This document shows, piece by piece, positions 1 through 64,000 of a stretch of DNA of 64,000 nt. The position numbers and the translations under genes are program-made. Source of the DNA: an uncultured Planctomycetia bacterium (GTDB taxonomy: Bacteria; Omnitrophota; Gorgyraeia; Tantalellales; Tantalellaceae). The stretch spans positions 36,103 to 100,102 of the forward strand of contig CAZNEE010000002.1 in assembly GCA_964572255.1 (NCBI GenBank), read 5' to 3'. The first letter of the stretch is position 1. Each line of letters starts with the position of its first letter. The notes under the pieces were generated by a model. It had not been told where the DNA came from, did no database searches, and saw only the letters and a list, made by a program, of their open reading frames with translations.

Positions 1-72
1 GCCGCGCACACGAACGGGACAAATACCAGACACATGGCTAGAGCGGTTAAAACGATAAGTCTTCTCTTCATT
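1..72 (-). CDS. Partial CDS, N-terminal ~24 aa only (MKRRLIVLTALAMCLVFVPFVCAA...). The signal-peptide-like start of a secreted protein runs off the window edge.
   Basis: The reverse complement of 1..72 starts with ATG at 72..70, preceded by an AAGGAGG Shine-Dalgarno at 76..82. The sequence is a hydrophobic leader and is not in the ORF track because it is truncated. Confidence 0.35.
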
Positions 73-243
73 GCCTGCCTCCTTTTCTCGGATTAATAAT
101 ATGTATATTCTATCCTCTAAACAATATAATTACAAGAATTTCGGAAATTTTTTAGTTGAAAACAAAATTTCCCCTCACTTCTTGCAATTAATAACCCTGC
201 CAGGTATACATTAAGTAAAGAATAATTTAAAAAAGGAGGAAAA

Positions 244-594
244 ATGCTGATAAAAATTTTTGGTTGTTTATACATTGTTATGGCTGTATTGCTTCTTCTG
301 AACCCGGAAGCATATCAGAGATGGATCAAAAAGAATAAAGAAAAAAGATTACTGCTCCTGCCCCTGCCGCTAATATTCGGAATAATTTTCATCTATATAG
401 GCCTCATGTATGAAGGAGTTCTGGCCACTATAATAGTGGTATTTGGAGCGCTGGCGATATTAAAAGCGGCAATTTTCCTGATCCCCTCACTATATAATTC
501 AATGATCGATTGGGCTTTGGATATGCCTCTCGTGCTTTATAGGGTCGGGGCATGCGTGCATATTGCCATTGGCGCGATATTTTTATTTCTCTAA
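244..594 (+). CDS. Small hydrophobic membrane protein (116 aa, about 3-4 TM helices). Function unknown.
   Basis: ORF track. An AAGGAGGA Shine-Dalgarno sits 5 nt upstream of the ATG. A possible TTGCAA-17-TATACA promoter lies at about 180-210. Confidence 0.5.
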   Translation: MLIKIFGCLYIVMAVLLLLNPEAYQRWIKKNKEKRLLLLPLPLIFGIIFIYIGLMYEGVLATIIVVFGALAILKAAIFLIPSLYNSMIDWALDMPLVLYRVGACVHIAIGAIFLFL

Positions 595-602
595 TAAAAG
601 AC

Positions 603-641
603 AAAAAGGGCTGGTCACAATTTGCAACCAGCCCTTTTTGC
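603..641. terminator. Bidirectional rho-independent terminator hairpin between convergent genes.
   Basis: AAAAAGGGCTGGT-cacaatttgca-ACCAGCCCTTTTTG: a perfect 8-bp GC-rich stem flanked by an A-tract and a T-tract. Confidence 0.6.
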
Positions 642-658
642 TTTACATGCCTATATAA

Positions 659-1006
659 TTATTCCTTGCTCAAGAATTTAGGCTCATCAAGTATAGGCTC
701 ATACCCTTCAGGTATCGGGAACGGGAAAGTAACGACTTCATATACTCCCACCGCAGCTCTTTTAACGGTATTGACAGCGCCGAAAAAGAATCCTTCGAAC
801 ATGCCTTTAGCTGCGCCTTTTTCTTCGCTCTGGCGTATCATGGTCCCCGGTATTTCTACGGGGGCATCAAGGATGTTCATGAACCCTCTGCCGAGTTTCT
901 GGATCGGCGGCTGATCCGCAAGAGAACTGCTGCTTCCCTGCGCCCAAGCCGGTGAGGCGGCAAGAACAAGTGCCACAACAACGATCAATGCGTAAAGCTT
1001 TTTCAT
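659..1006 (-). CDS. Small secreted protein (115 aa). Paralog of 27801..28148, and resembles the 'exosortase-associated TIGR04073' family as I recall it.
   Basis: Signal peptide MKKLYALIVVVALVLAASPAWA. Both copies share the motifs KLGRG..N......E, G....G...N.VKRA.VGVYEV.TFP.P.P..YEPIL.EPEF. Confidence 0.5.
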   Translation of the reverse strand: MKKLYALIVVVALVLAASPAWAQGSSSSLADQPPIQKLGRGFMNILDAPVEIPGTMIRQSEEKGAAKGMFEGFFFGAVNTVKRAAVGVYEVVTFPFPIPEGYEPILDEPKFLSKE

Positions 1007-1021
1007 TTTTCCTCCTTCTTC

Positions 1022-2146
1022 TTATTTGAAATATTCCTTGAGGTTTGAAATGTCATCTTTAACCCAAGGTAATGCCAACATCAAGAGCAATCGTGCTTTC
1101 GGGCCGGTAAGGTCGCCTGCCAAGATCACTCCTTCTCCTTCAAGCATGGCACCCCCGCCCTGGTCACCGTATATGGGATATACTCTACCATGATATACGC
1201 GAGTTGCAAGAACAATTACCACACCTTTATCCTTAGCGTACTTGATCGCCTCTTCAACTTTCGCGTTAACGTTCCCCGCGCCGACGCCTTCTATTACAAT
1301 GCCTACAGCGCCCGAATCGGCGGCATACTTTACAAGGTCTCCATCATCGCCTGCATATGTCTTGAGAAGCGCCACCTTGGGAAACGTTTCGGGGATGGAA
1401 AACTTCAGCCTGTTGGGGCTTTCGTTATACCGGTAAACTTTACCGTTCTGGATATATCCCAAATATCCTTTTTCGCCGGAATTAAACGTTTGAACATTAG
1501 TGGTCTGTGTTTTTACCACATTTTTAGAGGAATTTATATACTGATTCATAGTAACAGTTACTCCCCAATCTTTCGCTTCTTTGGAAGTTACCTGTATTAC
1601 CGCGTTCAGTATATTCGCCGGTCCGTCAGGTGAAATGTCTGAAGCATTGCGCATTGCGCCGACAAAAACTACCGGTTTGTTCGTTTTTAAAGTAAGATCC
1701 AGAAAATACGCTCCTTCAGCCATGGTATCCGTACCGTGCGTTATAACTGCGCCCGCGATACGTTCGTTATCCAGTATTTCATCCACCTTTTTGCTTAATT
1801 TAGCCCATATTTCAGGCGCCATCTGAGAGCTGTCAATGTTGGAGAAATTTATGACCTGAATATTTGCCGCTTTCGAAAGACCCGGCACAGCTTCAAGCAG
1901 ATCTTCGCCTGAAAGCGCGGGAACCGAACCGCCGGTTTTGGGGTCCGTCTTTTCTGCTATAGTGCCCCCGGTAGTAATTATCGCAACCATGGGCAACTTC
2001 TTAGGAACTTGAACTTCCGGGGGCTCCTGGACTTCCGGGGCCGGTTGAACTCCCGTAACTTCTTGAAACGTTGTTTCCTCCGCGGCGTAAGATAACCCGC
2101 CAAAAGCGATAAAAATAAAAATGCTAAAAACAAAAAATTTTTTCAT
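1022..2146 (-). CDS. ansB: Periplasmic type II L-asparaginase.
   Basis: TGGTIA motif (VAIITTGGTIAEK) and ITHGTDTM motif. The signal peptide is MKKFFVFSIFIFIAFGGLSYA. An AAGGAGGA Shine-Dalgarno sits upstream of the internal ATG at 2146, so the ORF-track start at 2233 is probably too long. Confidence 0.85.
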   Translation of the reverse strand: MKKFFVFSIFIFIAFGGLSYAAEETTFQEVTGVQPAPEVQEPPEVQVPKKLPMVAIITTGGTIAEKTDPKTGGSVPALSGEDLLEAVPGLSKAANIQVINFSNIDSSQMAPEIWAKLSKKVDEILDNERIAGAVITHGTDTMAEGAYFLDLTLKTNKPVVFVGAMRNASDISPDGPANILNAVIQVTSKEAKDWGVTVTMNQYINSSKNVVKTQTTNVQTFNSGEKGYLGYIQNGKVYRYNESPNRLKFSIPETFPKVALLKTYAGDDGDLVKYAADSGAVGIVIEGVGAGNVNAKVEEAIKYAKDKGVVIVLATRVYHGRVYPIYGDQGGGAMLEGEGVILAGDLTGPKARLLLMLALPWVKDDISNLKEYFK

Positions 2147-2174
2147 AAAAATTCCTCCTTTTACAGGAAGCGAT

Positions 2175-2363
2175 CTATGCTGCCAGTTCAATGAGCTTTT
2201 TCGCGATTCTAATGTGTTTGATCTCGTCATCACGTATAGATATGAGCTCTTTTTTTATTTCGCCTTCTTCAAGCTGATCGATGTAATGATCGTAAAAATA
2301 TTTTGCTCTTTCTTCATATGTTAAAATCTTCTTGAACCTTTCCGATAACATGTCAAAACTCAT
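2175..2363 (-). CDS. Hypothetical small protein (62 aa). It may be the C-terminal half of a split ~140-aa ORF together with 2353..2595.
   Basis: ORF track. It overlaps the upstream ORF by 11 nt in a different frame. I recognised no motif. Confidence 0.3.
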   Translation of the reverse strand: MSFDMLSERFKKILTYEERAKYFYDHYIDQLEEGEIKKELISIRDDEIKHIRIAKKLIELAA

Positions 2364-2595
2364 CTTTAGGGCTCCTCTCGACTTGATCCAGCATTTTATC
2401 GACCATCTCTTTATGGCGGGTTGAATCCTTGTAAAGTATTGAAAGGCATTTGTCTATTTCCTTCTTCTTGTCCTCTTCAAGCCCTTCCGTAAGATCCGCC
2501 AAAGCGCCGGCGAATTTAGTAAATGAGGTGACCATGCCTTCTTCCACAAATTTAAGTTCGAACAAACCTGCAAGCAGCCTCTTTTTTGATATCAT
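2353..2595 (-). CDS. Hypothetical small acidic protein (80 aa).
   Basis: ORF track. It is tightly packed between the THEP1 NTPase and the 62-aa ORF. Confidence 0.3.
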   Translation of the reverse strand: MISKKRLLAGLFELKFVEEGMVTSFTKFAGALADLTEGLEEDKKKEIDKCLSILYKDSTRHKEMVDKMLDQVERSPKDEF

Positions 2596-2597
2596 TT

Positions 2598-3122
2598 TTA
2601 CTCCTCTTTCATCAAACTTCTGACTTTTTCTAATATTATTTCAGGCAATACGTCTCTATTATCCACGGTAACTTCGGTTATTTCAATATCTTTTCTTCCT
2701 TTCGCTTTAGGTATAAAATCGGTCCCGCCGAAGGTTATCGTACCTATAACAATATTCGGAGAATCAAGGGCGCGCTCTGCGGCCTCAATAAAACTTTTGG
2801 AAAAACATTCCATCTTGCCGATCTCATCGAGAATAATGATATTATTGTCCGTAGGTAAGATCGCTGGTACGGCTATGTTTTCAATATTCTCGATGCTTAC
2901 ACCGTATCGCCTGATATGAAAATCCGACTCTATATCCTGATGAGCAAGGTATCCGCTCTTTCCGTCAACTGTTGACATGCGGAAACCTACCCGTCTTCCT
3001 TCGATCCTTTCTTCCTCCGTATAAAATCCGTTGCAGGGATGACTTAAAGACCTTATTACCTTTTTGATCACGGTGGTCTTTCCTGATGAGGGGGCGCCTG
3101 TTAAGAATATGTTCTTTTTCAT
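2598..3122 (-). CDS. Nucleoside-triphosphatase, THEP1/COG1618 family.
   Basis: N-terminal Walker A (FLTGAPSSGKTT), a 174-aa single-domain NTPase, and LDEIGKME (Walker B-like). Confidence 0.65.
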   Translation of the reverse strand: MKKNIFLTGAPSSGKTTVIKKVIRSLSHPCNGFYTEEERIEGRRVGFRMSTVDGKSGYLAHQDIESDFHIRRYGVSIENIENIAVPAILPTDNNIIILDEIGKMECFSKSFIEAAERALDSPNIVIGTITFGGTDFIPKAKGRKDIEITEVTVDNRDVLPEIILEKVRSLMKEE

Positions 3123-3842
3123 CTATAAGATCGCTGTTTCCAATTTCTTTTGAACAATATCCCGAAGTTTGGCGAAGTCGCCGGGTTTAAATCCTGAAGT
3201 ATCGATCGCGGGAAGCACTTTTAATTCGCCGAACACTTTTGTCTTGAAGACCCAGCCTCCTTTCGGGATGGCTTCCCTTGTTCCGCTAACTGCGATAGGA
3301 AGAATGGGCTTCTTCTCTTTAATGGCAAGTTTAAACGCTCCGTTCTGGAATTTATTCATCTGGTCGGTTTCACTGCGGGTGCCTTCCGGGAAGAACAATA
3401 CGGACATGTCCTTTCTAAGCCATTTGCTGGCTTCTCTATAAACAGCCTTAATGCTTCCGAACTCCCCGCGTGCAAGTTTTATATGTTTGGTGAGAGACAT
3501 GCACCATCCCACGAACGGGACTTTAAAAAGGGATTCTTTAGCCACCCATTTGAATTGCATGCGGGTTTTATACATCACCACTATATCCGCAAGGCTCTGG
3601 TGGTTCGCGATCACCACGTATGTTTTTTTGTGGTCAATGTTCTCAAGGCCGCTTACCTTTAGATTCCAGAGCGGGTTCAACCCTATAATAGCGTTTGCCC
3701 ACCAGTAACATTGCGCATGAGCTGCTTTTCTTTTTTTGTCGAACGGAAAAAGGATTATGACGAGAAAAAGCTCAACGAAAAAAAGAAGAATTGTCAGAAT
3801 GGAGCTGCTTAGCCAGATCGCTATTGATGTTATGACTTTCAT
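3123..3842 (-). CDS. plsC: 1-acyl-sn-glycerol-3-phosphate acyltransferase.
   Basis: HX4D motif (NHQSLADI), FPEGTRS motif, N-terminal TM anchor. Confidence 0.85.
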   Translation of the reverse strand: MKVITSIAIWLSSSILTILLFFVELFLVIILFPFDKKRKAAHAQCYWWANAIIGLNPLWNLKVSGLENIDHKKTYVVIANHQSLADIVVMYKTRMQFKWVAKESLFKVPFVGWCMSLTKHIKLARGEFGSIKAVYREASKWLRKDMSVLFFPEGTRSETDQMNKFQNGAFKLAIKEKKPILPIAVSGTREAIPKGGWVFKTKVFGELKVLPAIDTSGFKPGDFAKLRDIVQKKLETAIL

Positions 3843-3858
3843 TTCTACTCTAAAAACT

Positions 3859-4362
3859 TTACTCTACAGAAACGATCTTAACGTCGAAGTTCAACTTTTT
3901 TCCTGCAAGAGGATGGTTGAAATCTATGATAACGGTATCATCTTTGATCTGAGCGATCCTTATTAAAAAGACTTTACCGTCCGAAGCTTTGGCCTGGAAC
4001 GGCATGCCGATCTTTAATTCCATATCTTGCGGGAAATCTGTTTTCGGGACTTCATGGAACGCTTTGGGGTCGATATTTCCGTACCCCTCTTCCGGTGATA
4101 TTTCTATGCTTTTTTCTTCTCCGGCTTTCATGCCTTCCAGTTCCTTGGAAAGCCCCGGCACGATCTTGCCCTCACCATGGGTATATTTTGCGGGTTCTTT
4201 GCCTTCAGACGTTTCCACCACTTGCCCGTCTACTGTGAGCGTATAATCAAACTCAACTGTTTTTCCGTCCTGAATAGTCATCCGATCTCCCTTCCGTTTA
4301 GCGTAACAATCTGCCGGAATAAATAACGAAATTATCAATAAAGCCAAGAGCAAACGTTTCAT
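3859..4362 (-). CDS. FKBP-type peptidyl-prolyl cis-trans isomerase (SlyD/FkpA-like), secreted.
   Basis: Signal peptide, then an FKBP fold with the flap-insert pattern (DGQVVETSEG...HPLAGKKLNFDVKIVSV). Confidence 0.8.
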   Translation of the reverse strand: MKRLLLALLIISLFIPADCYAKRKGDRMTIQDGKTVEFDYTLTVDGQVVETSEGKEPAKYTHGEGKIVPGLSKELEGMKAGEEKSIEISPEEGYGNIDPKAFHEVPKTDFPQDMELKIGMPFQAKASDGKVFLIRIAQIKDDTVIIDFNHPLAGKKLNFDVKIVSVE

Positions 4363-4381
4363 GTAAAGATCTCCTTATAGT

Positions 4382-5839
4382 TTATTTGGACCCGACAGTC
4401 TCCTGTGTTTTAGCCGCTGCCTTCTTCTCTACGGATCTTGATTCCGGGCATTCGCCTGTCCAGCAGTAAGTGCAAAGTTTCTCTTTCGGAAGACCGATAG
4501 CATCTACCATGTCATCCAGTGTCTGGTACCTCAACGTCGTCACATCAAGGTCATCAGCGATCCATTGCACCATCTTTTTATATTTGTCCGAATTTTCATC
4601 GACATATTCTGATACGTCCTCTATGTCATGCCCCTCGAGAGCTTTAATGGCCTTGCGCGCAGCCAACTCATGTATGCTTCGCGTCGAAAGACAGAACTTG
4701 CACGGAAACATGAGCGGCGGACATGCAGGTCTTGCATGTACCTCTTTTGCACCGCAATCCCACAATTTCTTGACCGTATAATTCTTAAGCTGTGTACCTC
4801 TTACTATGGAATCCTCGCAAATAACAATTCTATTGCCTTCAATAACCTCTCTTATCGGGATCAATTTCATGGTGGCAATAAGATCGCGCGTTTCCTGTGA
4901 CGGCGGTGTATAACTTCGGCCGTATCCCGGAGTATATTTTACAAGAGGCCTTCTTAAAGGTTTTCCCGACTCCATGGCATAACCCAGCGCATGGCCGACC
5001 CCCGAATCGGGGATGCCGGCAACCAGATCCACACCGATATCTTTATCGTGACGCGCCAGCGCCTGGCCGCATCTTTCCCTAACGGTCTCCGTATTAATGC
5101 TTTCATAATCCGAAGCGGGGAAACCGGTATATATCCATAGGAATGTACATATCTGCATTTCTTCGTTCCCGGAACTTCTTTGTTCCATCCCCTTCTCATT
5201 AAGAAGAACAACTTCACCCGGTTCCAGGTACTTAACCACCTGGAAGTGATTGTTGGGGAATGCAGTCGACTCTGAAGTTACCGCCCATGTGTCATCCTTT
5301 CTTCCGATCACAAGAGGCGTGTATCCCCAACGGTCCCTGGCCGCATATATACCCTCTTCATTTAAGAGCAGTAGCGAACAGGAGCCTTCTATCACATCGA
5401 ACATTTTCTCGATACCGTCTGTGATATCATCACCCTGACTGATTATTTTTGCCATGAGTTCCGTAACATTGACTTTTCCGTCGCTCATCTCACTGAAAGA
5501 AAATCCTTTTTTAAGAAGCTGATATGACAAACTTTTGGAGTTTTCTATGAGGCCGCTGGTAACAATGCAGAATGGCCCGAATTTTGAATTAAGGTACATC
5601 GGCTGTTCACTGCTGTCGCTGATAACGCCTATCCCCTTGTTGCCGACGAGGCGTTTCGCATCTTCATAAAACTTAGATTTGAACTGGCTTTGGCTGATAT
5701 TATGGATCTGACGCTGAAAAGCTTCTCCGAGAACCGCTATCCCGCCATATTCTGTCCCCATGTGTGAATGATAATCCGTGCCGTACAGCAAAGTATCGGT
5801 ACAATTCTCTTTTGAAATAACTCCAAAAACGCCGCTCAT
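4382..5839 (-). CDS. Amidophosphoribosyltransferase-like paralog (class-II GATase fold plus PRTase domain). It has Ser at the position of the catalytic Cys1.
   Basis: Aligns along its length with the bona fide PurF at 50124..51509: PRTase motif VICEDSIVRGTQ, and Fe-S Cys ligands CPPLMFPC.FC and CTYCWTGECP. The N-terminus is MSGVFGV rather than MCGIFGI. Confidence 0.75.
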   Translation of the reverse strand: MSGVFGVISKENCTDTLLYGTDYHSHMGTEYGGIAVLGEAFQRQIHNISQSQFKSKFYEDAKRLVGNKGIGVISDSSEQPMYLNSKFGPFCIVTSGLIENSKSLSYQLLKKGFSFSEMSDGKVNVTELMAKIISQGDDITDGIEKMFDVIEGSCSLLLLNEEGIYAARDRWGYTPLVIGRKDDTWAVTSESTAFPNNHFQVVKYLEPGEVVLLNEKGMEQRSSGNEEMQICTFLWIYTGFPASDYESINTETVRERCGQALARHDKDIGVDLVAGIPDSGVGHALGYAMESGKPLRRPLVKYTPGYGRSYTPPSQETRDLIATMKLIPIREVIEGNRIVICEDSIVRGTQLKNYTVKKLWDCGAKEVHARPACPPLMFPCKFCLSTRSIHELAARKAIKALEGHDIEDVSEYVDENSDKYKKMVQWIADDLDVTTLRYQTLDDMVDAIGLPKEKLCTYCWTGECPESRSVEKKAAAKTQETVGSK

Positions 5840-5932
5840 TATTTTTCCTCCTATATGTATTTAGTTCCCGGTAATGTGCGCCAACAAATAGATTTCTATT
5901 ATAACCCCGGAACAGCTATTTTTACAACAGTT

Positions 5933-7237
5933 TTAAAAATAACGAAGCCAAATATACAGGGTACAAATGACCATCGATTGGATCATGAACATAAAACCGT
6001 ATTTAAAGAAATGCATAAAACTTATGCGATAATTGTTCCTCTCGCTGATGCGGGCCATGACGATATTTGCCGAAGCCCCTATCAAAGTACCGTTGCCTCC
6101 GAGACATGCCCCTAAGGCAAGCGCCCACCATAATGGGTGCGCTATCTGCATATGAACAACCGCCGGATCAGCGATACCCGAGACTTGCGAAAAATAATCA
6201 ACAAAATGTCTTACCAAGGGAACCATGGTAATAACAAAGGGGATATTATCAAGAATGGACGAGAAAAACGCTGAACCCCATAATACGATGATGCAAACAA
6301 GAAACAGATTCTTGCCGGCAAGATGGATGATATGATACCCTATCCATGAAATAACTCCATTCACTTCTAAAGCCGCTATCATCATGAACATCCCTATAAA
6401 AAAGAATATCACCCCCCATTCAACACGCATTAATGTATCTTCGCTCTCTGCTCTGCAGACAAGAAGCATCAGCATACTGCCGCAAAGAGCTATAATCCCG
6501 GGTTGTATATTCAGCATGTTGTGCGTAAAAAATCCCACAAAGATCAGCCCGAGGACCAAAAGTGAATTGATCATGTTCTTTTTATCCACGATCGCTAAAT
6601 GCGGGATGGCTTCTTTCACTCTCAGTCTTACCTTTTCTGGAACCTGGAATTTATTCCTGAACATGAAAAAGATCGTAGCAATAAAAACCGCAAATACAAG
6701 TATCACTACAGGTCCGAGATTGACTATAAAACTGTTAAAGGATAATCCGGCCTGAGATCCGATAATAATATTAGGAGGATCTCCTATCAAAGTGGACGTG
6801 CCGCCGATATTCGATACTATCGCTTCCATTATGATAAAAGGGACCGGCGATATCTCAAGAAGCTGCATAATAAGGATGGTAACGGGGACCAGCAGGATTA
6901 TAGTTGTCACATTATCAAGAAATGCCGAAAGAAGCGCGGTCACGGATAAAAGAAGAAGCATAATAAGCCATGGATCGCCCTTTGCGTGTTTTGCGACGCT
7001 GATCGCCGTCCATTCAAAAAAACCTGTTTTTGAAAGTATATATACGGAGGTCATCATCCCCACAAGAAGAAATACTACATTAAAATCAACCGCCGCAACC
7101 GCGGATTCAAAAGACACAAGTTTTAAGAAAATAACGCAGGAAGCCCCTATCACGGCAACGATTGTCTTGTTTACTTTATCTGTCGCAATAAATAAATAAG
7201 CTGCAATAAATATTAGGACCGACAATAATGCTTTCAT
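5933..7237 (-). CDS. ArsB/NhaD-superfamily (SLC13-like) ion/anion permease.
   Basis: 434 aa, about 12 TM helices, with hairpin-loop motifs typical of DASS/ArsB permeases. It is co-oriented with a PtsN/CBS regulator immediately upstream. Confidence 0.65.
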   Translation of the reverse strand: MKALLSVLIFIAAYLFIATDKVNKTIVAVIGASCVIFLKLVSFESAVAAVDFNVVFLLVGMMTSVYILSKTGFFEWTAISVAKHAKGDPWLIMLLLLSVTALLSAFLDNVTTIILLVPVTILIMQLLEISPVPFIIMEAIVSNIGGTSTLIGDPPNIIIGSQAGLSFNSFIVNLGPVVILVFAVFIATIFFMFRNKFQVPEKVRLRVKEAIPHLAIVDKKNMINSLLVLGLIFVGFFTHNMLNIQPGIIALCGSMLMLLVCRAESEDTLMRVEWGVIFFFIGMFMMIAALEVNGVISWIGYHIIHLAGKNLFLVCIIVLWGSAFFSSILDNIPFVITMVPLVRHFVDYFSQVSGIADPAVVHMQIAHPLWWALALGACLGGNGTLIGASANIVMARISERNNYRISFMHFFKYGFMFMIQSMVICTLYIWLRYF

Positions 7238-7252
7238 TTTTTTAAATACCCC

Positions 7253-8179
7253 CTAAAAAAACAGTATCTTATCAATAATGCAGAACCGGTCTATGACCCC
7301 GCTGAGCGTACCGTCATCTTCCACGACAAAAAGTTTAGACTTTTGCTTAACCGTCATCTCGAATATTACCTCGAGAAGGGTCCTGTCCCGTTTTACCGGA
7401 GAAGGCCCTCTCAGCACAAGATCTTTTACTTTGAGGTCGCCTTTTATCCTGAAATATTTTTCAAACGGGTCTATGTGTTTAACGAAAGAAATGGTGCTGA
7501 GCTGCTTGAAAAAATCAGGCATCCCGTACTGGAAAATATCAAGACAGGAGATCTCTCCCTGAAATTTCCCCGCGTCATCTACAACCGGCAGGATATCAAA
7601 ACGTTTAAGGTGCATCGTTCTCGTGACATCTTCGATCGATGTATCCAACGTTACCACTTCAGCCGCCGGTCTGGCTATATCTTGCGCCAGGATACCCTCT
7701 GTCGCATCGATCCCGGCTTCTTTAAACCTTAAGAGGATCTCATTTACCGTTAAAGAACTTTTGAGCAAACCCTCCCCCTGTTTCATCTCGCTCAAGAACC
7801 GGATAACAGTGGACATGGCCTGAAGGATTACATACGGTTCCTCCGGGGACGAGATCATGAGAAATACAAAATTGACAGGCGCGCTATCCAGGCTTGAAAA
7901 GTCTATGCCTTTTCTGCTTATCGCCATCGCGACTTCAAATTTCCCCCAGCCTTCAATACGCGCATGGGGGAATGCCAGGCCGTTGCCTATGCCGGTTGTC
8001 TGAAGATTCTCCCTCTCCATAACGGCTTCATAGACATTTTCCCTGCTTAAATGGTATGTATGCTTCGGCTTACCCTCAAAGATCTTATCGATCAATGCCC
8101 GTATAGCTTCTTCCCTGGTATCAACTTTAAGATCGGACATGATCAAGTTTGAGGAAAGAAAATCCTGAATATTGATCAT
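7253..8179 (-). CDS. PTS EIIA-2 (PtsN-like) domain fused to a CBS pair. Likely a regulator of the adjacent permease.
   Basis: N-terminal GLAFPHAR motif of EIIA-Ntr/Fru-type domains. Two CBS motifs (DILPVVDDAGKFQGEIS, KLFVVEDDGTLSGVI). Confidence 0.7.
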   Translation of the reverse strand: MINIQDFLSSNLIMSDLKVDTREEAIRALIDKIFEGKPKHTYHLSRENVYEAVMERENLQTTGIGNGLAFPHARIEGWGKFEVAMAISRKGIDFSSLDSAPVNFVFLMISSPEEPYVILQAMSTVIRFLSEMKQGEGLLKSSLTVNEILLRFKEAGIDATEGILAQDIARPAAEVVTLDTSIEDVTRTMHLKRFDILPVVDDAGKFQGEISCLDIFQYGMPDFFKQLSTISFVKHIDPFEKYFRIKGDLKVKDLVLRGPSPVKRDRTLLEVIFEMTVKQKSKLFVVEDDGTLSGVIDRFCIIDKILFF

Positions 8180-8232
8180 TGCTATCTCCTTCTAACAGAT
8201 AAGACGCGGCTTGAACAAATTGCTTTTTAGTA

Positions 8233-11200
8233 TTAGTCTTTTTCTTCCTTTTTCCTGTCGGAGCCTGAACGAAAAAGTTCAAAACGATTGAGGTATTTTT
8301 CCTGGATATCCTGCATATAGAGGAATATTCCCGGCGTGACAAAAAGCGTTATGACCTGAGCAAACGCAAGACCTCCGACTATTATAAGCCCGAGCGGCCT
8401 TCTGGATGCTCCGTCCGCGCCAAAACCTAACGCGATGGGTATGGCACCCATTATAGTGGAAAGTCCAGTCATGAGTATCGGCCGGAAACGAACCACACAA
8501 GCATTGTATATCGCATCAAAATTAGTGGTGTTGCCTTCAGAGAGGTTCTGCTCGGCGAAATCGACCATCATGATACCGTTTTTTGAAACTATCCCCAAAA
8601 GCATGAACATCCCGATATAGGCATACAATGAAAGTTCAGCCCTGAAAAACAATAATGTCAAAAGGCCTCCGAATGCGGCGACAGGCAAGGTTGTAAGCAC
8701 GGTAAAGGGATGGATGTAACTTTCATAAAGGATGCCGAGAATAACATACATGATAAAAACGGAAACAAGAAGAAGCATGCCGAGATTTCCCACAGCTTCC
8801 TCAAATTCCTGCGCTTCCCCCTGAAAAGTACCGCTTATTTCCGAAGGAAGAATGCCTTTGGCGGTTTGATCAAGCAGTTTGGTCGCTTTTCCGAGAGGAA
8901 CGCCTCCCTTGATATTAAAAGAGATCGTCGCCGAATTGAGCTGGTCATAATGCGGTACGCTTTGCGGCCCTACAGTCTCTTCCCATTCGGCAACAGCGCT
9001 TAAAGGAACAAGCTGATCATTAATCTGCGAACGCACATATATGCGTGAAAGGTTCTCCGGATCTTTACTGTATTTTTTATCAAGCTCGACTATAACATCA
9101 TACTGATCTACGTCAGTTTTGTATGTGGTGACCTTCCCGCCTGAGTAAGCGAGGCTTAAAGCGTATTCGATATCTCTTGCCGTAACCCCGAGAGTTGATG
9201 CTCGGTCACGCAGTATTGTCACTTCAAGCTGAGGCATATCCAGTTTGACGCTATTTTGGATATCAACAAAGTCAGGCATATCTTTCATCATATTCTCAAG
9301 TTGCAAAGCCGCGTTGTATAATTTTTCACGGTCACTTCCCGTTAACACATAGGAATACTGACTGCCGGCAGCCGTGCTTTCGCCGCCGGCGCTTAATGAA
9401 AGTGAAGGCATTGCCTGGAGGAACGCAAAGCCTAAAGGCAGTTTTGCCATTTCTCCGCGCAAAGCCTGGACTACTTTAGCTATCGGCCCTCTTTTATTGA
9501 CGGGCCTTAATGTGGCAAAAAAAGGTCCTGTGCTCTGGTCCGCTCCGGGCTGCAACCCTGTCACGGATATTACTTTTTCCACCGCAGGGTTGCTTAATAA
9601 TACGTTATTTACCTGATCCTGGAATTTCCGCATCTGTGTTGTAGATGTTCCCTGCGGCACCACCATTTGTCCCATGACCGCGCCCGAGTCTCCTTCGGGC
9701 ATGAAGGTTTTAGGAAGGACCGTAAACAGCCATAACGTGCCTAAAATACATACCGCCCACGCTATAACGGCAACATACCGGTGTTCCAAGAGCCACCTGA
9801 GCAGGACTTTATATTTATCGACCATACGCCCTACAAATTTATCAGTAAACTTCTCAAGCTTGGTTTTTACCGCTGAAACGCCTTTGAGCATGCGTCCGCA
9901 CATCATAGGCGTTAAAGTAAGAGCTATTATCGTTGAGCAAACTATCGCGAAAACAACCGTAAGAGCGAACTCGCTGAAATTGCGTCCGACTACGCCGCCC
10001 ATAAAAACTAACGGTACGAACACAGTTACAAGTGCGACGCTGGTCGAGATAACCGTTCCCGTGATCTCACCCATGCTCTTTATCGCCGCCTGGAGGGGTT
10101 TTTCCCCGGACTGTATATGACGTACTGTATTTTCAAGAACAACAATGGCGTCGTCAACAAGAAAGCCCACTGAAAGCGTAAGCCCCATCAGCGAAAGGTT
10201 ATCGAGACTGAAACCCGCCGCCCACATTGCAATAAAAGTTCCTATGATCGCTATAGGAAGAACTGTGCCCGGTATTACTGTATCGGTAATACGCCCAAGA
10301 AAAAGAAATATCACCATGACAACAAGAAAAAGCGCTATAAAGATGGTGTTCTTGACGTCCTTTACCGATTCGATTATAGATACCGCTTTATCATAAAAAA
10401 CTTCAAGCTGTACGGACCCGGGAAGTTCTCTTCGGAGTTTCTCCACAGTTGCGTTTATCTGCCCGCTGACAGCTACGGTATTTGCCCCGCCCTGACGATA
10501 TACAGCAATAACAACGGAACCTCCCCTCATCTTTCCGCCGCTATGGCCGTACATAACGTTGACGACATCGTTATCAAGACTATCGACACACCTTGCTATC
10601 TCACCAAGTTTAATAGGGGCTTTATTGCGATACGCGACGATCAGTTCCTCATAATCCTTTGCCTTTAATAGCTGCCCTTGCGGTTCGATAGAAAAAGTCC
10701 GGAAGTCCCCGTTTAAACTACCCGCAGGAATAGTTACGGTCCCGCTTTCCAGCACCCCGGCGATCTCATCAATGCCTATTTGAAATGCCGCAAGCTTGTC
10801 AGGATCGACCTGAATTCTTATGGCAGTTTTTGCTCCCCATACCTGGACCTGTGAAACTCCGCTTATAATGCTTATCTTTTGCCCTATTGTCCTGTTGCCG
10901 TAATCATACAGCTGTCCGGGCGTCATCGTATCCGAAGTTACCATAAGATAAATTATGGGAGAATCCGACGGGTTCACTTTGGAATATGTGGGCGGCTGAG
11001 GCAGATCACTCGGCAGATTGGACATCGCCCGGGAAATGGCAGCCTGGACATCAGGCGCCGCAAGATCGATATTTCTGTCAAGATCAAATGTCAAAATGAT
11101 CTTTGATACGCCCTCATTGTTCTCTGATATGACCGCCTGCAGACCGGGTATTTCCATGCATTCGTTTTCAAGAGGTGACGCTACGGTAGATGCCATAGTG

Positions 11201-11370
11201 GAAGGGCTTGCCCCGGGGTAAGAAACAGTAATGAGCATAACAGGATAATCCACTGAAGGCAGGTCACTTATAGGAAGCCTATGATAACACGCTATTCCGA
11301 ATATAAGAATAGCCGACATGATGAGCACTGTCATTATAGGTTTTCTTATGAACCTTTCAGAAAAACTCAT
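8233..11370 (-). CDS. RND multidrug efflux transporter, HAE1 (AcrB/AcrD) family.
   Basis: 1045 aa, 12 TM helices with two large periplasmic loops. The N-terminus FIRKPIMTVLIMSAILIFG is typical of AcrB. A 4-nt ATGA overlap with the upstream MFP gene. Confidence 0.9.
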   Translation of the reverse strand: MSFSERFIRKPIMTVLIMSAILIFGIACYHRLPISDLPSVDYPVMLITVSYPGASPSTMASTVASPLENECMEIPGLQAVISENNEGVSKIILTFDLDRNIDLAAPDVQAAISRAMSNLPSDLPQPPTYSKVNPSDSPIIYLMVTSDTMTPGQLYDYGNRTIGQKISIISGVSQVQVWGAKTAIRIQVDPDKLAAFQIGIDEIAGVLESGTVTIPAGSLNGDFRTFSIEPQGQLLKAKDYEELIVAYRNKAPIKLGEIARCVDSLDNDVVNVMYGHSGGKMRGGSVVIAVYRQGGANTVAVSGQINATVEKLRRELPGSVQLEVFYDKAVSIIESVKDVKNTIFIALFLVVMVIFLFLGRITDTVIPGTVLPIAIIGTFIAMWAAGFSLDNLSLMGLTLSVGFLVDDAIVVLENTVRHIQSGEKPLQAAIKSMGEITGTVISTSVALVTVFVPLVFMGGVVGRNFSEFALTVVFAIVCSTIIALTLTPMMCGRMLKGVSAVKTKLEKFTDKFVGRMVDKYKVLLRWLLEHRYVAVIAWAVCILGTLWLFTVLPKTFMPEGDSGAVMGQMVVPQGTSTTQMRKFQDQVNNVLLSNPAVEKVISVTGLQPGADQSTGPFFATLRPVNKRGPIAKVVQALRGEMAKLPLGFAFLQAMPSLSLSAGGESTAAGSQYSYVLTGSDREKLYNAALQLENMMKDMPDFVDIQNSVKLDMPQLEVTILRDRASTLGVTARDIEYALSLAYSGGKVTTYKTDVDQYDVIVELDKKYSKDPENLSRIYVRSQINDQLVPLSAVAEWEETVGPQSVPHYDQLNSATISFNIKGGVPLGKATKLLDQTAKGILPSEISGTFQGEAQEFEEAVGNLGMLLLVSVFIMYVILGILYESYIHPFTVLTTLPVAAFGGLLTLLFFRAELSLYAYIGMFMLLGIVSKNGIMMVDFAEQNLSEGNTTNFDAIYNACVVRFRPILMTGLSTIMGAIPIALGFGADGASRRPLGLIIVGGLAFAQVITLFVTPGIFLYMQDIQEKYLNRFELFRSGSDRKKEEKD

Positions 11371-12557
11371 CTACTCTTACGCTTTCCTTTCTTCTCTTGC
11401 TCTTTTTGCTGGGTTACATCTACTGTCGGCACGCCCGGGCTTAATCCCATCTGACCGACCGTCACGACCGTTTCGCCTTTTTTGACGCCTTTTTCAATTG
11501 CAATATTATCGCCGTCACGCATCCCGGTCTCGACTATTCTAAGGTCGGCAGTCTTCTTTGGGGTTACTACATAAAGATATTCACCCTGCTGGCCAAGCTG
11601 AACCGCTTCGTAAGGAACTACTACAGCCCCCTGCTCTGTCCTTAATACAAGCCTCACCTGGACAAATTGACCCGGCCACAGATCATGATTTTCATTAGGC
11701 ACTGTTGCCCTTAAAGAGACCGTACCGGTAGTATCATCTACCGTATTATCAAGAAAACTAAGTTCACCCACATAAGGCCCGTTCTTGTCTCCGTCTACCC
11801 TTATCTCAACTTTTAACTTTTCATCCGTCATGGAATCCCTCAATTCCGGAAGTTTTCTTTCAGGGATCGTAAAATCCACATATAAGGGGTCTATCGTCTT
11901 GATATTGACAAGCGCTGGGCCTGAGTTCGCGGTCACTATATTTCCCGCATCTACCTGGCGTTTGCCGGTTATGCCGTCTATGGGGGATTTTATGTAACAG
12001 TACTCAAGATTCAGCTGTGCGGTTTTAAGGTTAGCTTTATCCGCTTCGACCTGGGCCTGAGCGGCAGCCACATCGGTCTGGTATGTATTGAACTGCTGTT
12101 CCGAGACAAGCTGTTTTTCAAAAAGCGGTTTGTTCCTTTCCAAAATATCTTTTTTAAGCCCAAGATCCGCAAGATCACCGGCTAAAGCTGCCTGAGCCTT
12201 GGCCTCGGCTGCTTTGTACTGTTCCGGGTCGATAATAAAGAGAAGATCGCCCTTTTTAACGGTATCGCCTTCGCTGAAATGAACTTCCTTTATCTCACCT
12301 GTAACCTGACTTTTTATGTCTACGTTGTAAAGCGCGGCCAGATCACCGAATGAATCCATGTAAATGGGGACATCTTTACTTGTTGCGACTCGTGTCTGCA
12401 CGGGCCGCGGCGGAATAGCCTGCCCCCGTCGGCTTGCAATACAACCTCGCAGGTGCGACAGCGCCATAATAACCGCAAAAATAATGACAATGCGCCAGAC
12501 GAGTTTTTTGTTTGCGAGAAATTCCTTTATTTTATCCTGAATGTTCTTCTTATCCAT
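11367..12557 (-). CDS. RND efflux periplasmic adaptor (membrane fusion protein, AcrA/HlyD family).
   Basis: N-terminal TM/lipobox region, coiled-coil hairpin (AAAQAQVEADKANLKTAQLNLEY), and lipoyl/beta-barrel domains. Confidence 0.85.
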   Translation of the reverse strand: MDKKNIQDKIKEFLANKKLVWRIVIIFAVIMALSHLRGCIASRRGQAIPPRPVQTRVATSKDVPIYMDSFGDLAALYNVDIKSQVTGEIKEVHFSEGDTVKKGDLLFIIDPEQYKAAEAKAQAALAGDLADLGLKKDILERNKPLFEKQLVSEQQFNTYQTDVAAAQAQVEADKANLKTAQLNLEYCYIKSPIDGITGKRQVDAGNIVTANSGPALVNIKTIDPLYVDFTIPERKLPELRDSMTDEKLKVEIRVDGDKNGPYVGELSFLDNTVDDTTGTVSLRATVPNENHDLWPGQFVQVRLVLRTEQGAVVVPYEAVQLGQQGEYLYVVTPKKTADLRIVETGMRDGDNIAIEKGVKKGETVVTVGQMGLSPGVPTVDVTQQKEQEKKGKRKSR

Positions 12558-12560
12558 CTT

Positions 12561-14030
12561 TTATTCCTTCTCTTTTAAATATTCACCGGATCCCTGGATC
12601 CCAAGTGATCCCGTGGCATGCGCTATTCCCGACAAAGCAACTAATAGATCTTTTTTTGATTGCACGAGTTTGCTCCGGGCATCCGCAAGATCGCTCTGTG
12701 CCTGGAGTACGTCCAGTATATTTTTTACGCCGGATTTATAACCTTCAAGCGCCAGATTATACGATTCTTCCGAACTTCTGAAAAAAGCCTTACTGAAATC
12801 AAATTTAGAAACAGAAGTTTTGAACGCATAATATTTCGTCCACACATCCCCGCTTGCGGCCAACTCGTTCTGTATCAGCTGTTCCCGTTCCGCTTTAGCC
12901 GTACTCTGGGCTTCTTTCAGTTCGGCATAATTTTTAAACCCATCGAAAACATCCCAGGAAACCTTTAAAAAACCGGTATACTCATAATAGTTTTTATACG
13001 CTTTGCTGTCGCCAAAATATTCCGTCCATCTTTTTGCGGCCGTACTGCCTACAGACAATGACGGCAATAGATCCGAAAAAGCGCCTTTTACGGCATCCTG
13101 CTTGGCAAGCAAAGTCGCACGGGAAGCCGCTATATCCGGGCGTCTGCTTATAGCTTCCTCTATGAGTTTTGAGACATCCTGTTTTGTCAGTTCAGTCGGT
13201 ATTTTCCACTTGGGCTCGCTGATATCAAAATCAGTATCCGCGGATACTCCCAGGACTTCAGCGAGATCCGCTTTGGCGCCTGCCAAATTTGCCTTGGCCT
13301 CTTCCAATTCAAAAAGCGACTCGTCATAACTGGCCTTTGACTGAAGCATGTCAAGTCTGGTGCCGACGCCGACATCAAATCTTTGCTTTGCGGCGTCATA
13401 TGACGCTTTGGCATCTTCGGTATTGGCGACAGCGGCATCCAGTGAGGATTTAGCGCTGTATAACGCATAATAAGATGTTTCCACATTAAGTATGAGATCC
13501 TGCATGGATTGATTAAATTCAAAGTTTGCCGCAAGGACTGAATGGTGAGCTTCTGTCAGGGAAGCCGCTCTTCCCCCGAAATCAAACGCAAGAATACTGG
13601 CGCTTAACGCTCCCCCGTAACTTCTCGTATTGAACTCATCCGACTTCTGGTCAGCGACTTTTCTGTCTTTAGTAAGATCTCCCGCAAACGTGACCAAAGG
13701 ATACCAAGCGCTCCTGGCCTGCGCTCTTACAGCTTCTTCGGCCTTGGCGTTATGCCACGCCTTGCTTGTAGAAGGATTGTTTTTTAAGGCTATATTTATA
13801 AGTTCGATAAGCGTAAGCTTGTCCGAAAGTTCCGTTTTTTCTTCTCTTTTGCGGATAGAACCCCACACATTATCCGTTCTTTTTAAGGATCTCTCCCATT
13901 TGGGCGGCATCCACATTTCATCCGGTCTTGAAGGCGCTTTAAGCGAGTGGCAACCGGCAAGAAATACGGCCAGGACAATAAAAAAGAACAAACCCGATCT
14001 ATTCATTTTAGCTTTATGCATGTTTTTCAC
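12561..14030 (-). CDS. Outer-membrane efflux protein (TolC/OprM family).
   Basis: 489 aa with a signal peptide plus lipobox-like LAGC. Duplicated OEP coiled-coil repeats. First gene of the TolC-MFP-RND operon. Confidence 0.85.
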   Translation of the reverse strand: MKNMHKAKMNRSGLFFFIVLAVFLAGCHSLKAPSRPDEMWMPPKWERSLKRTDNVWGSIRKREEKTELSDKLTLIELINIALKNNPSTSKAWHNAKAEEAVRAQARSAWYPLVTFAGDLTKDRKVADQKSDEFNTRSYGGALSASILAFDFGGRAASLTEAHHSVLAANFEFNQSMQDLILNVETSYYALYSAKSSLDAAVANTEDAKASYDAAKQRFDVGVGTRLDMLQSKASYDESLFELEEAKANLAGAKADLAEVLGVSADTDFDISEPKWKIPTELTKQDVSKLIEEAISRRPDIAASRATLLAKQDAVKGAFSDLLPSLSVGSTAAKRWTEYFGDSKAYKNYYEYTGFLKVSWDVFDGFKNYAELKEAQSTAKAEREQLIQNELAASGDVWTKYYAFKTSVSKFDFSKAFFRSSEESYNLALEGYKSGVKNILDVLQAQSDLADARSKLVQSKKDLLVALSGIAHATGSLGIQGSGEYLKEKE

Positions 14031-14296
14031 TCTTCCAGAGCCTTTATCTCTCTTTTTCTTTGTATGTATTCGGTCCTGGTCAGAGATCCTTCCTGATACT
14101 CTCTCTCAAGATCCCGCATCATTCTTTTAAATCTTACGGTATGCTCTTTCCGCGGTTCCAATTGGCAAATATCTGCTCCATCATAGTCCCTATCGCGCGA
14201 ACATTCTTGTGCATATAAAAATGAACTTCCCGCTGCAAACAACAAACACATTATTAATAATATACATTCCCTCATAATATTATCCTTCCGCCGCAT
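14027..14296 (-). CDS. Small secreted protein with a SHOCT-like C-terminus.
   Basis: Signal peptide MRRKDNIMRECILLIMCLLFAAGSSFLYA. The C-terminus GSLTRTEYIQRKREIKAL resembles the SHOCT motif. The stop overlaps the TolC start by 4 nt. The start was chosen at the GGAGA-supported Met. Confidence 0.35.
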   Translation of the reverse strand: MRRKDNIMRECILLIMCLLFAAGSSFLYAQECSRDRDYDGADICQLEPRKEHTVRFKRMMRDLEREYQEGSLTRTEYIQRKREIKALEE

Positions 14297-14909
14297 CTTT
14301 TCGTCTCCACACAAGCAAAATAACAGGAACTAAAAAATATAACATTACCCCGAGCTTTGGAAGAATTAAAGAAACAAAGATCGCACACAGTGAAACTGCC
14401 GGTATAAGCAGGTTTCTTTTTTTGTAAAATTCAATTACATCCTGTTTCAGATCGGCATTCACAAAACGGCGCTTGTGCGTGGAGTATGCCCAATGCGCAA
14501 AAAATATCAGGCCCGCAATAAGCAGATTAAATTCAAATAACAATGCAGCGGTGCGTGTGTTACTGTAATCGCCTAATATTACCGTGGAAAAAGGTATAAG
14601 CCCTATGAACATGAGAGCCGCAATGTTAATAAAAAGCATTGCTTTATCGACAGATCTTATAAAATGGAACTGACGGTGATGCTGGTACCAAAACACCCCC
14701 AGAATAATGAAACTTTCCACGTAATGCACAAAATCCGGCCAAAGTTTCATGAGGGATCTTATCAGATATCTTTCGTTACCCGTCGTCGGCTGGTTAAATA
14801 TAGGTTCGAAACTTAAGACAAGGATGGTCATCGCGATCGCAAATATGCCGTCGCTAAGCGCTTCGATCCGGCTGGTCTTTAATTCCATTTTAACGTTTTC
14901 CTGGTTCAT
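14280..14909 (-). CDS. TMEM175/DUF1211-family putative K+ channel.
   Basis: Hallmark RIEALSDGIFAIAMTILVL motif (RxxxFSDGxxAxAxTLLxL) in TM1. About 6 TM helices, 209 aa. Confidence 0.7.
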   Translation of the reverse strand: MNQENVKMELKTSRIEALSDGIFAIAMTILVLSFEPIFNQPTTGNERYLIRSLMKLWPDFVHYVESFIILGVFWYQHHRQFHFIRSVDKAMLFINIAALMFIGLIPFSTVILGDYSNTRTAALLFEFNLLIAGLIFFAHWAYSTHKRRFVNADLKQDVIEFYKKRNLLIPAVSLCAIFVSLILPKLGVMLYFLVPVILLVWRRKDAAEG

Positions 14910-14924
14910 AAATGCTCCCTTGAT

Positions 14925-16007
14925 CTAAAACCACTTTTTCCTTTTGAAAAAGATCGCCATCGCCGCCGCAACAAGCACCATCAGCCCCAGAGCGAACGGA
15001 TATCCAAAATACCAGTTAAGCTCGGGCATGTTAAAGGGTGATCTCTGAGGATTAAAATTCATCCCGTAAATACCGGCAACAAAAGTAAGGGGTATGAATA
15101 TAGCAGCGAATATCGTAAGCACTTTCATCACTTCATTCATGCGGTTACTGACGCTTGAAAGATAAATATCCAGCATGCCGGAAACCATCTCCCTGAATGT
15201 CTCGACATTATCTATGACCTGTATCGTGTGGTCATATAGATCCCTAAGATAAATAGAGGTATTTTCACTTATCAGTGTTATTTCTCTCCTGTCCAGAATG
15301 TTTATAACCTCCCTCAATGGCCACACGGCTTTTCGCAAAAAGATCATGTCCCCTTTTAATCCATGTATCGTCTGAAGCGTATTGGGAGTCGGATTCTTAA
15401 CAAGATCCTCCTCCATGCTTTCTATCTTTTCACCGATCCTCTCCAGTATCAAAAAATAGTTGTCAATTATAGCGTCAAGAAGTGAATATGCCAGGTAGTC
15501 CGCGCCCATTTTTCTTACGCGGCCTTTTGCATTTCTTATCCTTTCCCTTATTGCATCAAAAACATCCCCTTCCTTTTCCTGGAAAGATATTACATAATTC
15601 GGACCGAGAATAATGCTCACCTGCTCCGCGATTATCTTGTCGCCGTCACCGTCAGCATAAAGCATTTTTAATACAATAAATACACACTTCTCGAAATCTT
15701 CTATCTTCGGACGCTGGCCGGTATTAACAACGTCTTCCAGGATAAGGGGATGAAAATCAAAATGTTTGCCGAGTTTCTCCATCAGTTCTATGTCATGAAG
15801 GCCGTCTATATTGATCCATGTAACTGTTGAAGTATCCTTAAAGGGAAAACATTCCTCGATCCTTTCGACTTTCTTCTCTTGGAACCCGTCTTCATTATAA
15901 TCAAAAATGGTGATAGTAACCTTTTCAGTTTTTTTCTCTCCAATATAGATCAGTGTCCCCGGCGCGAGACCGGCTGTTTTTGATATTTTTTTTATGAGTC
16001 TTGGCAT
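14925..16007 (-). CDS. corA: Mg2+/Co2+ transporter CorA.
   Basis: C-terminal two TM helices with the YGMNF (GMN) signature. Cytoplasmic alpha/beta domain. Confidence 0.9.
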   Translation of the reverse strand: MPRLIKKISKTAGLAPGTLIYIGEKKTEKVTITIFDYNEDGFQEKKVERIEECFPFKDTSTVTWINIDGLHDIELMEKLGKHFDFHPLILEDVVNTGQRPKIEDFEKCVFIVLKMLYADGDGDKIIAEQVSIILGPNYVISFQEKEGDVFDAIRERIRNAKGRVRKMGADYLAYSLLDAIIDNYFLILERIGEKIESMEEDLVKNPTPNTLQTIHGLKGDMIFLRKAVWPLREVINILDRREITLISENTSIYLRDLYDHTIQVIDNVETFREMVSGMLDIYLSSVSNRMNEVMKVLTIFAAIFIPLTFVAGIYGMNFNPQRSPFNMPELNWYFGYPFALGLMVLVAAAMAIFFKRKKWF

Positions 16008-16036
16008 GATTTCCTCCTATCACGCTTTGTATATTT

Positions 16037-17842
16037 CTAAAACTTCCAAAAAATAGGGATCAGCACGGTAGACGCAATGAAGAACAAGATATTCAGCGGT
16101 ATCCCTACCTTTAGATAGTCGCGGAATTTATATCCTCCCGCGCCCTGAACTATAAGATTTGTTTGATATCCTATCGGGGTAGCAAAACTTGCGGACGCGG
16201 CGATCGCTATCGCAATGAAAAATGGTTTAGGGCTTACCCCCATCTGTGCGGCTGCCGAGAAGGCTATCGGAAATATTAATGCCGCGGCGGCATTGTTTGT
16301 GATTATTTCGGTAAAGACCGTTGTGAGAAGATAAATGCCTGCTAAAACGCCTATCGGTCCGAAATCTTTTACGATATCTATTATAAAACCTGCTATCGCG
16401 CTTGCGGCTCCGCTTTTCTGAAGGGCCTTACTTACCCCGAAAGCACAGGCGATCGTGATTATAACGTCCCACCTTATTGAATCGCGCGCTTCGGAATAAC
16501 TCACGCATCTTGTTGCCACAAGCAAAATAGCGGCAGCAAAAGCCGCGTGCAGCATGCCGATCTGCGAGCCCGCCAATTTGGGCATGTACCTGCCTACAGT
16601 TGCCGCTATGACCATCAAAGCGACTATCCCCATTGCGATAAAAGCCTTATCGTATCGCTTCGGTTTAACCGCTTTAACGTTGGATATAAGGTAAAAATCC
16701 TGAGAATTTCTCCATTTTCTCAGGAAATCAGATCTTGTCAATAAAAGCAAAGTGTCCCCTGCCCTGAGCTTGATACTTCCGACCTTGGATTTAACTCTTT
16801 CCCCGTTTCGATGAACGGCAATTACCCCGGCACCGTATTTTTCCCTAAAACGGCATTCTTTCACCGTCTGTCCTATAACAGGCGAACTCGAAGAAATAAC
16901 AGCTTCCAACAGATTCCTTCGCATGAACCCTATATCTTTTTCGACTCTTTCCTGTTCAACCGGGACCAGGCCCTTGATCTCATAGAGATCCACAACAGCG
17001 GATGTTACCCCGACAAATACCAGGATATCCTCTTCCGATATTTTTTCTTCACCGGAAACGGGGCCCAGCGGTTTTCCGTTCCTTTCGATCTCGATAAGAA
17101 AAAGCCCCCTTAAATTACGCAAGCCTGCATCTTTAATGGTTTTTCCTATTAGTTCGCATCCACCCTTCGCTTTCATCTCGATAATATATTCTTTGCTGTT
17201 CTCTTCGATAACCTCAACCATATCTTTTCTGTCAGGAAGAAGCCTTTTACCGATCAGCGCTAAATAAAGCCAGCCGATCACTGCGCAAGGAAGCCCTACC
17301 TGCGCCAGTTCGAACATTGAAATTCCCTGCATTTTATTGTCGAGCATTAAGCCGTGCACTACAAGGTTTGTCGATGTTCCTATAAGAGTACAGACGCCGC
17401 CGAAGATAGTGGCGTAAGATAATGGGATCAAGAACTTTGAAGGCGAAAAATTGAGCCTGGCTGCCCATCTTTTGACCATGGGGGTGAACATTATCACAAT
17501 GGGCGTGTTATTTAAAAATGCCGAAAGTGCACTTACCGGCACCATCATTCTCAGCAGCATCTTGGATAAACTTCCCTTTCGCCTGCGGTTGAGAAAAAGG
17601 TTCCCTATTCCTTCGAGAGCCCCGGTATTTTGCACGGCATAACTTACTATGAAAAGGATCGCAACTGTAAGCATCCCTTTATTGGAAAAACCGGAAAGTG
17701 CTTCAGTCGGCGTAATAATACCCGTGAGCATGAATGATGACAGTGCCAGAAAAAGAATAAAATCCGCGCTTGCGACCTCCAAAGCCAACCCGACTACCAT
17801 CCCTAGAATAACAAGAATTGCAAAATAGCCCGATAACTCCAT
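16037..17842 (-). CDS. SLC13/DASS-family permease with two internal TrkA-C (RCK_C) domains.
   Basis: 601 aa. Membrane halves are separated by two RCK_C-like segments (IERNGKPLGPVSGEEKISEEDILVFVG, VHRNGERVKSKVGSIKLRAGDTLLL). Confidence 0.8.
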   Translation of the reverse strand: MELSGYFAILVILGMVVGLALEVASADFILFLALSSFMLTGIITPTEALSGFSNKGMLTVAILFIVSYAVQNTGALEGIGNLFLNRRRKGSLSKMLLRMMVPVSALSAFLNNTPIVIMFTPMVKRWAARLNFSPSKFLIPLSYATIFGGVCTLIGTSTNLVVHGLMLDNKMQGISMFELAQVGLPCAVIGWLYLALIGKRLLPDRKDMVEVIEENSKEYIIEMKAKGGCELIGKTIKDAGLRNLRGLFLIEIERNGKPLGPVSGEEKISEEDILVFVGVTSAVVDLYEIKGLVPVEQERVEKDIGFMRRNLLEAVISSSSPVIGQTVKECRFREKYGAGVIAVHRNGERVKSKVGSIKLRAGDTLLLLTRSDFLRKWRNSQDFYLISNVKAVKPKRYDKAFIAMGIVALMVIAATVGRYMPKLAGSQIGMLHAAFAAAILLVATRCVSYSEARDSIRWDVIITIACAFGVSKALQKSGAASAIAGFIIDIVKDFGPIGVLAGIYLLTTVFTEIITNNAAAALIFPIAFSAAAQMGVSPKPFFIAIAIAASASFATPIGYQTNLIVQGAGGYKFRDYLKVGIPLNILFFIASTVLIPIFWKF

Positions 17843-17942
17843 ACCCCCCCCCTTACATGCAACACATGAAAATAGGAAATAAAATTACAATATAATATTA
17901 TTTAATTATACATTCTCCACGATTAATATCAACAAAATCTTC

Positions 17943-20900
17943 TTATGCCATTATCAGCGTTGCTGCGACTTTGTCATATTCGGGCAGTTCATGCGGTTGG
18001 GCGGGCCTGTATGAGAGGATGCCTTTAATAAGGAGTGTAATATTATTATTAATTATCGCTTTGATATAAGATTCTACCGAAACATCATCCAAATTAAAAT
18101 GTGATCTCAGATAAAAATTCAAAAGGCTGTATATAGGAGAATCCAGCGGCGTGTCTTCATTTATATGTCTGGTCAAGAGCATTATCACATAAGTATTTAA
18201 TTGAAAGCTGTCTCGTTCTTGTTTATTCCCGGTTCTTTCGTTTAAAAGAGAATCCGTATCCACCCTCAAAAATCTGACGCCTGCTTTTGTCAGCCTCCCC
18301 AGCTGCTCTTCAGGCATTTTATTAGAAACAAGCGTGATCGTGCGGTTTTCTATATCCTTAGCTTTAGCAAGAACTTTATCAACAAACTGTCCGTGGGTTT
18401 CTGCGCTTATACTATCAAGATTAAACCTGTCAGCATACTCTACTTTATGTTTTTCAAGTTCTCCGTTAGCGAAAAATTCAGAGGTCATAAGAAACGTATA
18501 CTTTGTATCCGGATGCGTGGGTATTATTTCTTTCCCTGCCTGATCAGCATTGTCCATATTACGCTGGACCATGATCACTTTTCTAAGCCATAATAGGTTC
18601 TCGATGTTATTTCCAGAAGTCTCATCCTTTTGCATTCTGAGCTCATTTTCGTTAATATTAATGAAATTATCTATTATGCTCAACGCTTCCCGATACTTGC
18701 CTCTGTCCGCAAGGATTTTTGGTTTTTTTGCAAAAAAATCACGCACATGATCCAATGGGCTCTGCATGACTTCCATCGAATATCCGCTGGTCAGAAGAAA
18801 ACCATATTTTGCTCCGAAAATTTTTGTTTCGATATGATCTACAAATGTAATGTCTCCCTCCCTGAGCTCCTCAATGGTTTTACTGTCCATTAATTGTGCG
18901 ATCAGAACTAAACTGAAAAATTGAGGATCGGTAAGCATTTTTTTCTGCAGCTGGATCATGCTATTAGGTAAAGCTATTAATTCATCGAATAGGTCCCGCA
19001 CGTATTCATAATCATCCCCGGCATAGATCCTCGCGCAACATATCGTTTCAATGTGTGTTGCCGAACTGATACCGATACCTTCCTTTATCCTTTGATCGTC
19101 TATCTCCATGATCTCGAAAAGAACCTTTTGCACCTCTTCATCAAAATCTGAAAGGCCTTTACCGGTGATCAATCTATAATATTCTGTTACCTTCCGGTCC
19201 AGTCTTTTTAAGATATCATTTCGTTCCATTTCATCAGTCTTTACGGCTTTGCTGTTAGCCAGATTTCTTCCTAAAATAACGAATTCCCGCGTTCTTAAGA
19301 ATTCCTCCCTTCGTTCTTTCTTGGATGTTATGATCTTTTTCATCAGTTGCAACCCCTTCATATGGCCCTGTGCATACAAAAGGGTCGCCTCAACCGGATC
19401 GGTATCATATTCACACTGTATTACTTTTTCGCAATTATCCAATATCTCCAAAGCCTTTTCATATTTACCCTCGTTATTATGCAACGCCGTGATCTCCATG
19501 ATAAAATCCAAAGCCACTCTTTTGAATCCCGAGAACGCATCCCCGCTTTTTTCAGAAACTTCATTCACGCTGAATTCGGGGTTCAAAAGTGAATCAGCAT
19601 AGAATTTGAAAAATGATTTTTTGCCGCCCGATTCCATGAACCTCCTCACGCTTTCCGGATCCATCAATCTGGCTATGAAATATATCAAGAGGTGCTCGGT
19701 ACTGCTGAGTATACTTTCAGCAAAACGGCTGCTCCTGTCGCTGTTTGATACCCTCTTATACAAATCAATTACCCGCCTGTGATCCCTTTTGCCGAACAGC
19801 AGGGAAACGCAAACTCTGCGAAATGTTTTCTCGGAGCCCAAAGCGATCATGCCATCCGCTAAACGCTCAAGCCCATACGCATTGACCGCTTGTAAGATCT
19901 GTCCGTATGCTGCCCGGGCTTCTTCGCCCGTAGCGACATGGACTTTTTCGCCGGTCTCATCCCAAATCTCATTTATCCTTCTTTCAAGCGCTTCGATCTC
20001 TCCCTCAGCATCGATCTTATCCTCTTCCCGACCTGTCTCAGGGAGTTCTTTAGGAATACTGCTTTTCAGAAGAAATGTAAACTCTGTTTCTCTTTCTTCC
20101 AAGGTCTTTCTTTGAGGGGCCCCCTCCTCAAGCGACCCCAGATCATTCCGGATGTATGCTATGTTCGCTTTGGCCATGCCCTCCGCCAAAGAATATTGGC
20201 CGACAGAGATGTAGTGCTCGATAAAACGCTTTTGAATATCCAGCAGGTCATCGTAAATGCTATTAATAAAAGACATCAGTTCCGGTCCCAAGAGACCCTT
20301 CTGGAACTCATCTCCCCCATCATGGATGCTTTTGAATAAATACTGCGGCAATGTAACATTTTGTCCTTTCATGCCCTCCACTGTGGCCGGGTCTATCATT
20401 TTGGCTATAAAATAAATCGCTAAAAATTCGCGCTTCGCATCGAACAAGAGATAGTTGCGGAAAAAACTTTCTGCCGGCAGATCTTTCCGGGACTTAAAAA
20501 ATTGCAGGATCTCTTCAAAATCCCTATCGCCAAAAAGTCTTGAATAAAGAAGCATGATGTGGCTCTGTTGCCCCACTGACAAATTCTCTTCATCGTATAT
20601 TTTCCTGAGCATGTTCGTCCGCCTGAACGCTATCTGTGATTTCTCACTGAAAGGATCGCTGTAATCAATAAACTCGTAATCATACATCCACGCATTGAAC
20701 AACAATCTTTCAAATCCGTGCTGATCCACTTCTTTCGCCAATTTATATCTATGGCTCTTTTCACTTTTATCCACTTTCAAATATCCTTCTTCCGCCAGCT
20801 GTTTCAGATCCCTTCTTGTCTGTGAATCCGGATGTTTTTCAGGCAAGGGAGCAAAGCCGAGTAATTCTTTTGCCCCATCATAGGCCTTATGGTATTCATC

Positions 20901-22988
20901 TATAGTAAATCCGCTTTCTTTACTTTTGTTATGCAGCGTTTCATCCGTCAAGATCAGCATCAAAGCGTCTTCTGCGCTTCTGCCGGGCTTTGTCCTTCCG
21001 TCTTTTTTCCCGGCCAGTTTTGCCGCTGTTTCCCTCCTCTTTATAGAACGGATATAACCTACAACCTGCCTGCCCTTCACACGTGTGGGCGATATGTCGC
21101 TTATGGTTCTTACAAATTCTTCATAATGTGCCGCCCATGATATCTTATCTTTGCCTGTACCTACATTCACGATCGCTCTAAAAGCGGCTTCCGTTTCCCC
21201 TTTTGCGCCCTCCGCTATCATCCGCAATAACTCGAGATCCAGCATTTTGGGGTCAATTTTTCCGTTCTTTACCGCATTGGCGATTTGTTTTAACTCTTCA
21301 TAAGGAGACCTTATCACAACCTCGTAACTCCCGCCGTCAAGGCTTCCTACCCAATCTTTATTTACCTTTAAACCCTTTTTTCTGATCGCTTTAAAAAGTT
21401 CCGTTATCTTTTGCACTGAATACCTATCAATAGAAGCCGCTTCGATGAACGCAATTAACGCATCTTTCTTCGCATTCTTAAGCCCTTCTATTTCTTTTGA
21501 TAAATGATCCCCGAATGATGACCATAAATATGTTCTAAAGAGCTCCATCTTGCGCCTGGCGACAAGTCCAAAGACCCAAGGTGCCGTTGTGGATTCTTCA
21601 ATAAGTCCTATAATCTGATCGAAATTCTTTAGCCCTATAAGCTTTTTATCCAATAAAACCTGCAGCATGGGGATAATATCTCCATCAACACTGCACTTAT
21701 TTTTTTGAGCGATCTCTTCCAAGCCAAAATCAACAGCGCTTTGAGCCCTCCCGATTATTTTCGCCACACGTTCCGTGATCTCTTCCTTTCCGTCCCCTTC
21801 CGCATAATCGCGTGTCAGAAGATTTGTATCCAAGTTTTGAATAGAGTATTTCTTAGGGTGTAAAACAGGCCTTTCTGTGCCGTCCAATAGTTCGTTTATT
21901 AATCCGGGGGTCCTTTCAGGTCCTACAGCGCTAAGGTAACGTTCATAAATTTCATTAACGGGATCCCCGGCACCTTCGCTAAATCTCAAAACTGGACAAC
22001 CTAACATAACTCCGATTTCATGAGAAAGCTTATCTTTTATTCGATCTTTTTCCAGGCGAGCGAAGGCAAGATTATTTGTCAGGCTGTTTATTACAGCTGC
22101 TGATAGGAAAATATGCACCGCATTATTGCTTGAATGATACAAGGGTGTGATTTGCCTTTCCTCTCCGTTCTCTGCGATAACCAAGACCGGAACTTTCCTG
22201 AGTTTTATTTCCACTTCTTCAGTAATCGGCACAATGAAACATTTTCTTTCTTCGAGCGGAATCTGCCCGTTATTATTTATCCCTATCTTAGCTTTTTCAA
22301 TGATATCTCTAACCATTGCCGGATAATCAAATCCAAGCTCATTTGGGGAATATATTGTTATGTCTTCCGACTCATGTGCCCACCTTATGATCGCATCGAT
22401 GCCTTCTTCATGCTGGATATATCTATTAATAGCTTTTTCATCTTTTTCCTGTCTTTCCGGAAGTGTTTTCGTAAGCCGATTATTGTTTTCATATTCCTGC
22501 TCGGTATAAATGCCTTTTAATTTAAAAGCTCCTTCTTCATCTTGCTTCAGTGAAAATACCGCATAATATGTGCGTGTGCCGTGCTCATCCTTTATCCTGC
22601 ACATAAGGCGGATTCCTTCGTCGACAGGCTTTGCTTCCTTATAGAAAAATTGGATATCCGCGGGTTGGTATATTGTCTGTTCTTTTATTATTCGCTTTTC
22701 GATGATATCTTCAAGGGCGGAAAATTGGACTATCGATCCCTCATGGTTTATCAACTTCTCTTGGTTCGTTGAGAAGAACTCTCGTAGTTGGGCTTCGAGC
22801 GCTATTTTTATTCTTCCGATATCCTTGTGCTCGATACCCAGAAGATCATTGCACACAGATGCCGTAGAAAGATCATTCTCTGAAATCGAGTTATTAAAGG
22901 GTACGCCGTAAGAGATGTCAAAAATTGTTGTATTCAGAAAAAAGCAGAATATGAGAATTGCACGGCTTACTCTGCGTCTAAAGCTCAT
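17943..22988 (-). CDS. Giant secreted protein (1681 aa) of unknown function, with at least three ~200-aa internal repeats.
   Basis: Uninterrupted 5-kb ORF. N-terminal signal peptide. Repeats carry L(L/I)YFIA(K/R)(L/M)(M/I)DP and GKY(E/R)(K/E)AL(E/S)I(L/I)DN motifs. AT-rich relative to its flanks. I recognised no catalytic motif (no HExxH). Confidence 0.7.
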   Translation of the reverse strand: MSFRRRVSRAILIFCFFLNTTIFDISYGVPFNNSISENDLSTASVCNDLLGIEHKDIGRIKIALEAQLREFFSTNQEKLINHEGSIVQFSALEDIIEKRIIKEQTIYQPADIQFFYKEAKPVDEGIRLMCRIKDEHGTRTYYAVFSLKQDEEGAFKLKGIYTEQEYENNNRLTKTLPERQEKDEKAINRYIQHEEGIDAIIRWAHESEDITIYSPNELGFDYPAMVRDIIEKAKIGINNNGQIPLEERKCFIVPITEEVEIKLRKVPVLVIAENGEERQITPLYHSSNNAVHIFLSAAVINSLTNNLAFARLEKDRIKDKLSHEIGVMLGCPVLRFSEGAGDPVNEIYERYLSAVGPERTPGLINELLDGTERPVLHPKKYSIQNLDTNLLTRDYAEGDGKEEITERVAKIIGRAQSAVDFGLEEIAQKNKCSVDGDIIPMLQVLLDKKLIGLKNFDQIIGLIEESTTAPWVFGLVARRKMELFRTYLWSSFGDHLSKEIEGLKNAKKDALIAFIEAASIDRYSVQKITELFKAIRKKGLKVNKDWVGSLDGGSYEVVIRSPYEELKQIANAVKNGKIDPKMLDLELLRMIAEGAKGETEAAFRAIVNVGTGKDKISWAAHYEEFVRTISDISPTRVKGRQVVGYIRSIKRRETAAKLAGKKDGRTKPGRSAEDALMLILTDETLHNKSKESGFTIDEYHKAYDGAKELLGFAPLPEKHPDSQTRRDLKQLAEEGYLKVDKSEKSHRYKLAKEVDQHGFERLLFNAWMYDYEFIDYSDPFSEKSQIAFRRTNMLRKIYDEENLSVGQQSHIMLLYSRLFGDRDFEEILQFFKSRKDLPAESFFRNYLLFDAKREFLAIYFIAKMIDPATVEGMKGQNVTLPQYLFKSIHDGGDEFQKGLLGPELMSFINSIYDDLLDIQKRFIEHYISVGQYSLAEGMAKANIAYIRNDLGSLEEGAPQRKTLEERETEFTFLLKSSIPKELPETGREEDKIDAEGEIEALERRINEIWDETGEKVHVATGEEARAAYGQILQAVNAYGLERLADGMIALGSEKTFRRVCVSLLFGKRDHRRVIDLYKRVSNSDRSSRFAESILSSTEHLLIYFIARLMDPESVRRFMESGGKKSFFKFYADSLLNPEFSVNEVSEKSGDAFSGFKRVALDFIMEITALHNNEGKYEKALEILDNCEKVIQCEYDTDPVEATLLYAQGHMKGLQLMKKIITSKKERREEFLRTREFVILGRNLANSKAVKTDEMERNDILKRLDRKVTEYYRLITGKGLSDFDEEVQKVLFEIMEIDDQRIKEGIGISSATHIETICCARIYAGDDYEYVRDLFDELIALPNSMIQLQKKMLTDPQFFSLVLIAQLMDSKTIEELREGDITFVDHIETKIFGAKYGFLLTSGYSMEVMQSPLDHVRDFFAKKPKILADRGKYREALSIIDNFININENELRMQKDETSGNNIENLLWLRKVIMVQRNMDNADQAGKEIIPTHPDTKYTFLMTSEFFANGELEKHKVEYADRFNLDSISAETHGQFVDKVLAKAKDIENRTITLVSNKMPEEQLGRLTKAGVRFLRVDTDSLLNERTGNKQERDSFQLNTYVIMLLTRHINEDTPLDSPIYSLLNFYLRSHFNLDDVSVESYIKAIINNNITLLIKGILSYRPAQPHELPEYDKVAATLIMA

Positions 22989-23154
22989 TAAAATTCACCT
23001 ACTCGAGTTAGTTAACATGATAAGTTAATTAGAAGTTAAATAATAAAAAACGTAGTTATTGTAATATATATGCGCTGTTATGTCAACAAAAATTTATATT
23101 TTTAATAGAAAAATCTATATGCCATTTATTTAAAATAGTTTAGGATGTTAGGTT

Positions 23155-23646
23155 TTATTTCTTTTGAAAATAATGGAGGAGCGTTTCGTCGGTTTGATGT
23201 AATCTGCGGCAGGCCTCCCTTGCGATATTAAGGATCAATATCGCAAAGAGATCCTTGTCTGAATCATATATTGAAAGGAGTACGTCCCGCGATAGAACAA
23301 TTAATTCTGTATCTTCAACAGCTATTGCGTTAGCTGAATGCGGCTGGATCCCGATCACGGATGTTTCTCCGAAACAATGCCCGAGGCCGAATTCCACCAT
23401 CTCATATGGTCCATCAGGCGTATCAGCGACTATTTTGACCTTCCCGTACCGCACGATATAAATATGGCTGGGCTCGTCCCCTTCCTTAAATATATATTCG
23501 CCTGCCTTATAATAAACCTTTCTCAGCAATTTAAAGATATCGTACAGCTTTTTGTCAGGAAGTCCTCCGAATATCGATATTTCATTTAAGATCGGCAGGA
23601 CATCTTCTTCGTTCACAAGCGGGAGGTATTCTTTCTGGTCACTCAT
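23155..23646 (-). CDS. Stand-alone cyclic-nucleotide-binding (cNMP/CAP effector) domain protein.
   Basis: GEYIFKEGDEPSHIYIVRYGKVKI ... FGETSVIG beta-roll with no HTH. 163 aa. Confidence 0.75.
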   Translation of the reverse strand: MSDQKEYLPLVNEEDVLPILNEISIFGGLPDKKLYDIFKLLRKVYYKAGEYIFKEGDEPSHIYIVRYGKVKIVADTPDGPYEMVEFGLGHCFGETSVIGIQPHSANAIAVEDTELIVLSRDVLLSIYDSDKDLFAILILNIAREACRRLHQTDETLLHYFQKK

Positions 23647-23667
23647 ACTATTCCTTGATTTCGCGCA

Positions 23668-24375
23668 TCAAAAAAGAACTTTTGCTTTGATGCCCATAAC
23701 GTTATAGTCTGTCCATTTATCAACTTTTGCCTTGCTGGCCTGCCAAAGATAAAAAACATCCACGTTGAGATGCCTGAATATTTTTGATGTCAAGCCGGCA
23801 TAAAGCCGGTTTCTATTTATTTTTTCACCGTAAAAATCCAAAAATATTTCATCCGCCACATACGGCTGGATCTTATAGTCCGTCCATTTCCATGGAAATT
23901 TAACCGTTAGCTTATCTCTGTACCGCCATTCGTCATCCTTATTTTCGCGCATACGATATTCCAGGCGGCTCCTGTTGCTGAGATCAAGGTCATACAATTT
24001 CCATTTCACTGTCGCATTAGCGTGTGGCCTGTTCTCTTCCTTCCATTCATCTTCTTTCTTTTCGTAAACCTGACGATAATTCAAACCGAAATGAAGGCCA
24101 TCCGTTACCTTGAGATCCAGTCCGCCATCCGTATGCGTATAATATATTTCCGAAATATTATCTCCAAACCTTAATTCTTCTTCGACCCCGATCTTCCAAC
24201 GGTCATTTAATTTTATTTCGATGCCATCGGTATTCCAAAGCTGCCAGTCACCGTCATTGAAGGAATAACAATCATAAGATAGGATAAAAACGGTTGCAAT
24301 TAAACCGACGAATAAAACACTTTTCTTCACTGACCCCACTTTCTTCTTTCTTGTTTTATTTGTTAACTTTCCCAA
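23668..24375 (-). CDS. Putative outer-membrane beta-barrel protein, DUF2490-like.
   Basis: Signal/anchor region, a W/Y-rich alternating pattern (WQLWNTDGIEIKL...EEELRFGD), and a C-terminal aromatic residue (F). Confidence 0.45.
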   Translation of the reverse strand: MGKLTNKTRKKKVGSVKKSVLFVGLIATVFILSYDCYSFNDGDWQLWNTDGIEIKLNDRWKIGVEEELRFGDNISEIYYTHTDGGLDLKVTDGLHFGLNYRQVYEKKEDEWKEENRPHANATVKWKLYDLDLSNRSRLEYRMRENKDDEWRYRDKLTVKFPWKWTDYKIQPYVADEIFLDFYGEKINRNRLYAGLTSKIFRHLNVDVFYLWQASKAKVDKWTDYNVMGIKAKVLF

Positions 24376-24830
24376 TCGAATCCTATGCTTTCAGAATCAT
24401 GCGGTATCCGGCCTTCATCAGGATTTTTCGGATCATAGCTTTCGGTGGTATGATAAAACAAACAAACGGGCTTGTCACCAAGCACTTTGTATCCATGAGC
24501 GACCATTTTGGGAATATAAATAAGCATGGGATCATCTCCTCCGGCGATGATCATTTGAATATTTCCTTTTGTTTCTGAATCGTCCCGCATGTCATATAAA
24601 ACCACTTGCGCTTCGCCTTTAGCGACAAACCACATATCATCTTGCTTCTTATGGTAGTGGAAGGCTTTAATAATTCCCGGTTTTGTCTCGGTGTAAGATG
24701 TTTGTTTTACACACTTGAAGAACGGATCGTTCTCTTTGAGGATCTCGGCAAAAAATCCCCGGTCATCATTGTGCTTTACTATTTTTTTTATTTGCACACC
24801 TTTGATCATTTTGCTCTCTATTGCTGTCAT
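24363..24830 (-). CDS. RmlC-like cupin (dTDP-sugar 3,5-epimerase / 3,4-ketoisomerase fold).
   Basis: DDRGFF, FHYHKKQDDMWFV and VAHGY motifs typical of the RmlC/FdtA cupin family. 155 aa. Confidence 0.7.
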   Translation of the reverse strand: MTAIESKMIKGVQIKKIVKHNDDRGFFAEILKENDPFFKCVKQTSYTETKPGIIKAFHYHKKQDDMWFVAKGEAQVVLYDMRDDSETKGNIQMIIAGGDDPMLIYIPKMVAHGYKVLGDKPVCLFYHTTESYDPKNPDEGRIPHDSESIGFDWES

Positions 24831-24888
24831 TATGACTCCCTCTTTTTTTATTCAGTGAAGAAACTTTATCCTGTAGCGTTCCCACACT

Positions 24889-26370
24889 CTACGCGATCGG
24901 CAATGAAAACGAAAAAGTGCTGCCTTTTCCGTATTCAGACTTTACCCAGATCTTCCCGCCGTGGCTCTGTATAATGCTATTGGATATGGCGAGGCCCAAT
25001 CCGGTGCCCCCGAATTTTCCCGACTTCGCTTCGCCCAGCTGCGTAAAACTCTTAAATAGATGCGGAATATCTTCTTCCCTTATACCCGGACCGGTATCCT
25101 CAACGGAAACCACGACACCGCCAACGGTCTTCTCGGTCGTAACAGTGACACTCCCTTTATCGGTAAATTTTATGGCATTATTGACCAGATTCATAAGTAC
25201 TTGAACAATTCTGTCCGCATCAAATCTGATCTGAGGCAGATCTTCGGCAAGATCTATCTTGAGTTCCAATCCTTTATCCTGAGCCAGGATCACCAGTTCA
25301 GATTCCAACTCTCTAACTAAACTGTTCACATCTCCCGTTTTCATGTCATATTCCATTTTCCCGGCTGATAATTTCTGGTAATCAAGGATATCGTCTATTA
25401 AACTTCCTAACCGGTTAATGTTCCTTTTTGTGATATCCAATGTTCTTCCATGTTTCTGCTTTATAGCTTCTTCCATGTTAGCTTCCATTACATACATCCC
25501 CTCCCTTATGATAGCAAGAGGCGTACGCAATTCATGGGAGACCATGCTGACAAATTCATCTTTGAGTCTTTCGATCCTTTTTCGTTCTGTAATATCTCTT
25601 ATTACCGCTCTTGCAGCGACTATTTCCTTCCCCTCTTCCTGCGGGACAGCATTTACTTCGACCATGATCTTTTCGCCGGTTCTTGTGATAAAAGCTGTTT
25701 CGTAAGCCCTGATCTCTTGCCCGGATAAAACTTTTTCCAGCGCGCTTTTTGTTTCCTTCCTGTAATCAGGATGAAGGATATCTAATAGTGGCTTACCGAT
25801 ATACTCTTCTCTCGAAAATCCCATTGTTTCAAGTTCGGTTTGATTGGCATCGACTATTCTTCCTTCTTTATCCACTATATGTATCATGTCCAGGGCATCG
25901 TCAAAAAGACTCCGGTATTTTGTTTCATTTTTTCTCAGCTCTTTTATTGTCACTTTTACAAGACGATTATACGCTTTTACCCTTTCCATCGCCTTTCTGC
26001 GCCTGGTAATATCCTGAAATATCTCCAGCACGGCTTTCCTGCCGCTATAGATCATGCCGGTATGGGTGATCTGGAATGTCCTGCCCCCGCAGACATGTTC
26101 CACCTCAATAGTCTCCGTCCTGTCAAATTTAATGCCTTTTTTTAACGGGCAATTCGAACATTGCTCCTTGTTGTCCTTATACAATTCCCAGCATTTTTTG
26201 CCTACAGCTTCCTCTCCGTATATTTCCTGCAGTTTATCATTAACGAAAAGGATCGTGCCTTTTTCATCCACGATCTCCATGCCGAAAGGAATGGTCTTTA
26301 GAAGGGTTTGACAGAATTGATCTTGAATAAGATCCTTTTGGGGATTATTCCCTTTATCTTTCTTCTTCAT
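24889..26370 (-). CDS. PAS-domain sensor histidine kinase.
   Basis: Two PAS-like regions. H-box SHELRTPL. HATPase_c G-boxes (NAIKFT, GTGLGLAI). Confidence 0.85.
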   Translation of the reverse strand: MKKKDKGNNPQKDLIQDQFCQTLLKTIPFGMEIVDEKGTILFVNDKLQEIYGEEAVGKKCWELYKDNKEQCSNCPLKKGIKFDRTETIEVEHVCGGRTFQITHTGMIYSGRKAVLEIFQDITRRRKAMERVKAYNRLVKVTIKELRKNETKYRSLFDDALDMIHIVDKEGRIVDANQTELETMGFSREEYIGKPLLDILHPDYRKETKSALEKVLSGQEIRAYETAFITRTGEKIMVEVNAVPQEEGKEIVAARAVIRDITERKRIERLKDEFVSMVSHELRTPLAIIREGMYVMEANMEEAIKQKHGRTLDITKRNINRLGSLIDDILDYQKLSAGKMEYDMKTGDVNSLVRELESELVILAQDKGLELKIDLAEDLPQIRFDADRIVQVLMNLVNNAIKFTDKGSVTVTTEKTVGGVVVSVEDTGPGIREEDIPHLFKSFTQLGEAKSGKFGGTGLGLAISNSIIQSHGGKIWVKSEYGKGSTFSFSLPIA

Positions 26371-26392
26371 ATTTTAATGTGAGATCAGTGCC

Positions 26393-26644
26393 CTATTCTA
26401 CCCGATATACTACATCGTGAGTATGGACTTTACCTTTGACCTTGATGCCTACATCATCGCCCTTCTTTGCCTCTGTAACGTTTTCATGCTCGATCTGTAT
26501 GGAATCAACAACCTGAGTAAAATCATCCGAATGGCCTTTGATGTGGATATTGTCACCTACCTTCAGTTTGCCCGAAAGCTTTATTATGCCTACGTTTATC
26601 TTCCCGAAATAATGTATTATCTTCCCTATTTCTTTTTCCGGCAT
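26393..26644 (-). CDS. Small beta-barrel protein resembling translation-factor domain 2 (EF-Tu D2-like).
   Basis: GIIKLSGKLKVGDNIHIKG ... GDDVGIKVKGK pattern. A GGGGGG Shine-Dalgarno precedes the internal Met (MPEKE), so the start is placed there. Confidence 0.4.
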   Translation of the reverse strand: MPEKEIGKIIHYFGKINVGIIKLSGKLKVGDNIHIKGHSDDFTQVVDSIQIEHENVTEAKKGDDVGIKVKGKVHTHDVVYRVE

Positions 26645-26654
26645 TTTACACCCC

Positions 26655-27143
26655 CTATTTAGTAGGTTTCGTCTGTTCTTCCTCGATCTTTTCAAGTTCT
26701 TCTTTTACCGCTTGCATGGTTTCCATCGTTTTGTCTAATTTAGCGTTGATATCCTTGATCCACTTGGTTTCCTCTTCCGGAGAAGGTTCTTCGCCTTCTT
26801 TTCTCAAAGCCGCTCTTATCTTCCTCCATATCCTGACGGCCGTTGAAACTTTTTTACTCATATCCTCTTTCAGGTCTTTCTCGCCCGGAGCGCCGGTAAC
26901 TTTGCCGTTATCGGTCACTTTGACATCTTTAAGCTCTTCTTTTACAACTTCAAGCACCTTGATGGTTTTATCAAGCTTCTCTGACATATCTTCACCCCAT
27001 TCAGCGTCTTTGGTGGTATAAGCACCTTGGGTTTGCTGAATTTTCTGAGCGAGAATTTCGGAACTGGCGCAAAAAAGAACCAGACAAAAACCCATAACAA
27101 AGATCACTAACGAGCGTAACGGTTTCACTGGTGAAACTAACAT
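26655..27143 (-). CDS. Secreted coiled-coil protein with an internal duplicated ~25-aa segment.
   Basis: AAGGAGGA Shine-Dalgarno before the ATG at 27143. Signal peptide. Repeats (M/I)SEKLDKTIKVLEVVKEELKDVK and INAKLDKTMETMQAVKEELEKIEE. Confidence 0.45.
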   Translation of the reverse strand: MLVSPVKPLRSLVIFVMGFCLVLFCASSEILAQKIQQTQGAYTTKDAEWGEDMSEKLDKTIKVLEVVKEELKDVKVTDNGKVTGAPGEKDLKEDMSKKVSTAVRIWRKIRAALRKEGEEPSPEEETKWIKDINAKLDKTMETMQAVKEELEKIEEEQTKPTK

Positions 27144-27153
27144 TTTTCCTCCT

Positions 27154-27765
27154 TTATCCCGGTTGCTGAGGGGTTTCCTCTCCTCCCTTAAAAACAAATT
27201 TAAACACCTTTTTCAGGAATCTGAACATGACACGCAAAAACCAGATCGAAAAAACAATAAACGATATGACAATAACCGCGGCAATAACAGGGTGCTTGGC
27301 TATAAGCCACAGCGCAGCTATTACCAATCCGTCTTCAGTCACACTGGCTATAGAATTCGTGAACGGCTCAGGAGAAGCATTTATAGCAACCCTTGTTGTG
27401 GCTTTTGTAAGGTGAGCGTCCATGGATACAAAACCGCAAAGAAGCGCTATAGATGTCTGTGCTGCCGGGCTCATGCCGGACATTGCCATATACCCCATCA
27501 CTGTCGCCCCTGCAGGCCTGATAACCGTATGGAAAGAATCCCATAAATTATCGACATACGGGATTTTATCCGCGAAAAATTCAACCCCATAGAGAAGTAC
27601 GGCAGCAGCTATTATCATGGGATTACTAAGAGTATCCAGGCTGCCGGGTAAATTTATTACCCCCACTCTATCTGCTATGCCAAGGCCGGCGACCGTAAGG
27701 TAAAGGTTGACGCCAGATGCCCATGATCCCCCAAGCAACATGCCAAGATTCTGCAAAACGTCCAT
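27154..27765 (-). CDS. Integral membrane protein, DUF4126-like.
   Basis: 203 aa, about 4-5 TM helices, and a glycine-rich N-terminus (LGMLLGGSWASGVNLYLTVAGLG). Confidence 0.45.
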   Translation of the reverse strand: MDVLQNLGMLLGGSWASGVNLYLTVAGLGIADRVGVINLPGSLDTLSNPMIIAAAVLLYGVEFFADKIPYVDNLWDSFHTVIRPAGATVMGYMAMSGMSPAAQTSIALLCGFVSMDAHLTKATTRVAINASPEPFTNSIASVTEDGLVIAALWLIAKHPVIAAVIVISFIVFSIWFLRVMFRFLKKVFKFVFKGGEETPQQPG

Positions 27766-27800
27766 AACAACACCTCAAGCAAAAAGTGTAATATTTAAAC

Positions 27801-28148
27801 TTATTTGGTTCTTTTCTGCAGGAAGAATTCAGGTTCTTCCAATATCGGCTCGTAATCTTTCGGCAGCGGCACAGGAAAAGTCGCCACTTCATACACGCCG
27901 ACAACTGCCCTCTTCACGACATTGTAAGTTCCCTGCAGGATCCCCCATGTCAGGCCGGCGAAGATCCCTTTTTCTTGAGTGGCGTCGCCCATGCCTTTTG
28001 TCAGTTCGAACGGGGAGGTCGCTACGTTAGCTATGCCTCTTCCGAGTTTTTTTACGGGTTTATACGTGATGTCCTCATCAGCACAAACCGGTAAAGTGAG
28101 TGAAACCATCATGCCTGCTACAACAAGTGCCACAACAAACTTTTTCAT
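27801..28148 (-). CDS. Small secreted protein, paralog of 659..1006 (TIGR04073-like).
   Basis: 115 aa with a signal peptide. It shares the motifs KLGRG, VVKRAVVGVYEVATFP.P.P..YEPIL.EPEF with the first copy. GGAGGT Shine-Dalgarno. Confidence 0.5.
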   Translation of the reverse strand: MKKFVVALVVAGMMVSLTLPVCADEDITYKPVKKLGRGIANVATSPFELTKGMGDATQEKGIFAGLTWGILQGTYNVVKRAVVGVYEVATFPVPLPKDYEPILEEPEFFLQKRTK

Positions 28149-28230
28149 GTTACCTCCTTTTTCCTTTCGTAAATCGGTGGCTTATTTTATCATATTGTAT
28201 ATCTATACAGAAAGCTTTACAAGTATAAGC

Positions 28231-29754
28231 TCAAGTTCTATCCGCGCCTTTGGGGCTGACCTTGATCGCCCTTTCGGGCCTTACGGGACACTTGTTCTGG
28301 CATATACCGCACCCGATACACAAATCCGGATCAACCCGGGGCTTGCCTATCAGTTCCCCGTCAACTCTTTCCCATTCGATCTTTATCGCTTTTTCAGCAA
28401 CCGGACAATGTTCTTCACACACAAGGCATTTCTGGTTATAAGCCCAGGCAATGCATGTTGAGTGATCAATACCGGCAATCCCGAGTTTTGTGTTCTGCTT
28501 CTTCGGCAAAGGAAGTTTCGGTATCGCGCCTGTCGGGCAAACGTCCCCGCATAAGGTACAGTTATATTCGCAATACCCTATTTCATTCACCAAGTGAGGC
28601 GTCCAGATGCCCCTGAGCCCGCACTGTAGTATTGCCGGCTGGAGGACATTCGTAGGACATACTTTCATGCAATTACCGCACCTGATGCAGCGGTCCATGA
28701 AATCCTCTTCCTTTAAAGCCCCCGGGGGCCTCGTAACAGGTCCGCAGATCTCTTTGCTTTTTCCAAAACGCCATCTGAATCCCAAAGCAAAAACTGAACA
28801 CGCCATTAGAAAAAGAAAGTCTTTCCTGGAAATCCCCCCCTTCTTTCCTTCGGCGGTATCTGTTGAAAGAGGTTTGCTTGATGCCTGAAAAGTGAATTTC
28901 GTTCCCTGCGCAGGGCATTCATAGATGCAGTCCATGCAGAGAATACACTCCCCTTTCATATAATCGGCATTCTCTTTTATCACTCCCATGCGGCATCTTT
29001 CAACACACTTGCCGCAAGTAGTGCATCCCGCATTTATGCGCCGCAGGAGCGAAAATCTTGCTGCAATCGAATATAACGCGCCTAACGGGCAAAGCGTCCT
29101 GCACCATGACCTTGAGATAAAGAGCGCTGCCGAACAAATCAAAAGAAAAACCAGAAATATTATCCCCGCATTAGCAAAATAAAATACTTTGACGCCTAAA
29201 AAAGAAGATTTAAGTGCGCGGTAAGCGTCATATACCGGACCGTATAAATTAAAGGTTTTTATAAGTATGATGAAAAACCTGTCGATCACAAGTGTCGCGG
29301 TCGGTATTAAATTCAAGGAAACAAATCTCGCCACAATGACCATTGGATCCAGGACCCATGCCAGTTGGATCCCAAAAAGAGCCCCCAGGAATACAGCGCC
29401 AAGTATAACGAACTTGGGTTTGCGCACTTTTTTATTTTGTCCATCGTTCAGGACCATTTTTCTTTTTTTCAGCGCGCCCGCGCAATCTATAAAAGTCCCT
29501 AAAGGACAAACCCACCCGCAATAAAACCTTCCGAAAATCAAAGTTAAAACAAGCATCGCTAAAGCGAAATATAATCCCGGCAAAAACAACCGTTCGCTTA
29601 TTGAGGTGAAGATCATGATGTTGGGATTTGTCCTGAAAAAAGTTTCAGGAGGAAGAAGTCCTTTTAAGGGATATGTAGTCGACCAAAGGATATACATGAA
29701 AAGCAGCAGGAAAAATGTTTGTGAGGCCTTTCGTGCAGTTACGAGTTTTTTCAT
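28231..29754 (-). CDS. Membrane-bound polyferredoxin (NapH/MauN/NosR-like) with multiple 4Fe-4S clusters.
   Basis: CGWVCPLG motif in the TM region. At least four CxxCxxCxxxCP motifs (CIRCGNCMKVCP, CTLCGDVCP, CLVCEEHCP, CIGCGICQNKCP). Confidence 0.8.
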   Translation of the reverse strand: MKKLVTARKASQTFFLLLFMYILWSTTYPLKGLLPPETFFRTNPNIMIFTSISERLFLPGLYFALAMLVLTLIFGRFYCGWVCPLGTFIDCAGALKKRKMVLNDGQNKKVRKPKFVILGAVFLGALFGIQLAWVLDPMVIVARFVSLNLIPTATLVIDRFFIILIKTFNLYGPVYDAYRALKSSFLGVKVFYFANAGIIFLVFLLICSAALFISRSWCRTLCPLGALYSIAARFSLLRRINAGCTTCGKCVERCRMGVIKENADYMKGECILCMDCIYECPAQGTKFTFQASSKPLSTDTAEGKKGGISRKDFLFLMACSVFALGFRWRFGKSKEICGPVTRPPGALKEEDFMDRCIRCGNCMKVCPTNVLQPAILQCGLRGIWTPHLVNEIGYCEYNCTLCGDVCPTGAIPKLPLPKKQNTKLGIAGIDHSTCIAWAYNQKCLVCEEHCPVAEKAIKIEWERVDGELIGKPRVDPDLCIGCGICQNKCPVRPERAIKVSPKGADRT

Positions 29755-30734
29755 GAAAGTTTTATCTTTGATATTTTTGCTTTAGAGATATCAGTGCTGC
29801 CGAAACCGCGCTGGGCAGCGGCTTTTATGTAAGGTATCGATAACGGATCCCTTCCCACCAAGGTGCTTGCAAAAGAATCGGCAAGGGTCGGATCGGTCGC
29901 GACCAATACCTTATTCATTTTTAGAACATCAGCCAGACTGCCGCCGCTTGGGCCATGCCTTATGAGAACACGCGTAGCATCTATTACAGTTAAGTCCGGG
30001 CTTATAAAATCCGCGAGGTCCGCCAATTTCGGGCCGATGTTAACGTGTATCAGGCCTCTCGTTCCGCTGCATACACCCATGAGGTTCTTCATTGAAAGCG
30101 TAAGCCCTGTTAAACTGTGATGTTTAAGCACGGGCACATTTATGAACTTATCGCACACTACAGCGTCTCTAAGGATCGGCCAGCCTTCCATCTGGCTTTT
30201 GTACGGAAAATGCGCTCTTACAATATTCCAGTGATCCGCAAAATATACATACGCGCCTTTTTCTTTAGCGGCTTGGGCTATGCCGCTATTTTTATAGCAT
30301 CTTGCATCTTCGTTGCATGGTATATCAAATACATTTACCCTTTTCGCCCCTGCTTTATACGCAAGCTCAACTAATGCGGCAACTACCTTTGGATCGGTAT
30401 TCGCCGCCTGTTCCGGCGTGCGGTCCCAGGCTATGTTAGGCTTTACCACAACAACATCGCCTTTTTTAATGAATTTCTTCATACCGCCCATTTCTTCAAC
30501 GGCCCTGACCGTATTCACATATGGATCATTGCCTTCAGCTTCCACAAGATCATATTTTCCTTTTACTTTGCTTTTCGGCCTGCCGTCTGAAGGTTTTGAT
30601 CTGGCAAACGCATACTTTAGGAACGAGTTGTATGAAATGAAGGAAAGCAGTCCGCCCAGGAGAATTTTCAGGAAGTTTCGGCGTGTGATCTGCTTTTTCA
30701 GATAAGATTCCAGATTATATAAGAATTTTTCCAT
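29751..30734 (-). CDS. Tat-exported DUF362-domain protein.
   Basis: Twin-arginine motif TRRNFLKILLGG. VVVKPNIAW (KPN motif) as I recall for DUF362. A 4-nt overlap with the polyferredoxin gene. Confidence 0.55.
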   Translation of the reverse strand: MEKFLYNLESYLKKQITRRNFLKILLGGLLSFISYNSFLKYAFARSKPSDGRPKSKVKGKYDLVEAEGNDPYVNTVRAVEEMGGMKKFIKKGDVVVVKPNIAWDRTPEQAANTDPKVVAALVELAYKAGAKRVNVFDIPCNEDARCYKNSGIAQAAKEKGAYVYFADHWNIVRAHFPYKSQMEGWPILRDAVVCDKFINVPVLKHHSLTGLTLSMKNLMGVCSGTRGLIHVNIGPKLADLADFISPDLTVIDATRVLIRHGPSGGSLADVLKMNKVLVATDPTLADSFASTLVGRDPLSIPYIKAAAQRGFGSTDISKAKISKIKLS

Positions 30735-31136
30735 CTATGAAAAACTCCAGGGCCACTTCACGCAAGAATCTATCTCGGGAAAAACCACGTAATCAGCCTT
30801 GCCTATAAAAGACAAAGTTTTAACATCGAGATCTTTTAAAAGTTTTTTCGCTTCTTCCATTGTTTTTCCGGACATTGACGCGTCATCGACTAAAAGGACT
30901 TTCTTTACATTTTTCGGAATTTTAAATTCCCCGACACGAACAGGCTTCTCATGGATGGGTTTATTGTCTTTACCGCGGTATTGAAACCGGATAGTTTCTC
31001 TCTCACAGTCTATCCTTTCAGCGACAAGTGCCGCCGGGACAACTCCTCCATCACCAATACCGACAACCAGATCTGCCTTAGGCAGTTCCATACTATCGAG
31101 CTTTTGGAGTATCTCCATAATATTCAGCTCTATCAT
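30735..31136 (-). CDS. Small type-I phosphoribosyltransferase-fold protein.
   Basis: PRPP-binding motif VLLVDDASMSGKTM. 133 aa. Overlaps the upstream membrane-protein gene by 4 nt. Confidence 0.55.
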   Translation of the reverse strand: MIELNIMEILQKLDSMELPKADLVVGIGDGGVVPAALVAERIDCERETIRFQYRGKDNKPIHEKPVRVGEFKIPKNVKKVLLVDDASMSGKTMEEAKKLLKDLDVKTLSFIGKADYVVFPEIDSCVKWPWSFS

Positions 31137-31696
31137 ATGCCCACTCTTTTTTTAAACACAACTAATATCCAATTAACAATAAGAAGCATGACAATGCCAG
31201 GAAGGCCCGTAAAAACTGATCTTAGAAAAAACGCCATGCCGGACGCTTGAGCTCCGGCGAAACTCGGAACAATGCCGAAAATAACACTGGATAGGAACTT
31301 GGCCGCCAAGTAAGACAGGGGGGCAGTCGCGATAAAATTCCTCCAACGCGAATATACAGCGCTCGAAAGGATAGTAAAAATTGCCATCTCTATCGTCAGC
31401 ATCATCACAACATCCGGTGCCGGCATGCCGGTTATGACGGAATTGACAACGGGGGCCAGAAGTCCGGCAATTATCCCCACGCGAGGCCTGCAAAGAACGA
31501 TCCCGACAAACGGCGCGTAGAATATCGGCAGCAGCATCGCTCCTATCGGCACTTCCCCGGAAAAAGGTATTAAATGGAATAATACCGGCAGCAAGCTCGC
31601 ACCGGCAAGGACCAGAAAAGTATTTTTTACGTCAATTGCCACTCTTCTATAGACCGCTATATCCTGCTCGCCTTTCATGAATTCCGATCCCCTCAT
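31133..31696 (-). CDS. Small polytopic membrane protein, possibly an ECF-transporter S-component-like substrate-capture protein.
   Basis: About 6 TM helices, 187 aa, translationally coupled to the PRTase-fold gene. The family assignment is tentative. Confidence 0.4.
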   Translation of the reverse strand: MRGSEFMKGEQDIAVYRRVAIDVKNTFLVLAGASLLPVLFHLIPFSGEVPIGAMLLPIFYAPFVGIVLCRPRVGIIAGLLAPVVNSVITGMPAPDVVMMLTIEMAIFTILSSAVYSRWRNFIATAPLSYLAAKFLSSVIFGIVPSFAGAQASGMAFFLRSVFTGLPGIVMLLIVNWILVVFKKRVGI

Positions 31697-31843
31697 TTAC
31701 CGCTTCCATCCTCTCATCCAAATAAGGATGACTGAAAAAATATAATCCTTATACTCTTAATAATAATAGCACGGCCGAAAGCCATTCATAAAAAGTATAC
31801 ACTGCATATATGAATTTTCAAATGGCAATGCCTGATGCTGCGA

Positions 31844-33007
31844 TTATTTTCCGTATGGAGAGATCTCCCGCAGTCTGGCGATGACTTTTGGAAGGTTTTC
31901 TATGATCTGATCGACGTCTTCCTCATCATTATACCTGCTGAGGCTGAACCGTATCGATCCCTGGATAAAAGTGAACGGTATGCCCATCGCCTGCAATACA
32001 TGCGACGGCGATAACGAGCCTGACGTGCACGCGGACCCGGATGATGCCGCGATATTTTTTTCATCAAGCATTAAAAGTATCGCTTCGCCCTCTATGAATT
32101 CAAACCCTATATTGGTGGTATTGGGAAGCCTGTTTTCTCTTGTGCCGTTAACTCTTGCATCCGGTATTTTCTCTAAAATCTCATTTTCCAATTTATCGCG
32201 CAGACCCTTTATGCGGGTTCTCTCTTCTTCAAATGTTTTCATCGCAAGTTCGCATGCCGTACCAAACCCGACAATTGACGCTACATTTTCGGTACCGCCG
32301 CGCCTGTTATGCTCCTGATGCCCGCCGATCAAAAACGGGGTGAATTTTGTCCCCTTTCTCACATAAAGCGCTCCCACACCTTTCGGCGCGTGCAGCTTGT
32401 GACCTGAAAGCGCCAAAAGATCGACCGGAAGTTGCGTCATCTTAAAGGGTATTTTACCTGCAGCCTGCACCCCATCGGTATGAAATACCACATCTCTCAC
32501 TCTCGCGATCTCAGCGATCTGGTCAACAGGAAAGACCACACCCGTTTCGTTATTCGCATACATTATCGAAATAATAGCCGTATCGGGGTCGATCGATGCT
32601 TTCAGCTCATTAAGGTCGATCATACCCTCATTGTTTACATTCAGATATGTTACTCTGTAACCCACAGTTTCAAGATATTTGCATAGATTAAGCACGGCTG
32701 CATGCTCGACTTTAGTTGTTATAATGTGTCTTTTTTCGGGATAGGATCTAAGCGTGCTGATGATAGCAGTGTTGTCGCTTTCGGTACCGCAGCTTGTAAA
32801 AATGATCTCTTGAGGGTCATTCGCACCGATAAGTTTTGCCACACTTTCTCTTGCCGAATCTATATGTTTTGCGACATTTCCGCCGAATGTATGCATACTG
32901 GAAGGATTCCCGTACCTATCCGTAAGGAACGGCTTCATGGCCTCAAACACTTCAGGCGCTGCCATTGTTGTGGCGTTATTGTCAGCATACACTACTTTTT
33001 TATTCAC
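31844..33007 (-). CDS. nifS: Cysteine desulfurase NifS/IscS.
   Basis: YADNNATT N-terminus, PLP-Lys region (SGHKLHAPKG) and active-site loop SSGSACTSG. Start set at GTG 33007 with a GGAGGAAG Shine-Dalgarno. The GTGA overlaps the nifU stop. The ORF-track start at 33109 would add an implausible Arg/Gly-rich extension. Confidence 0.9.
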   Translation of the reverse strand: MNKKVVYADNNATTMAAPEVFEAMKPFLTDRYGNPSSMHTFGGNVAKHIDSARESVAKLIGANDPQEIIFTSCGTESDNTAIISTLRSYPEKRHIITTKVEHAAVLNLCKYLETVGYRVTYLNVNNEGMIDLNELKASIDPDTAIISIMYANNETGVVFPVDQIAEIARVRDVVFHTDGVQAAGKIPFKMTQLPVDLLALSGHKLHAPKGVGALYVRKGTKFTPFLIGGHQEHNRRGGTENVASIVGFGTACELAMKTFEEERTRIKGLRDKLENEILEKIPDARVNGTRENRLPNTTNIGFEFIEGEAILLMLDEKNIAASSGSACTSGSLSPSHVLQAMGIPFTFIQGSIRFSLSRYNDEEDVDQIIENLPKVIARLREISPYGK

Positions 33008-33882
33008 TCTTTTACTTCCTCCACTTCGATATTCTCGTCCACGACCTCTTTGAGCTTTTTCTCGAGGAACCCCTTTAACGTTATCCCCGAACCGGGACAT
33101 CCCACGCACGCGCCCAAAAATCTTACATAAACCTTGTCCCGGTCAATGTCTACAAGTTTAATATCGCCGCCGTCTCTTTTGAGGTGAGGCCGGATCTCTT
33201 CCTCTATGACTTTTTTCACCAGCTCTATCTTCTCTAAATTCGTGAGTTTCTTGTGCTCGTGTTCAACTCCTGCCCGAGCGCCTTTCGTGGCTTCCTTCTG
33301 CCAGAACTCATCAAGAAGTTTTTGTATCTCCGGCTTGCATTTACCGCATCCGCCGCCGGCTTTCGTAAAGTTGGTAACCTCTTCAACCGTTTTCAGGCTG
33401 TTCTCTTTTATTGCACGGATTATCTTTTTATCCGTTACGCTGAAGCACTTGCAGATTATTTTCTCCTCTTCAACAGTCCCTTTCTTAACGGGTGTACCGC
33501 GATAATTGGCTATCGCTTTCTCAAGCGCTTCCATGCCCATGACCGAGCAATGCATCTTCTCATCGGGAAGCCCTCCCAAATAATCCGCTATATCCTTATT
33601 GGTTATTTTTGAAGCTTCTTCGACCGTCTTCCCCTTGATCATTTCGGTCAAAACCGAAGAAGAAGCTATGGCGCTGGCGCAGCCGAACGTCTGAAATTTG
33701 GCATCCATTATGACATCGGTTTTCTTGTCTATTTTTAACGTCAATTTAAGGGCATCTCCGCAAACAATGTTGCCTACCTCACCGACCGCATCTGGATCTT
33801 CTATCTCGCCCACATTGCGGGGATTTTTGAAGTGCTCCATCATTTTCTCTGTGTAATTCCACATATATCTCCCTGACCTCAA
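33004..33882 (-). CDS. nifU: NifU (three-domain: IscU-like scaffold, central 2Fe-2S domain, C-terminal NifU/Nfu domain).
   Basis: IscU motifs (GDALKL, HCSVMG), a central Cys cluster (CKCF...C..C), and the C-terminal CVGCPGS motif. Confidence 0.85.
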   Translation of the reverse strand: MRSGRYMWNYTEKMMEHFKNPRNVGEIEDPDAVGEVGNIVCGDALKLTLKIDKKTDVIMDAKFQTFGCASAIASSSVLTEMIKGKTVEEASKITNKDIADYLGGLPDEKMHCSVMGMEALEKAIANYRGTPVKKGTVEEEKIICKCFSVTDKKIIRAIKENSLKTVEEVTNFTKAGGGCGKCKPEIQKLLDEFWQKEATKGARAGVEHEHKKLTNLEKIELVKKVIEEEIRPHLKRDGGDIKLVDIDRDKVYVRFLGACVGCPGSGITLKGFLEKKLKEVVDENIEVEEVKE

Positions 33883-34772
33883 TAGATTATACTATACAAA
33901 TATCCAAGAATCACTGAAAGAATACATATCGAACTGATATAAAAAGAAAGTATCTTTATGCCGAATTCTTTTCTTAACACCAGGATCGTGCCGTAACTTG
34001 TTATAGGCCCGACCAGAAGCAAAACTAATCCGGCGCCTACATTCATTCCATGGCCGATCAAAGCATCGATCAGCGGCACGCTTGCCGTTGAACAAAAATA
34101 CATTACGAGCCCGAAAATAATACTGACGGGATATGCCCAAAGACCCGAAAGATAAAGTTTAATAAGTTTCCCCAAAGGGATAAAAGCGGTCACAAATGCT
34201 GCCAATATTAATCCAAGTAAGATCTCAAGCCCGATCTCTCTTGGCATGTCCCAAAAAGCGAATTTTAGGATAGACTTTATCTTCGCCCTCATATTCGCTT
34301 TATGTTCGCAATGATGCATTGCTTCTCCGCATTCCGGACAAACTTCTTCCTTCATCTTTTTTGGTTCATATTTAAAAAAGTTTCCCAGAAGCCCCGTTAT
34401 CACGCCCATGATAATTACTGAGAAAAATATATACACGGTAAATGCCGGGCCCAAAAGACGGTAAGCTACGACCAAAGCGCTTATGGAAGTTGCCGGGGTC
34501 GCCACTAGAAAGGCCAGGATCGGTCCGAGCCGGGCGCCTTTTTTGTAAAAGCTTATAGCTACGGGTAAGGATCCCCAACAGCATATAGGAAGCATTGTCC
34601 CGACGATCGTTGAATAGAAAATGGGCCTTATGCTGCCTTTTCCCAGATATTTCTCCACCCATTCGGTGCGGACAAATTCATGGACTACACCGCTCAGCAG
34701 AAAACCTACCGCTAATGCCGGCACGACCTCTATAAGGTAATGTTTAAATGAATGTATCAGCTGAATGAACAT
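33879..34772 (-). CDS. Predicted permease, COG0701/DUF318 family (ArsP-like fold).
   Basis: About 8 TM helices, a conserved membrane Cys pair (LPICCWGSLP), and a cytoplasmic Cys/His-rich loop (CPECGEAMHHCEH). Confidence 0.55.
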   Translation of the reverse strand: MFIQLIHSFKHYLIEVVPALAVGFLLSGVVHEFVRTEWVEKYLGKGSIRPIFYSTIVGTMLPICCWGSLPVAISFYKKGARLGPILAFLVATPATSISALVVAYRLLGPAFTVYIFFSVIIMGVITGLLGNFFKYEPKKMKEEVCPECGEAMHHCEHKANMRAKIKSILKFAFWDMPREIGLEILLGLILAAFVTAFIPLGKLIKLYLSGLWAYPVSIIFGLVMYFCSTASVPLIDALIGHGMNVGAGLVLLLVGPITSYGTILVLRKEFGIKILSFYISSICILSVILGYLYSIIY

Positions 34773-34809
34773 AATAATTCCTTATATATTACATATTCAT
34801 CTTGCGATG

Positions 34810-35427
34810 TCAAACAAATTGCTGGCCATTTGCAACGTATTCCAATATCACGTCGGCCTGCTTGGATGCGGCAACATTTACTTTGGGCGATGCGGGGGGC
34901 ATGTCCTTAACATCAGATTCCAGATCTCCTATAATTATCAGATTCTCTTTTACCCTATGCACTCTTATACTGTCGCTATCGCCGAATCCTGCGAGGCCTG
35001 AAGCGGAGACGATCATCTTTTTTGTCTCTAAAAGATTAGAGACTAACATCTTTTTCGCCTCCGCCTTATCGAATGCTTCAACAACAATATCGCAATCATC
35101 GAAAAACTCCCGGACATTTGACTCATTGATCCTGCTCTTCGTGATCTCCACTTCAATGTCAGGGTTTATCCTCTCCAGATTTATTTTTAGCGATTCGACC
35201 TTACTTCTCCCTATCTGGTCGAAAAAATAGAATTGCCTGTTAAGATTCGAATGGTCAATTGTATCGAAATCAATTATTTTAAATCTTTTAAATCCCGCTC
35301 TGACAAGATTGGAAGCGCAATTTGAGCCTAACCCTCCGGCGCCCGCTATCCCGATCTTGACAGATCGGACTTTATCGAAAACTTCTCTCCCTAACTGTGC
35401 TAAAACTTTTTCCTCAAAAATATTCAT
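34810..35427 (-). CDS. thiF: ThiF/MoeB-family E1-like adenylyltransferase (ThiS-activating).
   Basis: Rossmann GxGxxG (IAGAGGLGS). ATG at 35427 forms a TAATG overlap with the thiH stop. The track's longer TTG start at 35442 is possible. Confidence 0.8.
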   Translation of the reverse strand: MNIFEEKVLAQLGREVFDKVRSVKIGIAGAGGLGSNCASNLVRAGFKRFKIIDFDTIDHSNLNRQFYFFDQIGRSKVESLKINLERINPDIEVEITKSRINESNVREFFDDCDIVVEAFDKAEAKKMLVSNLLETKKMIVSASGLAGFGDSDSIRVHRVKENLIIIGDLESDVKDMPPASPKVNVAASKQADVILEYVANGQQFV

Positions 35428-36533
35428 TAGATCTCCATCCAATCTTTAAATACGGGCTGATAACCTTTTAGCAGCAGCATATTTTTAATTTCCGCAACAT
35501 CTCTCTCGTCCGATATTTCAAATTGCACCGGATTAGTACTATCCCCGTATGTATGTCCGCCAACCGCGGTCGTTGATCCGGCCGAAATTTTTGTGACGCC
35601 CAAGGGAATAAGATTTTCACGCAGTTTGGCATTTTCTCGGGTCGATAAAGTGATCCCCAGTCTCGGAAGAAAGATACGCAAAGCCAGTATGATCTGGACT
35701 ATGTTCTTGTCCGTCACGTTATGCTTCGGCTTGAAATTGTCTGTCTGCGGTCTGATCCTCGGTACCGATATGCTGAAATCTATATCGGAATATTTATTCT
35801 GCAAGTACTCGGCATGAAGTCCGGTAAAGAACGCTTCCTTCCTCCAGTCATTAAGCCCCAATAATGCTCCGATATTTATAAATCGCATGCCCCGCTTCGC
35901 GGCTCTTTCCGGAGCATCCAGCCTGAACAGATAATTTTTTTTCGGGCCTGAAGGATGCATCCTCTTGTATATTTCTTCATCATAGGTCTCCTGATAGATC
36001 GTAAAACCGTCAACTCCTTCTTTTACCAGATCACCGTATTCATCTTCATTGAGCGCGTAAATTTCTATGGATATGGAACTAAAGAATTTTTTCAGGATCC
36101 GTACGCATTCTTTTATATAGGATACCGGACTTTCTTCTCTTGATCCCCCTGTCAAAACGAGGACATGTTTTAATCCCGTGGACGCAATGAAAGAAGCTTC
36201 CTTCTCCACTTCTTCAAAGGTAAGTTTTTTTCTTTCAATTATACTCTTCGCGTTAAAACCGCAATAAAGGCACTCATTATCACAGTAATTTGAAAGATAC
36301 ATAGGCGTATACAGCTGGATCGTCCTTCCGAAATATTGCAGGGTTAATGCATGCGCTTTTTGCGCTATTTCCTCAAGATGTGCTTCCGCTTTCGGCGATA
36401 ATAACGAAAGAAACTCTTCAAAACTTGATTTTTCGGATCGCAAAGCTCCCGCGATATCTTCATCAGTAACATCCGAAAGAAAATTCTCCAGATCCAGATC
36501 CTTATATCTCGTGTAAATATCGTAAAAACTCAT
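35427..36533 (-). CDS. thiH: Radical-SAM 2-iminoacetate synthase ThiH (tyrosine lyase).
   Basis: [10 protein letters not shown] radical-SAM motif. 368 aa. Sits between thiG and thiF. Confidence 0.8.
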
Positions 36534-37306
36534 TTCTCGTCCCGTAAAAATCCGGTTAAAGGCGATGATGCGCTTGCGATCTCCGAAGTTTCGCCTGTTC
36601 CTGAAGTATACGCAAGCCTTCCTGCTTTTACCGCCGCGCTGAATGCGCGCGCCATGTTCACCGGATCTTTTGCCGTAGCTATGGCGGTATTTACAAGTAC
36701 CGCATCACAGCCAAGTTCCATGCAGCGAACGGCATCTGACGGTCTTCCAAGCCCCGCATCAACTATAACAGGCACATCTATCTCGTCCACCATGATCTTT
36801 ACCAGTTCTTCTGTTTTTATTCCCCTGTTACTCCCAATGGGTGAACCCAGCGGCATGACTGCCGCGGCGCCTGCCTCAGCCATTCGTTTGGCAGATGCAA
36901 GATCCGGGCTCATATATGGTAGAACTATAAACCCTTCACTTACAAGTACTTGTGTAGCTTTTAATGTTTCCATGTTATCCGGAAGCAAATATTTATTGTC
37001 GTTGATCACTTCGATCTTTATCCAATCTCCGCACCCGGATGCCCTTGCAAGTCTGGCTATTCTCACAGCTTCTTCCGCATTTCTCGCGCCTGAAGTATTG
37101 GGCATGAGAATGCGATCCTCAGGAATATAATTCAGCACGTTTTCTTCATCAGCTTCTGCATCAACTCTTCTTAACGCTACAGTAACAACATCGACTTCGG
37201 AAGCTTCCAGGACATCTTTTATTATGGGTTTGTTCGGGAACTTTCCGGTACCTATAAATAATCTGTTCTTGATTATTTTATCGCCTATACGCAAAAAATC
37301 TTCCAT
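36530..37306 (-). CDS. thiG: Thiazole synthase ThiG.
   Basis: [11 protein letters not shown]-terminus, TIM barrel, 258 aa. A GGAGGAGGA Shine-Dalgarno. Confidence 0.9.
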
Positions 37307-37309
37307 ACA

Positions 37310-37510
37310 TCATCCTCCTCCTACAAAACTTACAATTTCTATATTGTCTTCTTCTTTCAGGATTATCGCTTCCCATTTTTCTTTCGGTATGATCTCGAAA
37401 TTATGTTCAATGACTATTGCGTCTTGGTTTAATCCTCGATCGGCAACTAATTCAAAAAGATTAGTTGCGGCATTTATTTCATTTTCTTTACCATTTATTT
37501 TTATCAGCAT
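37310..37510 (-). CDS. thiS: Sulfur carrier protein ThiS.
   Basis: 66-aa beta-grasp protein ending ...VGGG. Confidence 0.85.
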   Translation of the reverse strand: MLIKINGKENEINAATNLFELVADRGLNQDAIVIEHNFEIIPKEKWEAIILKEEDNIEIVSFVGGG

Positions 37511-37511
37511 C

Positions 37512-38156
37512 TTAACTCTCCGGCTTATACATGTTAATCCGCTCTTTAAATTCTTTGACTTTTGATCTCACATCCGGAGCTTGAACTATAGCTCGTATAC
37601 TGGCTATATTCTTTGCTCCTCTTTCCAGTACAAGATCTATATTATCCAGATCTATGCCTCCTATAAAAATCACCGGCTTATTCGAAGTAGCTGCCGCTTT
37701 TTCTATATTTTCCGTGCCGATAGAATAATCTTTTGTTAAAGTGCTGAATATAGGGCCGAATGCTATATAGTTACAGTTATTTTTCTCTGCCCTTTGCAAT
37801 TCTTCAAGCGAATGTGTTGAAACCCCTATTAATTTATCCTCCCCGATGATCTTTCGTGTCTCATCCAGGGGAAATCTTTCCATATCTTCCTGCCCGAGAT
37901 GAACTCCGTCAGCATCAACTGCTTTTGCCAGATGCGGATCATCGTTGACAATGAATATAATATTATTTTTCCTGCACAATGCTGCCAACTTCCTGCCTAA
38001 CGAGATCAATTCTTCCCGGGAAGCATGTTTTTCCCTCATCTGCAGGATATCAATGCCGCCGGCGATCGCCTCTTCAACGATCTCATATGTACTCCTGCCG
38101 TTCGCATATTCTGCACTTGTCACTAAATATAAGCTGTAATCCTTAATTTTCTTCAT
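37512..38156 (-). CDS. thiE: Thiamine-phosphate synthase ThiE.
   Basis: LYLVTS, ILQMREK and DGVHLGQED motifs. Confidence 0.9.
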   Translation of the reverse strand: MKKIKDYSLYLVTSAEYANGRSTYEIVEEAIAGGIDILQMREKHASREELISLGRKLAALCRKNNIIFIVNDDPHLAKAVDADGVHLGQEDMERFPLDETRKIIGEDKLIGVSTHSLEELQRAEKNNCNYIAFGPIFSTLTKDYSIGTENIEKAAATSNKPVIFIGGIDLDNIDLVLERGAKNIASIRAIVQAPDVRSKVKEFKERINMYKPES

Positions 38157-38162
38157 CTTTAA

Positions 38163-38196
38163 ATAAAAAACCCATGCAAGCGCATGGGTTTAAATA
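38163..38196 (-). terminator. Intrinsic terminator that forms the expression platform of the TPP riboswitch.
   Basis: Minus-strand RNA CCCAUGC-GCUU-GCAUGGG followed by UUUUUUAUUU. It lies directly between the aptamer and the thiE ATG. Confidence 0.7.
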
Positions 38197-38199
38197 CTT

Positions 38200-38300
38200 T
38201 TTCTATCTCCCTACGCTGGCATTACCCAGATCAGGTTATACAGGTCTTCCGCTCGAGCGGAACTCTCAGGGCGTCGCACGCCCTCCCTGGATAAATATGT
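38200..38300 (-). promoter_or_regulatory. TPP (THI-box) riboswitch aptamer upstream of thiE-thiS-thiG-thiH-thiF.
   Basis: The minus-strand RNA contains the canonical CUGAGA motif, and ACCUGAUCUGGGUAAUGCCAGCGUAGGGA, which matches the THI-element consensus. Confidence 0.9.
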
Positions 38301-38307
38301 CAGCTAA

Positions 38308-38336
38308 AATTATACAAAAGTTGACAATTATGGTCA
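38308..38336 (-). promoter_or_regulatory. Sigma70-type promoter driving the TPP riboswitch / thi operon.
   Basis: Minus strand: TTGACC-17 nt-TATAAT, about 10 nt upstream of the aptamer 5' end. Confidence 0.55.
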
Positions 38337-38615
38337 ACTATATTTTACGGAAAAGGTATCGTATTCACCTTTGTATCTTTCATTCTTTACATCAACATCT
38401 TCGACTCGTGCCGAAGGAGGTCCTTTGTAGCACCATTCTACCATTCTATCAACATCTTTCTTCTCGCCTTCAAACACGGCCTCAACGTTGCCGTCCCACC
38501 GGTTCATGACCCAACCGGTCAATCCTAAGCTGCGCGCCATCTCCTGGGTATATGACCTGAAAAAGACACCTTGCACCATCCCTGAAATTACAACATGCGC
38601 CCTAGCGTCTTTCAT
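38334..38615 (-). CDS. acyP: Acylphosphatase.
   Basis: VISGMVQGVFFR signature and GWV.N...G.VE motifs. 93 aa. Confidence 0.85.
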   Translation of the reverse strand: MKDARAHVVISGMVQGVFFRSYTQEMARSLGLTGWVMNRWDGNVEAVFEGEKKDVDRMVEWCYKGPPSARVEDVDVKNERYKGEYDTFSVKYS

Positions 38616-38623
38616 GCAAATCC

Positions 38624-39172
38624 TTATTTATGCTTTTCCGAAACACTTATATATCCTTTTGGGATATATTTAGTAAGAAAAAGTTTGCCTTCTTTATAAA
38701 AAACTATTCCCTCGGAAGCCGCTTTTCGCGCCATGATCCGGAGTATAACAGGTTCTTCCGTGTGCCTCGACCCTACGGCGTAAGCGTCTTGTTCATTTAC
38801 GCTTAAATGGACGAACTGCCTGTCCATGGGACTCAACCCTTCTTCGATGATCTTCCCGGCGCTTTCTTTTGATGTGCCGTGATAAAGTATCTCCGGCGGC
38901 TCTACGCTTTCCGATCTTGGAACAACATTGATAGAATGCCCGTAAGTCGCCCTTATCCTGCTTCCTGAGATCTCAAAGCGCCCTTTAGGGTCGTCCTTTA
39001 CCAATTCAAAAAGATCTTCCTTCTTAAAATTTTTAAAGCGGGGCTTAAGGATGTTTATAACAGAATCGACTTCCGCGTACCCATTTTTATCAATGGACAA
39101 ATCGTACTTATCCGGCGAATGCCGTAATATGAACGATAAAAACTTGCTGAGCCTGATCCTGTAAACTCCCAT
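38624..39172 (-). CDS. kptA: RNA 2'-phosphotransferase (Tpt1/KptA).
   Basis: LSKFLSFILRH and HGT motifs. 182 aa. Confidence 0.8.
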   Translation of the reverse strand: MGVYRIRLSKFLSFILRHSPDKYDLSIDKNGYAEVDSVINILKPRFKNFKKEDLFELVKDDPKGRFEISGSRIRATYGHSINVVPRSESVEPPEILYHGTSKESAGKIIEEGLSPMDRQFVHLSVNEQDAYAVGSRHTEEPVILRIMARKAASEGIVFYKEGKLFLTKYIPKGYISVSEKHK

Positions 39173-39212
39173 AAGTAAATTTGAAGATGATGCGGGTCGG
39201 AACGAAGTTTAC

Positions 39213-40388
39213 CTATTCTGCCTTAACATTTGTTTCTTGGTCCTTTAACGCTTCCTCAAGCTGCTCTTTTGTCAAATATCCCAGCTCTTTGAGAGCCTCA
39301 CCTACAGTAATGCCTTTCTTCCAATGTATTTTTAACGCTTCATCGAGCTGATGGGTCGTGATCATCTTCTTTTTAAGAAGTATCTGCCCGATCGGCTGAT
39401 AATAATCGAACATCTCTTCTTCGACCTGAAAACGCTGTAATTTCAGCGCTTCATCGTCCGTGACCGCGCGCCTATCGGCCATGTACTTGCTCCCGGGCAT
39501 CGTTTTGAGATATTTTTTCACCTCGGCGATGCTCTCGTTTATTTCAATGATGTTCTTATATTCACAAAGCTCATTTTGTATAACAAGGGCTACCGTAACG
39601 CTCATGAGAGGATGTTTCTTCATTTTGCGTGCTCTGTCTTCCGCCTTGATAAAACCCCTCATCCTCTCTTCTTTCGAATAATAAAACGGGATCACCGTAT
39701 CGAACATACATATAAAACTTCGGCATATTTGCTGGTACCTTTCGGGCGAGGTAATGAAAACAAAGTCATCCCCACCGATATGGCCTATGAAATCGCTTTT
39801 CTCGCCGCATCCTCTTACTGCCGTGGACAGCATATGAGCTGTCTGCATTATCACCCTGTCGCCCTGCAAATAACCAAATACATCATTGAAAGATTTGAAA
39901 TTATCTATATCCGCATGTCCTACCACGAACGGCTTCTTCTCATCTATCCTTTCTTTCAATACCTCTTCGATAAGTTTGCCCCCGGGAAGACCGGTCAGCG
40001 GGCTTGCGTAAAAACAGTATTTCGACCTTTTTGCCGCCATTTCTATTCTTACCCTTAGGTCCAGAACATCCACCGGTTTAAGCAGGTAATCATCGATCCC
40101 GTGTTTCAGGTCAAGAAGCTTCTTCAGTATATCGCTATGGGCAATGATCGTGATCACGGGAATATGCGCCGTGATAAAATCATGTTTAAGTAAACGGCAT
40201 ATCTCGAAGCGCTTTTCTTCCCCGGCTTCAACATCAACAACAATGATATCCGGGGATATTTTAATGATCTTCTTCTGGTCGGGTTCCGTGAAACTTTCAA
40301 AAATGGTATGATATCCCCATTTTTCAAGATGCGGAAAGATGCTTTCCTTCAATTTTTCATCTGAGGATACAAGTAGGATTCGTTTCAT
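39213..40388 (-). CDS. Response regulator: REC domain, a degenerate GGDEF domain (GGDDF), and a C-terminal MshEN/T2SSE_N-like domain.
   Basis: REC with an Asp in DIIVVDVE and KP in LLKPVD. GGDEF fold with HIGGDDFVFI. The C-terminus PIGQILLKKKMITTHQLDEALKIHWKKGITVGEALKELGYLTKEQLEEAL resembles the tandem MshEN c-di-GMP-binding motif. Confidence 0.65.
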   Translation of the reverse strand: MKRILLVSSDEKLKESIFPHLEKWGYHTIFESFTEPDQKKIIKISPDIIVVDVEAGEEKRFEICRLLKHDFITAHIPVITIIAHSDILKKLLDLKHGIDDYLLKPVDVLDLRVRIEMAAKRSKYCFYASPLTGLPGGKLIEEVLKERIDEKKPFVVGHADIDNFKSFNDVFGYLQGDRVIMQTAHMLSTAVRGCGEKSDFIGHIGGDDFVFITSPERYQQICRSFICMFDTVIPFYYSKEERMRGFIKAEDRARKMKKHPLMSVTVALVIQNELCEYKNIIEINESIAEVKKYLKTMPGSKYMADRRAVTDDEALKLQRFQVEEEMFDYYQPIGQILLKKKMITTHQLDEALKIHWKKGITVGEALKELGYLTKEQLEEALKDQETNVKAE

Positions 40389-40446
40389 TAAATATATTAT
40401 AGACTATAAATCCTGATATGACAAATAGAGAGAGCATTGTTGTGCA

Positions 40447-40524
40447 TTTAAGGGCTATGCAGACTTCCGTACAGGGAGGATCCACACCGGGCGGAGGGGC
40501 CCTGGTAGGAAGTATGCATAGCCC
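40447..40524. other. 78-nt GC-rich extended hairpin in the intergenic region (possible structured RNA or terminator).
   Basis: GGGCTATGCA...TGCATAGCCC: a perfect 10-bp outer stem with inner helices (GACTTCC/GGAAGT, CAGGG/CCCTG). It is followed on the plus strand by CTTTATT. Confidence 0.4.
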
Positions 40525-40584
40525 TTTATTGCAGGATCATTCCTGGGAAAATATACATATCTCTTTATTGCGAAATAAGCGTCT

Positions 40585-41211
40585 TTATTGACCAAGCACA
40601 AGTTTAATAAAAAGAAGCACCAGGCTCATCATTAAACGTATGACCGGATCCAATAAACCGGTAAAAAGAAGGACTATAAGTATAGGAATTCCGTAAGGTT
40701 CCAGGCGCATGATAGGCACCTGAGCCCTTTTGGGCAAAAAGCCCATAAGTAATTTTGACCCGTCCAGGGGCGGTATCGGAATGAGATTGAACGCTCCGAG
40801 AATGATATTTATCCTTGCCACGATCAAAAGTATCGATGAAATGAAAGGATTCGCGTGAGCAAACTGGAACTGCATCAGAAAAAGCGCTATTGTGGCGATA
40901 ATGATATTCACAAAACATCCCGCGAATGACACGACTATAAGCGCCGGACGAAAAGGCCGCAGTCTCAGGAAGTTCACGGGAACAGGTTTTGCCCAGCCGA
41001 AACCTATGATAAACACCATAAGAGTTCCCACGGGATCGATGTGTCTGAAGGGATTAAGCGTCAGCCGGCCGGCCCGTTTGGCGGTATCGTCGCCGAAAAA
41101 ATACGCCGCAACACCGTGAGCCATTTCATGCGCTATCACAGAATAGATCAAAAGCGCGCTTAAGGTAAAGAACGCTACAGGATTTTTAAAAAGAAGCTGG
41201 ATAAGTCCCAT
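40585..41211 (-). CDS. Site-2-protease-family (peptidase M50) membrane metalloprotease.
   Basis: HExxH in a TM helix (IAHEMAHGVAAY), NPFRHIDPVGT, and a downstream LDG motif. Start set at Met 41211 (MGLIQLL) adjacent to the malic enzyme stop. Confidence 0.8.
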   Translation of the reverse strand: MGLIQLLFKNPVAFFTLSALLIYSVIAHEMAHGVAAYFFGDDTAKRAGRLTLNPFRHIDPVGTLMVFIIGFGWAKPVPVNFLRLRPFRPALIVVSFAGCFVNIIIATIALFLMQFQFAHANPFISSILLIVARINIILGAFNLIPIPPLDGSKLLMGFLPKRAQVPIMRLEPYGIPILIVLLFTGLLDPVIRLMMSLVLLFIKLVLGQ

Positions 41212-41213
41212 GA

Positions 41214-42470
41214 TCAGATTTTTTTGTTTTGACGGGCAACTCCCTCTTTTACGGCAGCTTCCGCGACAGCTTTTCCCTCCCACTCTTTTATTCTGGGGTC
41301 AAAAGGTGTCGGTATCAGATACTCCGGACCGAACTCGAAATTTCTGCCGTAAGCGTCTTTTACTTTTTTCGGGACATTGCCTTCCCTGGCAAGATTCGCC
41401 AAGCCTTCGGCCGCCGCTATCTTCATGCCCATGGTTATGGTGTGTGCACGCACATCCAATGCCCCCCTGAAAATGAACGGGAACCCAAGGACATTGTTCA
41501 CCTGGTTCGGGTAATCGGATCTGCCGGTTGCCATTACATACCTGCGCCCCTTCATGCACTCGTGGACTTTCTCAGGGCTTATCTCCGGTACCGGATTTGC
41601 CATCGCGAAAATAGCGGGATATTCCGCCATGGACAGGACCATCTCCGGCGTTACACAATCCGCTACCGATACGCCGATAAAAACATTCGCGCCTTTCATG
41701 GCATCCGTAAGAGTCCTTTTTTTTGTGCGGGCGGCATGTTTACGTTTATGCCCGTTAATGCCGTCTCTATCGGAATGGATAACGCCTTTTGAATCGCAAA
41801 TTATCACGTCTTGCGCGCCTTCAGCTTTTATCATGTCCGCTATCCTGAGTCCCGCCGCCCCCGCGCCATTGATGACAACAGAAAGGTCTCGGGCTTTTTT
41901 CCCGATAAGAACGCAATAATTTTTCAAAGCCGCAAGTGTGATTATTGCCGTCCCCCACTGATCATCATGAAATACGGGTATATCAAGGATCTCGTCTAAA
42001 CGATCCTCTATCTGGAAACACGCAGGAGCCGCGATATCTTCCAAATTGATGCCGCCGTACATGCAGGCGATCTTTACCGTGGCGTCTATAAATTTGTCCA
42101 CATCGGTGCGGCCGTCTTTATTCAACACTCCCTCTATGGGAACAGGCCACGCATCAACCCCCGCAAATGCCTTGAAAAGAACGGCTTTACCCTCCATAAC
42201 GGGTATCGCCGCTTTAGCGCCGATATTGCCCAGCCCGAGAACAGCAGTTCCATCCGTGACTACAGCGACAAGATTGCCCTTAGCGGTAAGAGACCAGACC
42301 TTATCTTCATCCTCCTGTATTTCCCTGCATATCTTAGCCACCTCAGGAGTATACGCGGTGCTTAGATCTTTCTGGGTCTCTAATTTCTTGCGGAGCTCTA
42401 ACCCGACCTTTCCGCCAAGATGATACCGGAGGACTTCCTCTTTTGTGATCGTGAATTTTTTGTCCGACAT
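41214..42470 (-). CDS. maeA: NAD(P)-dependent malic enzyme (short form).
   Basis: VVTDGTAVLGLGNIG motif and the Rossmann motif VINGAGAAG. 418 aa. Confidence 0.9.
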   Translation of the reverse strand: MSDKKFTITKEEVLRYHLGGKVGLELRKKLETQKDLSTAYTPEVAKICREIQEDEDKVWSLTAKGNLVAVVTDGTAVLGLGNIGAKAAIPVMEGKAVLFKAFAGVDAWPVPIEGVLNKDGRTDVDKFIDATVKIACMYGGINLEDIAAPACFQIEDRLDEILDIPVFHDDQWGTAIITLAALKNYCVLIGKKARDLSVVINGAGAAGLRIADMIKAEGAQDVIICDSKGVIHSDRDGINGHKRKHAARTKKRTLTDAMKGANVFIGVSVADCVTPEMVLSMAEYPAIFAMANPVPEISPEKVHECMKGRRYVMATGRSDYPNQVNNVLGFPFIFRGALDVRAHTITMGMKIAAAEGLANLAREGNVPKKVKDAYGRNFEFGPEYLIPTPFDPRIKEWEGKAVAEAAVKEGVARQNKKI

Positions 42471-42495
42471 CTTTATCTCTGCCTGATATTGTTTT

Positions 42496-42759
42496 TTATC
42501 TATACGCGCAACGCGGTCTTAATGAACCTTTGGCGATATGTTCACGTATCGATACGCACTGAAATTCTTTCCCCGAAACGGTCTTTTGCGGGCCTAACCT
42601 GTTTTTGTAATCTTCGCAAAAATAAGTTCCATCTTCCAGTTTGATAAGATTCCGGCAGGGGTCGTCATAAGCGCCGCAGCAATCCCCGCATCTGGTGCAA
42701 AGCGATTCGAAGTTCTCTTCTTTCCGGTGCAAATAAGTTTCGTACTTTACAGATCCCAT
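42496..42759 (-). CDS. YkgJ/UPF0153-family Cys-rich Zn/Fe-binding protein.
   Basis: CTRCGDCCGAYDDPC motif (CxxCGxCC). Confidence 0.6.
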   Translation of the reverse strand: MGSVKYETYLHRKEENFESLCTRCGDCCGAYDDPCRNLIKLEDGTYFCEDYKNRLGPQKTVSGKEFQCVSIREHIAKGSLRPRCAYR

Positions 42760-42852
42760 ATTTTGGCCTATTTTTTCGGTTTTATCCAGCTTGCAGAAAA
42801 AAGGGCCAGAACCCCTTGCTCTGCCCCTTCTCTTATAAACTATCCTCTTTTA

Positions 42853-43074
42853 TCATTTCCTTTTAATAAGCTCTCTCACGATATATCCGACAAAAACGAT
42901 TATGTAGAAGATCAATAGAAGAAATAAAACAGCGACAATGAACGAAAGCACTATTGAGCTGATGCCGACGATCACAGGCCATGTTAATAAAATAATGCCG
43001 AATATGATCAAAGAAAGAAATATTACTACGAGTCCTGTTAAAAAGTTTTTTAGTGTGTCCATTTTATCCCTCAT
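42853..43074 (-). CDS. Small two-TM membrane protein (73 aa).
   Basis: ORF track: two long hydrophobic helices and a basic C-terminus. Confidence 0.4.
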   Translation of the reverse strand: MRDKMDTLKNFLTGLVVIFLSLIIFGIILLTWPVIVGISSIVLSFIVAVLFLLLIFYIIVFVGYIVRELIKRK

Positions 43075-43080
43075 TTAGGT

Positions 43081-43497
43081 TTAAGAACCTGAGACCAGCG
43101 CCTTGATCTGATCTTGCGTCATATCCTTTTTACGCAGAAAAGCTACGCCTATATCATAGGATTGACCGGGTTCGCCTTCCGCGATCCTTACGACCTTGCC
43201 AAAAATACCGCCTTCATGTATTACAAGATCATTCTCTATCTCGCTGCATATGCTCATCATCTTGGGGTCGAGTTCTATCCAGATAATGCTGGATAAAGCC
43301 GGCGGCAGACTTGTTGTTCTGAACATGATGCCGCACGCGCTGACATTTTTGGTAATGACTTCACTTTTTTGCGCGAGTTTATCGCCTTTAAGTTCCTTGA
43401 AATTCAGGCTCTTCTCGTAATCCACTCTTAAAAACTCGCGTCTTTCTTCAAATTCGGCATGCATATTTAGTTCCTTTCTTTTTTTATTACCAGACAA
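43081..43497 (-). CDS. PilZ-domain protein (putative c-di-GMP receptor).
   Basis: RxxxR (RREFLR) and (D/N)xSxxG (NVSACG) signature motifs with the correct spacing. Confidence 0.7.
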   Translation of the reverse strand: MSGNKKRKELNMHAEFEERREFLRVDYEKSLNFKELKGDKLAQKSEVITKNVSACGIMFRTTSLPPALSSIIWIELDPKMMSICSEIENDLVIHEGGIFGKVVRIAEGEPGQSYDIGVAFLRKKDMTQDQIKALVSGS

Positions 43498-43499
43498 TA

Positions 43500-44339
43500 T
43501 TATAGATTATTTCTGGCAAAATTTACACCATTTTCGAAAATTTTAAGTCCGATCCCCATACCTTTAGCATCCGGCGAATAACGGCGCCAGTTTGGATGCT
43601 GGAGATATGTGATGTGTCTTTCCGGATGAGGCATCATGCCCAATATTCTGCCGGTCCTGTCGCATATACCTGCGATGTCATATACGGAACCGTTCGGATT
43701 TTCCGGATATTCCGCCCTCTCCCCGTCTTTATTACAATACCTGAACACGATATGTCCGTTATCTTTTAGCGATTTCAAAACCGATGCATCCTTGGGGATA
43801 AACTTGCCTTCCGCATGGGCTACCGGTATATATATGACCTCCGGAAGGCTGCGTGTCCAGACACATTTTTGTGAAGCCGTTTCCAGCACTTCGTGCTCTG
43901 AAACAGCTTCGATCGGGTTTGTCTTAAGGTAAACCCAACGGTCTTCGAACTTTCCTGAATCATTTAAACTCAGCGTTGAATTCACTTCAAAATCTACTTT
44001 TTTCCCCATCCCCGGCAGGAGCCCCATCTTGACAAGTACCTGGAATCCGTTGCATATACCGATTATCAGCTTGCCCTGACGTATAAACTTTTTAAGGCTC
44101 CCTCCCATGCTGTGCTTTATTTCATTTGCCAGTATCTTGCCGCTTGCTATGTCATCACCGTAGGTGAAACCTCCGGGGATCGCGATTATGTGATACTTTA
44201 AGATCTCTTCCGGCTTTTTTATGAGACTATTTACGTGCACAAGATCCGCTTCCGACCCGGCTTTTGTGAAAGCAAAGGCCGTCTCTTTATCGCAGTTAGT
44301 TCCCGCTGTCCTTAAAATAAGCGTTTTAACCTTCTTCAT
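43500..44339 (-). CDS. purQ: Phosphoribosylformylglycinamidine synthase glutaminase subunit PurQ.
   Basis: Class-I GATase Cys in GICNGFQ and the His/Glu dyad region HPE. Sits downstream of purL. Confidence 0.85.
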   Translation of the reverse strand: MKKVKTLILRTAGTNCDKETAFAFTKAGSEADLVHVNSLIKKPEEILKYHIIAIPGGFTYGDDIASGKILANEIKHSMGGSLKKFIRQGKLIIGICNGFQVLVKMGLLPGMGKKVDFEVNSTLSLNDSGKFEDRWVYLKTNPIEAVSEHEVLETASQKCVWTRSLPEVIYIPVAHAEGKFIPKDASVLKSLKDNGHIVFRYCNKDGERAEYPENPNGSVYDIAGICDRTGRILGMMPHPERHITYLQHPNWRRYSPDAKGMGIGLKIFENGVNFARNNL

Positions 44340-47208
44340 GCATTACCTTGCTGATAGGTTTCTTCCAGTTCGCTTTTAAAGTGTTTATATCGGTATCGAT
44401 TATTTTATTCCCTTTGAGCCCTTTTATGACTATCTTATTGTTCTCTTTGACGCTTCCGATCAACCCGAAAGGAATATCTTTCATGCATCTTTCAAACGCT
44501 TTCTGCTTATCTTTTGAAAGTTCAACAATGAATCTTGAATTTGATTCAGAAAAAAGAATAACGTCACTGCGTTTTATTGATCTCTCTTTAGGCGCATTTT
44601 TTAATTCCACTTCCGCGCCAAGCCCTCCGGAAAAACACATTTCCGCTAAGCTGACCGCAATACCTCCTTCAGAACAATCATGCGCGGACCTTACCAGGCC
44701 GCGTTTCATCGCCGAGGTGAGTTTTTTCATGAGCTTTATGGATTGGATCGGATCAACTCTCGGCACAACGCCGCCCTTTGCCCCATTGGTAAGATAGTAT
44801 TGAGACCCGCCCAACTCCTGGCGCGTTTTGCCTATAACATATATTAAGTTGCCTGCCTCCTTCATATCGGAAGAGACCGTTTTAGAAACATCATCAATAA
44901 CGCCTATGGCCGATATCAAAAGTGTTGAAGGGATGGAAACTGTTCTCTTGCCCATATTGAATTCGTTATTGAGACTGTCTTTACCGGAAATAAAAGGCGT
45001 TTTATACACCTTGGCTATATCGTAACAAGCCTGGGATGCGCGGACCAGTTTGCCTAATTGATCTTCTTTTTCGGTATTCCCCCAGCAGAAGTTATCCAAT
45101 AAGGCCACTTTATCGAGATCACCGCCTACAGCGGCGATCTGGCGCATTGCTTCGTCTATTGCGCTTGCCGCCATCCAGTAAGGGTCAATATCCCCGTAAC
45201 ATGGATTTATGCCGTTGGAAAGGACTATGCCTTTTTTGCTGTCCAGGATCGGGCGTGTGATCGATGCGTCCGAAGGTCCGTCATTATTCACACCTATAAG
45301 CGGTTTCAGGACACTGCCGCCCTGGACTTCATGGTCATACTGCCTGATGATCCATTCCTTACTGCAGACATTCCAGCTTGAAATGATCTTTACAAGATCC
45401 TTCGTAAGGTCCCTCTTTTCTTTAAACGGGACTTTTTTGTTTTCTTTCTTCGTCTTCCACACGGCCTTTCGTGTTATGCGCGGCAGGCCGTCGTGCACGA
45501 AAGACATATCAAGATCCGCTACTTTGTGTTTTCTGTAATAAAGTTTCAATTTTTTATCATTTGTAAATTTACCTATAACTGTCGCCTCGACATCTTCGCT
45601 TTTAAAAATGTTCATCAGGCGTTTGAGGTTTTTAGGTTTGACCGCCAGCACCATTCTCTCCTGGGCTTCGGAAACCCATATCTCCCACGGTTTTAACCCT
45701 TCGTATTTTAAAGGAGCTTTTTCAAGATAGACTTCAGCGCCTGTTTTCTCTCCCATCTCTCCGACCGCGCTTGAAAACCCGCCCGCACCGCAATCTGTTA
45801 TGGCCGCGTAAAGATCGAGATCGCGCGCCTTGAGCAAAGTATCCACGACTTTTTTCTCTGTTATGGGGTTGCCGATCTGGACAGCGGTCGATGATATCGT
45901 TTCCGATTCGAACGTGAGCTCGGCAGATGAAAAAGTCGCGCCGTGGATACCGTCCCGGCCTGTTTTTCCGCCGACCGCGACTATGAGATCTCCCGGAGAT
46001 ACTTTTTTGAATGAATATTTTGAAGGCATTATACCGACATTCCCGCAGAAAACCAGCGGATTGCCGGTGTACCTCTCGTCAAAACATACCGCGCCATTAA
46101 CCGTGGGTATGCCCATCTTATTCCCATAATCGCGCACGCCGCTTACAACGCCTTTCATCACCCTTTTCGGATGAAGCGCGCCTGTGGGGACTTTCGACCT
46201 CGGCATATCCGGCATGCCGAAACAAAAAATATCGGTGTTGATGATGGGTTTCGCGCCGCGTCCGGTGCCTAACGGGTCGCGTATGACCCCGCCGATGCCT
46301 GTCTCCGCGCCGCCGTAAGGCTCTAGCGCTGACGGATGATTGTGCGTCTCGACCTTAAAACAAATGTTATGTTTTGGATCGAACTTTATTACACCCGCGT
46401 TGTCTTTAAAGACCGACACGCACCACGGTTTTTTTAGGTCGCGGGTAACTTTCATTACGGTCTCTTTAAGAAGATTTTTTATCCTCTTTCCGTTATAGTT
46501 GATCGCTCCCATCATCGTCTTGTGCTTGCAATGCTCGCTCCAGGTCTGGGCGAGTGTTTCAAGTTCGCATTCTGTGGGATTCCTCTTTAATTTCTTAAAA
46601 TAGGCCTTTATCGCCTTCATCTCTTTGAGGCTCAGATACAACTGGCCTTCTTTGCTTAATCTCTTAAGTTTTTTGTCGCCCGCATTGATGAGATCGATCT
46701 CGACCGGACGGAATTTATACGCTTGGAGTTCCTTCTTCTTCTCAGTATGAACAACCACGTGCTGTATCAACTTGTTGTAAAGAAGTTTATCTGTTATGGT
46801 GCCCACTTCTTTCTTGGTGAGTTTGCCGAAAAGAACATATTTTTTAGAAGTACTGACGGAGCTGACGGTATGGATGCCTATATCCCGGATAGATTTCATG
46901 GTACTTTCTTCGACCGGATCCATAACACCGGGATTATACGCGATCTCGACAACATGCATGTTCTTATTGTGCTTTGTCCTAAATCCCCCGGCATGACTGT
47001 TCTCTTGGGATACCTTGTCAGTTAAGACAATATCAGCTACACGCTTCAATTCCTCGCTAGAAAAGACTCCGCCAAGAGTATATACCTGGATATACTCAAC
47101 GTCTTTAACAGTCTTTATCCCGAGGTCAAGGATATCTTTCTTGAGACCTTCAGCAACTGAATCGTAAATATTTTCTTTATCTTTTACTTCGACTCTTTTG
47201 TAGTACAT
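44326..47208 (-). CDS. purL: FGAM synthase PurL with an N-terminal PurS-like domain (PurS-PurL fusion).
   Basis: N-terminal ~80-aa PurS-like segment, then duplicated AIR-synthase-related PurM-like domains (GDLIVAVGGKTGRDGIHGATFSS). 960 aa. Confidence 0.9.
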   Translation of the reverse strand: MYYKRVEVKDKENIYDSVAEGLKKDILDLGIKTVKDVEYIQVYTLGGVFSSEELKRVADIVLTDKVSQENSHAGGFRTKHNKNMHVVEIAYNPGVMDPVEESTMKSIRDIGIHTVSSVSTSKKYVLFGKLTKKEVGTITDKLLYNKLIQHVVVHTEKKKELQAYKFRPVEIDLINAGDKKLKRLSKEGQLYLSLKEMKAIKAYFKKLKRNPTECELETLAQTWSEHCKHKTMMGAINYNGKRIKNLLKETVMKVTRDLKKPWCVSVFKDNAGVIKFDPKHNICFKVETHNHPSALEPYGGAETGIGGVIRDPLGTGRGAKPIINTDIFCFGMPDMPRSKVPTGALHPKRVMKGVVSGVRDYGNKMGIPTVNGAVCFDERYTGNPLVFCGNVGIMPSKYSFKKVSPGDLIVAVGGKTGRDGIHGATFSSAELTFESETISSTAVQIGNPITEKKVVDTLLKARDLDLYAAITDCGAGGFSSAVGEMGEKTGAEVYLEKAPLKYEGLKPWEIWVSEAQERMVLAVKPKNLKRLMNIFKSEDVEATVIGKFTNDKKLKLYYRKHKVADLDMSFVHDGLPRITRKAVWKTKKENKKVPFKEKRDLTKDLVKIISSWNVCSKEWIIRQYDHEVQGGSVLKPLIGVNNDGPSDASITRPILDSKKGIVLSNGINPCYGDIDPYWMAASAIDEAMRQIAAVGGDLDKVALLDNFCWGNTEKEDQLGKLVRASQACYDIAKVYKTPFISGKDSLNNEFNMGKRTVSIPSTLLISAIGVIDDVSKTVSSDMKEAGNLIYVIGKTRQELGGSQYYLTNGAKGGVVPRVDPIQSIKLMKKLTSAMKRGLVRSAHDCSEGGIAVSLAEMCFSGGLGAEVELKNAPKERSIKRSDVILFSESNSRFIVELSKDKQKAFERCMKDIPFGLIGSVKENNKIVIKGLKGNKIIDTDINTLKANWKKPISKVMHEEG

Positions 47209-47209
47209 A

Positions 47210-48775
47210 TTATTCCCATTCTATAGTGCTGGGGGGTTTAGAGCTGATATCAAAGACCACGCGGTTAACGCCTTCGACCTGGTTGATGATCTTGTTGGAG
47301 ATCTCTCCAAGCACATCATAAGGGATCTTCGCCCAATCTGCCGTCATGCCGTCAACGCTGGTCACGGCGCGCAGGACCGCGGTATTTTCGTACGTCCTGG
47401 CGTCACCCATAACCCCGACACTTTTTACCGGAAGAAGCACGCCGAACATTTGCCAGGTCTTGCTGTAGATCCCGCGTTTTTTTGCGACATCAATTATTAT
47501 CCAGTCAACTTCCCTTAATATATCAAGGTTCTCCTTTGTAGCCGCGCCCAATAATCTTACCGCAAGCCCGGGGCCCGGAAAAGGATGACGTTGGGTGACT
47601 TCGTCTGCAAGGCCTAGTTCTTTCCCTACTTGACGCACCTCATCCTTGAAAAGATCCCTCAAAGGTTCCACGAGTTTAAGCCCCATCTTTTTCGGAAGGC
47701 CGCCGACATTATGGTGAGATTTTATCGTCTTGCTCGGACCGCCAAAAAAGGATCGCGACTCGATAACATCCGGGTATAATGTGCCTTGGGCGAGAAATTT
47801 CACTCCTCTTATGCTTTTTGCCGCTTCTTCAAATACTTCTATAAAAACCCTGCCTATGATCTTTCTTTTCTTCTCGGGATCAATCACGCCTTTAAGCTCC
47901 CTTAAAAACTTTTTCTCAGCATCCACTATTTTCAGATCAAGTTTTATGTTCTTTACAAAAAGCTTCCTGACCCTTTCCGCTTCGTTTTTGCGGAGAAGTC
48001 CATTATTGACAAAGATGCAGTGCAGTCTCCTTCCGAGAGCTCTACTTAAGAGGACTGCGGCAACCGTGGAATCCACCCCACCGGAAAGACCGAGTATCAC
48101 ATCATTATCCCCCACCTGCTCTTTTATATCCCTTACCTTGCGTTCGATAAAGGACTTCATTGTCCATGTTCTCTTGCACCTGCAAATATCAAAGAGGAAA
48201 TTCTTAAGAATCCTTCCTCCCTGTTTTGTATGAACGACTTCGGGATGGAACTGTACCCCGTAGATGTTCTTAACGGGCTCCATGAAGGCAGCGCATTTTG
48301 TATTTGAACTTTTAGCGATCGGACGAAAAGATCTTGGAAGCCTTGAGACTTTGTCCCGATGGCTCATCCAGGTGACGCTTTTAGGATCAAGCCCTTTAAA
48401 AAGAGGCGCGCGCCTGTCAAAAATCACGACCGTATGCCCGTATTCTCTCTCTCCGCTTTTAGTGATCTTACCGCCCAATATTTTACCGATAAGCTGCATT
48501 CCATAACATATACCGAGTATCGGCAGGCCGAGATCGAAAATTCTCTTATCAAAACTGGGAGCGCCTTTATCATAAACACTGGAGGGACCGCCTGAAAATA
48601 TTATCCCGGAAGGATTTATTTTTTTTATTTTTTCCACCGAAACGGACGGCGGCATGACTATAGAGTGGACCTTGTTCTCCCTTATGCGCCTGGCTATAAG
48701 CTGAACATATTGAGAACCGAAATCTATTATAAGGATGCCTTCTTTTTCTTTATTTATTTTTGATAGCTTTGCCAT
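47210..48775 (-). CDS. guaA: GMP synthase (glutamine-hydrolysing).
   Basis: GATase ILGICYGMQL. ATP-PPase P-loop LGLSGGVDS. C-terminal dimerisation domain ending ...IEWE. Start placed at the internal Met (MAKLSK). Confidence 0.9.
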   Translation of the reverse strand: MAKLSKINKEKEGILIIDFGSQYVQLIARRIRENKVHSIVMPPSVSVEKIKKINPSGIIFSGGPSSVYDKGAPSFDKRIFDLGLPILGICYGMQLIGKILGGKITKSGEREYGHTVVIFDRRAPLFKGLDPKSVTWMSHRDKVSRLPRSFRPIAKSSNTKCAAFMEPVKNIYGVQFHPEVVHTKQGGRILKNFLFDICRCKRTWTMKSFIERKVRDIKEQVGDNDVILGLSGGVDSTVAAVLLSRALGRRLHCIFVNNGLLRKNEAERVRKLFVKNIKLDLKIVDAEKKFLRELKGVIDPEKKRKIIGRVFIEVFEEAAKSIRGVKFLAQGTLYPDVIESRSFFGGPSKTIKSHHNVGGLPKKMGLKLVEPLRDLFKDEVRQVGKELGLADEVTQRHPFPGPGLAVRLLGAATKENLDILREVDWIIIDVAKKRGIYSKTWQMFGVLLPVKSVGVMGDARTYENTAVLRAVTSVDGMTADWAKIPYDVLGEISNKIINQVEGVNRVVFDISSKPPSTIEWE

Positions 48776-49962
48776 TTTCCCTCTAAGTTGGGATCGTCTA
48801 TCCAATCTATCAAATATGTCGTATATTCTTCACCTGTCGCGCCTGTATCTCGGCCTGTGAGGGTGAGTTTTTTCTCAAACTGTCCGCAAACCTCAAGCGC
48901 CATCTCTAAGCTTTTTCCTCTTTCCGGGAAACCTATGTGACGCAAGAGCATTGCGCTTGCGCGTATCATTGATGAAGGATCGGCATATATATCACGGCCT
49001 TCTTTTACCATGCGCGGTGCGCTGCCGTGAATAGCTTCGAACATCGCCCAGCGTTTGCCGACATTGGCGCTTCCGGCTGTACCAACCCCGCCTTGCATCT
49101 GTGCGGCTTCGTCAGTTAAAATATCCCCGTAAAGATTTGTAAGCACCATGACCTGGAAATCTTTCCTTCTTGCCGGATCTAAAAGCTTGGCTGTCATGAT
49201 GTCTATGTACCATTCATCCTGCTCGATCCCGAACTTCTTGTATTCTTCCGCCATCCTTTTCGCGACACGGGAAAACCTGCCGTCAGTTGTTTTGACAACG
49301 TTAGCCTTAGTAACAGCCGTAACTTTTTTATAACCGTTATTTTTTGCGTATTCGAACGCCATCCGGATAATACGCTCGGCGCCTTGCTCTGTAATAACCT
49401 TAAAATCTATACTCAAGTCATCGGTTACATCTATCCCTTTTGAGCCGAGAATATAAGCGCCTTCTGTATTCTCGCGGAAAAAGGTCCAATCGATGCCCTC
49501 CGAAGGGATCTTCACGGGCCTGACATTAGCAAAAAGGTCAAGCTCCCTTCGCATCGCAACGTTCGCGCTTTCAATATTAGGCCACTTGTCTCCCGCCTGG
49601 GGCGTAGTGGTAGGACCTTTCAATATGACGTGGCATTCTTTTATCTGGGCCAGGACATCATCGGGGATCGCTTTTTTATGTTTGACACGGTTTTCTATTG
49701 TCAAACCTTCTATCGTCCGGAATTCGATAAGACCCTTCTTGAACTCTTCTTTAAGGGAGTGCTTTAAAACACGTTCAGCGTGTTTGGAGATGATCTTACC
49801 TATCCCATCCCCCCAGCAAATACCTATAATTACGGGCTTGATCTTTTTGTAGTCCGTCCAGTCCTCGGCGGATTTCATTTTCTCGACGCGATCAAGCTGC
49901 TCCTGTATGAGCTGACTGAAATGTTCTTTTGCTTTCTCGATCGATCCGTTAGACTTTTTCAC
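48754..49962 (-). CDS. icd: Isocitrate/isopropylmalate dehydrogenase-family enzyme, most likely NADP-isocitrate dehydrogenase.
   Basis: GDGIG motif, an ELDL..VRP segment, and NLYGDILTDEAAQMQGGVGTAGSANVG. Confidence 0.7.
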   Translation of the reverse strand: MKKSNGSIEKAKEHFSQLIQEQLDRVEKMKSAEDWTDYKKIKPVIIGICWGDGIGKIISKHAERVLKHSLKEEFKKGLIEFRTIEGLTIENRVKHKKAIPDDVLAQIKECHVILKGPTTTPQAGDKWPNIESANVAMRRELDLFANVRPVKIPSEGIDWTFFRENTEGAYILGSKGIDVTDDLSIDFKVITEQGAERIIRMAFEYAKNNGYKKVTAVTKANVVKTTDGRFSRVAKRMAEEYKKFGIEQDEWYIDIMTAKLLDPARRKDFQVMVLTNLYGDILTDEAAQMQGGVGTAGSANVGKRWAMFEAIHGSAPRMVKEGRDIYADPSSMIRASAMLLRHIGFPERGKSLEMALEVCGQFEKKLTLTGRDTGATGEEYTTYLIDWIDDPNLEGKWQSYQK

Positions 49963-49980
49963 GATATATACTTCTCCTCT

Positions 49981-50109
49981 TTACTTGCCCTTCAATTCCT
50001 TCACTTCTTTTTTGAGCTTTTTTACTTCATCCTGCAATTCTTTTATCTCTTTCCGCAGTTTTTCAACACTTTTTAATATTTCGTAATTTTCCCACCATGC
50101 AAGGGCCAT
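49981..50109 (-). CDS. Unannotated 42-aa coiled-coil/basic mini-protein (MALAWWENYEILKSVEKLRKEIKELQDEVKKLKKEVKELKGK).
   Basis: Not in the ORF track because it is under 60 aa. ATG at 50109 is preceded by a perfect AAGGAGGA Shine-Dalgarno. Heptad-like K/E repeats. Confidence 0.45.
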   Translation of the reverse strand: MALAWWENYEILKSVEKLRKEIKELQDEVKKLKKEVKELKGK

Positions 50110-50123
50110 ATATCCTCCTTAAA

Positions 50124-51509
50124 CTATATATCAAATTTTTTCTTGACCATCTTTCTTGGAACATCGGTCGGGTAATAACCGCTGAAACACGCGTCACAGA
50201 ATTTATAGCTTTTCTTCCCCACGGCCTTTAACATCCCCTCTAAACTCAAATATTCCAGCGTATCCACACCGATAAACTTCGCGATTTGTTTTACCGAAAG
50301 TTCATTGGCGATAAGTTCTTTCTCGCTTGGGAAATCAATACCATAAAAACAAGGATGTTTTATGGGAGGGCAGCTTATCCTCATATGTATCTTCTTAACG
50401 CCTGTTTCCCTCAAAGCTTGTATTCTGCTGCTGGTGGTGGTTCCCCTGACGATGGAATCCTCAACAACCACAACGCTCTTTCCCTTTAAAACGTCTCTTA
50501 TGGGATTAAGTTTTATCTTTACGCCGTATTTTCTCATCTCCTGTGAAGGCTGTATGAAGGTCCTTCCCACATAATGGTTCCTTATCATGCCGTAGTCAAA
50601 CGGTATCCCGCTTTTTTCGGAATAACCTAAGGCGGCGTAATTGCCGGAGTCCGGTATGGACATGACTATGTCAGCTTTTACCGGATGTTCCTCGGCGAGC
50701 CTTCTTCCCAGCCGCTTACGCACCTCATAAACGCTATCCTCAAAAATATGACTATCAGGCCGCGCGAAGTATATAAATTCGAATATGCATTGCGCTCCCT
50801 TATTCTTCTTAAAAGGCTTTTTGCTTTGGAGTTCTTTGCCTGAAACTATGACCATCTCGCCGGGCTTTATTTCACGGATGAACTTAGCGCCTGTCAGATC
50901 CAATGAACAGGTCTCACTGGCAAGCACGTAAGAGCCATCCTTCATCCCTAAGCACAGAGGTCTAAACCCATGAGGGTCACGCACTCCTATAAGTCTTCCG
51001 TCCACAAGAAAGATCATTGAATATGCTCCCTCACACTTCCTTAAAGCGTCTACGAGTTTCTCTTCTATAGTCTTTTCCTTTGAACGCACCATTAAGTGGA
51101 GAACGATCTCAGAGTCCATTGTGGACTGAAAGATCGAGCCTTCCTTCTCAAGATGTTTTCTAAGTTTTGTGGAATTTGTTAGATTACCGTTATGCGCAAT
51201 AGAAGTTGAAAATTTATGGTGTTTGATCACGAAAGGCTGAGCATTTTTAAGCATACTTGAACCGGTAGTTGAATAGCGCACGTGGCCGATAGCAGTTTTA
51301 CCCTTTAGCCCTTTAAGCTTGCTCTTATCAAGAACATCCGAGACAAGACCCATTCCGGTATGCTGTTTTATTCTCTTTCCGTCTGATACGGCAATGCCGC
51401 AGGATTCTTCCCCTCTATGCTGCAACGAATAAAGTCCGAGGTACGCCATATCAACAGCATTCTTGTGATCGGCTATACCAAAAATCCCGCAATATTCTTT
51501 TTTGCTCAT
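50124..51509 (-). CDS. purF: Amidophosphoribosyltransferase PurF (canonical, with a propeptide and Cys nucleophile).
   Basis: MSKKEYCGIFGI N-terminus, LQHRGEES motif, PRTase motif VVVEDSIVRGTT. C-terminal Cys residues are present. Confidence 0.9.
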   Translation of the reverse strand: MSKKEYCGIFGIADHKNAVDMAYLGLYSLQHRGEESCGIAVSDGKRIKQHTGMGLVSDVLDKSKLKGLKGKTAIGHVRYSTTGSSMLKNAQPFVIKHHKFSTSIAHNGNLTNSTKLRKHLEKEGSIFQSTMDSEIVLHLMVRSKEKTIEEKLVDALRKCEGAYSMIFLVDGRLIGVRDPHGFRPLCLGMKDGSYVLASETCSLDLTGAKFIREIKPGEMVIVSGKELQSKKPFKKNKGAQCIFEFIYFARPDSHIFEDSVYEVRKRLGRRLAEEHPVKADIVMSIPDSGNYAALGYSEKSGIPFDYGMIRNHYVGRTFIQPSQEMRKYGVKIKLNPIRDVLKGKSVVVVEDSIVRGTTTSSRIQALRETGVKKIHMRISCPPIKHPCFYGIDFPSEKELIANELSVKQIAKFIGVDTLEYLSLEGMLKAVGKKSYKFCDACFSGYYPTDVPRKMVKKKFDI

Positions 51510-51635
51510 GATGGATATAATTTTTAATATTATTACTTCTATATAGACTTGGATCGGAAAAAGATATTATATCCATAAGAGGGAACTATTTCAACTTATA
51601 TAATCAAAATATTATGATTTTTCGCCCCTGAAAAA

Positions 51636-51677
51636 TAAAAAAGGACGGCTCTTTTGCAAACCGCCCTTTTTTATTTT
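51636..51677. terminator. Bidirectional intrinsic terminator downstream of the TpsB gene.
   Basis: AAAAAAGGACGG-CTCTTTTGCAAA-CCGCCCTTTTTTATTTT: a stem with one mismatch, flanked by an A-tract and a T-tract. Confidence 0.55.
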
Positions 51678-51691
51678 ATATGAATTGCACC

Positions 51692-53521
51692 TTACTTTAT
51701 CGCAGACTCTTCAGACCCCTGCATTTCCGGCCCGACATCCGCGGCAACAGTCCTCTTTTCCACTTCTTTAGATCTCCACATTTTTCTTATTCTTGCGATC
51801 TCTGTAGGCAACTGATCTTCGAAGTTTATAGATAGATGGAATCTTGACTCAGCTCTTTCGGTAATGGGCTTGTTCCCGAGAACAAATCCCCATTCGCATC
51901 TTACCACAGCCTGATTGAATAGTTTGACTCTTATGCCCGGGCCTACACTTGCGAAAGTAGCTTCTCTTTTCTCAGTGCTTGTGTTCAATACTCCACGCCT
52001 TCTACCATGAGCCCAATCAAAGAAAACTACGCCTGTGATCTCTTCTTTGAGCGGCCTTTCGCCGTAAGGAAGTATGAAATTGTCGGGAATAAAAAAGGCC
52101 GGGATAAGAAGCTCTGCACTTGCGAGAATCGCGTTATCAGCCATGAAATCGCCGTAAGGATAACCTCTTACAGAATCTATACCGCCCATCGGAAATTCTT
52201 CCAATGTCGACAGTTTTTCTGAAGCTATCTGGCTTTTAAATTTAAACACACCATCAACCCCCCACATAAGAGGTCTTCTGTGGGTTATCCCGGAGTTAAA
52301 TTTAGTGAAGTTGTTGTCTGCCTGTCTTGTAGTGGGAACGCCACCGGGATCATTACTGCGAGCTCCCAGTCCGTTAATGCCTTGGGATATCTCCGGATAC
52401 AAATAAGTGATACCGCCAAAGCCTTTATGGATAAGGTTCGCTCCGAGCCTCAATATTCTTAAGCGGTCACGGCTTGTTGTCCCTATAGACTGTGTTGTCG
52501 TTTTATCCTTAGCGTCTAGACCAAAATATATTTCTCCAAGGTAGTCAGCTTTATTGAAAATATCCTGATAGAGAAAAACGCTGGTATTACGAACAGATGA
52601 GTTTATCCCGAAAGGTTCGTAATTCATCTTAGGAGACGACTTGGTGTAACTGTGACCGTACATCAGTGACGTCCCGAAATTCGTAAAAGGTATCCTGTGA
52701 AAGCCATATACAGACTGGAAATGCCTTCCGAATGTATACCCGGCTATTGCCGTATCGTCTACGAACAAAAAATTGTTATCACGTATCCCAAACCCGAGTC
52801 TTTCTGTTCCAGTCTGAACCGCGCCTTCCCTATCAAAAGTAGCCAGCATATGTATCGGGAATTTTGTGTCCGCCTTTAAGATTACATCGGTGGTTTCGGG
52901 CTCTGCGCCTGCGTGAAGGACAGCCTTGACCTCTCGGTCGGGATTTTTGCTCATCAGCTGAAGGTTGCGTGAAAGCTTGTCATAACTGAGAACTTCGCCT
53001 TTACGGATGTTCCAATAATTAGTAAGTCTTTCTTTATCAAACCAGTTATGATCTTCAACTTCAAGTGCTCCCATTTTGGCTTCGACCACGCGCAGCATAA
53101 CAACGCCGTCTTTTACGTCCTGTGGAGGAACGAAACATGCGGCGATAATACCTCTTTTTAAGTATTCCCTTTCGATCTGTCTTGCCAGTATGTTCAGCTC
53201 CCCAAAAGTAACTTCTCTATTCTCGTACTGCTCTAAGATCGAACGGAATTCATCCGGCGAAAAACTTTCCACGCCGACCAGTTCTATTTTTTTGATGAAA
53301 AATTTCGGGCCTTCCGGTACTTCCGGCTTTTCCTCTTCCTCGATCTCAGGCGCCTTTGGCACGACCCTCATTTCCTTCTCGACCCTTTCACGTATCGCAC
53401 GGTCGGCTTCCCTTACTGCCTGGTCCGGAGCCGGCTGAGAATACGCGAAAGAAGCGGGAAGCATCAAAACGAAAACAACTAATAAACTTGCCAGCTTCAT
53501 AGTTTTTCTCCTTGTTATCAT
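51692..53521 (-). CDS. Two-partner-secretion outer-membrane transporter (TpsB; ShlB/FhaC/HecB family).
   Basis: Signal peptide. POTRA-type segment (FFIKKIELVGVESFSPDEFRSIL...GELNILARQIEREY). 16-strand barrel region. C-terminal aromatic residue. Confidence 0.85.
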   Translation of the reverse strand: MITRRKTMKLASLLVVFVLMLPASFAYSQPAPDQAVREADRAIRERVEKEMRVVPKAPEIEEEEKPEVPEGPKFFIKKIELVGVESFSPDEFRSILEQYENREVTFGELNILARQIEREYLKRGIIAACFVPPQDVKDGVVMLRVVEAKMGALEVEDHNWFDKERLTNYWNIRKGEVLSYDKLSRNLQLMSKNPDREVKAVLHAGAEPETTDVILKADTKFPIHMLATFDREGAVQTGTERLGFGIRDNNFLFVDDTAIAGYTFGRHFQSVYGFHRIPFTNFGTSLMYGHSYTKSSPKMNYEPFGINSSVRNTSVFLYQDIFNKADYLGEIYFGLDAKDKTTTQSIGTTSRDRLRILRLGANLIHKGFGGITYLYPEISQGINGLGARSNDPGGVPTTRQADNNFTKFNSGITHRRPLMWGVDGVFKFKSQIASEKLSTLEEFPMGGIDSVRGYPYGDFMADNAILASAELLIPAFFIPDNFILPYGERPLKEEITGVVFFDWAHGRRRGVLNTSTEKREATFASVGPGIRVKLFNQAVVRCEWGFVLGNKPITERAESRFHLSINFEDQLPTEIARIRKMWRSKEVEKRTVAADVGPEMQGSEESAIK

Positions 53522-53652
53522 TATCGGATTAAAATAATATTATAATTACAACAATTTTACTATATAAAATCAGAATGTCAAACTTAAGTTTAATATTTTT
53601 AATAAGATATTAAAAAATATGCATTCCCCCATATACTGCGGATAAACAAGCA

Positions 53653-55251
53653 TTACTTTGGATATGAATAAAAACGAACGGGAGAGTTGTATGGTCCGAT
53701 TATTAAAAGCCATGCTTTTCGGCCTTTGAAATATTTCAACAATTTCCGGTTGTTTTCCTGATCCATCTCGCGGGCCCATACAATACTGGATCTGTCTATA
53801 TCGGCCTCATTATAAACCCATTCATCGCGGGGATCGTGGCCCTCCACATAACGAACGATGACCAGATGATCTCCTCCCTCTTTTTTCAATCCTTTTACAA
53901 GCTCTGTTATCTGTATATTTTGATAATGTTTCCTGAGATACTTCTGCGAAGGGAGATCGGTGAATTTCCTGACAAATAATCCGATGCATATTATCAGGAT
54001 CAAACTTACAATATATTTCCCAATATAATTCCGGCTTATTCGCACACGGGATATTACACGTAATCCCTGCATAATAAGCAAAAATACAAGACAAACTATG
54101 GGCGCCGTATAGTATGTATTAAAAAATGTTGAAAAGATAGTAGCCACTAAATAAATTAAAATCGTAAAGCACGCAAAACGCAGCCATCGATCACGGAATA
54201 TCCAAAACAATGCACATATAATAGGAATTCCTAAAATAACGCTGCCGAAAAATGTCCACATCGTTTTGAGTTTCCATATAGTCGTGCCCGTAAAGCCTTC
54301 CGGTGATAAATATCTTTCATATCGTTTCATCCTTAAATATCTTTGAAAATCAGAAATGACCTTATGGTTGTAAGTCCGGTTCAGTCTTGGTTCCTGCCAT
54401 ATAAAATGAGGTGCAATGTCATAAGTTTCTTGATGTACCTGATAAGATGTGAGGAATGCATTCCCAGTAACTCGATAATTATAATAACCCATAGCAGCAA
54501 ATATAATAATGATCACCGTTGCAATGGGCGTTATCGCAGTATTAAAAATTTCTTTGAATTTACCTTTTGTGGCTCTTTGTATTATAAATACAATTAACAC
54601 CACAAGAGCTGGTGCACAAACTACAAAGCCCTCCCATGGCCTGCTATTCGCCATAACAGCCAAACCTAATGCAAGAACAAGTGAGATCTTAAAATCAGGC
54701 TTTCTGATCAAGCGCCGCCATGCACCAAAAAATAAAGCGCCGCCAAAAGCAGCAACAGCGCCACCCATATAACTTTGACCCCAGTAACTTGCTATTCCAA
54801 GATATAGATGAAATATTGAGATCAATCCCCCTATTAACGCCCACCTGGCAGGAATCCATGCCTGCAGCATCCAGGTTATTGCCGCGCACATGAGCGCCAT
54901 ACTTAACCAAACGCCAACAATAGGATATCCCGTAAGAACCTGCCCCAAAGCAAGAAAAAGGCCCTGCCCCGGAGGGAACTTGGAAGCATAGGTCGGCTGC
55001 TGATTAATATGAAAACTTTCAAAATGGACCCACATAGGGTGAGTCGGATTAGTCAAGCGCCCTTGACTAAATGTATCGGCAGCCAATAGATAGCTGTGCT
55101 CATCAGTAAAATATGGTTCCGGAACTCCTTTAGTAAGAGTGATGATCGCGCTTCCGGCAAATGCGAGAACAAAAACGAGAATAACCGAAGCCGTCCTGCG
55201 CCTGGCAAAACGTCCGAATTGACGCCAAATCATATGAGGAAAATTAATCAT
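53653..55251 (-). CDS. GT-C fold polyprenyl-phosphate-sugar-dependent glycosyltransferase (ArnT GT83 / PMT GT39-like).
   Basis: About 11-12 TM helices. DE motif in the first periplasmic loop (YFTDEHSY). 532 aa. AT-rich codon usage. Confidence 0.75.
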   Translation of the reverse strand: MINFPHMIWRQFGRFARRRTASVILVFVLAFAGSAIITLTKGVPEPYFTDEHSYLLAADTFSQGRLTNPTHPMWVHFESFHINQQPTYASKFPPGQGLFLALGQVLTGYPIVGVWLSMALMCAAITWMLQAWIPARWALIGGLISIFHLYLGIASYWGQSYMGGAVAAFGGALFFGAWRRLIRKPDFKISLVLALGLAVMANSRPWEGFVVCAPALVVLIVFIIQRATKGKFKEIFNTAITPIATVIIIIFAAMGYYNYRVTGNAFLTSYQVHQETYDIAPHFIWQEPRLNRTYNHKVISDFQRYLRMKRYERYLSPEGFTGTTIWKLKTMWTFFGSVILGIPIICALFWIFRDRWLRFACFTILIYLVATIFSTFFNTYYTAPIVCLVFLLIMQGLRVISRVRISRNYIGKYIVSLILIICIGLFVRKFTDLPSQKYLRKHYQNIQITELVKGLKKEGGDHLVIVRYVEGHDPRDEWVYNEADIDRSSIVWAREMDQENNRKLLKYFKGRKAWLLIIGPYNSPVRFYSYPK

Positions 55252-56146
55252 AGCCTCTTTTAAAGTTTTTCGGTAACACCTCGCTCACAGGACGTGCCTT
55301 AAACCCCAGATCCTTCTGAGCCTCAGACGGATCAAGATCAGCATCCTGAATTATGCCGGCTATCATCTGCGGCCTGAGCGGAGGGTGCTTCATGGAAATT
55401 TTCATAAAAAAAGCAATAAAATAACATAACCAGGCCGGCAGGCGGATTATCGGTTTATTTGACATGCCCATCAACTTCAGGCAAAGGCGCGTGAAATCAA
55501 GTATCGATATGACTTCACTTCCGCTAAAGTTATAAATTTTCCCGTATGCGTTTTTATTCCCGTACACCGCCAAAAGCCCTTCAGCTATGTCGTCTACATG
55601 AACTGGTCTTTTTTTAGCTTCACCCTTACCGATAAACGGAACTATGGGGAACTTTTTCAAATAATCCAGATAATTGTTGAACTCTTCCCCTCCAGTATCG
55701 CTGTAAACCAGTGTGGGCCTTATAACAGTATAGTTAAGACCGGACGCTCTTACGATCTCTTCGGCTTTCCATTTTGACAGGTTGTATGCCGCTTTCTTCG
55801 GATAAACAACGGAAGCGGATGAGATATACACGAAATGTTCAACGCCCGCATCTTTAGCCTCCTCAACAATATTCCTTGTCCCGTTAACATTCACTCTTTC
55901 GAACACGCCTTCATCCAAACTTAAAATAACAGCGGCTAAATGGTAAACAGTGGAAACTCCTTTACATATTCCTTTAATGTTCTCTTTATTTGATATGTCG
56001 CCGTACCGTACATCCACCCGCGCGTCTCTTTCAAGCGGCGTTCTGTCGGAAGGTAGGGCAAGAACACGGATCCTGTGCCCTTCTTTAAGCCACTCGTCAA
56101 CGAGTCTCGTCCCTATTACCCCGGTCCCGCCGGTTATAAGGATCAT
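55244..56146 (-). CDS. NAD(P)-dependent sugar epimerase/reductase (extended SDR).
   Basis: MILITGGTGVIG Rossmann motif. YxxxK in NLSKWKAEE. Confidence 0.8.
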   Translation of the reverse strand: MILITGGTGVIGTRLVDEWLKEGHRIRVLALPSDRTPLERDARVDVRYGDISNKENIKGICKGVSTVYHLAAVILSLDEGVFERVNVNGTRNIVEEAKDAGVEHFVYISSASVVYPKKAAYNLSKWKAEEIVRASGLNYTVIRPTLVYSDTGGEEFNNYLDYLKKFPIVPFIGKGEAKKRPVHVDDIAEGLLAVYGNKNAYGKIYNFSGSEVISILDFTRLCLKLMGMSNKPIIRLPAWLCYFIAFFMKISMKHPPLRPQMIAGIIQDADLDPSEAQKDLGFKARPVSEVLPKNFKRGYD

Positions 56147-56904
56147 TCGGAGCCTCCCTCATGCTCTTTACACAATCTCCGATAATGCCCTGAAAGATAT
56201 TTGAACATCACCCCTAATATCCTGAAACCATAAGTTATGGGATTAAGGTATGATACTTCATCGGCATAGCGCGTTGGTATCGGATGCTCTCCTATTCCCA
56301 GGCCAAGCGTTCTGGCGCATGCTATGACCTCGACATCGAAATCAAAACTTTCACTTAATCTATCAAATGGTATATTGTCAAGCGCTCTTCGGCTGTAAAA
56401 AATAAAACCGCTGTGATAATCTGTCAGCTTAAGCCGAAAAACAATGTTTTCGAAAAAGGTAAGGGCCCGGTTTGCAATAAACTTATATAACGGCATCTTG
56501 CCCGAAAGAGCCGTGCCTGAAGAGATGCGGGAACCCTGAAGAATATCGTACCCCTTTTTTTTCATTGTCTCAACGCAGGCAGGAATATATTCCGGAGGAT
56601 ACTGGCCGTCCGAATGAAGGCAAACAGCCGCGTCAGAACCGTCATCTCTAGATAGTTCAAGTCCCTTTTTGACGGCAACACCATATCCCCGGTTTTTATC
56701 AAAATGAACAGCCTTTATGGTGTCTATTCTCCGCGCAAGTCCATCAATTACCTTACGTGTATCGTCTTCGGAACCATCGTTTATGATCCATATCGACGCT
56801 ATATTTCCCCTTATATCTTCAGGAATACGGTTTATTACGTTTTCGATATGACGGGCAGCATTGTATGCGGGCATGAAAATGGATATTTTATTTTCAAGGG
56901 GCAT
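56143..56904 (-). CDS. GT2 polyprenyl-phosphate glycosyltransferase (ArnC/DPM1-like).
   Basis: ISIFMPAYN, INDGSEDDT and DGQYPPEY motifs of the GT2 family. 253 aa with no C-terminal TM helix. Confidence 0.8.
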   Translation of the reverse strand: MPLENKISIFMPAYNAARHIENVINRIPEDIRGNIASIWIINDGSEDDTRKVIDGLARRIDTIKAVHFDKNRGYGVAVKKGLELSRDDGSDAAVCLHSDGQYPPEYIPACVETMKKKGYDILQGSRISSGTALSGKMPLYKFIANRALTFFENIVFRLKLTDYHSGFIFYSRRALDNIPFDRLSESFDFDVEVIACARTLGLGIGEHPIPTRYADEVSYLNPITYGFRILGVMFKYLSGHYRRLCKEHEGGSE

Positions 56905-57991
56905 TTTCTTGTACGCCTTTTAGTTTATACTTCTCGACATAATAGGTTATGGTCTCGCGAAGGGTCTGTTCAAGATCGTATCTCGGTTCCCACCCGAGAA
57001 GATTGCGGACTTTCGAGAAATCCCCCACCCTTCTGTCGCTGTCCTGGTAACCTTCACCGTAAAACTCTTTTGATGAGACGTTCTCCGTGCGAAAAGAAGA
57101 GTCTTTCCCTTGAGGATAAACTTCCTTGTATATAGTTATCATCTGCTGGGCAAGATTTTTTATTGTGGTTTCATTGTGGGGGTTCCCTACATTAAAGATT
57201 TGCCCTTTCGCTTTTTCAGGTTTTTTTATCATCAGCTCAATAGCATCAACAGCATCTTCGATATAGGTAATGGTTCTCTTACTTTCTCCGCCGTCGACAA
57301 GCTGAAGAGGCCTGTCCAAAAGAAGGTCACCTATAAAACATGCCATAACCCTCGGCGTACCTTCACCTTCTATCCCGGGGATATAGTCCATTTCGGGCCC
57401 TATGAAATTAAAAGGGCGAATGATCGTATAATCAAGTTCTTTCTCAAAATTATACGCATAAATAATGCGTTCTAAAAGTTCCTTAGCGCATGCATAGATC
57501 CACCTCTGGATGCGAACCGGTCCGAGAACAAGGGGCGTAGTCTCTTCTTTAAGCAGGAAATAATCAAGATCTCCCTTTTCATCCTTATCCTTCAGGAAAC
57601 GTGAAAGAGTCATTCCGTAAACCTCGCAAGTAGAAAAATGCACCAGCCACTTCTTGTACTTGTGGCACATCTTCACAAGCTCCAGGGAATGCAAGAAATT
57701 GATCTCAACAACTTCTAATGGAATTTTATTGTAAAGAGCTGGATTACATAAAGCCGCAAGCGAGATCACACAATCACTTTTTTCAACATACTGGCGGAGC
57801 TTTTCACTGTCCTTGATATCGACATTATGATAAGAAAACCTTTCATGTCCCAGGAACTGCTTGATCTTCCTGTCATCTATATCTATGCCGCATATCTTAT
57901 AATTTCCGTCAACAAGAAAACGTTTCACAAGATGCGAGCCGATAAATCCTCCGCAGCCTACCATGCAGATTGTTTCCACTTTTTTACTCAT
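56894..57991 (-). CDS. UDP-glucuronate oxidative decarboxylase-like dehydrogenase (ArnA C-terminal-domain homolog).
   Basis: Strong similarity to the ArnA decarboxylase domain: VGCGGFIGSHLVKRFL...YKICGIDI, ISLAALCNPALY, FSTCEVYGM. Confidence 0.75.
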   Translation of the reverse strand: MSKKVETICMVGCGGFIGSHLVKRFLVDGNYKICGIDIDDRKIKQFLGHERFSYHNVDIKDSEKLRQYVEKSDCVISLAALCNPALYNKIPLEVVEINFLHSLELVKMCHKYKKWLVHFSTCEVYGMTLSRFLKDKDEKGDLDYFLLKEETTPLVLGPVRIQRWIYACAKELLERIIYAYNFEKELDYTIIRPFNFIGPEMDYIPGIEGEGTPRVMACFIGDLLLDRPLQLVDGGESKRTITYIEDAVDAIELMIKKPEKAKGQIFNVGNPHNETTIKNLAQQMITIYKEVYPQGKDSSFRTENVSSKEFYGEGYQDSDRRVGDFSKVRNLLGWEPRYDLEQTLRETITYYVEKYKLKGVQENAP

Positions 57992-58103
57992 AATCTTAGC
58001 CTTTTATTGTGTAAAAATATTTGTAATGTATTAGTATTATACACAAATTTACCATCTTTTTAGAGTATTATCAAATTTTGAGATGTTTTTTTTGCAAGAT
58101 ACG

Positions 58104-58141
58104 GGAGCCAGGCCTATCTAAATGGCCTGGCTCCGTTTTTG
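58104..58141. terminator. Stem-loop/terminator-like hairpin between the TpsA stop and the glycosylation cassette.
   Basis: GGAGCCAGGCC-tatctaaat-GGCCTGGCTCC followed by GTTTTT on the plus strand. The T-tract is on the plus side only, so function on the minus-strand transcript is uncertain. Confidence 0.4.
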
Positions 58142-58150
58142 TATATTAGG

Positions 58151-61100
58151 TTAAAAGATCTGTGCAGTATTTCCTTCCACTTGCACTTCTCCTTTAAATG
58201 CGTCCGGATCGAATTTTTTCTTTTTCCCGGGGCCGAATCCAACTCCCTGAAGCTGGACAATATCGCTCATATCGTCACCCAAAGCAGCTATAGGTACCGG
58301 GAATTCAAGCATAGGAGCGTCAACGATCTTTGCATTCTGACCGCTGTCACTTTCCTGTGTCCAGTTCAGCTGCAGGAACGGTGCCTCGCCCGCGACCGGC
58401 GGTTCTGGAACCACGGGTGTGGGCGGTTCTTCCCCGCATATCCTGCATTCCCTGAGCATTGGAGGCGCGCCCTGGGGCGGCATCCAGATATTCTCAAAAT
58501 CCCAGCATGCAAATGTTGATTGCTGTTTCATTTGGGAATCATCCTTTGCATCGATCCCGCAAAGATCACCGCTATCGGAATCATCCAGCCCTGCATTATG
58601 TGTCGGCGTCTGCAGCCAATAGCAGGAAGAATACGGACCTCCATAGTCATAACCGACAAATCCGCCTGCGGAGCTGCTCGTTATCACTTCTCCCGTTGAA
58701 TAACAATTGGTCGTCGCTGTTCCGCCGCCGTTATACCCGCCGTTCTCATTAAGACCGAACAGTCCTCCTATAGCCCATCCACTTTGAACTGTCACATCCC
58801 CTGTAGCATAGCAATCCGCAACCGGAGTTCTGTCGTTATAACCTACCAATCCGCCAAAATAGGTGCCATCGCAACTGCCGAACACGTCCCCGGTAGCATA
58901 GGACCTGGTTATCTCGGAATTATATGTTTTGCCGACCAGTCCGCCGAATCTGTAAAGACAGCAGCATTCTTCCTCATGCTTTACATCCGCAGTTGAATGA
59001 GAACAATATATCTCAGAATCGTTAAGCCTTCCGACCAGTCCGCCGACGTTATACTCGCCTCTTACGACCCCTCCTGAGGAACATCCCAGGATCCGGCTTT
59101 CTTCCTGTACATCGCCTGCCAAAGCCCCTACATGCGTATCCCCTGTTATATCCGCATTTACAAGATCTACTTTTCCGACCGTAGCATCTACGAGAAGACC
59201 GAAAAGACCGACATTCTCTTCGTACGGCCTGTTTATGTAGAGGTTGCTTATAGTATAGCAGTCGCCGCAGAAAAATCCGGTGAACGGGCCGGTTTCATCG
59301 TCGTCACCCGTATTATCCCCGATGGGCTCAAATCCCAGATAGAACATTTGACCGTTCTGGCCGTTTTGTCCGTTTAGATCAAGGGAAGCTACACAATTAT
59401 AGCCGTACGGATTCCAGGTTTTGGTCGCGCTTGCGTCAATATCATTTGCCAGTTTGAAACTCGCATCAAGCGCGTATTTCATGAACTGTAGTTCATTCAC
59501 GTTGTGTATCAGGAAGTAGCATGCGTCAGGGCCTTCGCACCCTACTCCGCCGTCCGGCAGATGCACCAGCATGTCCTCCCATACAAGATGCGGATAGCTT
59601 CCGACAGTCCAAAGACCCAGAAAATCCCAGCCTTCAAAAGTTGCTTCCTGCTGCATCTCGGTGTTATTTTTCGCTGTGACCCCGGTAAGATCACCGGGAT
59701 CGCCGGAATCCTGCAGGCCTGCATTATGTGCCGGTGTCTGGAGCCAGTAGCATGAAGAATATGGCCCGCCGTAGTTTTCATAACCTACAAAACCTCCGAC
59801 ATTCCAGTTTCCGGTTACCTCTCCGGTAGAATAACATCTCGTTATATTGTAACTGGAAGAGGTATAGCCGTAACCTATAAAACCTCCGACATTATTATCA
59901 CCGTTAACATTTCCCTGTGCGTAACAATCCCGGATAGAAGTTTCATAATTATAGCCGATAAGCCCGCCTATTTCTCCTTGTGTGCAATCTTCATCAACAA
60001 GAGGGAATATTGTGCCTTCACTGCCGCTCTGGGCTGTTTGTCCTGGCGTGTTTATATTTCCTTTTGCATACGATCTGCGTATATCCGAATAACTGGCATG
60101 GCCGACAAGGCCTCCGACATCGTAATCGCCGAAAACCTCCCCGGTCGCACCGGAATGCCTGATATCGGATGAACCGAGAGAACCCACGAGCCCTCCGACG
60201 TACCTATATCCTTTCACCTTGCCCGTCGCATATGAACTCTCGACAGTTGAATCCTCACAATAACCCACTAGGCCCCCGCGATAATCGCGATCGCAATAAT
60301 ATGGATCATATCCTTCATAAACAACATTCGGCAGGACATCGCCCGTTGCGTGACAGCAGGTTATATCGCCGTATTCATTATAACCCACAAGGCCTCCGGC
60401 ATAATCCTGGTCAAAATACACATTCCCAATAGCATAACAATCTATTATAGGCGACGCATAATTATACCCTATAAGGCCTCCGGCATAATTCCCTCCATCC
60501 AACCACCGTGGGCCATACACGTCCCCTGTAGCATAAGAACGGATGATCGTACACATGGCTTCGTAGTTCTGCCCCACAAGGCCGCCTATATATTCTCCTC
60601 CGCGCACTTTGCCTGTTGCGTGGGAATCGGTGATCGTGCCTCCGTAATTATAACCTACCAATCCGCCGACCGCTTGAGCATAATCACCCAGGACCTCACC
60701 GGTAGCATAACAGTTTGTTATCGTTGATGAATTTTCATTACCGCCAACAAGGCCTCCAAGTCCAAATTGATAGTCATAACTCATGCCTTCAACTTTTCCC
60801 GTAGCATGAGAATCTGTGATAGAGGAACTTACATTACGACCCACGAGACCGCCGCCGTATTCTCCATACACTTCAACTGCGCCTGTGGCATAACAATTAA
60901 TGATCGTATCTTCAGCTTCAAAATTTCCTCCTACTAAGCCTCCTACGCAGTCATCGCCTGATACATCGCCCGAGGCATTTGAACCGGTAATTGTGGACCC
61001 TTCGTTATGCCCTATCAATCCTCCGACATAATCACCAGTAGAGCTTACATCTCCCTGAGCAGAACAATTTGTGATCGTGGATCCATCTTCATTATATCCT

Positions 61101-62818
61101 ATGAGTCCTCCAACATAATCAGCATTTCCTTCACCATAATCTCCAATGACCTCGGCATTAGTATGGACATTGGTTATGGGAGTATCTTCATTACGACCCA
61201 CCAAAGCTCCAACATATCTGCCGCCGGTTACATTTCCCTCTAATGTAAGATCTTTTATCCAGGCAGCCTCATCGGTTTGAGCGAATAACCCCACATAATA
61301 GGTAAAGGGCCTGTCGATAGTGAAATTACTTATGGTTTTATTGTTCCCGTCAAAACTTCCTTCAAAATCGCCTCCGATCGGCTCAAATCCCTGGCCGCCG
61401 TTCCAATCCTCTGTCGCAATCGCATCGATGTTATTAGCAAGCTTATAATGCGCATTATCATCGTCATCCACTGCCTGGAGTCCATTTATATCAAAGATCA
61501 AATATGGATCTCCCATGGTCCCTGCGCCCACTTCTCTAACTAACTCGGCATGATAATTTGAGCGGACCGTATCAACGCTGAAAGCTTTTGTGTTGTCTGA
61601 TTCATATTCTATATCAGCAGTATTTGAAGAGTTCAATTCCAAAAGCCCCACATTTGTTATATCCCCGTCAAGCGCTGAATCTTCTCCGGCAAATAATGTT
61701 AGATCAAAACCCCCGCCAGCAAGATCATTGCCCTCCATATCGATAAATCCGTCATTATCTGCATCGCTGTCCGCATTAAGCGTTGTATCGCCCGTCATGT
61801 TTACGTTACCGCCAAGTTCGATATCTTCCACATCATTGTACACACCCGCAATGCTGCCTGCCAGGGTGAGCGCACCATCAAGGTTTTCGAAAAGCGAATC
61901 ACCGACAACGGTCTTTCCGCCAAGCAAACACGATGCGCCTTTCTCAGTCAGAGTTTCAGCTTCCAAAGTCCCAAGGCTTACAACAGCTCCATCAGTATCG
62001 ATATTAACGGTATTTGCTCTTACGAATCCTTCCAAGTTGATAGCTTTAGTAAATATCTCACCGATGCTTTCCGCTTTTAAGATTACAACTCCGCCTTCGG
62101 CATCAATTGTGCCCGTACTTTTTATCTGATCAGTTATCGGGTTGCCTTCATAGTCTTTAATGCCAGAGGCAACTTTTTTATCTATAGCAACAGAGATAAG
62201 ACCACCACCAGAGATATCAAGTTTAACGGCATCACCGGATGCAAGAACTATCTTGCCGATAGGCGCTGTTATTATTCCCTTGTTTTCGATGGCGCCTGCG
62301 ATCAATACACCGAACCCGCCGTCATGGATCTTGATGTCTCCTTCGTTAAGCAATAACTTCTCAGCCTGATCTTCGGTAATCTTCTGAAAAAGATGATTAC
62401 CGCTTAAGAAATCAGAATTGAGTATATCCCGCGTAGACAGAATAAGACCCGCCGCATCGATATTAGCTGCAGGCCCCACATAAATGCCGGAAGGGTTAAC
62501 GAGAATAAATACACCGTTACAACTAAGTCCTCCCATTAACTGACTAGCGGAATCGCCCAACACCCTGTTGAGGATCTCGCTGTCAACGGACGGCAATTTT
62601 ACTACTACCGTTTCATTTTCCATGATGTCAAAAGACGAGTAATTGACAATAGCATTGTCACTCGCCTCGATGACCATGGTCGTCGGATCGGTATACTCGA
62701 TATTCGCCTCTCCGGATACCACCTCCTCGACATTGGGAAGCGGGTAGGTGTTGTACGTACACGTAAATGTAAGCACCAGCACCAGTGAAATCATTTTTGT
62801 TAATTTTGTGATCTTCAT
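58151..62818 (-). CDS. TpsA-type exoprotein: N-terminal TPS secretion domain followed by dozens of ~27-aa GLUG-like repeats in two large duplicated blocks.
   Basis: N-terminal TPS domain (ILNRVLGDSASQLMGGLSCNGVFILVNPSGIYVGPAANIDAAGLILSTRDI, NPNGI-like). Repeats NCYATG.V.G..YVGGLVG.N..S.ITDSHATGKV. Each block ends with SCYWLQTP.HNAGL.DS...TF.(G/C)WDF. GGAGGA Shine-Dalgarno. Confidence 0.8.
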   Translation of the reverse strand: MKITKLTKMISLVLVLTFTCTYNTYPLPNVEEVVSGEANIEYTDPTTMVIEASDNAIVNYSSFDIMENETVVVKLPSVDSEILNRVLGDSASQLMGGLSCNGVFILVNPSGIYVGPAANIDAAGLILSTRDILNSDFLSGNHLFQKITEDQAEKLLLNEGDIKIHDGGFGVLIAGAIENKGIITAPIGKIVLASGDAVKLDISGGGLISVAIDKKVASGIKDYEGNPITDQIKSTGTIDAEGGVVILKAESIGEIFTKAINLEGFVRANTVNIDTDGAVVSLGTLEAETLTEKGASCLLGGKTVVGDSLFENLDGALTLAGSIAGVYNDVEDIELGGNVNMTGDTTLNADSDADNDGFIDMEGNDLAGGGFDLTLFAGEDSALDGDITNVGLLELNSSNTADIEYESDNTKAFSVDTVRSNYHAELVREVGAGTMGDPYLIFDINGLQAVDDDDNAHYKLANNIDAIATEDWNGGQGFEPIGGDFEGSFDGNNKTISNFTIDRPFTYYVGLFAQTDEAAWIKDLTLEGNVTGGRYVGALVGRNEDTPITNVHTNAEVIGDYGEGNADYVGGLIGYNEDGSTITNCSAQGDVSSTGDYVGGLIGHNEGSTITGSNASGDVSGDDCVGGLVGGNFEAEDTIINCYATGAVEVYGEYGGGLVGRNVSSSITDSHATGKVEGMSYDYQFGLGGLVGGNENSSTITNCYATGEVLGDYAQAVGGLVGYNYGGTITDSHATGKVRGGEYIGGLVGQNYEAMCTIIRSYATGDVYGPRWLDGGNYAGGLIGYNYASPIIDCYAIGNVYFDQDYAGGLVGYNEYGDITCCHATGDVLPNVVYEGYDPYYCDRDYRGGLVGYCEDSTVESSYATGKVKGYRYVGGLVGSLGSSDIRHSGATGEVFGDYDVGGLVGHASYSDIRRSYAKGNINTPGQTAQSGSEGTIFPLVDEDCTQGEIGGLIGYNYETSIRDCYAQGNVNGDNNVGGFIGYGYTSSSYNITRCYSTGEVTGNWNVGGFVGYENYGGPYSSCYWLQTPAHNAGLQDSGDPGDLTGVTAKNNTEMQQEATFEGWDFLGLWTVGSYPHLVWEDMLVHLPDGGVGCEGPDACYFLIHNVNELQFMKYALDASFKLANDIDASATKTWNPYGYNCVASLDLNGQNGQNGQMFYLGFEPIGDNTGDDDETGPFTGFFCGDCYTISNLYINRPYEENVGLFGLLVDATVGKVDLVNADITGDTHVGALAGDVQEESRILGCSSGGVVRGEYNVGGLVGRLNDSEIYCSHSTADVKHEEECCCLYRFGGLVGKTYNSEITRSYATGDVFGSCDGTYFGGLVGYNDRTPVADCYATGDVTVQSGWAIGGLFGLNENGGYNGGGTATTNCYSTGEVITSSSAGGFVGYDYGGPYSSCYWLQTPTHNAGLDDSDSGDLCGIDAKDDSQMKQQSTFACWDFENIWMPPQGAPPMLRECRICGEEPPTPVVPEPPVAGEAPFLQLNWTQESDSGQNAKIVDAPMLEFPVPIAALGDDMSDIVQLQGVGFGPGKKKKFDPDAFKGEVQVEGNTAQIF

Positions 62819-62848
62819 CTCTATCCTCCTGTTTAATTAAAAACAAAT

Positions 62849-62885
62849 AAAAAAAACCCATAGCCAAAATGACTATGGGTTTTTA
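62849..62885 (-). promoter_or_regulatory. Terminator-like hairpin inside the TpsA 5' leader (possible attenuator).
   Basis: AAAAAAAACCCATAG-ccaaaatga-CTATGGGTTTTT, about 25 nt upstream of the TpsA Shine-Dalgarno/ATG. A-tract and T-tract on both sides. Confidence 0.45.
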
Positions 62886-63446
62886 AACTTAATACCAAAG
62901 TATATTTTTAAAGCTAAAACTATTTAGCTCTTCTAAACATAATAATCTCTGTAATAAAAATAATTGTTTCATTCTCTCACCTTCGGTAACTGACTGCCCT
63001 GGCCCTAATGGCTTTAGGCTCTTTAGTTTTGCGCCCCTTGTTTTCACAAGGTTTGCCTTTATCGAGCAAGAGCTCGATAAAGCTGCTGAATTATAAAAAA
63101 GCGATTTCTTTCTATCTTTTGTATCTACTAAAAGTATATCATATTTTACTTAAATGTAAAGATTTGCAACTATTTTTTTATATTTTTCTTAATTTTGTTT
63201 TTTTTAACAATTATCTATAACATCTTCACTTCCGCGAAAAAGAACTATACTTGCAAGCCTTTATAAGCCAAAGGCTTTTGAAAAGAGAGTAGTTAGAACC
63301 CTAACGAAATTTTTAAAAAAAGCTAACTTTTTTTAAAAAAATTTTTTGTTGCGATATTTTTTGACTTTTCCTTTGCATGTCTATTTTTTAAAAATCATTG
63401 ATACATAAATTTAGGTTAAGATATAAAATATCTACATATTTAGCTC

Positions 63447-63475
63447 TTGAATTCTCTCTCATTTTAGGTTATAAT
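63447..63475 (+). promoter_or_regulatory. Candidate sigma70 promoter for the plus-strand gene at 63520.
   Basis: TTGAAT-17 nt-TATAAT. A GGGG Shine-Dalgarno lies about 8 nt before the ATG. Confidence 0.4.
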
Positions 63476-63519
63476 TAGAACATAAAATAGTTAGATACTG
63501 TATTTTTGGGGCGCAAATT

Positions 63520-63996
63520 ATGAAGAAGATAATCACTTTAATAACTATTATTTCCTTATTGTGTACTCCCTGCTTTGCTCAGGGATTAATGGGTATCCCT
63601 GCATCCGTTACGACGCCTACTGAGTTTGTATCGTGGCTGAAGGACGGATTTTATTATCATTTGGAAGCTAATGATGATTGGCAAAGCCCTGAAGAAACTA
63701 TTCGCTTCAAAAGCGGCGACTGCGAGGACTACGCCCTTTTGGCCTCCGCGTTCCTGTCAAATATCGGTTATACGGAAAATTACGTAATCATTGTTAAGTT
63801 CTCAGGATTATACACAAGACATGCCATATGCGTTTTTCGGGAAAAGAACGGCTCTTACAGTTTTATCTCTAACAAGAAAATGTTCCGGACAGGCCAAAAA
63901 AGCGTCAGATCCGCGATCAACAAATATTACCCGGATTGGGAAGAGATCACATTTTCAACTCACAGCAAGAAATACTTCAAGACAATCCATCGTTAA
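63520..63996 (+). CDS. Secreted transglutaminase-like cysteine-peptidase-fold protein (BTLCP-like).
   Basis: Signal peptide. GDCEDYALLASAFL core Cys motif and a downstream His (RHAICVF). 158 aa. Confidence 0.6.
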   Translation: MKKIITLITIISLLCTPCFAQGLMGIPASVTTPTEFVSWLKDGFYYHLEANDDWQSPEETIRFKSGDCEDYALLASAFLSNIGYTENYVIIVKFSGLYTRHAICVFREKNGSYSFISNKKMFRTGQKSVRSAINKYYPDWEEITFSTHSKKYFKTIHR

Positions 63997-64000
63997 TTTT

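What the first reader, a model, noticed from the sequence alone, without database searches (positions are those of the whole stretch)
17943..22988. 1681-aa secreted protein of unknown function with three ~200-aa repeats, in a compositionally distinct AT-rich segment
This is a single uninterrupted 5-kb ORF with a signal peptide and an alpha-helical, K/E-rich composition. I recognised no catalytic signature (no HExxH, P-loop or Cys cluster).

At least three modules share L(L/I)YFIA(K/R)(L/M)(M/I)DP...GKY(E/R)(K/E)AL(E/S)I(L/I)DN, which suggests a repeated helical-bundle unit. Sampled GC is about 30-40%, against about 50-60% in the flanking transporter and efflux genes. It has its own AT-rich upstream region and is flanked by signalling genes (cNMP-binding protein, DUF2490 outer-membrane protein, PAS kinase).

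It could be a secreted effector, toxin or adhesin of a novel family, possibly horizontally acquired.
Basis: partly seen in the sequence, partly recalled or inferred. Interest (0 to 1): 0.7.

Follow-up and report, generated by a model that had tools for sequence, protein, structure and literature searches.

The report
Omnitrophota exported cargo-bracketing protein family
This 1681-aa gene is real and belongs to a large, undescribed protein family, seen so far only in Candidatus Omnitrophota bacteria, in which a secretion-type signal and two conserved end modules bracket an interchangeable middle; here the middle is a helical scaffold, but in relatives it is intact glycolytic and other normally cytoplasmic enzymes, which is hard to explain.

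Summary
The ORF (17943-22988, minus strand, 1681 aa) is real. It has its own promoter-like site, a Shine-Dalgarno sequence and a Sec-type signal peptide. The three ~230-aa repeats are confirmed, though only ~20% identical. The claim of distinct composition or horizontal transfer is refuted: GC is 41.9% against 43.9% for the window, and codon usage is typical.

No Pfam, NCBIfam, PADLOC or PDB relative exists. The protein belongs to a family of at least 327 cluster representatives; every named or placed member is Candidatus Omnitrophota. All share a signal peptide, a ~370-aa N-cap and a junction motif (DLDxNLLTRDYAAG), then 0 to ~5,170 aa of variable cargo and a terminal C-cap. The N-cap has no PDB fold match, and Ser287 is 98.6% conserved.

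Cargo in relatives includes transaldolase, FBP aldolase, PGK, PFK, PPDK, phosphoglycerate mutase, AlaDH, GDH, MurB, CsrA and receiver domains. This member carries a unique ~260-aa segment, a winged-helix-like unit and three TPR-like helical units.

The most likely role is an exported carrier whose caps direct export, positioning or processing of the cargo. A membrane-tethered cytoplasmic role is a serious rival. The family is undescribed and the function unproven.

The parts
23058..23086 (-). Promoter-like site, TTGACA-17 nt-TACAAT (11 of 12 matches), about 70 bp upstream of the start codon
   Evidence: consensus scan only; sequence
22995..23000 (-). Shine-Dalgarno-like AGGTGA, 6 nt upstream of the ATG at 22988
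   Evidence: Read directly
17943..22988 (-). Complete coding sequence, 1681 aa plus stop codon (stop at 17943-17945)
   Evidence: The identical protein (P0001) is on 8 contigs read, with NCBI, JGI, ENA and Logan listed as sources
22905..22988 (-). Predicted Sec/SPase I signal peptide, aa 1-28: n-region RRR, a 12-residue h-region, and a c-region NTTIFDISYG with small residues at -3 and -1
   Evidence: 141 of 152 family members share the pattern. The sequence is unusually conserved (F16, S9, N19, D24). This rests on pattern analysis only; SignalP and DeepTMHMM were not available
21789..22877 (-). N-cap module, about aa 38-400. It is a mixed alpha/beta domain with motifs GIEHKDIGRIK, RTYYAVF, HSSNNAVHIF and HEIGVMLG
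   Evidence: Alignment A1. Profile search finds 327 representatives. AF2 model of the minimal homologue P0028 has pLDDT 86. No PDB fold or sequence match
22128..22136 (-). His285-Ser286-Ser287. Ser287 is the best-conserved residue of the family (140 of 142); His285 is conserved in 128 of 142. This is a candidate catalytic or self-processing site
   Evidence: In the model the equivalent residues lie in a 3-residue turn between two beta-strands. The function is inferred, not tested
21795..21839 (-). Junction motif, aa 384-398 (QNLDTNLLTRDYAEG; family consensus VDLDxNLLTRDYAAG). It is the boundary after which the cargo is inserted
   Evidence: R393 94%, D394 89%, L386 89%. It lies in a low-confidence linker of the model.
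21009..21788 (-). Cargo segment 1, aa 401-660. It appears helical by eye and is unique to this protein
   Evidence: (for aa 441-660): no relative even within the family
20718..21008 (-). Cargo segment 2, aa 661-757: a ~95-aa winged-helix-like unit (PGKSPEDAL...TARRDL...Y-L)
   Evidence: The unit recurs in 43 of 154 family members, often in several copies. PDB profile hits are marginal, several of them to wHTH proteins, E = 0.03-0.9. A homologous unit in P0007 matches HTH_DeoR at 23.4 bits against a cut-off of 21
19998..20717 (-). Cargo repeat unit R1, aa 758-997 (all-alpha, with a TPR-like end)
19212..19997 (-). Cargo repeat unit R2, aa 998-1259. It was modelled directly: 13 helices, pLDDT 89.9, pTM 0.85
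18549..19211 (-). Cargo repeat unit R3, aa 1260-1480
17946..18548 (-). C-cap module of type C1, aa 1481-1681 (the HMM envelope starts at aa 1438). It has a flavodoxin/Rossmann-like beta-alpha core plus a helical part, and ends at the conserved terminus ...YDKVAATLIMA

Best explanation
The ORF encodes a member of a large, uncurated protein family in which two conserved end modules bracket a variable middle. Every named or genome-placed member comes from Candidatus Omnitrophota.

Architecture, from N- to C-terminus:
- a cleavable Sec-type signal peptide;
- a ~370-aa N-cap whose near-invariant Ser, His, Glu, Asn and Arg-Asp residues suggest an active or self-processing site;
- a conserved junction motif in a flexible linker;
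- a freely exchangeable cargo of 0 to about 5,170 aa;
- a C-cap at the very C-terminus.

Proposed mechanism (inferred): the caps are a common chassis. The signal peptide sends the protein across the inner membrane. The caps then position, assemble or proteolytically process whatever lies between them, in the periplasm or at the cell surface.

In this member the cargo is not an enzyme. It is a unique ~260-aa segment, a winged-helix-like unit and three TPR-like alpha-helical units. This protein is therefore most likely an exported binding or scaffolding member of the family.

Shown: the gene, the family, the architecture, the cargo diversity and the folds.
Inferred: export, the chassis role, and catalysis or processing by the N-cap.
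For: HOMOLOGY AT THE ENDS ONLY
Homologues match only aa 1-400 and aa ~1480-1681.

FAMILY SIZE AND LAYOUT
- The N-cap profile finds 327 representatives, 166 of them at E <= 1e-30. In nearly all, the module starts at residue 1.
- 95 of 154 members have the C1 cap, and in 86 it ends within 5 aa of the terminus.
- Insert length runs continuously from 0 to 5,168 aa. Minimal members P0028, P0029, P0061 and P0097 (606-677 aa) have no cargo.

CARGO
It includes genuine, high-scoring enzymes and regulators. The transaldolase keeps its catalytic motifs.

SIGNAL PEPTIDE
141 of 152 members show the pattern, with small residues at -3 and -1. 148 of 154 have no further TM-like segment.

CONSERVATION
S287 98.6%, N345 97%, G326 96%, Y141 95%, R393 94%, E324 92%, H285 90%.

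MODELS
- Minimal N+C protein: pLDDT 86.
- Repeat unit of the target: pLDDT 90.
- The repeat unit is TPR-like or helical-repeat.

DISTRIBUTION
- All named or placed members are Omnitrophota.
- There are several paralogues per genome or metagenome.

LITERATURE
Omnitrophota long proteins with a signal peptide and multi-enzyme content are reported (bioRxiv 10.64898/2026.06.07.730766; 10.1101/2023.11.21.568195).
Against: - Export rests only on sequence-pattern analysis; no SignalP or DeepTMHMM run and no experiment.
- Much of the family's cargo is typical of the cytoplasm. This includes ATP- and NAD(P)-dependent enzymes, CsrA, receiver domains and HTH domains, as well as the wHTH-like unit in this protein. 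That is hard to reconcile with a periplasmic or extracellular location.
- The N-cap has no detectable relative, so catalysis or processing is inferred from conservation alone.
- The pTM of the N+C model is only 0.59, so it is unknown whether the caps contact each other.
- No conserved partner gene, such as a transporter, sortase or secretion component, was found next to family members.
- Some complete members use a different C-cap.
Confidence: 0.45

Rival explanations
1. Cytoplasmic-face scaffold or metabolon. The N-terminal hydrophobic helix is an uncleaved membrane anchor or assembly helix, and the body stays in the cytoplasm. The caps oligomerise or tether the cargo at the membrane. The target would then be a regulatory or scaffolding member there.
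For: - Cargo is overwhelmingly cytoplasm-type and cofactor-dependent: PGK, PFK, PfkB, PPDK, AlaDH, GDH, 2-HADH, MurB, CsrA, REC and LuxR/DeoR HTH.
- The target itself has a wHTH-like unit.
- The transaldolase is catalytically intact.
- The signal sequence is far more conserved than ordinary signal peptides, which suggests a specific interaction.
- AF2 models residues 2-28 as one continuous helix.
Against: - The positive charges lie N-terminal to the hydrophobic core. The core is only about 12 residues and is followed by polar N/T/S/D. Small residues sit at -3 and -1. This is the classic cleavable Sec pattern and predicts N-in/C-out topology.
- There is no second TM segment to bring the body back inside in 148 of 154 members.
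- The 2026 preprint reports DeepTMHMM signal-peptide calls for Omnitrophota multi-enzyme long proteins (10.64898/2026.06.07.730766).
Confidence: 0.3
2. Secreted effector or toxin. The caps form a delivery device comparable to the arms of MARTX toxins, and the cargo acts in or on a prey or host cell, where ATP and NAD are available.
For: - Signal peptide.
- Conserved arms flank mosaic cargo.
- A possible processing site in the N-cap and a conserved linear motif just before the cargo.
- Omnitrophota are proposed predators or parasites, and their giant proteins carry similar enzyme domains (10.1101/2023.11.21.568195; PMC10066038).
Against: - No toxin, pore-forming, RTX, CPD or adhesin domain.
- No immunity-like or dedicated secretion gene recurs nearby.
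- The cargo is housekeeping-type enzymes rather than known toxic activities.
- Family genes sit among housekeeping genes, and the target has native codon usage.
Confidence: 0.12
3. Domain-insertion enzyme family. N-cap and C-cap together form one ancestral ~600-aa enzyme, as in the minimal members. The cargo is domains inserted into a permissive loop to couple or regulate that enzyme's activity. The target would be a version regulated by helical repeats.
For: - Minimal cap-only members exist.
- Insertion always occurs at the same junction.
- An active-site-like conservation pattern in the N-cap.
- Several enzyme cargoes (PGK, AlaDH, 2-HADH) are hinge enzymes whose N- and C-termini lie close together. 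This point rests on my own knowledge of those folds.
Against: - Cargo diversity and size (up to about 5,170 aa, and tandem N-caps in P0005) are extreme for a regulatory insertion.
- An alternative, non-homologous C-cap replaces C1 in about 25 members.
- The N+C model gives no confident inter-module packing (pTM 0.59).
Confidence: 0.1
4. Horizontally acquired, compositionally foreign island gene.
For: GC is slightly lower than the window mean (41.9% against 43.9%) and the upstream intergenic region is AT-rich.
Against: - GC3 is 43.8%, within the neighbours' range, though at its low end.
- Codon-usage divergence is 0.029, among the lowest of 20 ORFs.
- The deficit is largest at codon position 2.
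- No mobility genes flank the ORF.
- The family is native to Omnitrophota and has many paralogues.
Confidence: 0.03

Closest known systems
Omnitrophota giant 'multi-enzyme metabolic cluster' proteins / Archaeovorins (West-Roberts et al. 2023, bioRxiv 10.1101/2023.11.21.568195; 2026 preprint 10.64898/2026.06.07.730766)
   Same: - Same phylum.
- N-terminal signal peptide.
- Long polypeptides tiled with cytoplasm-type enzyme domains (FBP aldolase, PPDK, methyltransferases, receiver domains) and helical-repeat scaffolding.
- The same unresolved question of inside or outside.
   Different: - Those proteins are at least 10,000-147,000 aa and mostly carry many TM helices. This family is 600-5,800 aa, and 148 of 154 members have no further TM-like segment.
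- C39 or S8 peptidase domains were reported near their N-termini. None is detected here.
- In the passages I searched, neither paper mentions a conserved N-cap, junction motif or C-cap bracket, or cap-only minimal proteins.
- Whether the giants start with this N-cap was not tested.
MARTX toxins (multifunctional autoprocessing RTX toxins of Vibrio and relatives)
   Same: The architectural logic is the same: conserved N- and C-terminal arms flank a mosaic, strain-variable set of central cargo domains. Release there depends on a built-in processing activity. (From my own knowledge of the family.)
   Different: - No RTX or glycine-rich repeats, no CPD (Peptidase_C80) and no homology.
- MARTX toxins leave through a type I system without a Sec signal peptide, whereas this family has a Sec-type signal.
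- The cargo here is housekeeping-type enzymes or helical scaffolds, not cytotoxic effectors.
Type IX secretion cargo proteins (signal peptide + functional domain + conserved C-terminal sorting domain)
   Same: An N-terminal Sec signal, a variable functional middle, and a conserved module that must sit at the extreme C-terminus.
   Different: - The T9SS CTD is a beta-sandwich of about 80-100 aa recognised by Pfam and NCBIfam models.
- This family also has a large conserved N-cap, which T9SS cargo lacks.
TPR / alpha-solenoid repeat scaffolds
   Same: - The target's three ~230-aa units are all-alpha.
- The unit profile hits kinesin-light-chain-type TPR at E = 1.3e-6 over the GKYEKAL motif.
   Different: - Only the last ~60 residues of each unit are TPR-like.
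- The rest of the 13-helix unit, including the YFIAxxMDP motif, has no named relative.
- Pfam TPR models do not reach threshold on the target.

Membership tests
Omnitrophota N-cap/C-cap bracket family (defined here) | N-cap module at the N-terminus, directly after the signal peptide | tested here: met
   The target's aa 1-439 match the N-cap profile end to end
Omnitrophota N-cap/C-cap bracket family (defined here) | Junction motif (V/I)DLDxNLLTRDYAAG at the end of the N-cap | tested here: met
   The target has QNLDTNLLTRDYAEG at aa 384-398
Omnitrophota N-cap/C-cap bracket family (defined here) | C-cap ending at the extreme C-terminus with ...(A/S)xL(I/L)x(A) as the last residues | tested here: met
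   The target's aa 1438-1681 match the C1 profile, and the protein ends ...KVAATLIMA
Omnitrophota N-cap/C-cap bracket family (defined here) | Near-invariant N-cap residues (Y141, H285, S287, E324, G326, N345, R393, D394) | tested here: met
   All are present in the target
MARTX toxins | RTX-type or glycine-rich repeats in the conserved arms | tested here: not met
   No such Pfam hit on the target at E <= 1. The arms are globular alpha/beta modules
MARTX toxins | Cysteine protease domain (CPD, Peptidase_C80) for autoprocessing | tested here: not met
   No Pfam or NCBIfam hit. There is no conserved Cys in the N-cap
MARTX toxins | Variable central effector modules between conserved N and C arms | tested here: met
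   This is an architectural analogy only
Type IX secretion cargo | C-terminal beta-sandwich sorting domain (Por_Secre_tail, TIGR04183-type) | tested here: not met
   No Pfam or NCBIfam hit. The C-cap model is beta-alpha-beta plus helices
Type V autotransporters / two-partner secretion | C-terminal beta-barrel translocator or N-terminal TPS domain | tested here: not met
   No such Pfam hit on the target. A separate TPS/GLUG protein lies elsewhere in the window
Polymorphic toxin systems | Variable C-terminal toxin domain followed by a cognate immunity gene | tested here: not met
   The variable part is internal, not C-terminal. The downstream genes are unrelated transporters or housekeeping genes
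Archaeovorin-type giant proteins | Giant size (at least 10,000-30,000 aa) with many TM helices | tested here: not met
   The target is 1681 aa and has no TM-like segment beyond the signal peptide
Archaeovorin-type giant proteins | C39 or S8 peptidase domain near the N-terminus | tested here: not met
   No Pfam hit
Archaeovorin-type giant proteins | Shared N-terminal module with this family | not tested
The largest family member seen is 5,827 aa
TPR repeat proteins | Tandem 34-residue helix-turn-helix repeats detectable by TPR profiles | tested here: inconclusive
Winged-helix DNA-binding domains | wHTH fold with a recognition helix and a beta-wing | tested here: inconclusive
   PDB profile hits are only marginal, E = 0.03-0.9, to AspA, Sso10a and RosR. 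A homologous unit in P0007 reaches the HTH_DeoR cut-off, 23.4 against 21 bits. The unit was not modelled
Sec/SPase I-dependent exported proteins | A positive n-region, a 7-15-residue h-region, and small residues at -3 and -1 | tested here: met
   (pattern analysis). No dedicated predictor or experiment was available
Tat substrates | Conserved twin-arginine motif (S/T)RRxFLK | tested here: not met
   The target has RRR, but the family shows no conserved arginine pair: column 6 is K in 56 and R in 53 members, and the N-termini listed mostly lack RR
Horizontally transferred genomic island | Deviant GC or codon usage and flanking mobility genes | tested here: not met

The most novel reading that the evidence does not exclude
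Omnitrophota use a dedicated, lineage-specific carrier to move intact central-metabolism enzymes and regulators out of the cytoplasm. The carrier consists of a conserved signal peptide, an N-cap with a Ser/His processing site, and a C-cap. The enzymes would include those for glycolysis, the pentose-phosphate pathway and amino-acid dehydrogenation. They would end up in an extracytoplasmic compartment, or in or on a prey or host cell, so that part of metabolism runs outside the cytoplasm. The target would be the scaffold-type member that organises such cargo through its TPR-like units.
Probability: 0.15. Interest if true: 0.9.

Novelty: categorically new. Interest (0 to 1): 0.68.

Why it matters
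**A reusable protein chassis.** If the architecture means what it appears to mean, Omnitrophota have a reusable protein chassis. Almost any domain can be placed between its caps, from a single transaldolase to more than 5,000 aa of mixed content.

**A tractable version of an open question.** Two recent studies of Omnitrophota giant proteins left one question open: are their enzyme-laden polypeptides inside or outside the cell, and are they processed? This family poses the same question in proteins of 600-2,000 aa, which can be expressed and assayed. It offers defined caps, a defined junction and a single candidate nucleophile (Ser287).

**Annotation.** Some members are currently named simply "transaldolase family protein", "pyruvate, phosphate dikinase" or "class II fructose-bisphosphate aldolase". 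Metabolic reconstructions of this uncultured phylum may therefore count signal-peptide-bearing, capped enzymes as ordinary cytoplasmic ones.

**Curation.** The N-cap, the two C-caps, the ~95-aa unit and the ~230-aa helical unit have no match in Pfam or NCBIfam.

Tried and rejected
- **Direct sequence searches.** Pfam, NCBIfam, PADLOC and PDB searches of the whole protein gave nothing.
- **Word-indexed search with the central 996 aa.** It returned only the query itself.
- **PDB profile searches.** N-cap, C1 and C2 profiles gave nothing significant.
- **Signal-peptide c-region as a copy of the junction motif.** A MAFFT alignment of P0005's tandem N-caps suggested a shared N-x4-D-x3-G spacing. 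A PSSM test gave only 10% of N-termini above the 95th percentile of controls, so the idea was rejected.
- **Homology between the C1 and C2 caps.** hhalign probability was 1.4%, so this was rejected.
- **A conserved partner gene next to family members.** None was found in six contexts.
- **Housekeeping operon context.** The PGK-cargo member is not in a gap-pgk-tpi operon, and its giant neighbours are not family members.
- **Paralogues in the window.** None.
- **Tat signal.** No arginine pair is conserved across the family.
- **Lipoprotein signal.** The Cys in the h-region is not invariant and has no lipobox context.
- **Zincin, SGNH or alpha/beta-hydrolase reading of the N-cap motifs.** I considered this from memory. 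HEIG lacks the second His, and there is no DxxH block. No fold match supports it.
- **First genome scan with the 20-sequence alignment.** It failed for lack of a conserved 7-mer. The narrower alignment recovered only 10-11 loci per collection, so copy numbers per genome are lower bounds.
Full report
**1. The observation**

A promoter-like TTGACA-17-TACAAT lies about 70 bp upstream, and an AGGTGA Shine-Dalgarno sequence lies 6 nt before the ATG.

The identical protein occurs on eight contigs read (longest 498 kb), with NCBI, JGI, ENA and Logan listed as sources. It is therefore not an assembly artefact.

The neighbours are as described:
- upstream: a cNMP-binding protein, DUF2490, an RmlC-like protein and a PAS histidine kinase;
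- downstream: a CitMHS/TrkA-C transporter, CorA and an RND efflux operon.

The compositional claim fails.
- ORF GC is 41.9%, against 43.9% for the window and 41-50% for 19 other long ORFs.
- GC3 is 43.8%, low within the neighbours' range.
- Synonymous codon divergence from the other ORFs is 0.029, among the lowest of 20.
- The small deficit is largest at codon position 2, so it mainly reflects the K/E/I/L-rich composition.

Nothing indicates horizontal acquisition.

**2. The repeats**

Plain self-BLASTP sees nothing. Three other results confirm the repeats:
- tblastn of the middle region finds a shifted self-match of 461 aa at 19.7% identity, E = 2e-8;
- pairwise segment comparisons give E = 1e-7 to 6e-6;
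- profiles iterated over the family link the three units at E = 1e-39 to 1e-58.

The units span about aa 758-997, 998-1259 and 1260-1480.

**3. What the protein belongs to**

Pfam, NCBIfam, PADLOC and PDB sequence searches are empty. The large protein search returned 17 relatives. They match the query only at its two ends, aa 1-400 and aa ~1480-1681, and their middles are unrelated.

A profile of the N-terminal module, searched exhaustively, finds 327 cluster representatives. Of these, 166 score E <= 1e-30. In nearly all, the module starts at residue 1. Lengths run from fragments to 5,827 aa.

- 95 carry the C-terminal module, and in 86 it ends within 5 aa of the C-terminus with a conserved ...(A/S)xL(I/L)(S/F/A)A tail;
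- the distance between the two modules runs continuously from zero to 5,168 aa;
- four complete "minimal" proteins of 606-677 aa consist of the two modules alone;
- roughly two dozen members without this C-cap share a different ~180-aa cap ending ...MHEAARRFAEAA, which is not detectably homologous to the first (hhalign probability 1.4%).

Every named or genome-placed member is Candidatus Omnitrophota, or an Omnitrophota-like MAG auto-labelled Planctomycetia. One sits on a closed 1.43-Mb chromosome. At least two paralogues occur in one MAG and three in one metagenome. The window's own taxonomy was not tested directly; it is inferred from this distribution.

**4. The caps**

*Signal peptide.* 141 of 152 members begin with two or three K/R residues, a hydrophobic core of about 12 residues, and a polar stretch. 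Position -3 is A/S/V and position -1 is G/A/S. This is the Sec/SPase I pattern. 148 of 154 have no further TM-like segment. The signal is unusually conserved in sequence (F16 in 110 of 124 members; also S9, N19 and D24). I cannot explain that.

*N-cap.* The AF2 model of minimal member P0028 (61-sequence alignment, pLDDT 86, pTM 0.59) shows these elements:
- an N-terminal helix;
- a disordered linker;
- a mixed alpha/beta N-cap;
- a low-confidence linker holding the junction motif;
- a long helix;
- a C-cap with a beta-alpha-beta core and a helical subdomain.

Across 142 N-caps the best-conserved residues are S287 (98.6%), N345 (97%), G326 (96%), Y141 (95%), R393 (94%), E324 (92%), H285 (90%) and D394 (89%). 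That looks more like a functional site than a purely structural core. His285-x-Ser287 sits in a three-residue turn between two strands in the model. From memory, this resembles the His-x-Ser/Thr sites of cis-autoproteolytic domains such as GAIN/GPS and Nup98. That is a lead, not a test.

*Junction.* The most conserved linear motif, (V/I)DLDxNLLTRDYAAG, lies in a flexible linker immediately before the cargo.

**5. The cargo**

Pfam scans of relatives give strong, genuine hits between the caps:
- central carbon metabolism: transaldolase, class II FBP aldolase, PGK, PFK, PfkB kinase, 6PGL/GlcN6P isomerase, phosphoglycerate mutase, pyruvate phosphate dikinase;
- dehydrogenases: alanine dehydrogenase (five members), glutamate dehydrogenase, D-2-hydroxyacid dehydrogenase;
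- other enzymes: NAD-dependent sugar epimerase, MurB, methyltransferases, adenosine deaminase;
- regulators: CsrA, receiver domains, LuxR/DeoR HTH.

The transaldolase of P0002 aligns end to end with solved transaldolases and keeps the lysine, TTNP and E-x-D motifs. NCBI names some members simply after their cargo. Most cargo in the 40 members scanned has no Pfam hit.

Two family-specific cargo modules recur:
- the ~230-aa helical unit, in 16-19 of 154 members, with one to six copies each;
- a ~95-aa unit, in 43 of 154 members, often in several copies. It gives only marginal PDB hits, several of them to winged-helix proteins, and reaches the HTH_DeoR cut-off in P0007.

The target's cargo is a unique ~260-aa segment (aa 401-660), one ~95-aa unit (aa 661-757) and three helical units.

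**6. Genomic context**

No gene recurs next to family members. They sit among unrelated housekeeping genes. The PGK-cargo member is not in a gap-pgk-tpi operon.

**7. Mechanism**

*Shown:* a conserved chassis (signal peptide, N-cap, junction, C-cap) brackets interchangeable cargo.

*Inferred:* the signal peptide exports the protein, and the caps then position, assemble or process the cargo. I put this at about 0.45. The target would be a non-enzymatic binding or scaffold member.

The main rival, at about 0.3, is that the body stays on the cytoplasmic side. The cargo is overwhelmingly cytoplasm-type and cofactor-dependent, and the "signal" is too conserved to be a generic one. Against this rival stand the charge distribution, the short core and the -3/-1 pattern.

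Other readings are less likely: a prey- or host-directed effector (about 0.12) and a domain-insertion enzyme (about 0.1). A horizontally acquired island is refuted.

Two recent preprints describe the same paradox for Omnitrophota proteins of 10,000 aa or more: multi-enzyme content together with a signal peptide. In the passages I searched they do not describe this bracket family.

**8. Comparison and novelty**

MARTX toxins share the architectural logic of conserved arms flanking mosaic cargo. T9SS cargo shares a signal peptide plus an obligatory C-terminal module. Every homology-defining feature of both was tested and not met.

The family is absent from Pfam and NCBIfam, and neither cap has a recognisable solved fold. 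Its typical cargo, intact central-metabolism enzymes behind a secretion-type signal, has no counterpart in known cargo systems. I therefore rate the family as categorically new, with two caveats: function and localisation are unproven, and AFDB-scale fold searches could not be run.

**9. Limits**

- No model coordinates were accessible, so clustering of the conserved residues in three dimensions was not checked.
- The N+C model is of a homologue 28-40% identical to the target's caps, not of the target itself.
- Copy numbers per genome are lower bounds.
- The taxonomic restriction rests on the named or placed subset of members.

Noticed in passing
Homologues P0015, P0016, P0041, P0044, P0051, P0099, P0111, P0127 and others (last ~180 aa); not in the window: A second C-terminal cap, ending ...LIEQMHEAARRFAEAA, replaces the C1 cap in roughly two dozen family members. 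It is not detectably homologous to C1 (hhalign probability 1.4%) and has no PDB relative.
   Followed up: partly
L016 1-11859 (ENA ERZ909605 contig) and L014 6001-19764: Family member P0015 directly follows murG, a murC/murB fusion, ddl, ftsQ and ftsA. That is the slot where ftsZ normally lies in a dcw cluster. P0015 and P0010, which have different cargo and different C-caps, are followed by the same genes (TatD/radical-SAM, Rce1-like CPBP protease, DUF362/Fer4, IF-2B, AIRS, TsaE), so they appear to occupy one syntenic slot.
   Followed up: no
P0005 / L006 853-4881: One member carries three tandem N-caps followed by a C-cap and no other cargo. P0020, P0037, P0048, P0064 and P0075 also show two to four N-cap stretches. 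The N-cap can therefore itself be cargo.
   Followed up: partly
window 58151-62818 (-): A 1555-aa protein with an N-terminal TPS secretion domain and many GLUG repeats. It looks like a two-partner-secretion (TpsA-like) exoprotein and is unrelated to the target.
   Followed up: no
window 1-64000: All 18 ORFs of 400 aa or more are on the minus strand. GC skew is negative in all but one of the 64 one-kb windows, and the cumulative skew falls almost monotonically. This suggests a single replichore with strongly co-oriented genes. The last kilobase (63001-64000) drops to 33.9% GC.
   Followed up: no
L013 1-7870 (ENA ERZ28669879 contig): The PGK-cargo family member is preceded on the same strand by two very large genes. 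One is more than 2,911 aa with no Pfam hit. The other is 1,380 aa with HD and PRK hits. Both lack the N-cap and C-cap. A gene of more than 2,354 aa with faint TPR hits lies downstream on the opposite strand.
   Followed up: partly
window 22905-22988 (-) and family N-termini: The predicted signal peptide is conserved at the sequence level across a family that is otherwise only 25-40% identical (consensus K/R-I-I-S-x-I-V-L-x-C-F-L-F-N-T-A-V-S-D-L-A-F-G). That is atypical for Sec signal peptides and hints at a specific recognition step.
   Followed up: partly
window 24363-24830 (-): The 155-aa ORF between DUF2490 and the PAS kinase matches both dTDP-4-dehydrorhamnose 3,5-epimerase and the Polysacc_synt_C Pfam model. 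It overlaps the DUF2490 ORF by 13 bp.
   Followed up: no

Follow-up and report, generated by a model that had tools for sequence, protein, structure and literature searches.

A GT-C glycosyltransferase may be encoded beside the surface protein that it modifies, as in S. mutans, where the Pgf genes (PgfS/PgfE/PgfM1/PgfM2) lie around cnm and the substrate has a defined acceptor region and is not a TPS protein. P. aeruginosa TfpW (bioRxiv 10.1101/2020.04.19.049825), which attaches D-Araf to pilin, is likewise encoded next to its substrate, and its donor is a pentose, as would be the case here. In these systems genes for a GT2, for an epimerase and for a GT-C membrane enzyme adjoin that of the modified surface protein, yet the substrates offer defined Ser/Thr-rich or C-terminal acceptor regions and are not TPS passengers. 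Two-partner secretion (TPS) loci themselves are more varied than the tpsB-tpsA pair which an earlier note on this DNA took to be the norm, since three-gene TPS operons with glycosyltransferases or other accessory genes are already known (PMC5422565). In HMW1ABC and EtpBAC (PMC3983070, PMC5422565, PMC11463764) the TPS adhesin locus carries extra glycosylation gene(s), as does the present one. HMW1C and EtpC are, however, soluble cytoplasmic GT41 enzymes, which N-glycosylate TpsA with UDP-sugar hexoses prior to export, whereas the enzymes described here would act in the periplasm with a lipid-linked pentose as donor.

Six ORFs occupy the minus strand in the order tpsA, four sugar genes and tpsB (Table 1), within a stretch of 64,000 nucleotides termed the window, and their coordinates and domain searches confirm this order. 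The two TPS partners, previously placed about 4.6 kb apart, are separated by 4,629 bp from the tpsA stop to the tpsB start, occupied solely by the sugar genes, which overlap or abut (11, 4 and 8 nt); gene callers start the last of these at Met7 (55233). As had been claimed, this interval holds neither an aminotransferase (ArnB) nor a formyltransferase (ArnA) gene, which supports a sugar other than Ara4N, and the cassette has no flippase gene of the GtrA, ArnE/F or MATE type. The composition of the cassette is not foreign (GC3 within about 2 sd) and no repeats were found flanking it, so that its insertion is not recent. The locus adjoins purF-icd-guaA-purL. Genes for FecR and CHASE2-GGDEF proteins lie on the same contig, just past the end of the window.

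Table 1. Features of the TPS locus and its sugar cassette (positions within the window)
Feature	Position	Strand	Evidence or description
Secreted transglutaminase-like protein (DUF553)	63520..63996	+	PF04473, 38 bits; divergent from tpsA
c-di-GMP-I riboswitch aptamer, tpsA leader	62982..63067	-	RF01051
Intrinsic terminator, between aptamer and tpsA start codon	62842..62884	-	terminator scan; 15-bp stem and U tract
tpsA	58151-62818	-	1555 aa exoprotein; PF05860, TIGR01901, PF07581
Perfect 11-bp GC-rich hairpin, 17 nt past tpsA stop	58104..58134	-	sequence; no U tract
Promoter-like site, front of cassette	58046..58074	-	TTGATA-17-TAAATT, TATAAT just downstream; consensus match only
UDP-GlcA decarboxylase-type extended SDR (synthase)	56894-57991	-	365 aa; NF008872
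GT2	56143-56904	-	253 aa; PF00535
Second extended SDR	55244-56146	-	300 aa; HpnA, 3-beta-HSD, NDUFA9-like
GT-C fold membrane protein	53653-55251	-	532 aa; family without Pfam model
Promoter-like site, front of tpsB	53554..53581	-	near-consensus TTGACA-16-TAAAAT, 11/12 positions
tpsB	51692-53521	-	609 aa; POTRA_2, ShlB, Omp85
Intrinsic terminator past tpsB	51632..51677	-	inverted repeat I2, then T run; ends locus before purF

The description of TpsA as a TPS domain followed by GLUG-like repeats is borne out by profile searches, in which the TPS domain matches PF05860 (77.9 bits) and TIGR01901 (59.4 bits), and 14 stretches among about 20 GLUG-type repeats match Glug (PF07581). The tpsB product belongs to the Omp85 family of transporters and carries a POTRA domain of the ShlB type (PF08479, PF03865, PF01103). 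Its nearest homologues are 55-61% identical, many of them named Candidatus Omnitrophota ShlB/FhaC/HecB, and the source is probably an Omnitrophota bacterium.

The leader of tpsA contains a full-length match to the c-di-GMP-I aptamer (76.5 bits; the gathering score is 35), and this riboswitch also lies 5' of tpsA in related loci (L084/L085; 60.7 bits); it is ancestral to the TPS locus. The terminator hairpin that follows it, presumed to be its expression platform, is retained when the leader is folded to minimum energy (z = -5.1). The divergent DUF553 protein is weakly LapG/BTLCP-like (PF06035, 22.6 bits, under the cutoff) and DUF553 genes adjoin tpsB in two further loci (L087 and L172); the transglutaminase-like gene is thus part of the conserved adhesin locus and not of the sugar cassette. 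These features recall CdrAB-LapG of P. aeruginosa (PMC2847200, PMC5422565), which likewise combines a c-di-GMP-controlled TPS adhesin with a periplasmic transglutaminase-fold protein and a nearby diguanylate cyclase. CdrAB differs in being controlled by FleQ and in having no sugar cassette, in contrast to the c-di-GMP-I riboswitch here, where moreover the LapG-like match is weak and under the Pfam cutoff. By analogy with CdrA and Psl, the cassette might decorate LPS or an exopolysaccharide at the cell surface to which the GLUG adhesin is anchored or which it binds as a ligand, adhesin and glycan being made jointly at high c-di-GMP and coupled non-covalently. The riboswitch, the LapG-like and GGDEF neighbours and the glycan-type contexts of the cassette families elsewhere agree with such a coupling, but relatives keep the same adhesin system without the cassette, and we consider it quite unlikely.

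The first enzyme of the cassette had been labelled ArnA-decarboxylase-like, yet it is better read as a UDP-apiose/UDP-xylose synthase, a family from which its product is predicted. It aligns with AtAXS1 (6h0n) over its full length (379 bits, 49% identity) and passes NF008872 of NCBIfam (311 bits, cutoff 294); verified bacterial UAS enzymes share 43-49% identity with AtAXS1 (PMC5607165). An ArnA-like identity was rejected on its weaker score (230 bits) and because UAXS Cys100 and Cys140 have their counterparts in its Cys82 and Cys122, at positions that are Ala and Ser in ArnA and UXS (PMC12820599, Table 3). The second SDR is a candidate tailoring epimerase or reductase.

The GT2 is probably a polyprenyl-phosphate pentosyltransferase of the DPMS/GtrB/ArnC-like type, to judge by its homologues. 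Its best NCBIfam matches are PpgS, PgfS and a Dol-P-hexose transferase, all under their own cutoffs (65 bits for PgfS, cutoff 500), and its best PDB matches are DPMS (5mlz), GtrB (5ekp) and ArnC, of which only DPMS and GtrB have E values below 1e-6. The 532-aa protein encoded last in the cassette has no match in Pfam or NCBIfam; its fold and an acidic motif (D50-E51, invariant in the family) mark it as a putative GT-C glycosyltransferase, and at the fold level its matches to ArnT, ALG, OST and Aft nearly equal that to Pmt4, which upholds the remark that it resembles PMT as much as ArnT. All four genes are consistent with the route previously proposed, from UDP-GlcA to a pentose, to polyprenyl phosphate, and to periplasmic transfer by GT-C.

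An alternative without a lipid-linked route would make the GT2 a Leloir enzyme, transferring UDP-xylose or UDP-apiose onto an acceptor at the cytoplasmic face like XpXylT of Xanthomonas pisi, with the GT-C gene an unrelated neighbour using another donor. The GT2 falls under all curated polyprenyl-phosphate synthase cutoffs, matches PgaC and TuaG weakly and has no TM segment or anchor; Leloir GTs also serve in the one bacterial operon known for apiose (PMC6193724), and many loci with the synthase, GT2 and SDR genes have no recognizable GT-C nearby, those in Chitinivibrionales-like clusters showing no obvious partner within 10 kb. Against this, the top three NCBIfam matches of the GT2 and its only PDB matches with E<1e-6 are polyprenyl-phosphate GTs, translation of the GT-C gene is coupled to that of the preceding three, and in four other loci (L091, L105, L116, L118) different polytopic membrane proteins with DE or DxD motifs adjoin the synthase and SDR genes. 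We regard this alternative as very unlikely.

Comparison with related Omnitrophota shows that the insertion of the cassette between tpsA and tpsB is lineage-specific. The six-gene neighbourhood is not conserved, the cassette being absent from all five of the closest TPS loci (TpsB 55-58% identity), one of which (L086) shares the order tpsA-tpsB-purF-icd-guaA-purL; relative to these, tpsB is inverted, whereby all six genes are co-directional. The first three sugar genes form a portable module: 30 of 58 loci have the GT2 directly after the synthase, and 18 of 47 show the colinear synthase-GT2-SDR order (50-64% and 45-61% identity), while neither TPS genes nor this GT-C family occur in any of 80 synthase loci. 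Three of the four middle genes are thus conserved without TPS genes in many other bacteria, which largely agrees with the observation that the earlier note had named as refuting its proposal. More than 7,600 proteins belong to the GT-C family, which has no TPS, synthase or SDR neighbours in the 80 genome loci compared; members lie in an O-antigen-type cluster (L003) and beside PMT-family genes (L089), and sometimes adjoin a different GT2 (34-36% identity). The tpsA-cassette-tpsB arrangement did not recur in the five related TPS loci and 160 loci anchored on cassette genes. It is real and so far unique, and no description of it was found in the literature, as the earlier note had supposed.

The earlier note proposed that the cassette O-glycosylates TpsA in transit through the periplasm. 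On this model the GT-C enzyme would transfer the lipid-linked pentose to the unfolded passenger before or during its export by TpsB, as a periplasmic counterpart of the cytoplasmic HMW1C/EtpC. The cassette indeed fills the interval that separates the two TPS genes on their common strand, no canonical terminator precedes that of tpsB, and the tpsB inversion renders all six genes co-directional; TPS adhesins are known to be glycosylated and are stabilized thereby (PMC5422565), and the proximity of a GT-C gene to its protein substrate has the precedent of TfpW and pilin. Adjacency is, however, the one link between the enzyme and TpsA, in an arrangement absent from the related and cassette-anchored loci, and the fold matches do not single out Pmt4. 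Nor are the GLUG repeats Ser/Thr-rich as had been stated, S+T being an ordinary 13-15% in this region and ten residues in the richest 30-aa window. Homologues of the GT-C enzyme (38-47% identity) are encoded in genomes and settings that lack TPS genes, and this points to a more general acceptor. The transcription signals also tend to divide the locus. The hairpin past tpsA (-25.6 kcal/mol, z = -5.3), for which the terminator scan made no call, may be an attenuator or a 3' stabilizer of the mRNA; between the tpsA stop and the terminator of tpsB itself no canonical terminator was called, yet this strong hairpin and the promoter-like sites suggest that separate transcription of tpsA, cassette and tpsB is possible. 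Modification of TpsA therefore appears unlikely.

The reading that we prefer, and to which we would give an even chance, is that the locus is a mosaic of an Omnitrophota c-di-GMP adhesin system and an inserted, Gtr/Arn-like module for periplasmic pentose glycosylation. The ancestral system would comprise the riboswitch with its terminator, tpsA, a nearby tpsB and the LapG-like neighbour, and only in this lineage would the four translationally coupled genes have entered between the two TPS partners. The UAS-type SDR is predicted to convert UDP-GlcA to UDP-apiose and/or UDP-xylose, or alternatively to a UDP-4-keto-pentose, and the DPMS/GtrB-like GT2 would place the pentose on polyprenyl phosphate. 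More speculatively, the second SDR might tailor the pentose, perhaps while this is bound to its lipid carrier, like ORF13 of the Citrobacter pentofuranose system; GT-C systems in which an accessory SDR epimerase works on undP-pentose offer a precedent (PMC11127046). A flippase would then turn the lipid-pentose to the periplasmic face, where the GT-C enzyme would transfer the pentose to its acceptor. Because every part of the module is widespread without TPS genes, we take LPS, another surface glycan or a similar general glycoconjugate of the envelope to be the likeliest acceptor, ahead of TpsA. A chance neighbourhood is not established either, since an exact, co-directional insertion is expected if co-expression was selected. 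Lying downstream of the riboswitch-run tpsA, the cassette may be partially co-expressed with the adhesin, which would tie the decoration of surface sugars to the c-di-GMP "sticky" state.

Among described pathways, Arn (PmrHFIJKLM) shares with the cassette a decarboxylase of the ArnA C-terminal superfamily, an undecaprenyl-phosphate GT2, a GT-C enzyme and a gene order that follows the pathway. The cassette differs from it in lacking ArnB, the ArnA formyltransferase domain, ArnD and ArnE/F, in its Cys/Cys pair in place of Ala/Ser, and in falling short of the ArnA, ArnC and ArnT family models. Bacterial UDP-apiose synthases (PMC5607165, PMC6193724) resemble AXS1 to a similar degree (43-49%, against 49% here) and also have a GT2 next to them. 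In the apiose operon of X. pisi (PMC6193724), by contrast, the transferases are soluble Leloir enzymes, a GT90 (ApiT) and a PF13704-type GT2, with neither SDR nor GT-C, and no conserved operon was reported for these synthases (Smith & Bar-Peled 2017, 2018), whereas the synthase-GT2-SDR trio recurs as a unit across many metagenome loci. The Gtr-type (GtrA/B/C) and three-component systems for post-polymerisation glycosylation in the periplasm, the latter exemplified by Citrobacter youngae (ORF15/14/12 with the SDR epimerase ORF13; Kelly et al. 2024, PMC11127046), differ in deriving their donor from PRPP or UDP-Glc, and not by a UAS route from UDP-GlcA; the present locus, for its part, has no flippase gene, a GT-C family without a Pfam model, and a TPS setting in place of an O-antigen or prophage one. 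Those systems and the cassette nevertheless share a pentose sugar, an auxiliary SDR and a GtrB/DPMS-like GT2, and both would employ a cytoplasmically made lipid-phosphate donor for transfer by a periplasmic GT-C enzyme.

The two-partner secretion (TPS) locus consists of six open reading frames, all of them on the minus strand and arranged head to tail, exactly as the earlier note had listed them: the exoprotein gene tpsA, four sugar genes (the cassette) and the transporter gene tpsB, beyond which lie purF, an isocitrate/isopropylmalate dehydrogenase-family gene, guaA, purL and purQ. The two partners are 4,629 bp apart. TpsA has a hydrophobic N-terminus in translation and an N-terminal TPS secretion domain, and exhibits 14 scored GLUG motifs, with about 20 repeats of the form GGLVG...(C/S)YATG visible by eye. 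At the sequence level, TpsA and TpsB together show the features of type Vb two-partner secretion, and TpsB-dependent export of TpsA is predicted. TpsA also contains 36 cysteines, many of them at a fixed position of the GLUG repeat (NCYATG) in a repeat region of approximately residues 570-1400. TPS passengers are believed to remain unfolded on their way across the periplasm, and for such a protein this cysteine content is unusual.

Coordinates and supporting scores of features in the window and in comparison loci
Sequence	Feature	Coordinates	Strand	Details
Window	Six-gene locus	51692-62818	-	
Window	TpsA	58151-62818	-	1555 aa; PF05860 77.9 bits (cutoff 33.5); TIGR01901 59.4 bits (cutoff 29.1)
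Window	Cassette ORFs between tpsA and tpsB		-	365 aa (extended SDR), 253 aa (GT2), 300 aa (SDR), 532 aa; overlapping or abutting
Window	TpsB		-	609 aa; ShlB-type POTRA PF08479 66.5 bits; ShlB PF03865 61.5 bits; Omp85 PF01103 32.9 bits
Window	c-di-GMP-I riboswitch, full-length	62982-63067		RF01051 76.5 bits (gathering score 35)
Window	Intrinsic terminator	62884-62852		33 nt before tpsA ATG; presumed expression platform downstream of aptamer
Window	Perfect 11-bp GC-rich hairpin	58104-58134	-	Directly past tpsA stop; -25.6 kcal/mol, z -5.3
Window	DUF553 secreted transglutaminase-like protein	63520-63996	+	Weak sub-threshold LapG/BTLCP peptidase match
Window	TPP riboswitch	38191-38299	-	79.9 bits
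Window	Thiamine-phosphate synthase gene	37512-38156		
Window	Response-regulator-GGDEF protein gene	39213-40388	-	
Window	1681-aa ORF	17943-22988	-	No Pfam match
L087	DUF553 gene beside Omnitrophota tpsB/tpsA	14629-15150		
L172	DUF553 gene beside Omnitrophota tpsB/tpsA	12121-12600		
L003	Tandem GT-C paralogues	8362-11773		
L091	Synthase homologue and neighbours	2232-5850		
L094, L095, L099-L101, L103-L105, L110-L113, L116, L118, L120	Synthase of the listed trio loci	~10001-11050 in long loci		

The 365-aa enzyme, which opens the cassette, finds by far its best solved-structure match in the Arabidopsis UDP-apiose/UDP-xylose synthase (UAXS; 379 bits, versus 230 bits for ArnA). It shares 49% identity with this enzyme, AtAXS1, over 358 aa at full length, on par with the 43-49% identity to AtAXS1 of the verified bacterial UDP-apiose synthases (PMC5607165). 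A 14-residue insertion is common to the 365-aa enzyme and the Arabidopsis synthase and is absent from ArnA. The UAXS signature residues Cys100 and Cys140, which are Ala and Ser in ArnA and UXS (Table 3, PMC12820599), are kept as Cys82 and Cys122, together with the Thr/Tyr/Lys triad, Glu141 and Arg182, the AtUAXS positions being matched in the alignment by the motifs AALC82NP, STC122EVYG and QR163WIY166ACAK170. Many close homologues are labelled UDP-apiose/xylose synthase by JGI, while NCBI names them after a Ralstonia enzyme. In view of the similarity to AtAXS1, the shared insertion, both cysteines and an identity comparable to that of the verified bacterial enzymes, UDP-apiose and/or UDP-xylose is the most likely product, with UDP-4-keto-pentose retained as an alternative. 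The earlier suggestion that the sugar is not Ara4N holds, and Ara4N is excluded. Membership of the Arn pathway was rejected: the ArnA equivalog model gives 287 bits against a cutoff of 777 and that of ArnC 37.6 against 529, and an ORF and Pfam scan of the six-gene locus showed neither an aminotransferase, a formyltransferase or a deformylase nor an ORF for a small flippase, whereas the Arn pathway has the bifunctional ArnA enzyme, ArnB, ArnD and ArnE/F.

The best family and structure matches of the GT2 protein are PpgS, PgfS, a Dol-P-hexose transferase, AglJ, DPMS (5mlz), GtrB (5ekp) and ArnC; every polyprenyl-phosphate glycosyltransferase match falls below its curated cutoff, and no transmembrane anchor is found in the protein. 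The second SDR resembles HpnA, 3-beta-HSD and NDUFA9-type enzymes. An SDR epimerase of a three-component system in Citrobacter works on undecaprenyl-phosphate pentose (PMC11127046), and by this precedent it is conceivable that the second SDR tailors the sugar at the lipid-linked level. As in Gtr-type and three-component systems, the GT-C enzyme is encoded with the donor synthase, its gene overlapping or abutting the SDR gene. Those systems have a dedicated flippase, yet no ORF of the GtrA, SMR or MATE type is present in the cassette, the intergenic gaps measuring 159 and 131 bp. The reading in which no lipid-linked route operates at all has to be set beside the sub-cutoff matches and the missing anchor on the one hand, and the kind of enzymes matched and the GT-C partner on the other, and is considered very doubtful.

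The 532-aa protein has no match in Pfam even at E = 5, PMT and PMT_2 included, and none in NCBIfam, and its family profile matches none of the PDB sequences, among them ArnT. Its family assignment came from a fold search, the sequence searches all being empty. The AlphaFold model, computed from a 41-member alignment (pLDDT 93.3, pTM 0.92), predicts a polytopic GT-C fold whose first extracytoplasmic loop carries a conserved acidic motif: D50-E51 is invariant across the 41 aligned family members and directly follows TM1 (residues 19-41), the N-terminus being Arg-rich. At the level of fold, the previous description of the protein as a GT-C enzyme of ArnT/PMT-like type bearing a DE motif is thus sustained, but by sequence the protein is not a member of GT39 or GT83. 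Assignment as a protein O-mannosyltransferase (GT39/PMT; PF02366 or PF13231, with a MIR domain in eukaryotic members) was rejected, with no match at E = 5 and a likeness at the fold level only, which is shared with ArnT, ALG and OST enzymes. The fold does not separate protein acceptors from lipid or glycan acceptors. The protein stands for a very large GT-C family, with more than 7,600 homologues at E <= 1e-3 (best non-self match, 47% identity), for which there is neither a Pfam model nor a known function.

GT-C homologues (38-47% identity) were compared in 80 genome loci, mostly of Acidobacteriota but also of Methylomirabilis, Planctomycetota, Thermodesulfobacteriota and Binatia. Within 10 kb of the GT-C gene, homologues of TpsA, TpsB, the synthase and the SDR are absent from all 80, and a more distant GT2 (34-36% identity) occurs in five. 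The conserved neighbours in Acidobacteriota were discarded as pointers to the acceptor: AMP-ligase, DAG kinase, VKOR, RuvC, PFK and CstA are housekeeping genes, which reflect synteny and are uninformative in this respect. Of the contexts found for the family, that of metagenome locus L003 is the most clearly glycan-type: two tandem GT-C paralogues are located there in an O-antigen/ABC-transporter-type cluster with Wzm/Wzt ABC transporter, Bac_transf, GT2-GtrA_DPMS_TM, DUF1420 and aminotransferase genes. In another metagenome locus (L089), a GT-C homologue lies between PMT-family genes and sulfatases.

A further 80 metagenome loci were anchored on the synthase, the counts being based on those with enough flank (58 for GT2 and 47 for the synthase-GT2-SDR trio). 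A GT2 ortholog (50-64% identity) is found directly 3' of the synthase in 30 of the 58, and the colinear trio in 18 of the 47; neither TPS genes nor the GT-C family of the 532-aa protein appear in any of the 80. Chitinivibrionales-like loci continue after the trio with genes for a secreted protein, an MBOAT protein, a pair of AlgX-like SGNH proteins, a PD40 protein and an MFS/Acatn transporter, an arrangement that looks like an undescribed cluster for an apiose/xylose and O-acetylated glycan. Other synthase loci code for different polytopic proteins with DE or DxD after TM1 and no detectable homology to the 532-aa protein; for proteins adjoining the trio elsewhere (the 522-aa protein of L091, clusters c4 and c12), homology to the GT-C family was rejected at an hhalign probability of <4%. 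L091 carries the closest synthase homologue (63% identity) behind this unrelated 522-aa polytopic protein, which has an RDE motif after TM1, and an SDR ortholog (52% identity) follows the synthase with no GT2 between them, the same parts being wired differently. The four-gene unit of the window is a mosaic of a widespread trio and a widespread GT-C family, a combination not found in any other locus fetched, whether GT-C-anchored or synthase-anchored.

The closest TpsB homologues share 55-61% identity, and many are named Candidatus Omnitrophota; these names and the shared synteny are the basis for assigning the window to Omnitrophota. Five relatives (55-58% identity) were inspected in their genomic context. 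One of these loci, L086, has the order tpsA-tpsB-purF-small ORF-icd-guaA-purL, the same as in the window, without sugar genes, and its tpsB is convergent with tpsA at a distance of 28 bp. In L084/L085 the order is riboswitch-tpsA-FecR-CHASE2-GGDEF, again with a convergent tpsB; in the window's own contig, FecR and CHASE2-GGDEF genes lie upstream. The cassette was likewise not found in L087, L172 and L173. Since five related TPS loci lack the cassette and one retains the same synteny, the cassette is an insertion specific to this lineage in an adhesin locus that is conserved, together with an inversion of tpsB which rendered the six genes co-directional. When signs of recent horizontal transfer were sought, its GC and GC3 differed from the mean of the window by no more than about 2 sd, and no flanking repeats were found. 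The DUF553 gene, together with the c-di-GMP riboswitch and FecR/CHASE2-GGDEF genes (L001, L084/85), resembles the CdrAB-LapG adhesin-release circuit. Elsewhere in the window, a 1681-aa ORF lies upstream of a CitMHS/TrkA-C transporter gene; the two do not make up a further TPS pair, since what lies downstream of the ORF is this transporter gene and not a tpsB.

The c-di-GMP-I riboswitch also precedes tpsA in L084/L085 and therefore belongs to the ancestral adhesin system. No clear anti-terminator alternative is seen in the minimum-energy fold of the tpsA leader. The hairpin past tpsA lacks a U tract on the coding strand and shows a T run on the opposite one, and its candidate roles are those of an attenuator, an RNA stabiliser or a bidirectional terminator. 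A promoter-like site is located between this hairpin and the synthase gene, a sigma-70-like site (11/12 positions) in the interval from the GT-C gene to tpsB, and a canonical terminator after tpsB. Transcription from the riboswitch-controlled promoter may run on through the cassette and tpsB, or tpsA, the cassette and tpsB may each have a transcript of their own. The locus shows Omnitrophota using riboswitch-level c-di-GMP control of a TPS adhesin, which is relevant to the attached or host-dependent lifestyle proposed for the phylum. The same genome region codes for another c-di-GMP source, a response-regulator-GGDEF protein, and the window also contains a TPP riboswitch in an ordinary arrangement upstream of a thiamine-phosphate synthase gene.

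The reading of the cassette as a Gtr/Arn-like module for envelope glycans, which was inserted into the adhesin locus and is perhaps co-expressed with it, has about an even chance of being correct. Covalent O-glycosylation of TpsA by the cassette, as the earlier note proposed, is rather unlikely. The cassette does lie exactly between the TPS partners, and tpsB has been re-oriented so that all genes run in one direction downstream of the riboswitch, an arrangement suggestive of selection for co-expression; moreover, GT-C enzymes encoded beside their own protein substrate exist, as in the case of TfpW and its pilin and, reportedly, of the Pgf genes and Cnm. Adjacency is, however, the sole link between the cassette and TpsA, and the Ser/Thr-rich GLUG repeats that were to serve as acceptor are not borne out: the Ser and Thr content of TpsA is an ordinary 13.3%, with a maximum of 10 such residues per 30-aa window and no dedicated acceptor tract. 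Three of the four middle genes are furthermore conserved as a trio without TPS genes, and the GT-C family separately so, which is largely the outcome that had been named in advance as speaking against the idea. A non-covalent pairing, in which adhesin and cassette product would be related as adhesin and ligand, is quite improbable.

In its fullest form, the covalent reading would have the GT-C enzyme O-glycosylate TpsA in the periplasm while it is being secreted, with polyprenyl-phosphate apiose (or xylose) as the donor, the whole route being switched on with the adhesin by the c-di-GMP riboswitch. This is unlikely; if true, it would represent the first bacterial protein apiosylation and, for a type V secreted protein, the first lipid-linked periplasmic glycosylation, and such a periplasmic route would change the view of TPS passenger transit through the periplasm. 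To our knowledge, type V adhesin glycosylation is all cytoplasmic, including that by the autotransporter heptosyltransferases Aah and TibC. The glycosylation of TPS adhesins known so far, by HMW1C and EtpC, is cytoplasmic (PMC5422565, PMC3983070). Systems of this type have their own GT41 enzyme in the TPS operon, whereas none of the six proteins matches an HMW1C-like (GT41) cytoplasmic N-glycosyltransferase in Pfam or NCBIfam.

Whatever the acceptor, a UAS-type synthase is coupled here to a DPMS/GtrB-like GT2, an SDR and a GT-C enzyme. This coupling, and the conservation of the trio in many uncultured bacteria, points to a putative lipid-linked apiose/xylose pathway for envelope decoration which is as yet undescribed. 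What is known of apiose metabolism in bacteria comes from only a few enzymes and a single operon of the Leloir type. The TPS pair, the riboswitch, the UAS, the GtrB-like GT2 and the GT-C enzyme are each of a known kind, yet their combination is without description in the literature searched, the nearest described systems being the Leloir-type apiose operon of X. pisi and the three-component pentofuranose systems.

What the first reader, a model, noticed from the sequence alone, without database searches (positions are those of the whole stretch)
58151..62818. TpsA cargo built from GLUG-like repeats with a large intragenic tandem duplication
After the TPS secretion domain, the protein is almost entirely ~27-30-aa repeats (..NCYATG.V.G..YVGGLVG.N..S.IT.SHATGKV..). 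They form two long blocks, each terminated by a near-identical ~60-aa segment (SCYWLQTP(A/T)HNAGL.DS..GDL.G..AK...M.Q..TF..WDF).

The duplication is visible at DNA level: about 58560-58680 is roughly 75% identical to about 59690-59810. GLUG repeats are known from IgA-protease-type surface proteins but not, as far as I know, as the passenger of a TPS system. The duplicated architecture suggests recent expansion and possible recombinational length variation.
Basis: seen in the sequence. Interest (0 to 1): 0.6.

Follow-up and report, generated by a model that had tools for sequence, protein, structure and literature searches.

The report
Riboswitch-preceded secreted GLUG beta-helix protein
The gene encodes a large secreted surface protein of an uncultured Omnitrophota bacterium, of a type already present in sequence databases, and its two-block repeat structure is an old duplication; the new point is that it and most of its relatives sit behind an RNA switch that senses the signalling molecule c-di-GMP.

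Summary
The minus-strand ORF 62818..58151 encodes a 1,555-aa TpsA. It has a signal peptide, an HMW1/EtpA-type TPS domain, a beta stalk and two complete GLUG beta-helix modules (about 17 and 7 rungs). Each module has its own N-cap and C-cap. One DNA repeat is real: 59621-59797 vs 58496-58666, 75% identical.

TPS+GLUG proteins are common in databases: 26 of the 120 best hits, including named Proteobacteria. Multi-module relatives are frequent. The two modules are only 35-40% identical, and their synonymous sites sit at chance except in the ~180-nt C-cap patch. The longest exact repeat is 20 nt. I found no length variants.

The TpsB partner lies at 51692-53521. Four sugar-pathway genes separate it from tpsA here but not in relatives.

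Outside the finding's coordinates, a c-di-GMP-I riboswitch (62982-63067, 76.5 bits) and a terminator lie in the tpsA leader. The same riboswitch precedes tpsA in 4 of 4 close relatives and in 25 of 41 evaluable Omnitrophota loci. In relatives the terminator arm is complementary to the aptamer, which implies an OFF switch. In this window that coupling is not visible.

Verdict: a new member of a known kind, of moderate interest.

The parts
63133..63160 (-). Promoter-like site (TTTACA, 16 nt, TG-TATACT) upstream of the riboswitch
   Evidence: Consensus scan, 10 of 12 matches with an extended -10 TG. This is a pattern match only.
62982..63067 (-). c-di-GMP-I riboswitch aptamer in the tpsA 5' leader
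   Evidence: Rfam RF01051 scores 76.5 bits (gathering score 35), E 4e-15, over the full model 1-87. It is the only c-di-GMP-I match in the 64-kb window. The same family lies upstream of tpsA in L004-L007 and in 25 of 41 evaluable related loci.
62852..62884 (-). Intrinsic-terminator-like hairpin (15-bp stem, U-run) between the aptamer and the start codon
   Evidence: Found by the terminator scan. Hairpin energy is -18.7 kcal/mol. Its arm motif ACCCAUAG..CUAUGGGU is shared with the terminators of related leaders. It lies 97 nt after the aptamer, against 10-40 nt in most relatives.
58151..62818 (-). tpsA ORF, 1,555 aa. AGGAGG lies at 62825-62830 and the ATG at 62816-62818.
   Evidence: ORF list and translation. 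No credible ORF lies between the riboswitch and the ATG.
61895..62740 (-). TPS secretion domain (aa 27-308), HMW1/EtpA type, with an NPSGI motif and no NPNL motif
   Evidence: Pfam and NCBIfam matches. phmmer to EtpA 8cpk_A gives E 2.9e-32 over aa 30-308. The AlphaFold model has pLDDT above 90. Foldseek top hits are HMW1 2odl (E 3.9e-17), EtpA, HxuA and FHA. Motif search.
61511..61894 (-). Conserved beta stalk (aa 309-436) between the TPS domain and the first GLUG module
   Evidence: Shared with 20 relatives at 31-51% identity. The model shows all-beta structure with high confidence to about aa 427.
59609..61510 (-). GLUG module A (aa 437-1070): N-cap, about 17 rungs, C-cap
   Evidence: Rung motifs and caps. 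Alignment to module B.
58481..59521 (-). GLUG module B (aa 1100-1446): N-cap, about 7 rungs, C-cap
   Evidence: The AlphaFold model has pLDDT above 90 across the module. Foldseek top five hits are IgA1 metalloproteases, probability 1.0. phmmer to 6xjb, 7jgj and 7uvk gives E 2.5e-10 to 8e-9.
59621..59797 (-). DNA repeat copy 1 (last rung and C-cap of module A, aa 1008-1066)
   Evidence: 75.1% identical over 177 nt to 58496-58666, E 4.6e-29. Excess of identical codons, P=0.011.
58496..58666 (-). DNA repeat copy 2 (last rung and C-cap of module B, aa 1385-1441)
58154..58480 (-). C-terminal tail (aa 1447-1555): proline-rich linker followed by ~80 aa of unknown nature
   Evidence: No homologue among the 120 hits. 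pLDDT below 50. No Pfam match.
51692..53521 (-). tpsB, an Omp85-family transporter of 609 aa
   Evidence: POTRA_2 (E 2e-18) and ShlB (E 1.2e-16), both above their cut-offs. It is the only TpsB in the window. Orthologues at 46-57% identity lie next to tpsA in L004, L005 and L006.
53653..57991 (-). Four-gene sugar-modification cluster lying between tpsA and tpsB. It is a neighbour and is not shown to be part of the system.
   Evidence: UDP-4-keto-pentose/UDP-xylose synthase (311 bits, cut-off 294), a polyprenyl-phosphate GT2, an SDR, and a 532-aa membrane protein with no match. The cluster is absent from this position in L004-L007.

Best explanation
The gene is the exoprotein (TpsA) of a complete two-partner (type Vb) secretion system. 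The host is an uncultured bacterium, most likely Candidatus Omnitrophota.

Inferred pathway, from the known TPS mechanism:
- The Sec signal peptide takes the protein to the periplasm.
- The HMW1/EtpA-type TPS domain docks on the POTRA domains of TpsB (51692-53521).
- The chain is threaded out and folds on the surface into a long beta-helical fibre.

The fibre consists of the TPS domain, a ~130-aa stalk, two GLUG beta-helix modules of about 17 and 7 rungs, and an unstructured tail. Each module has its own N-cap and C-cap. The GLUG fold matches the NTD2 gating beta-helix of the M26 IgA1 proteases. No catalytic or toxin domain is present. The most likely role is therefore a surface fibre or adhesin; this is inferred, not shown.

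The two modules are an old domain duplication of a kind common in this family. Only a ~180-nt patch over the last rung and C-cap was homogenised later, probably by gene conversion.

Transcription starts upstream of a c-di-GMP-I riboswitch followed by an intrinsic terminator. tpsA output is therefore probably tied to c-di-GMP. A CHASE2-GGDEF cyclase and a FecR-domain protein encoded ~1.5-3.5 kb upstream, just beyond the window end, could supply that signal.

In relatives the terminator's 5' arm is complementary to the aptamer's P3 or P2 3' strand. There, c-di-GMP binding should favour termination, giving an OFF switch. In this window a 97-nt spacer has been inserted and that complementarity is lost. 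The direction of the switch here, and even whether it is still coupled, is unresolved.
For: TpsA identity:
- Pfam and NCBIfam matches above cut-off.
- EtpA, HxuA and HMW1 found by sequence and by fold.

TpsB partner:
- POTRA_2 and ShlB domains.
- Orthologous TpsB genes lie next to tpsA in L004-L007.
- Gene order in L005 (tpsA, tpsB, carB, purF, a small ORF, icd, guaA) matches the window's order apart from carB and the sugar cluster inserted here.

GLUG beta-helix:
- 275.8 bits and 22 rungs.
- The module B model has pLDDT above 90, and its top five PDB hits are IgA1 proteases.
- NTD2 of those enzymes is described as a beta-helix gating domain (PMC9637739).

No enzyme or toxin signature: no HExxH, VENN or LPXTG motif and no further Pfam domain.

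Old duplication.

Riboswitch:
- 76.5 bits against a gathering score of 35, on the same strand, 164 nt before the ATG.
- Terminator hairpin.
- Present before tpsA in 4 of 4 GLUG-type relatives and in 25 of 41 evaluable species-representative loci.
- 22 of 23 leaders examined carry a terminator-like hairpin with a U-run after the aptamer.

OFF logic in relatives:
- Cognate aptamer/terminator-arm duplexes are more stable than shuffled pairings. Mean -11.1 vs -9.8 kcal/mol; 107 of 20,000 permutations reach the observed value.
- Compensatory pairs are seen in L050 and L054.

Cyclase: the neighbouring GGDEF protein has a GGEEI motif and an RxxD I-site. It recurs next to tpsA in L006 and L012.
Against: - Nothing here shows secretion, surface display or binding. 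'Adhesin' rests on analogy with EtpA, HMW1 and FHA and on the absence of other domains.
- tpsB lies 4.6 kb away, behind four unrelated genes, and has its own promoter-like site. Co-regulation with tpsA is therefore not established.
- In the window's own leader the terminator is predicted to form with probability ~0.91 whether or not the aptamer is enforced. Its 5' arm also shows no complementarity to the aptamer (z = 0.29). The riboswitch may be decoupled, under kinetic control, or working through a relay I could not establish.
- 16 of 41 related loci lack the riboswitch.
- The phylum assignment rests on the labels of best hits and on synteny, not on marker genes.
Confidence: 0.7

Rival explanations
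1. One reading: a previously unseen kind of TPS cargo, produced by a recent large intragenic tandem duplication, whose repeats drive recombinational length variation.
For: There are two homologous blocks and a 177-nt DNA repeat at 75% identity. The C-caps are each other's closest relatives: 67% identical, against at most 47% to any cap in another protein. They show an excess of identical codons.
Against: - The architecture is present in 26 of the 120 best hits, across several phyla.
- The modules are only 35-40% identical, and synonymous sites sit at chance outside the C-cap.
- The N-caps resemble caps in other proteins (up to 52%) more than each other (39%).
- The longest exact repeat is 20 nt, and TRF finds no array.
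- No length variants are on record.
Confidence: 0.08
2. The riboswitch is an ON switch here: c-di-GMP relieves termination and induces the protein, as in the Bacillus thuringiensis Bc2-cap system.
For: - This fits the usual rule that high c-di-GMP favours adhesion. That rule is my own knowledge.
- Bc2 is a c-di-GMP-I, terminator-based ON switch in front of a collagen adhesin (PMC4933901).
- The window's leader has lost the family's antiterminator pairing and gained a 97-nt spacer.
- In that spacer, the aptamer's 3' tail CCGAAGG can pair with CUUUGG just upstream of the terminator. Such a relay could invert the logic.
Against: - Equilibrium folding shows no dependence of the terminator on the state of the aptamer.
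- The candidate antiterminator (ACUUUGG with CCAUAGU) is weak next to a 15-bp terminator stem.
- Relatives point to OFF logic.
Confidence: 0.3
3. The passenger is a secreted enzyme or enzyme scaffold, for example a polysaccharide-degrading beta-helix or a protease partner, and not an adhesin.
For: Beta-helices are common scaffolds of polysaccharide lyases and hydrolases. Weak fold matches to polygalacturonases and lyases follow the IgA1 protease hits. In IgA1 proteases the GLUG helix is part of an enzyme.
Against: Those fold matches have E of 0.03 or worse and probability of 0.6 or less. No HExxH motif, M26 catalytic region or other catalytic Pfam domain is present. In IgA1 proteases the GLUG helix itself is a gating domain, not the catalytic one.
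Confidence: 0.1
4. It is a contact-dependent inhibition (CdiA-like) toxin-delivery protein.
For: It is a TpsA/TpsB pair with a variable C-terminal end. The 109-aa tail has no homologue.
Against: No VENN or (E/Q)LYN pre-toxin motif, no toxin domain and no FHA-type repeats. The gene that follows tpsA is a sugar-nucleotide enzyme, not a small immunity gene. The tail is predicted to be disordered.
Confidence: 0.04

Closest known systems
EtpA (enterotoxigenic E. coli) and HMW1 (Haemophilus influenzae) TpsA adhesins
   Same: - They are the best sequence match (EtpA 8cpk_A, E 2.9e-32) and the best fold matches (HMW1 2odl, E 3.9e-17; EtpA, E 4.6e-16) for aa 27-~430.
- They share the same TPS subtype: an NPxGI motif and no NPNL motif.
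- Each has a partner ShlB-type TpsB.
- Each has a beta-helical passenger.
   Different: - The passenger here is built from capped GLUG modules, not EtpA or HMW1 repeats.
- No HMW1C/EtpC-type glycosyltransferase is encoded here.
- tpsB is separated from tpsA by four genes.
- The gene sits behind a c-di-GMP riboswitch.
NTD2 'gating' beta-helix of M26 IgA1 metalloproteases (S. pneumoniae 6xja/6xjb, G. haemolysans 7uvk/7uvl)
   Same: The GLUG repeats match by sequence (E 2.5e-10 to 8e-9) and by fold (top five Foldseek hits, probability 1.0). A sub-threshold Peptidase_M26_N match covers the N-cap.
   Different: There is no metalloprotease domain and no HExxH motif. There are two modules, the first about twice as long. 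The protein is exported by a TpsB in a diderm cell, not anchored by LPXTG or G5 domains in a Gram-positive wall.
Database TPS+GLUG proteins, for example NCBI 'GLUG motif-containing protein' of Candidatus Omnitrophota (P0003, P0005, P0006) and proteobacterial examples (P0015, P0042, P0044, P0069)
   Same: Same Pfam pair, and the same arrangement of N-cap, rungs and C-cap. They carry 1-3 modules. The TPS domains are 47-79% identical among Omnitrophota relatives.
   Different: The closest relative, P0001, is 55% identical over aa 1-757 and then diverges. Cargo beyond the first module differs between relatives (YDG, MBG or nothing recognisable). None of these proteins has been studied experimentally, as far as the searchable literature shows.
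c-di-GMP-I riboswitches in front of adhesin genes, e.g. Bc2-cap of Bacillus thuringiensis (PMC4933901)
   Same: A c-di-GMP-I aptamer in the 5' UTR of a surface-adhesin gene, with an expression platform based on an intrinsic terminator.
   Different: - Bc2 is an experimentally shown ON switch in a Firmicute, controlling a wall-anchored protein.
- Here the cargo is a type Vb exoprotein in Omnitrophota.
- Relatives look like OFF switches.
- The window's own platform is atypical.

Membership tests
TpsA exoprotein of a two-partner (type Vb) secretion system | N-terminal Sec signal peptide | tested here: met
   By inspection only; no predictor was available. MKITKLTKMISLVLVLTFTCTYNTYP has a basic n-region followed by a hydrophobic core.
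TpsA exoprotein of a two-partner (type Vb) secretion system | TPS secretion domain (beta-helix with the NPNGI-type motif) | tested here: met
   PF05860 77.9 bits (cut-off 33.5). TIGR01901 59.4 bits (cut-off 29.1). NPSGI at aa 108. EtpA by sequence, E 2.9e-32. The model matches the HMW1, EtpA, HxuA and FHA secretion domains.
TpsA exoprotein of a two-partner (type Vb) secretion system | Cognate TpsB (POTRA domains plus ShlB/FhaC barrel) encoded nearby | tested here: met
   51692-53521 carries POTRA_2 and ShlB above cut-off. It is the only one in the window. It lies 4.6 kb downstream on the same strand. Its orthologues lie next to tpsA in relatives.
TpsA exoprotein of a two-partner (type Vb) secretion system | TpsB-dependent export | not testable with these tools
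   Needs co-expression and fractionation.
GLUG beta-helix module (Pfam PF07581; M26 NTD2-like) | Repeated GLUG motif above the family threshold | tested here: met
   275.8 bits (cut-off 20.5), 14 stretches, 22 G[GA][LF]xG cores, median spacing 30 aa.
GLUG beta-helix module (Pfam PF07581; M26 NTD2-like) | Parallel beta-helix fold like IgA1 protease NTD2 | tested here: met
   This is a predicted structure only. Module B has pLDDT above 90. The top five Foldseek hits are IgA1 proteases, E 1.4e-6 to 5e-4.
M26 IgA1-specific metalloprotease | Zinc metalloprotease domain with HExxH and a downstream Glu | tested here: not met
   No HExxH motif. No M26 catalytic domain. The NCBIfam ZmpA model scores 69 bits against a cut-off of 3000.
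CdiA-type contact-dependent inhibition toxin | Pre-toxin motif (VENN or similar), C-terminal toxin domain and adjacent immunity gene | tested here: not met
   No VENN or (E/Q)LYN motif. No toxin Pfam domain. The downstream gene is a UDP-sugar enzyme.
c-di-GMP-I riboswitch (Rfam RF01051) | Aptamer matching the covariance model above the gathering score | tested here: met
   76.5 bits against 35, over the full model. The GNRA loop and the conserved junction nucleotides align with the consensus.
c-di-GMP-I riboswitch (Rfam RF01051) | Cis position in the 5' leader of the regulated gene, with an expression platform | tested here: met
   Same strand, 164 nt before the ATG, with no intervening ORF. 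A terminator hairpin lies at 62852-62884.
c-di-GMP-I riboswitch (Rfam RF01051) | Ligand-dependent switching between alternative structures | tested here: inconclusive
   In relatives, the aptamer and the terminator arm are complementary, with compensatory changes. In the window no coupling is detectable by folding.
c-di-GMP-I riboswitch (Rfam RF01051) | Binding of c-di-GMP | not testable with these tools
   Needs in-line probing or ITC.

The most novel reading that the evidence does not exclude
A widespread feature of Omnitrophota: a portable cassette of c-di-GMP-I riboswitch, terminator and TPS domain onto which different passengers are grafted (GLUG, YDG, LamG/DUF2341 and others). It is often linked to a local CHASE2-GGDEF/FecR sensor pair. 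In this reading an envelope signal is converted through c-di-GMP directly into display or withdrawal of surface fibres used by these ultra-small, possibly host-dependent cells to attach to partners. The window's copy would be a rewired variant: a 97-nt insertion, loss of the antiterminator, and possibly inverted logic.
Probability: 0.3. Interest if true: 0.6.

Novelty: new member of a known kind. Interest (0 to 1): 0.4.

Why it matters
The gene is one more TPS+GLUG surface protein. Its repeat architecture is neither new nor recently expanded, so the original claim should be marked down.

The useful outcome is regulatory. A c-di-GMP-I riboswitch precedes this gene and about 60% of related tpsA genes in Omnitrophota. 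That phylum has no genetic system, and its lifestyle is thought to depend on attachment to other cells (PMC10066038).

I found no paper linking c-di-GMP riboswitches to two-partner secretion. The main Omnitrophota genomics paper mentions neither.

If confirmed, the link gives a testable handle on when these cells display their surface fibres. The test needs only an RNA, a ligand and a terminator assay. It would also add type Vb secretion to the outputs of riboswitch-mediated c-di-GMP control.

Tried and rejected
- Whole-protein self-BLASTP returned only the identity hit. Splitting the protein into the two blocks was needed.
- TRF found no tandem array in the gene, only three 9-nt micro-repeats.
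- Literature searches for GLUG with two-partner secretion or filamentous hemagglutinin returned nothing. The few 'GLUG' papers are incidental mentions.
- Searches for c-di-GMP riboswitch with TPS or hemagglutinin gave no relevant paper.
- The C-terminal 109 aa have no homologue among the 120 hits and no confident structure.
- The 532-aa membrane protein has no Pfam, NCBIfam or PDB match even at permissive thresholds. I considered that the four-gene sugar cluster might glycosylate TpsA, by analogy with EtpC and HMW1C. I set this aside because the cluster is absent between tpsA and tpsB in all four relatives examined and its enzymes are of the polyprenyl-phosphate/Arn-like type.
- Weak Rfam matches in the leader (trpB motif, SNORA27, SSRC38) are far below their gathering scores and were treated as chance.
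- Attempts to settle ON versus OFF for the window's own leader by MFE, truncated-transcript and constrained partition-function folding gave no dependence on the aptamer.
- The other assemblies carrying the gene are identical in DNA. They cannot test length variation.

Full report
**What is there.** The coordinates 58151-62818 hold one ORF on the minus strand, 1,555 aa long. AGGAGG lies 6 nt before the ATG at 62818. Pfam finds a TPS secretion domain at aa 47-275 (77.9 bits, cut-off 33.5). It also finds the GLUG motif (275.8 bits, cut-off 20.5, 14 stretches) and a sub-threshold Peptidase_M26_N match at aa 447-553. NCBIfam adds the adhes_NPXG domain.

A G[GA][LF]xG core occurs 22 times, with a median spacing of 30 aa.

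**Anatomy.** The N-terminus looks like a Sec signal peptide.
- aa 27-308 match the solved secretion domains of EtpA (E 2.9e-32), HxuA and HMW1 by sequence.
- An AlphaFold model of aa 27-540, built with 14 relatives, is confident (pLDDT mostly above 90) and all-beta to about aa 427. Its best PDB matches are HMW1 (E 3.9e-17), EtpA, HxuA, FHA and HpmA.
- The motif NPSGI is present and NPNL is absent. This is the HMW1/EtpA pattern.
- aa 309-436 form a stalk shared with 20 relatives.

Two modules of the same design follow.
- Each has an N-cap, of the form Y-L-I...L...Y-K-L-A-N-D-I-D-A...W-N...G-F-E-P-I-G...T-I-S-N-L-x-I-x-R-P...V-G-L-F-G.
- Each then has GLUG rungs and a C-cap (S-C-Y-W-L-Q-T-P...W-D-F..W).
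- Module A spans aa 437-1070 with about 17 rungs. Module B spans aa 1100-1446 with about 7.
- A model of aa 1091-1555 gives a confident beta-helix for module B. Its top five PDB matches are the M26 IgA1 proteases, at probability 1.0. phmmer aligns the rungs to the same chains.
- In those enzymes the matching region, NTD2, is a beta-helix that gates the active site (PMC9637739).

The last 109 aa have no homologue and no confident structure. There is no HExxH, VENN or LPXTG motif and no further domain.

**The duplication.** At DNA level the gene holds a single long repeat: 59621-59797 against 58496-58666, 75.1% over 177 nt, E 4.6e-29. Its 72-nt core is 83% identical. It covers only the last rung and the C-cap.

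Taken whole, the modules are 35-40% identical in protein.
- The two C-caps are each other's nearest relatives: 67% identical, against at most 47% to any cap in 120 other proteins.
- The two N-caps are not: 39% to each other, and up to 52% to caps elsewhere.
- Identical codons at identical residues are in excess in the C-cap patch (23/38, 15.5 expected, P=0.011). They are at chance in the N-caps (15/41 vs 15.4) and in the preceding rungs (18/62 vs 20.1).

So the module duplication is old. A short patch was homogenised later, most simply by gene conversion, and has since diverged by 25%.

Tandem modules are a family habit: 33 of 68 relatives with a recognisable N-cap have two to four. The longest exact direct repeat in the gene is 20 nt. 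The two C-cap copies share at most 13 nt exactly. TRF finds no array.

I found no length variant. The 90% identity cluster contains only a truncated 493-aa fragment. The other assemblies that carry the gene are 100% identical in DNA over ~15 kb, so they are not independent samples. Recent expansion and recombinational length variation are therefore not supported. Population data to exclude them outright are lacking.

**Is GLUG as TPS cargo new?** No.
- 26 of the 120 best hits in the 5.8-billion-protein collection carry both PF05860 and PF07581. I re-scanned five of them independently.
- Most come from Candidatus Omnitrophota MAGs, where NCBI already names them 'GLUG motif-containing protein'.
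- Others come from Desulfosarcina, Azospirillum doebereinerae, Altererythrobacter sp. B11 and an Oxalobacteraceae isolate.
- The closest relative, P0001, is 55% identical over aa 1-757 and then diverges.
- TPS domains are well conserved among Omnitrophota relatives (47-79% identity) while passengers vary. This is the usual TpsA pattern.
- No paper in the searchable library treats the combination. It is catalogued but unstudied.

**The partner and the neighbourhood.** The only TpsB in the window is 51692-53521 on the minus strand (POTRA_2 and ShlB). Orthologues at 46-57% identity lie beside tpsA in L004, L005 and L006, and a more distant one in L007.

L005 has the order tpsA, tpsB, carB, purF, a small ORF, icd, guaA. 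This matches the window's order apart from carB and the genes inserted here. Four genes sit between tpsA and tpsB in the window:
- a UDP-4-keto-pentose/UDP-xylose synthase (311 bits, above its cut-off of 294);
- a polyprenyl-phosphate-type GT2;
- an SDR;
- a 532-aa polytopic protein with no match anywhere.

None of the four relatives has this cluster there. I therefore treat it as an unrelated envelope-modification insertion and not as a TpsA glycosylation system.

**The unexpected part: a c-di-GMP riboswitch.** The 700-nt region upstream of tpsA holds the following elements on the tpsA strand.
- A promoter-like site at 63160-63133.
- A c-di-GMP-I aptamer at 63067-62982: RF01051, 76.5 bits against a gathering score of 35, E 4e-15, over the full-length model.
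- A 97-nt AT-rich spacer.
- A 15-bp hairpin with a U-run at 62884-62852.
- The ribosome-binding site. No plausible ORF intervenes.

The same riboswitch family lies just upstream of tpsA in all four GLUG-type relatives whose contigs I fetched.

I then fetched 54 loci from species-representative genomes with a TPS-domain profile. Nearly all are Omnitrophota MAGs. Of the 41 with at least 600 nt upstream, 25 have the riboswitch. One of these (L047) is the c-di-GMP-I-GGC variant.

These loci include tpsA genes with other passengers, such as a 4,717-aa LamG/DUF2341 protein (L011) and a YDG protein (L024). The association is therefore with the TPS family, not with GLUG.

No other c-di-GMP-I match occurs in the 64-kb window or in the ±10-kb flanks of L004-L007.

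Just beyond the window's end, the same contig encodes a FecR-domain protein and a CHASE2-GGDEF protein with a GGEEI motif and an RxxD I-site. The same pair sits next to tpsA in L006 and L012. FecR alone is found in L034 and L037.

**How the switch probably works.**
- 22 of 23 leaders examined have a terminator-like hairpin with a U-run after the aptamer, usually 10-40 nt downstream. Many share the arm motif GACCCAUAG...CUAUGGGUU.
- In relatives the terminator's 5' arm is complementary to the aptamer's own P3 3' strand (CUAUGG), or in another group to the P2 3' strand (GGAUGGG).
- The duplexes are stronger than with shuffled aptamers in 8 of the 22 leaders with a terminator (z of -1.75 or lower).
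- Cognate pairs beat non-cognate pairs: mean -11.1 vs -9.8 kcal/mol, with 107 of 20,000 permutations reaching the observed value.
- L050 (UGCUAUGG with CCAUAGCA) and L054 (GCCGUGG with CCACGGC) show compensatory changes.

This is the signature of an antiterminator that competes with the aptamer. Ligand binding should free the arm, let the terminator form and switch tpsA off. That step is inferred, not shown.

The window's own leader does not fit.
- Its aptamer reads GGGCCAGGGCAGUC where relatives have GGCUAUGGcAGUC.
- The arm has no partner in the aptamer (z = 0.29).
- The terminator is predicted to form with probability ~0.91 whatever the state of the aptamer.
- A possible relay exists: the aptamer tail CCGAAGG can pair with CUUUGG just before the terminator. 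That could even invert the logic, as in the ON-type Bc2-cap switch of B. thuringiensis (PMC4933901). I cannot decide this from sequence.

**Comparison with what is known.**
- In function the system resembles the EtpA/HMW1/FHA class of TpsA adhesins, and it passes the membership tests for TpsA and for the GLUG beta-helix.
- It fails the tests for an M26 protease and for CdiA.
- A c-di-GMP-I riboswitch in front of an adhesin gene has precedent (Bc2-cap).
- I found no report of one in front of a two-partner secretion gene.
- The main genomic study of Omnitrophota discusses adhesion through pili and giant ORFs. It mentions neither type V secretion nor c-di-GMP.

**Verdict.** The gene is a new member of a known kind. 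I set confidence at 0.7 for the overall account. It is high for the identity of the parts, moderate for the adhesin role, and low for the direction of the switch in this locus.

Noticed in passing
window 62982-63067 (-), with the terminator at 62852-62884 (-): A c-di-GMP-I riboswitch (76.5 bits) lies in the tpsA leader. It is conserved upstream of tpsA in 4 of 4 close relatives and in 25 of 41 evaluable Omnitrophota loci.
   Followed up: yes
window 62885-62981 (-): A 97-nt AT-rich spacer separates the aptamer from the terminator; relatives have 10-40 nt. The aptamer has lost the CUAUGG segment that pairs with the terminator arm in relatives, although the arm keeps ACCCAUAGUC. The platform may be rewired or decoupled.
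   Followed up: partly
L001 6431-8601 (same contig, about 1.5-3.5 kb upstream of tpsA, beyond window position 64000); also L006 13235-15379 and L012 102-2249: A FecR-domain protein and a CHASE2-GGDEF protein (GGEEI motif, RxxD I-site) recur next to riboswitch-bearing tpsA genes. They may be a local source of the c-di-GMP signal.
   Followed up: partly
window 63520-63996 (+): A small secreted transglutaminase-like protein is transcribed divergently from tpsA. It matches DUF553 (E 1.2e-9) and weakly matches Peptidase_C93/BTLCP, the LapG family, below its cut-off. It has a GDCEDYA motif. A homologue lies upstream of tpsA in L049. A LapG-like role in processing the surface protein is conceivable but untested.
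   Followed up: partly
window 53653-57991 (-): An Arn-like four-gene cluster is inserted between tpsA and tpsB in this lineage only. It comprises a UDP-4-keto-pentose/UDP-xylose synthase, a polyprenyl-phosphate GT2, an SDR and a 532-aa polytopic protein. The 532-aa protein has no Pfam, NCBIfam or PDB match.
   Followed up: partly
window 38191-38299 (-): TPP riboswitch (RF00059, 79.9 bits against a gathering score of 54.3).
   Followed up: no
L006 8806-8890 and L014 369-453: The junction of these aptamers reads AAAAGCAGG where the consensus has AAaGGCAAA. From my own knowledge, the position equivalent to G20 of Vc2 may be an A here, as in cGAMP-sensing GEMM-Ib variants. I did not verify this.
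   Followed up: no
L047 2446-2539: One related tpsA leader carries the c-di-GMP-I-GGC variant (RF03167, 62.2 bits) and not the standard class I aptamer.
   Followed up: no
L005 1-8568 (= L011): The same Omnitrophota contig holds a second riboswitch-preceded tpsA. It encodes 4,717 aa with alternating DUF2341 and Laminin_G_3 domains. It lies next to a 1,417-aa protein with Peptidase_C39 and PT-TG domains.
   Followed up: no
window 58151-62818 (-), protein level: The exported protein contains 35 cysteines (2.3%), including CCC at aa 1285-1287. Many sit at the same rung position (NCYATG, SCYW). This is unusual for a surface protein and may reflect an anoxic habitat or disulfide stapling of rungs.
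   Followed up: no
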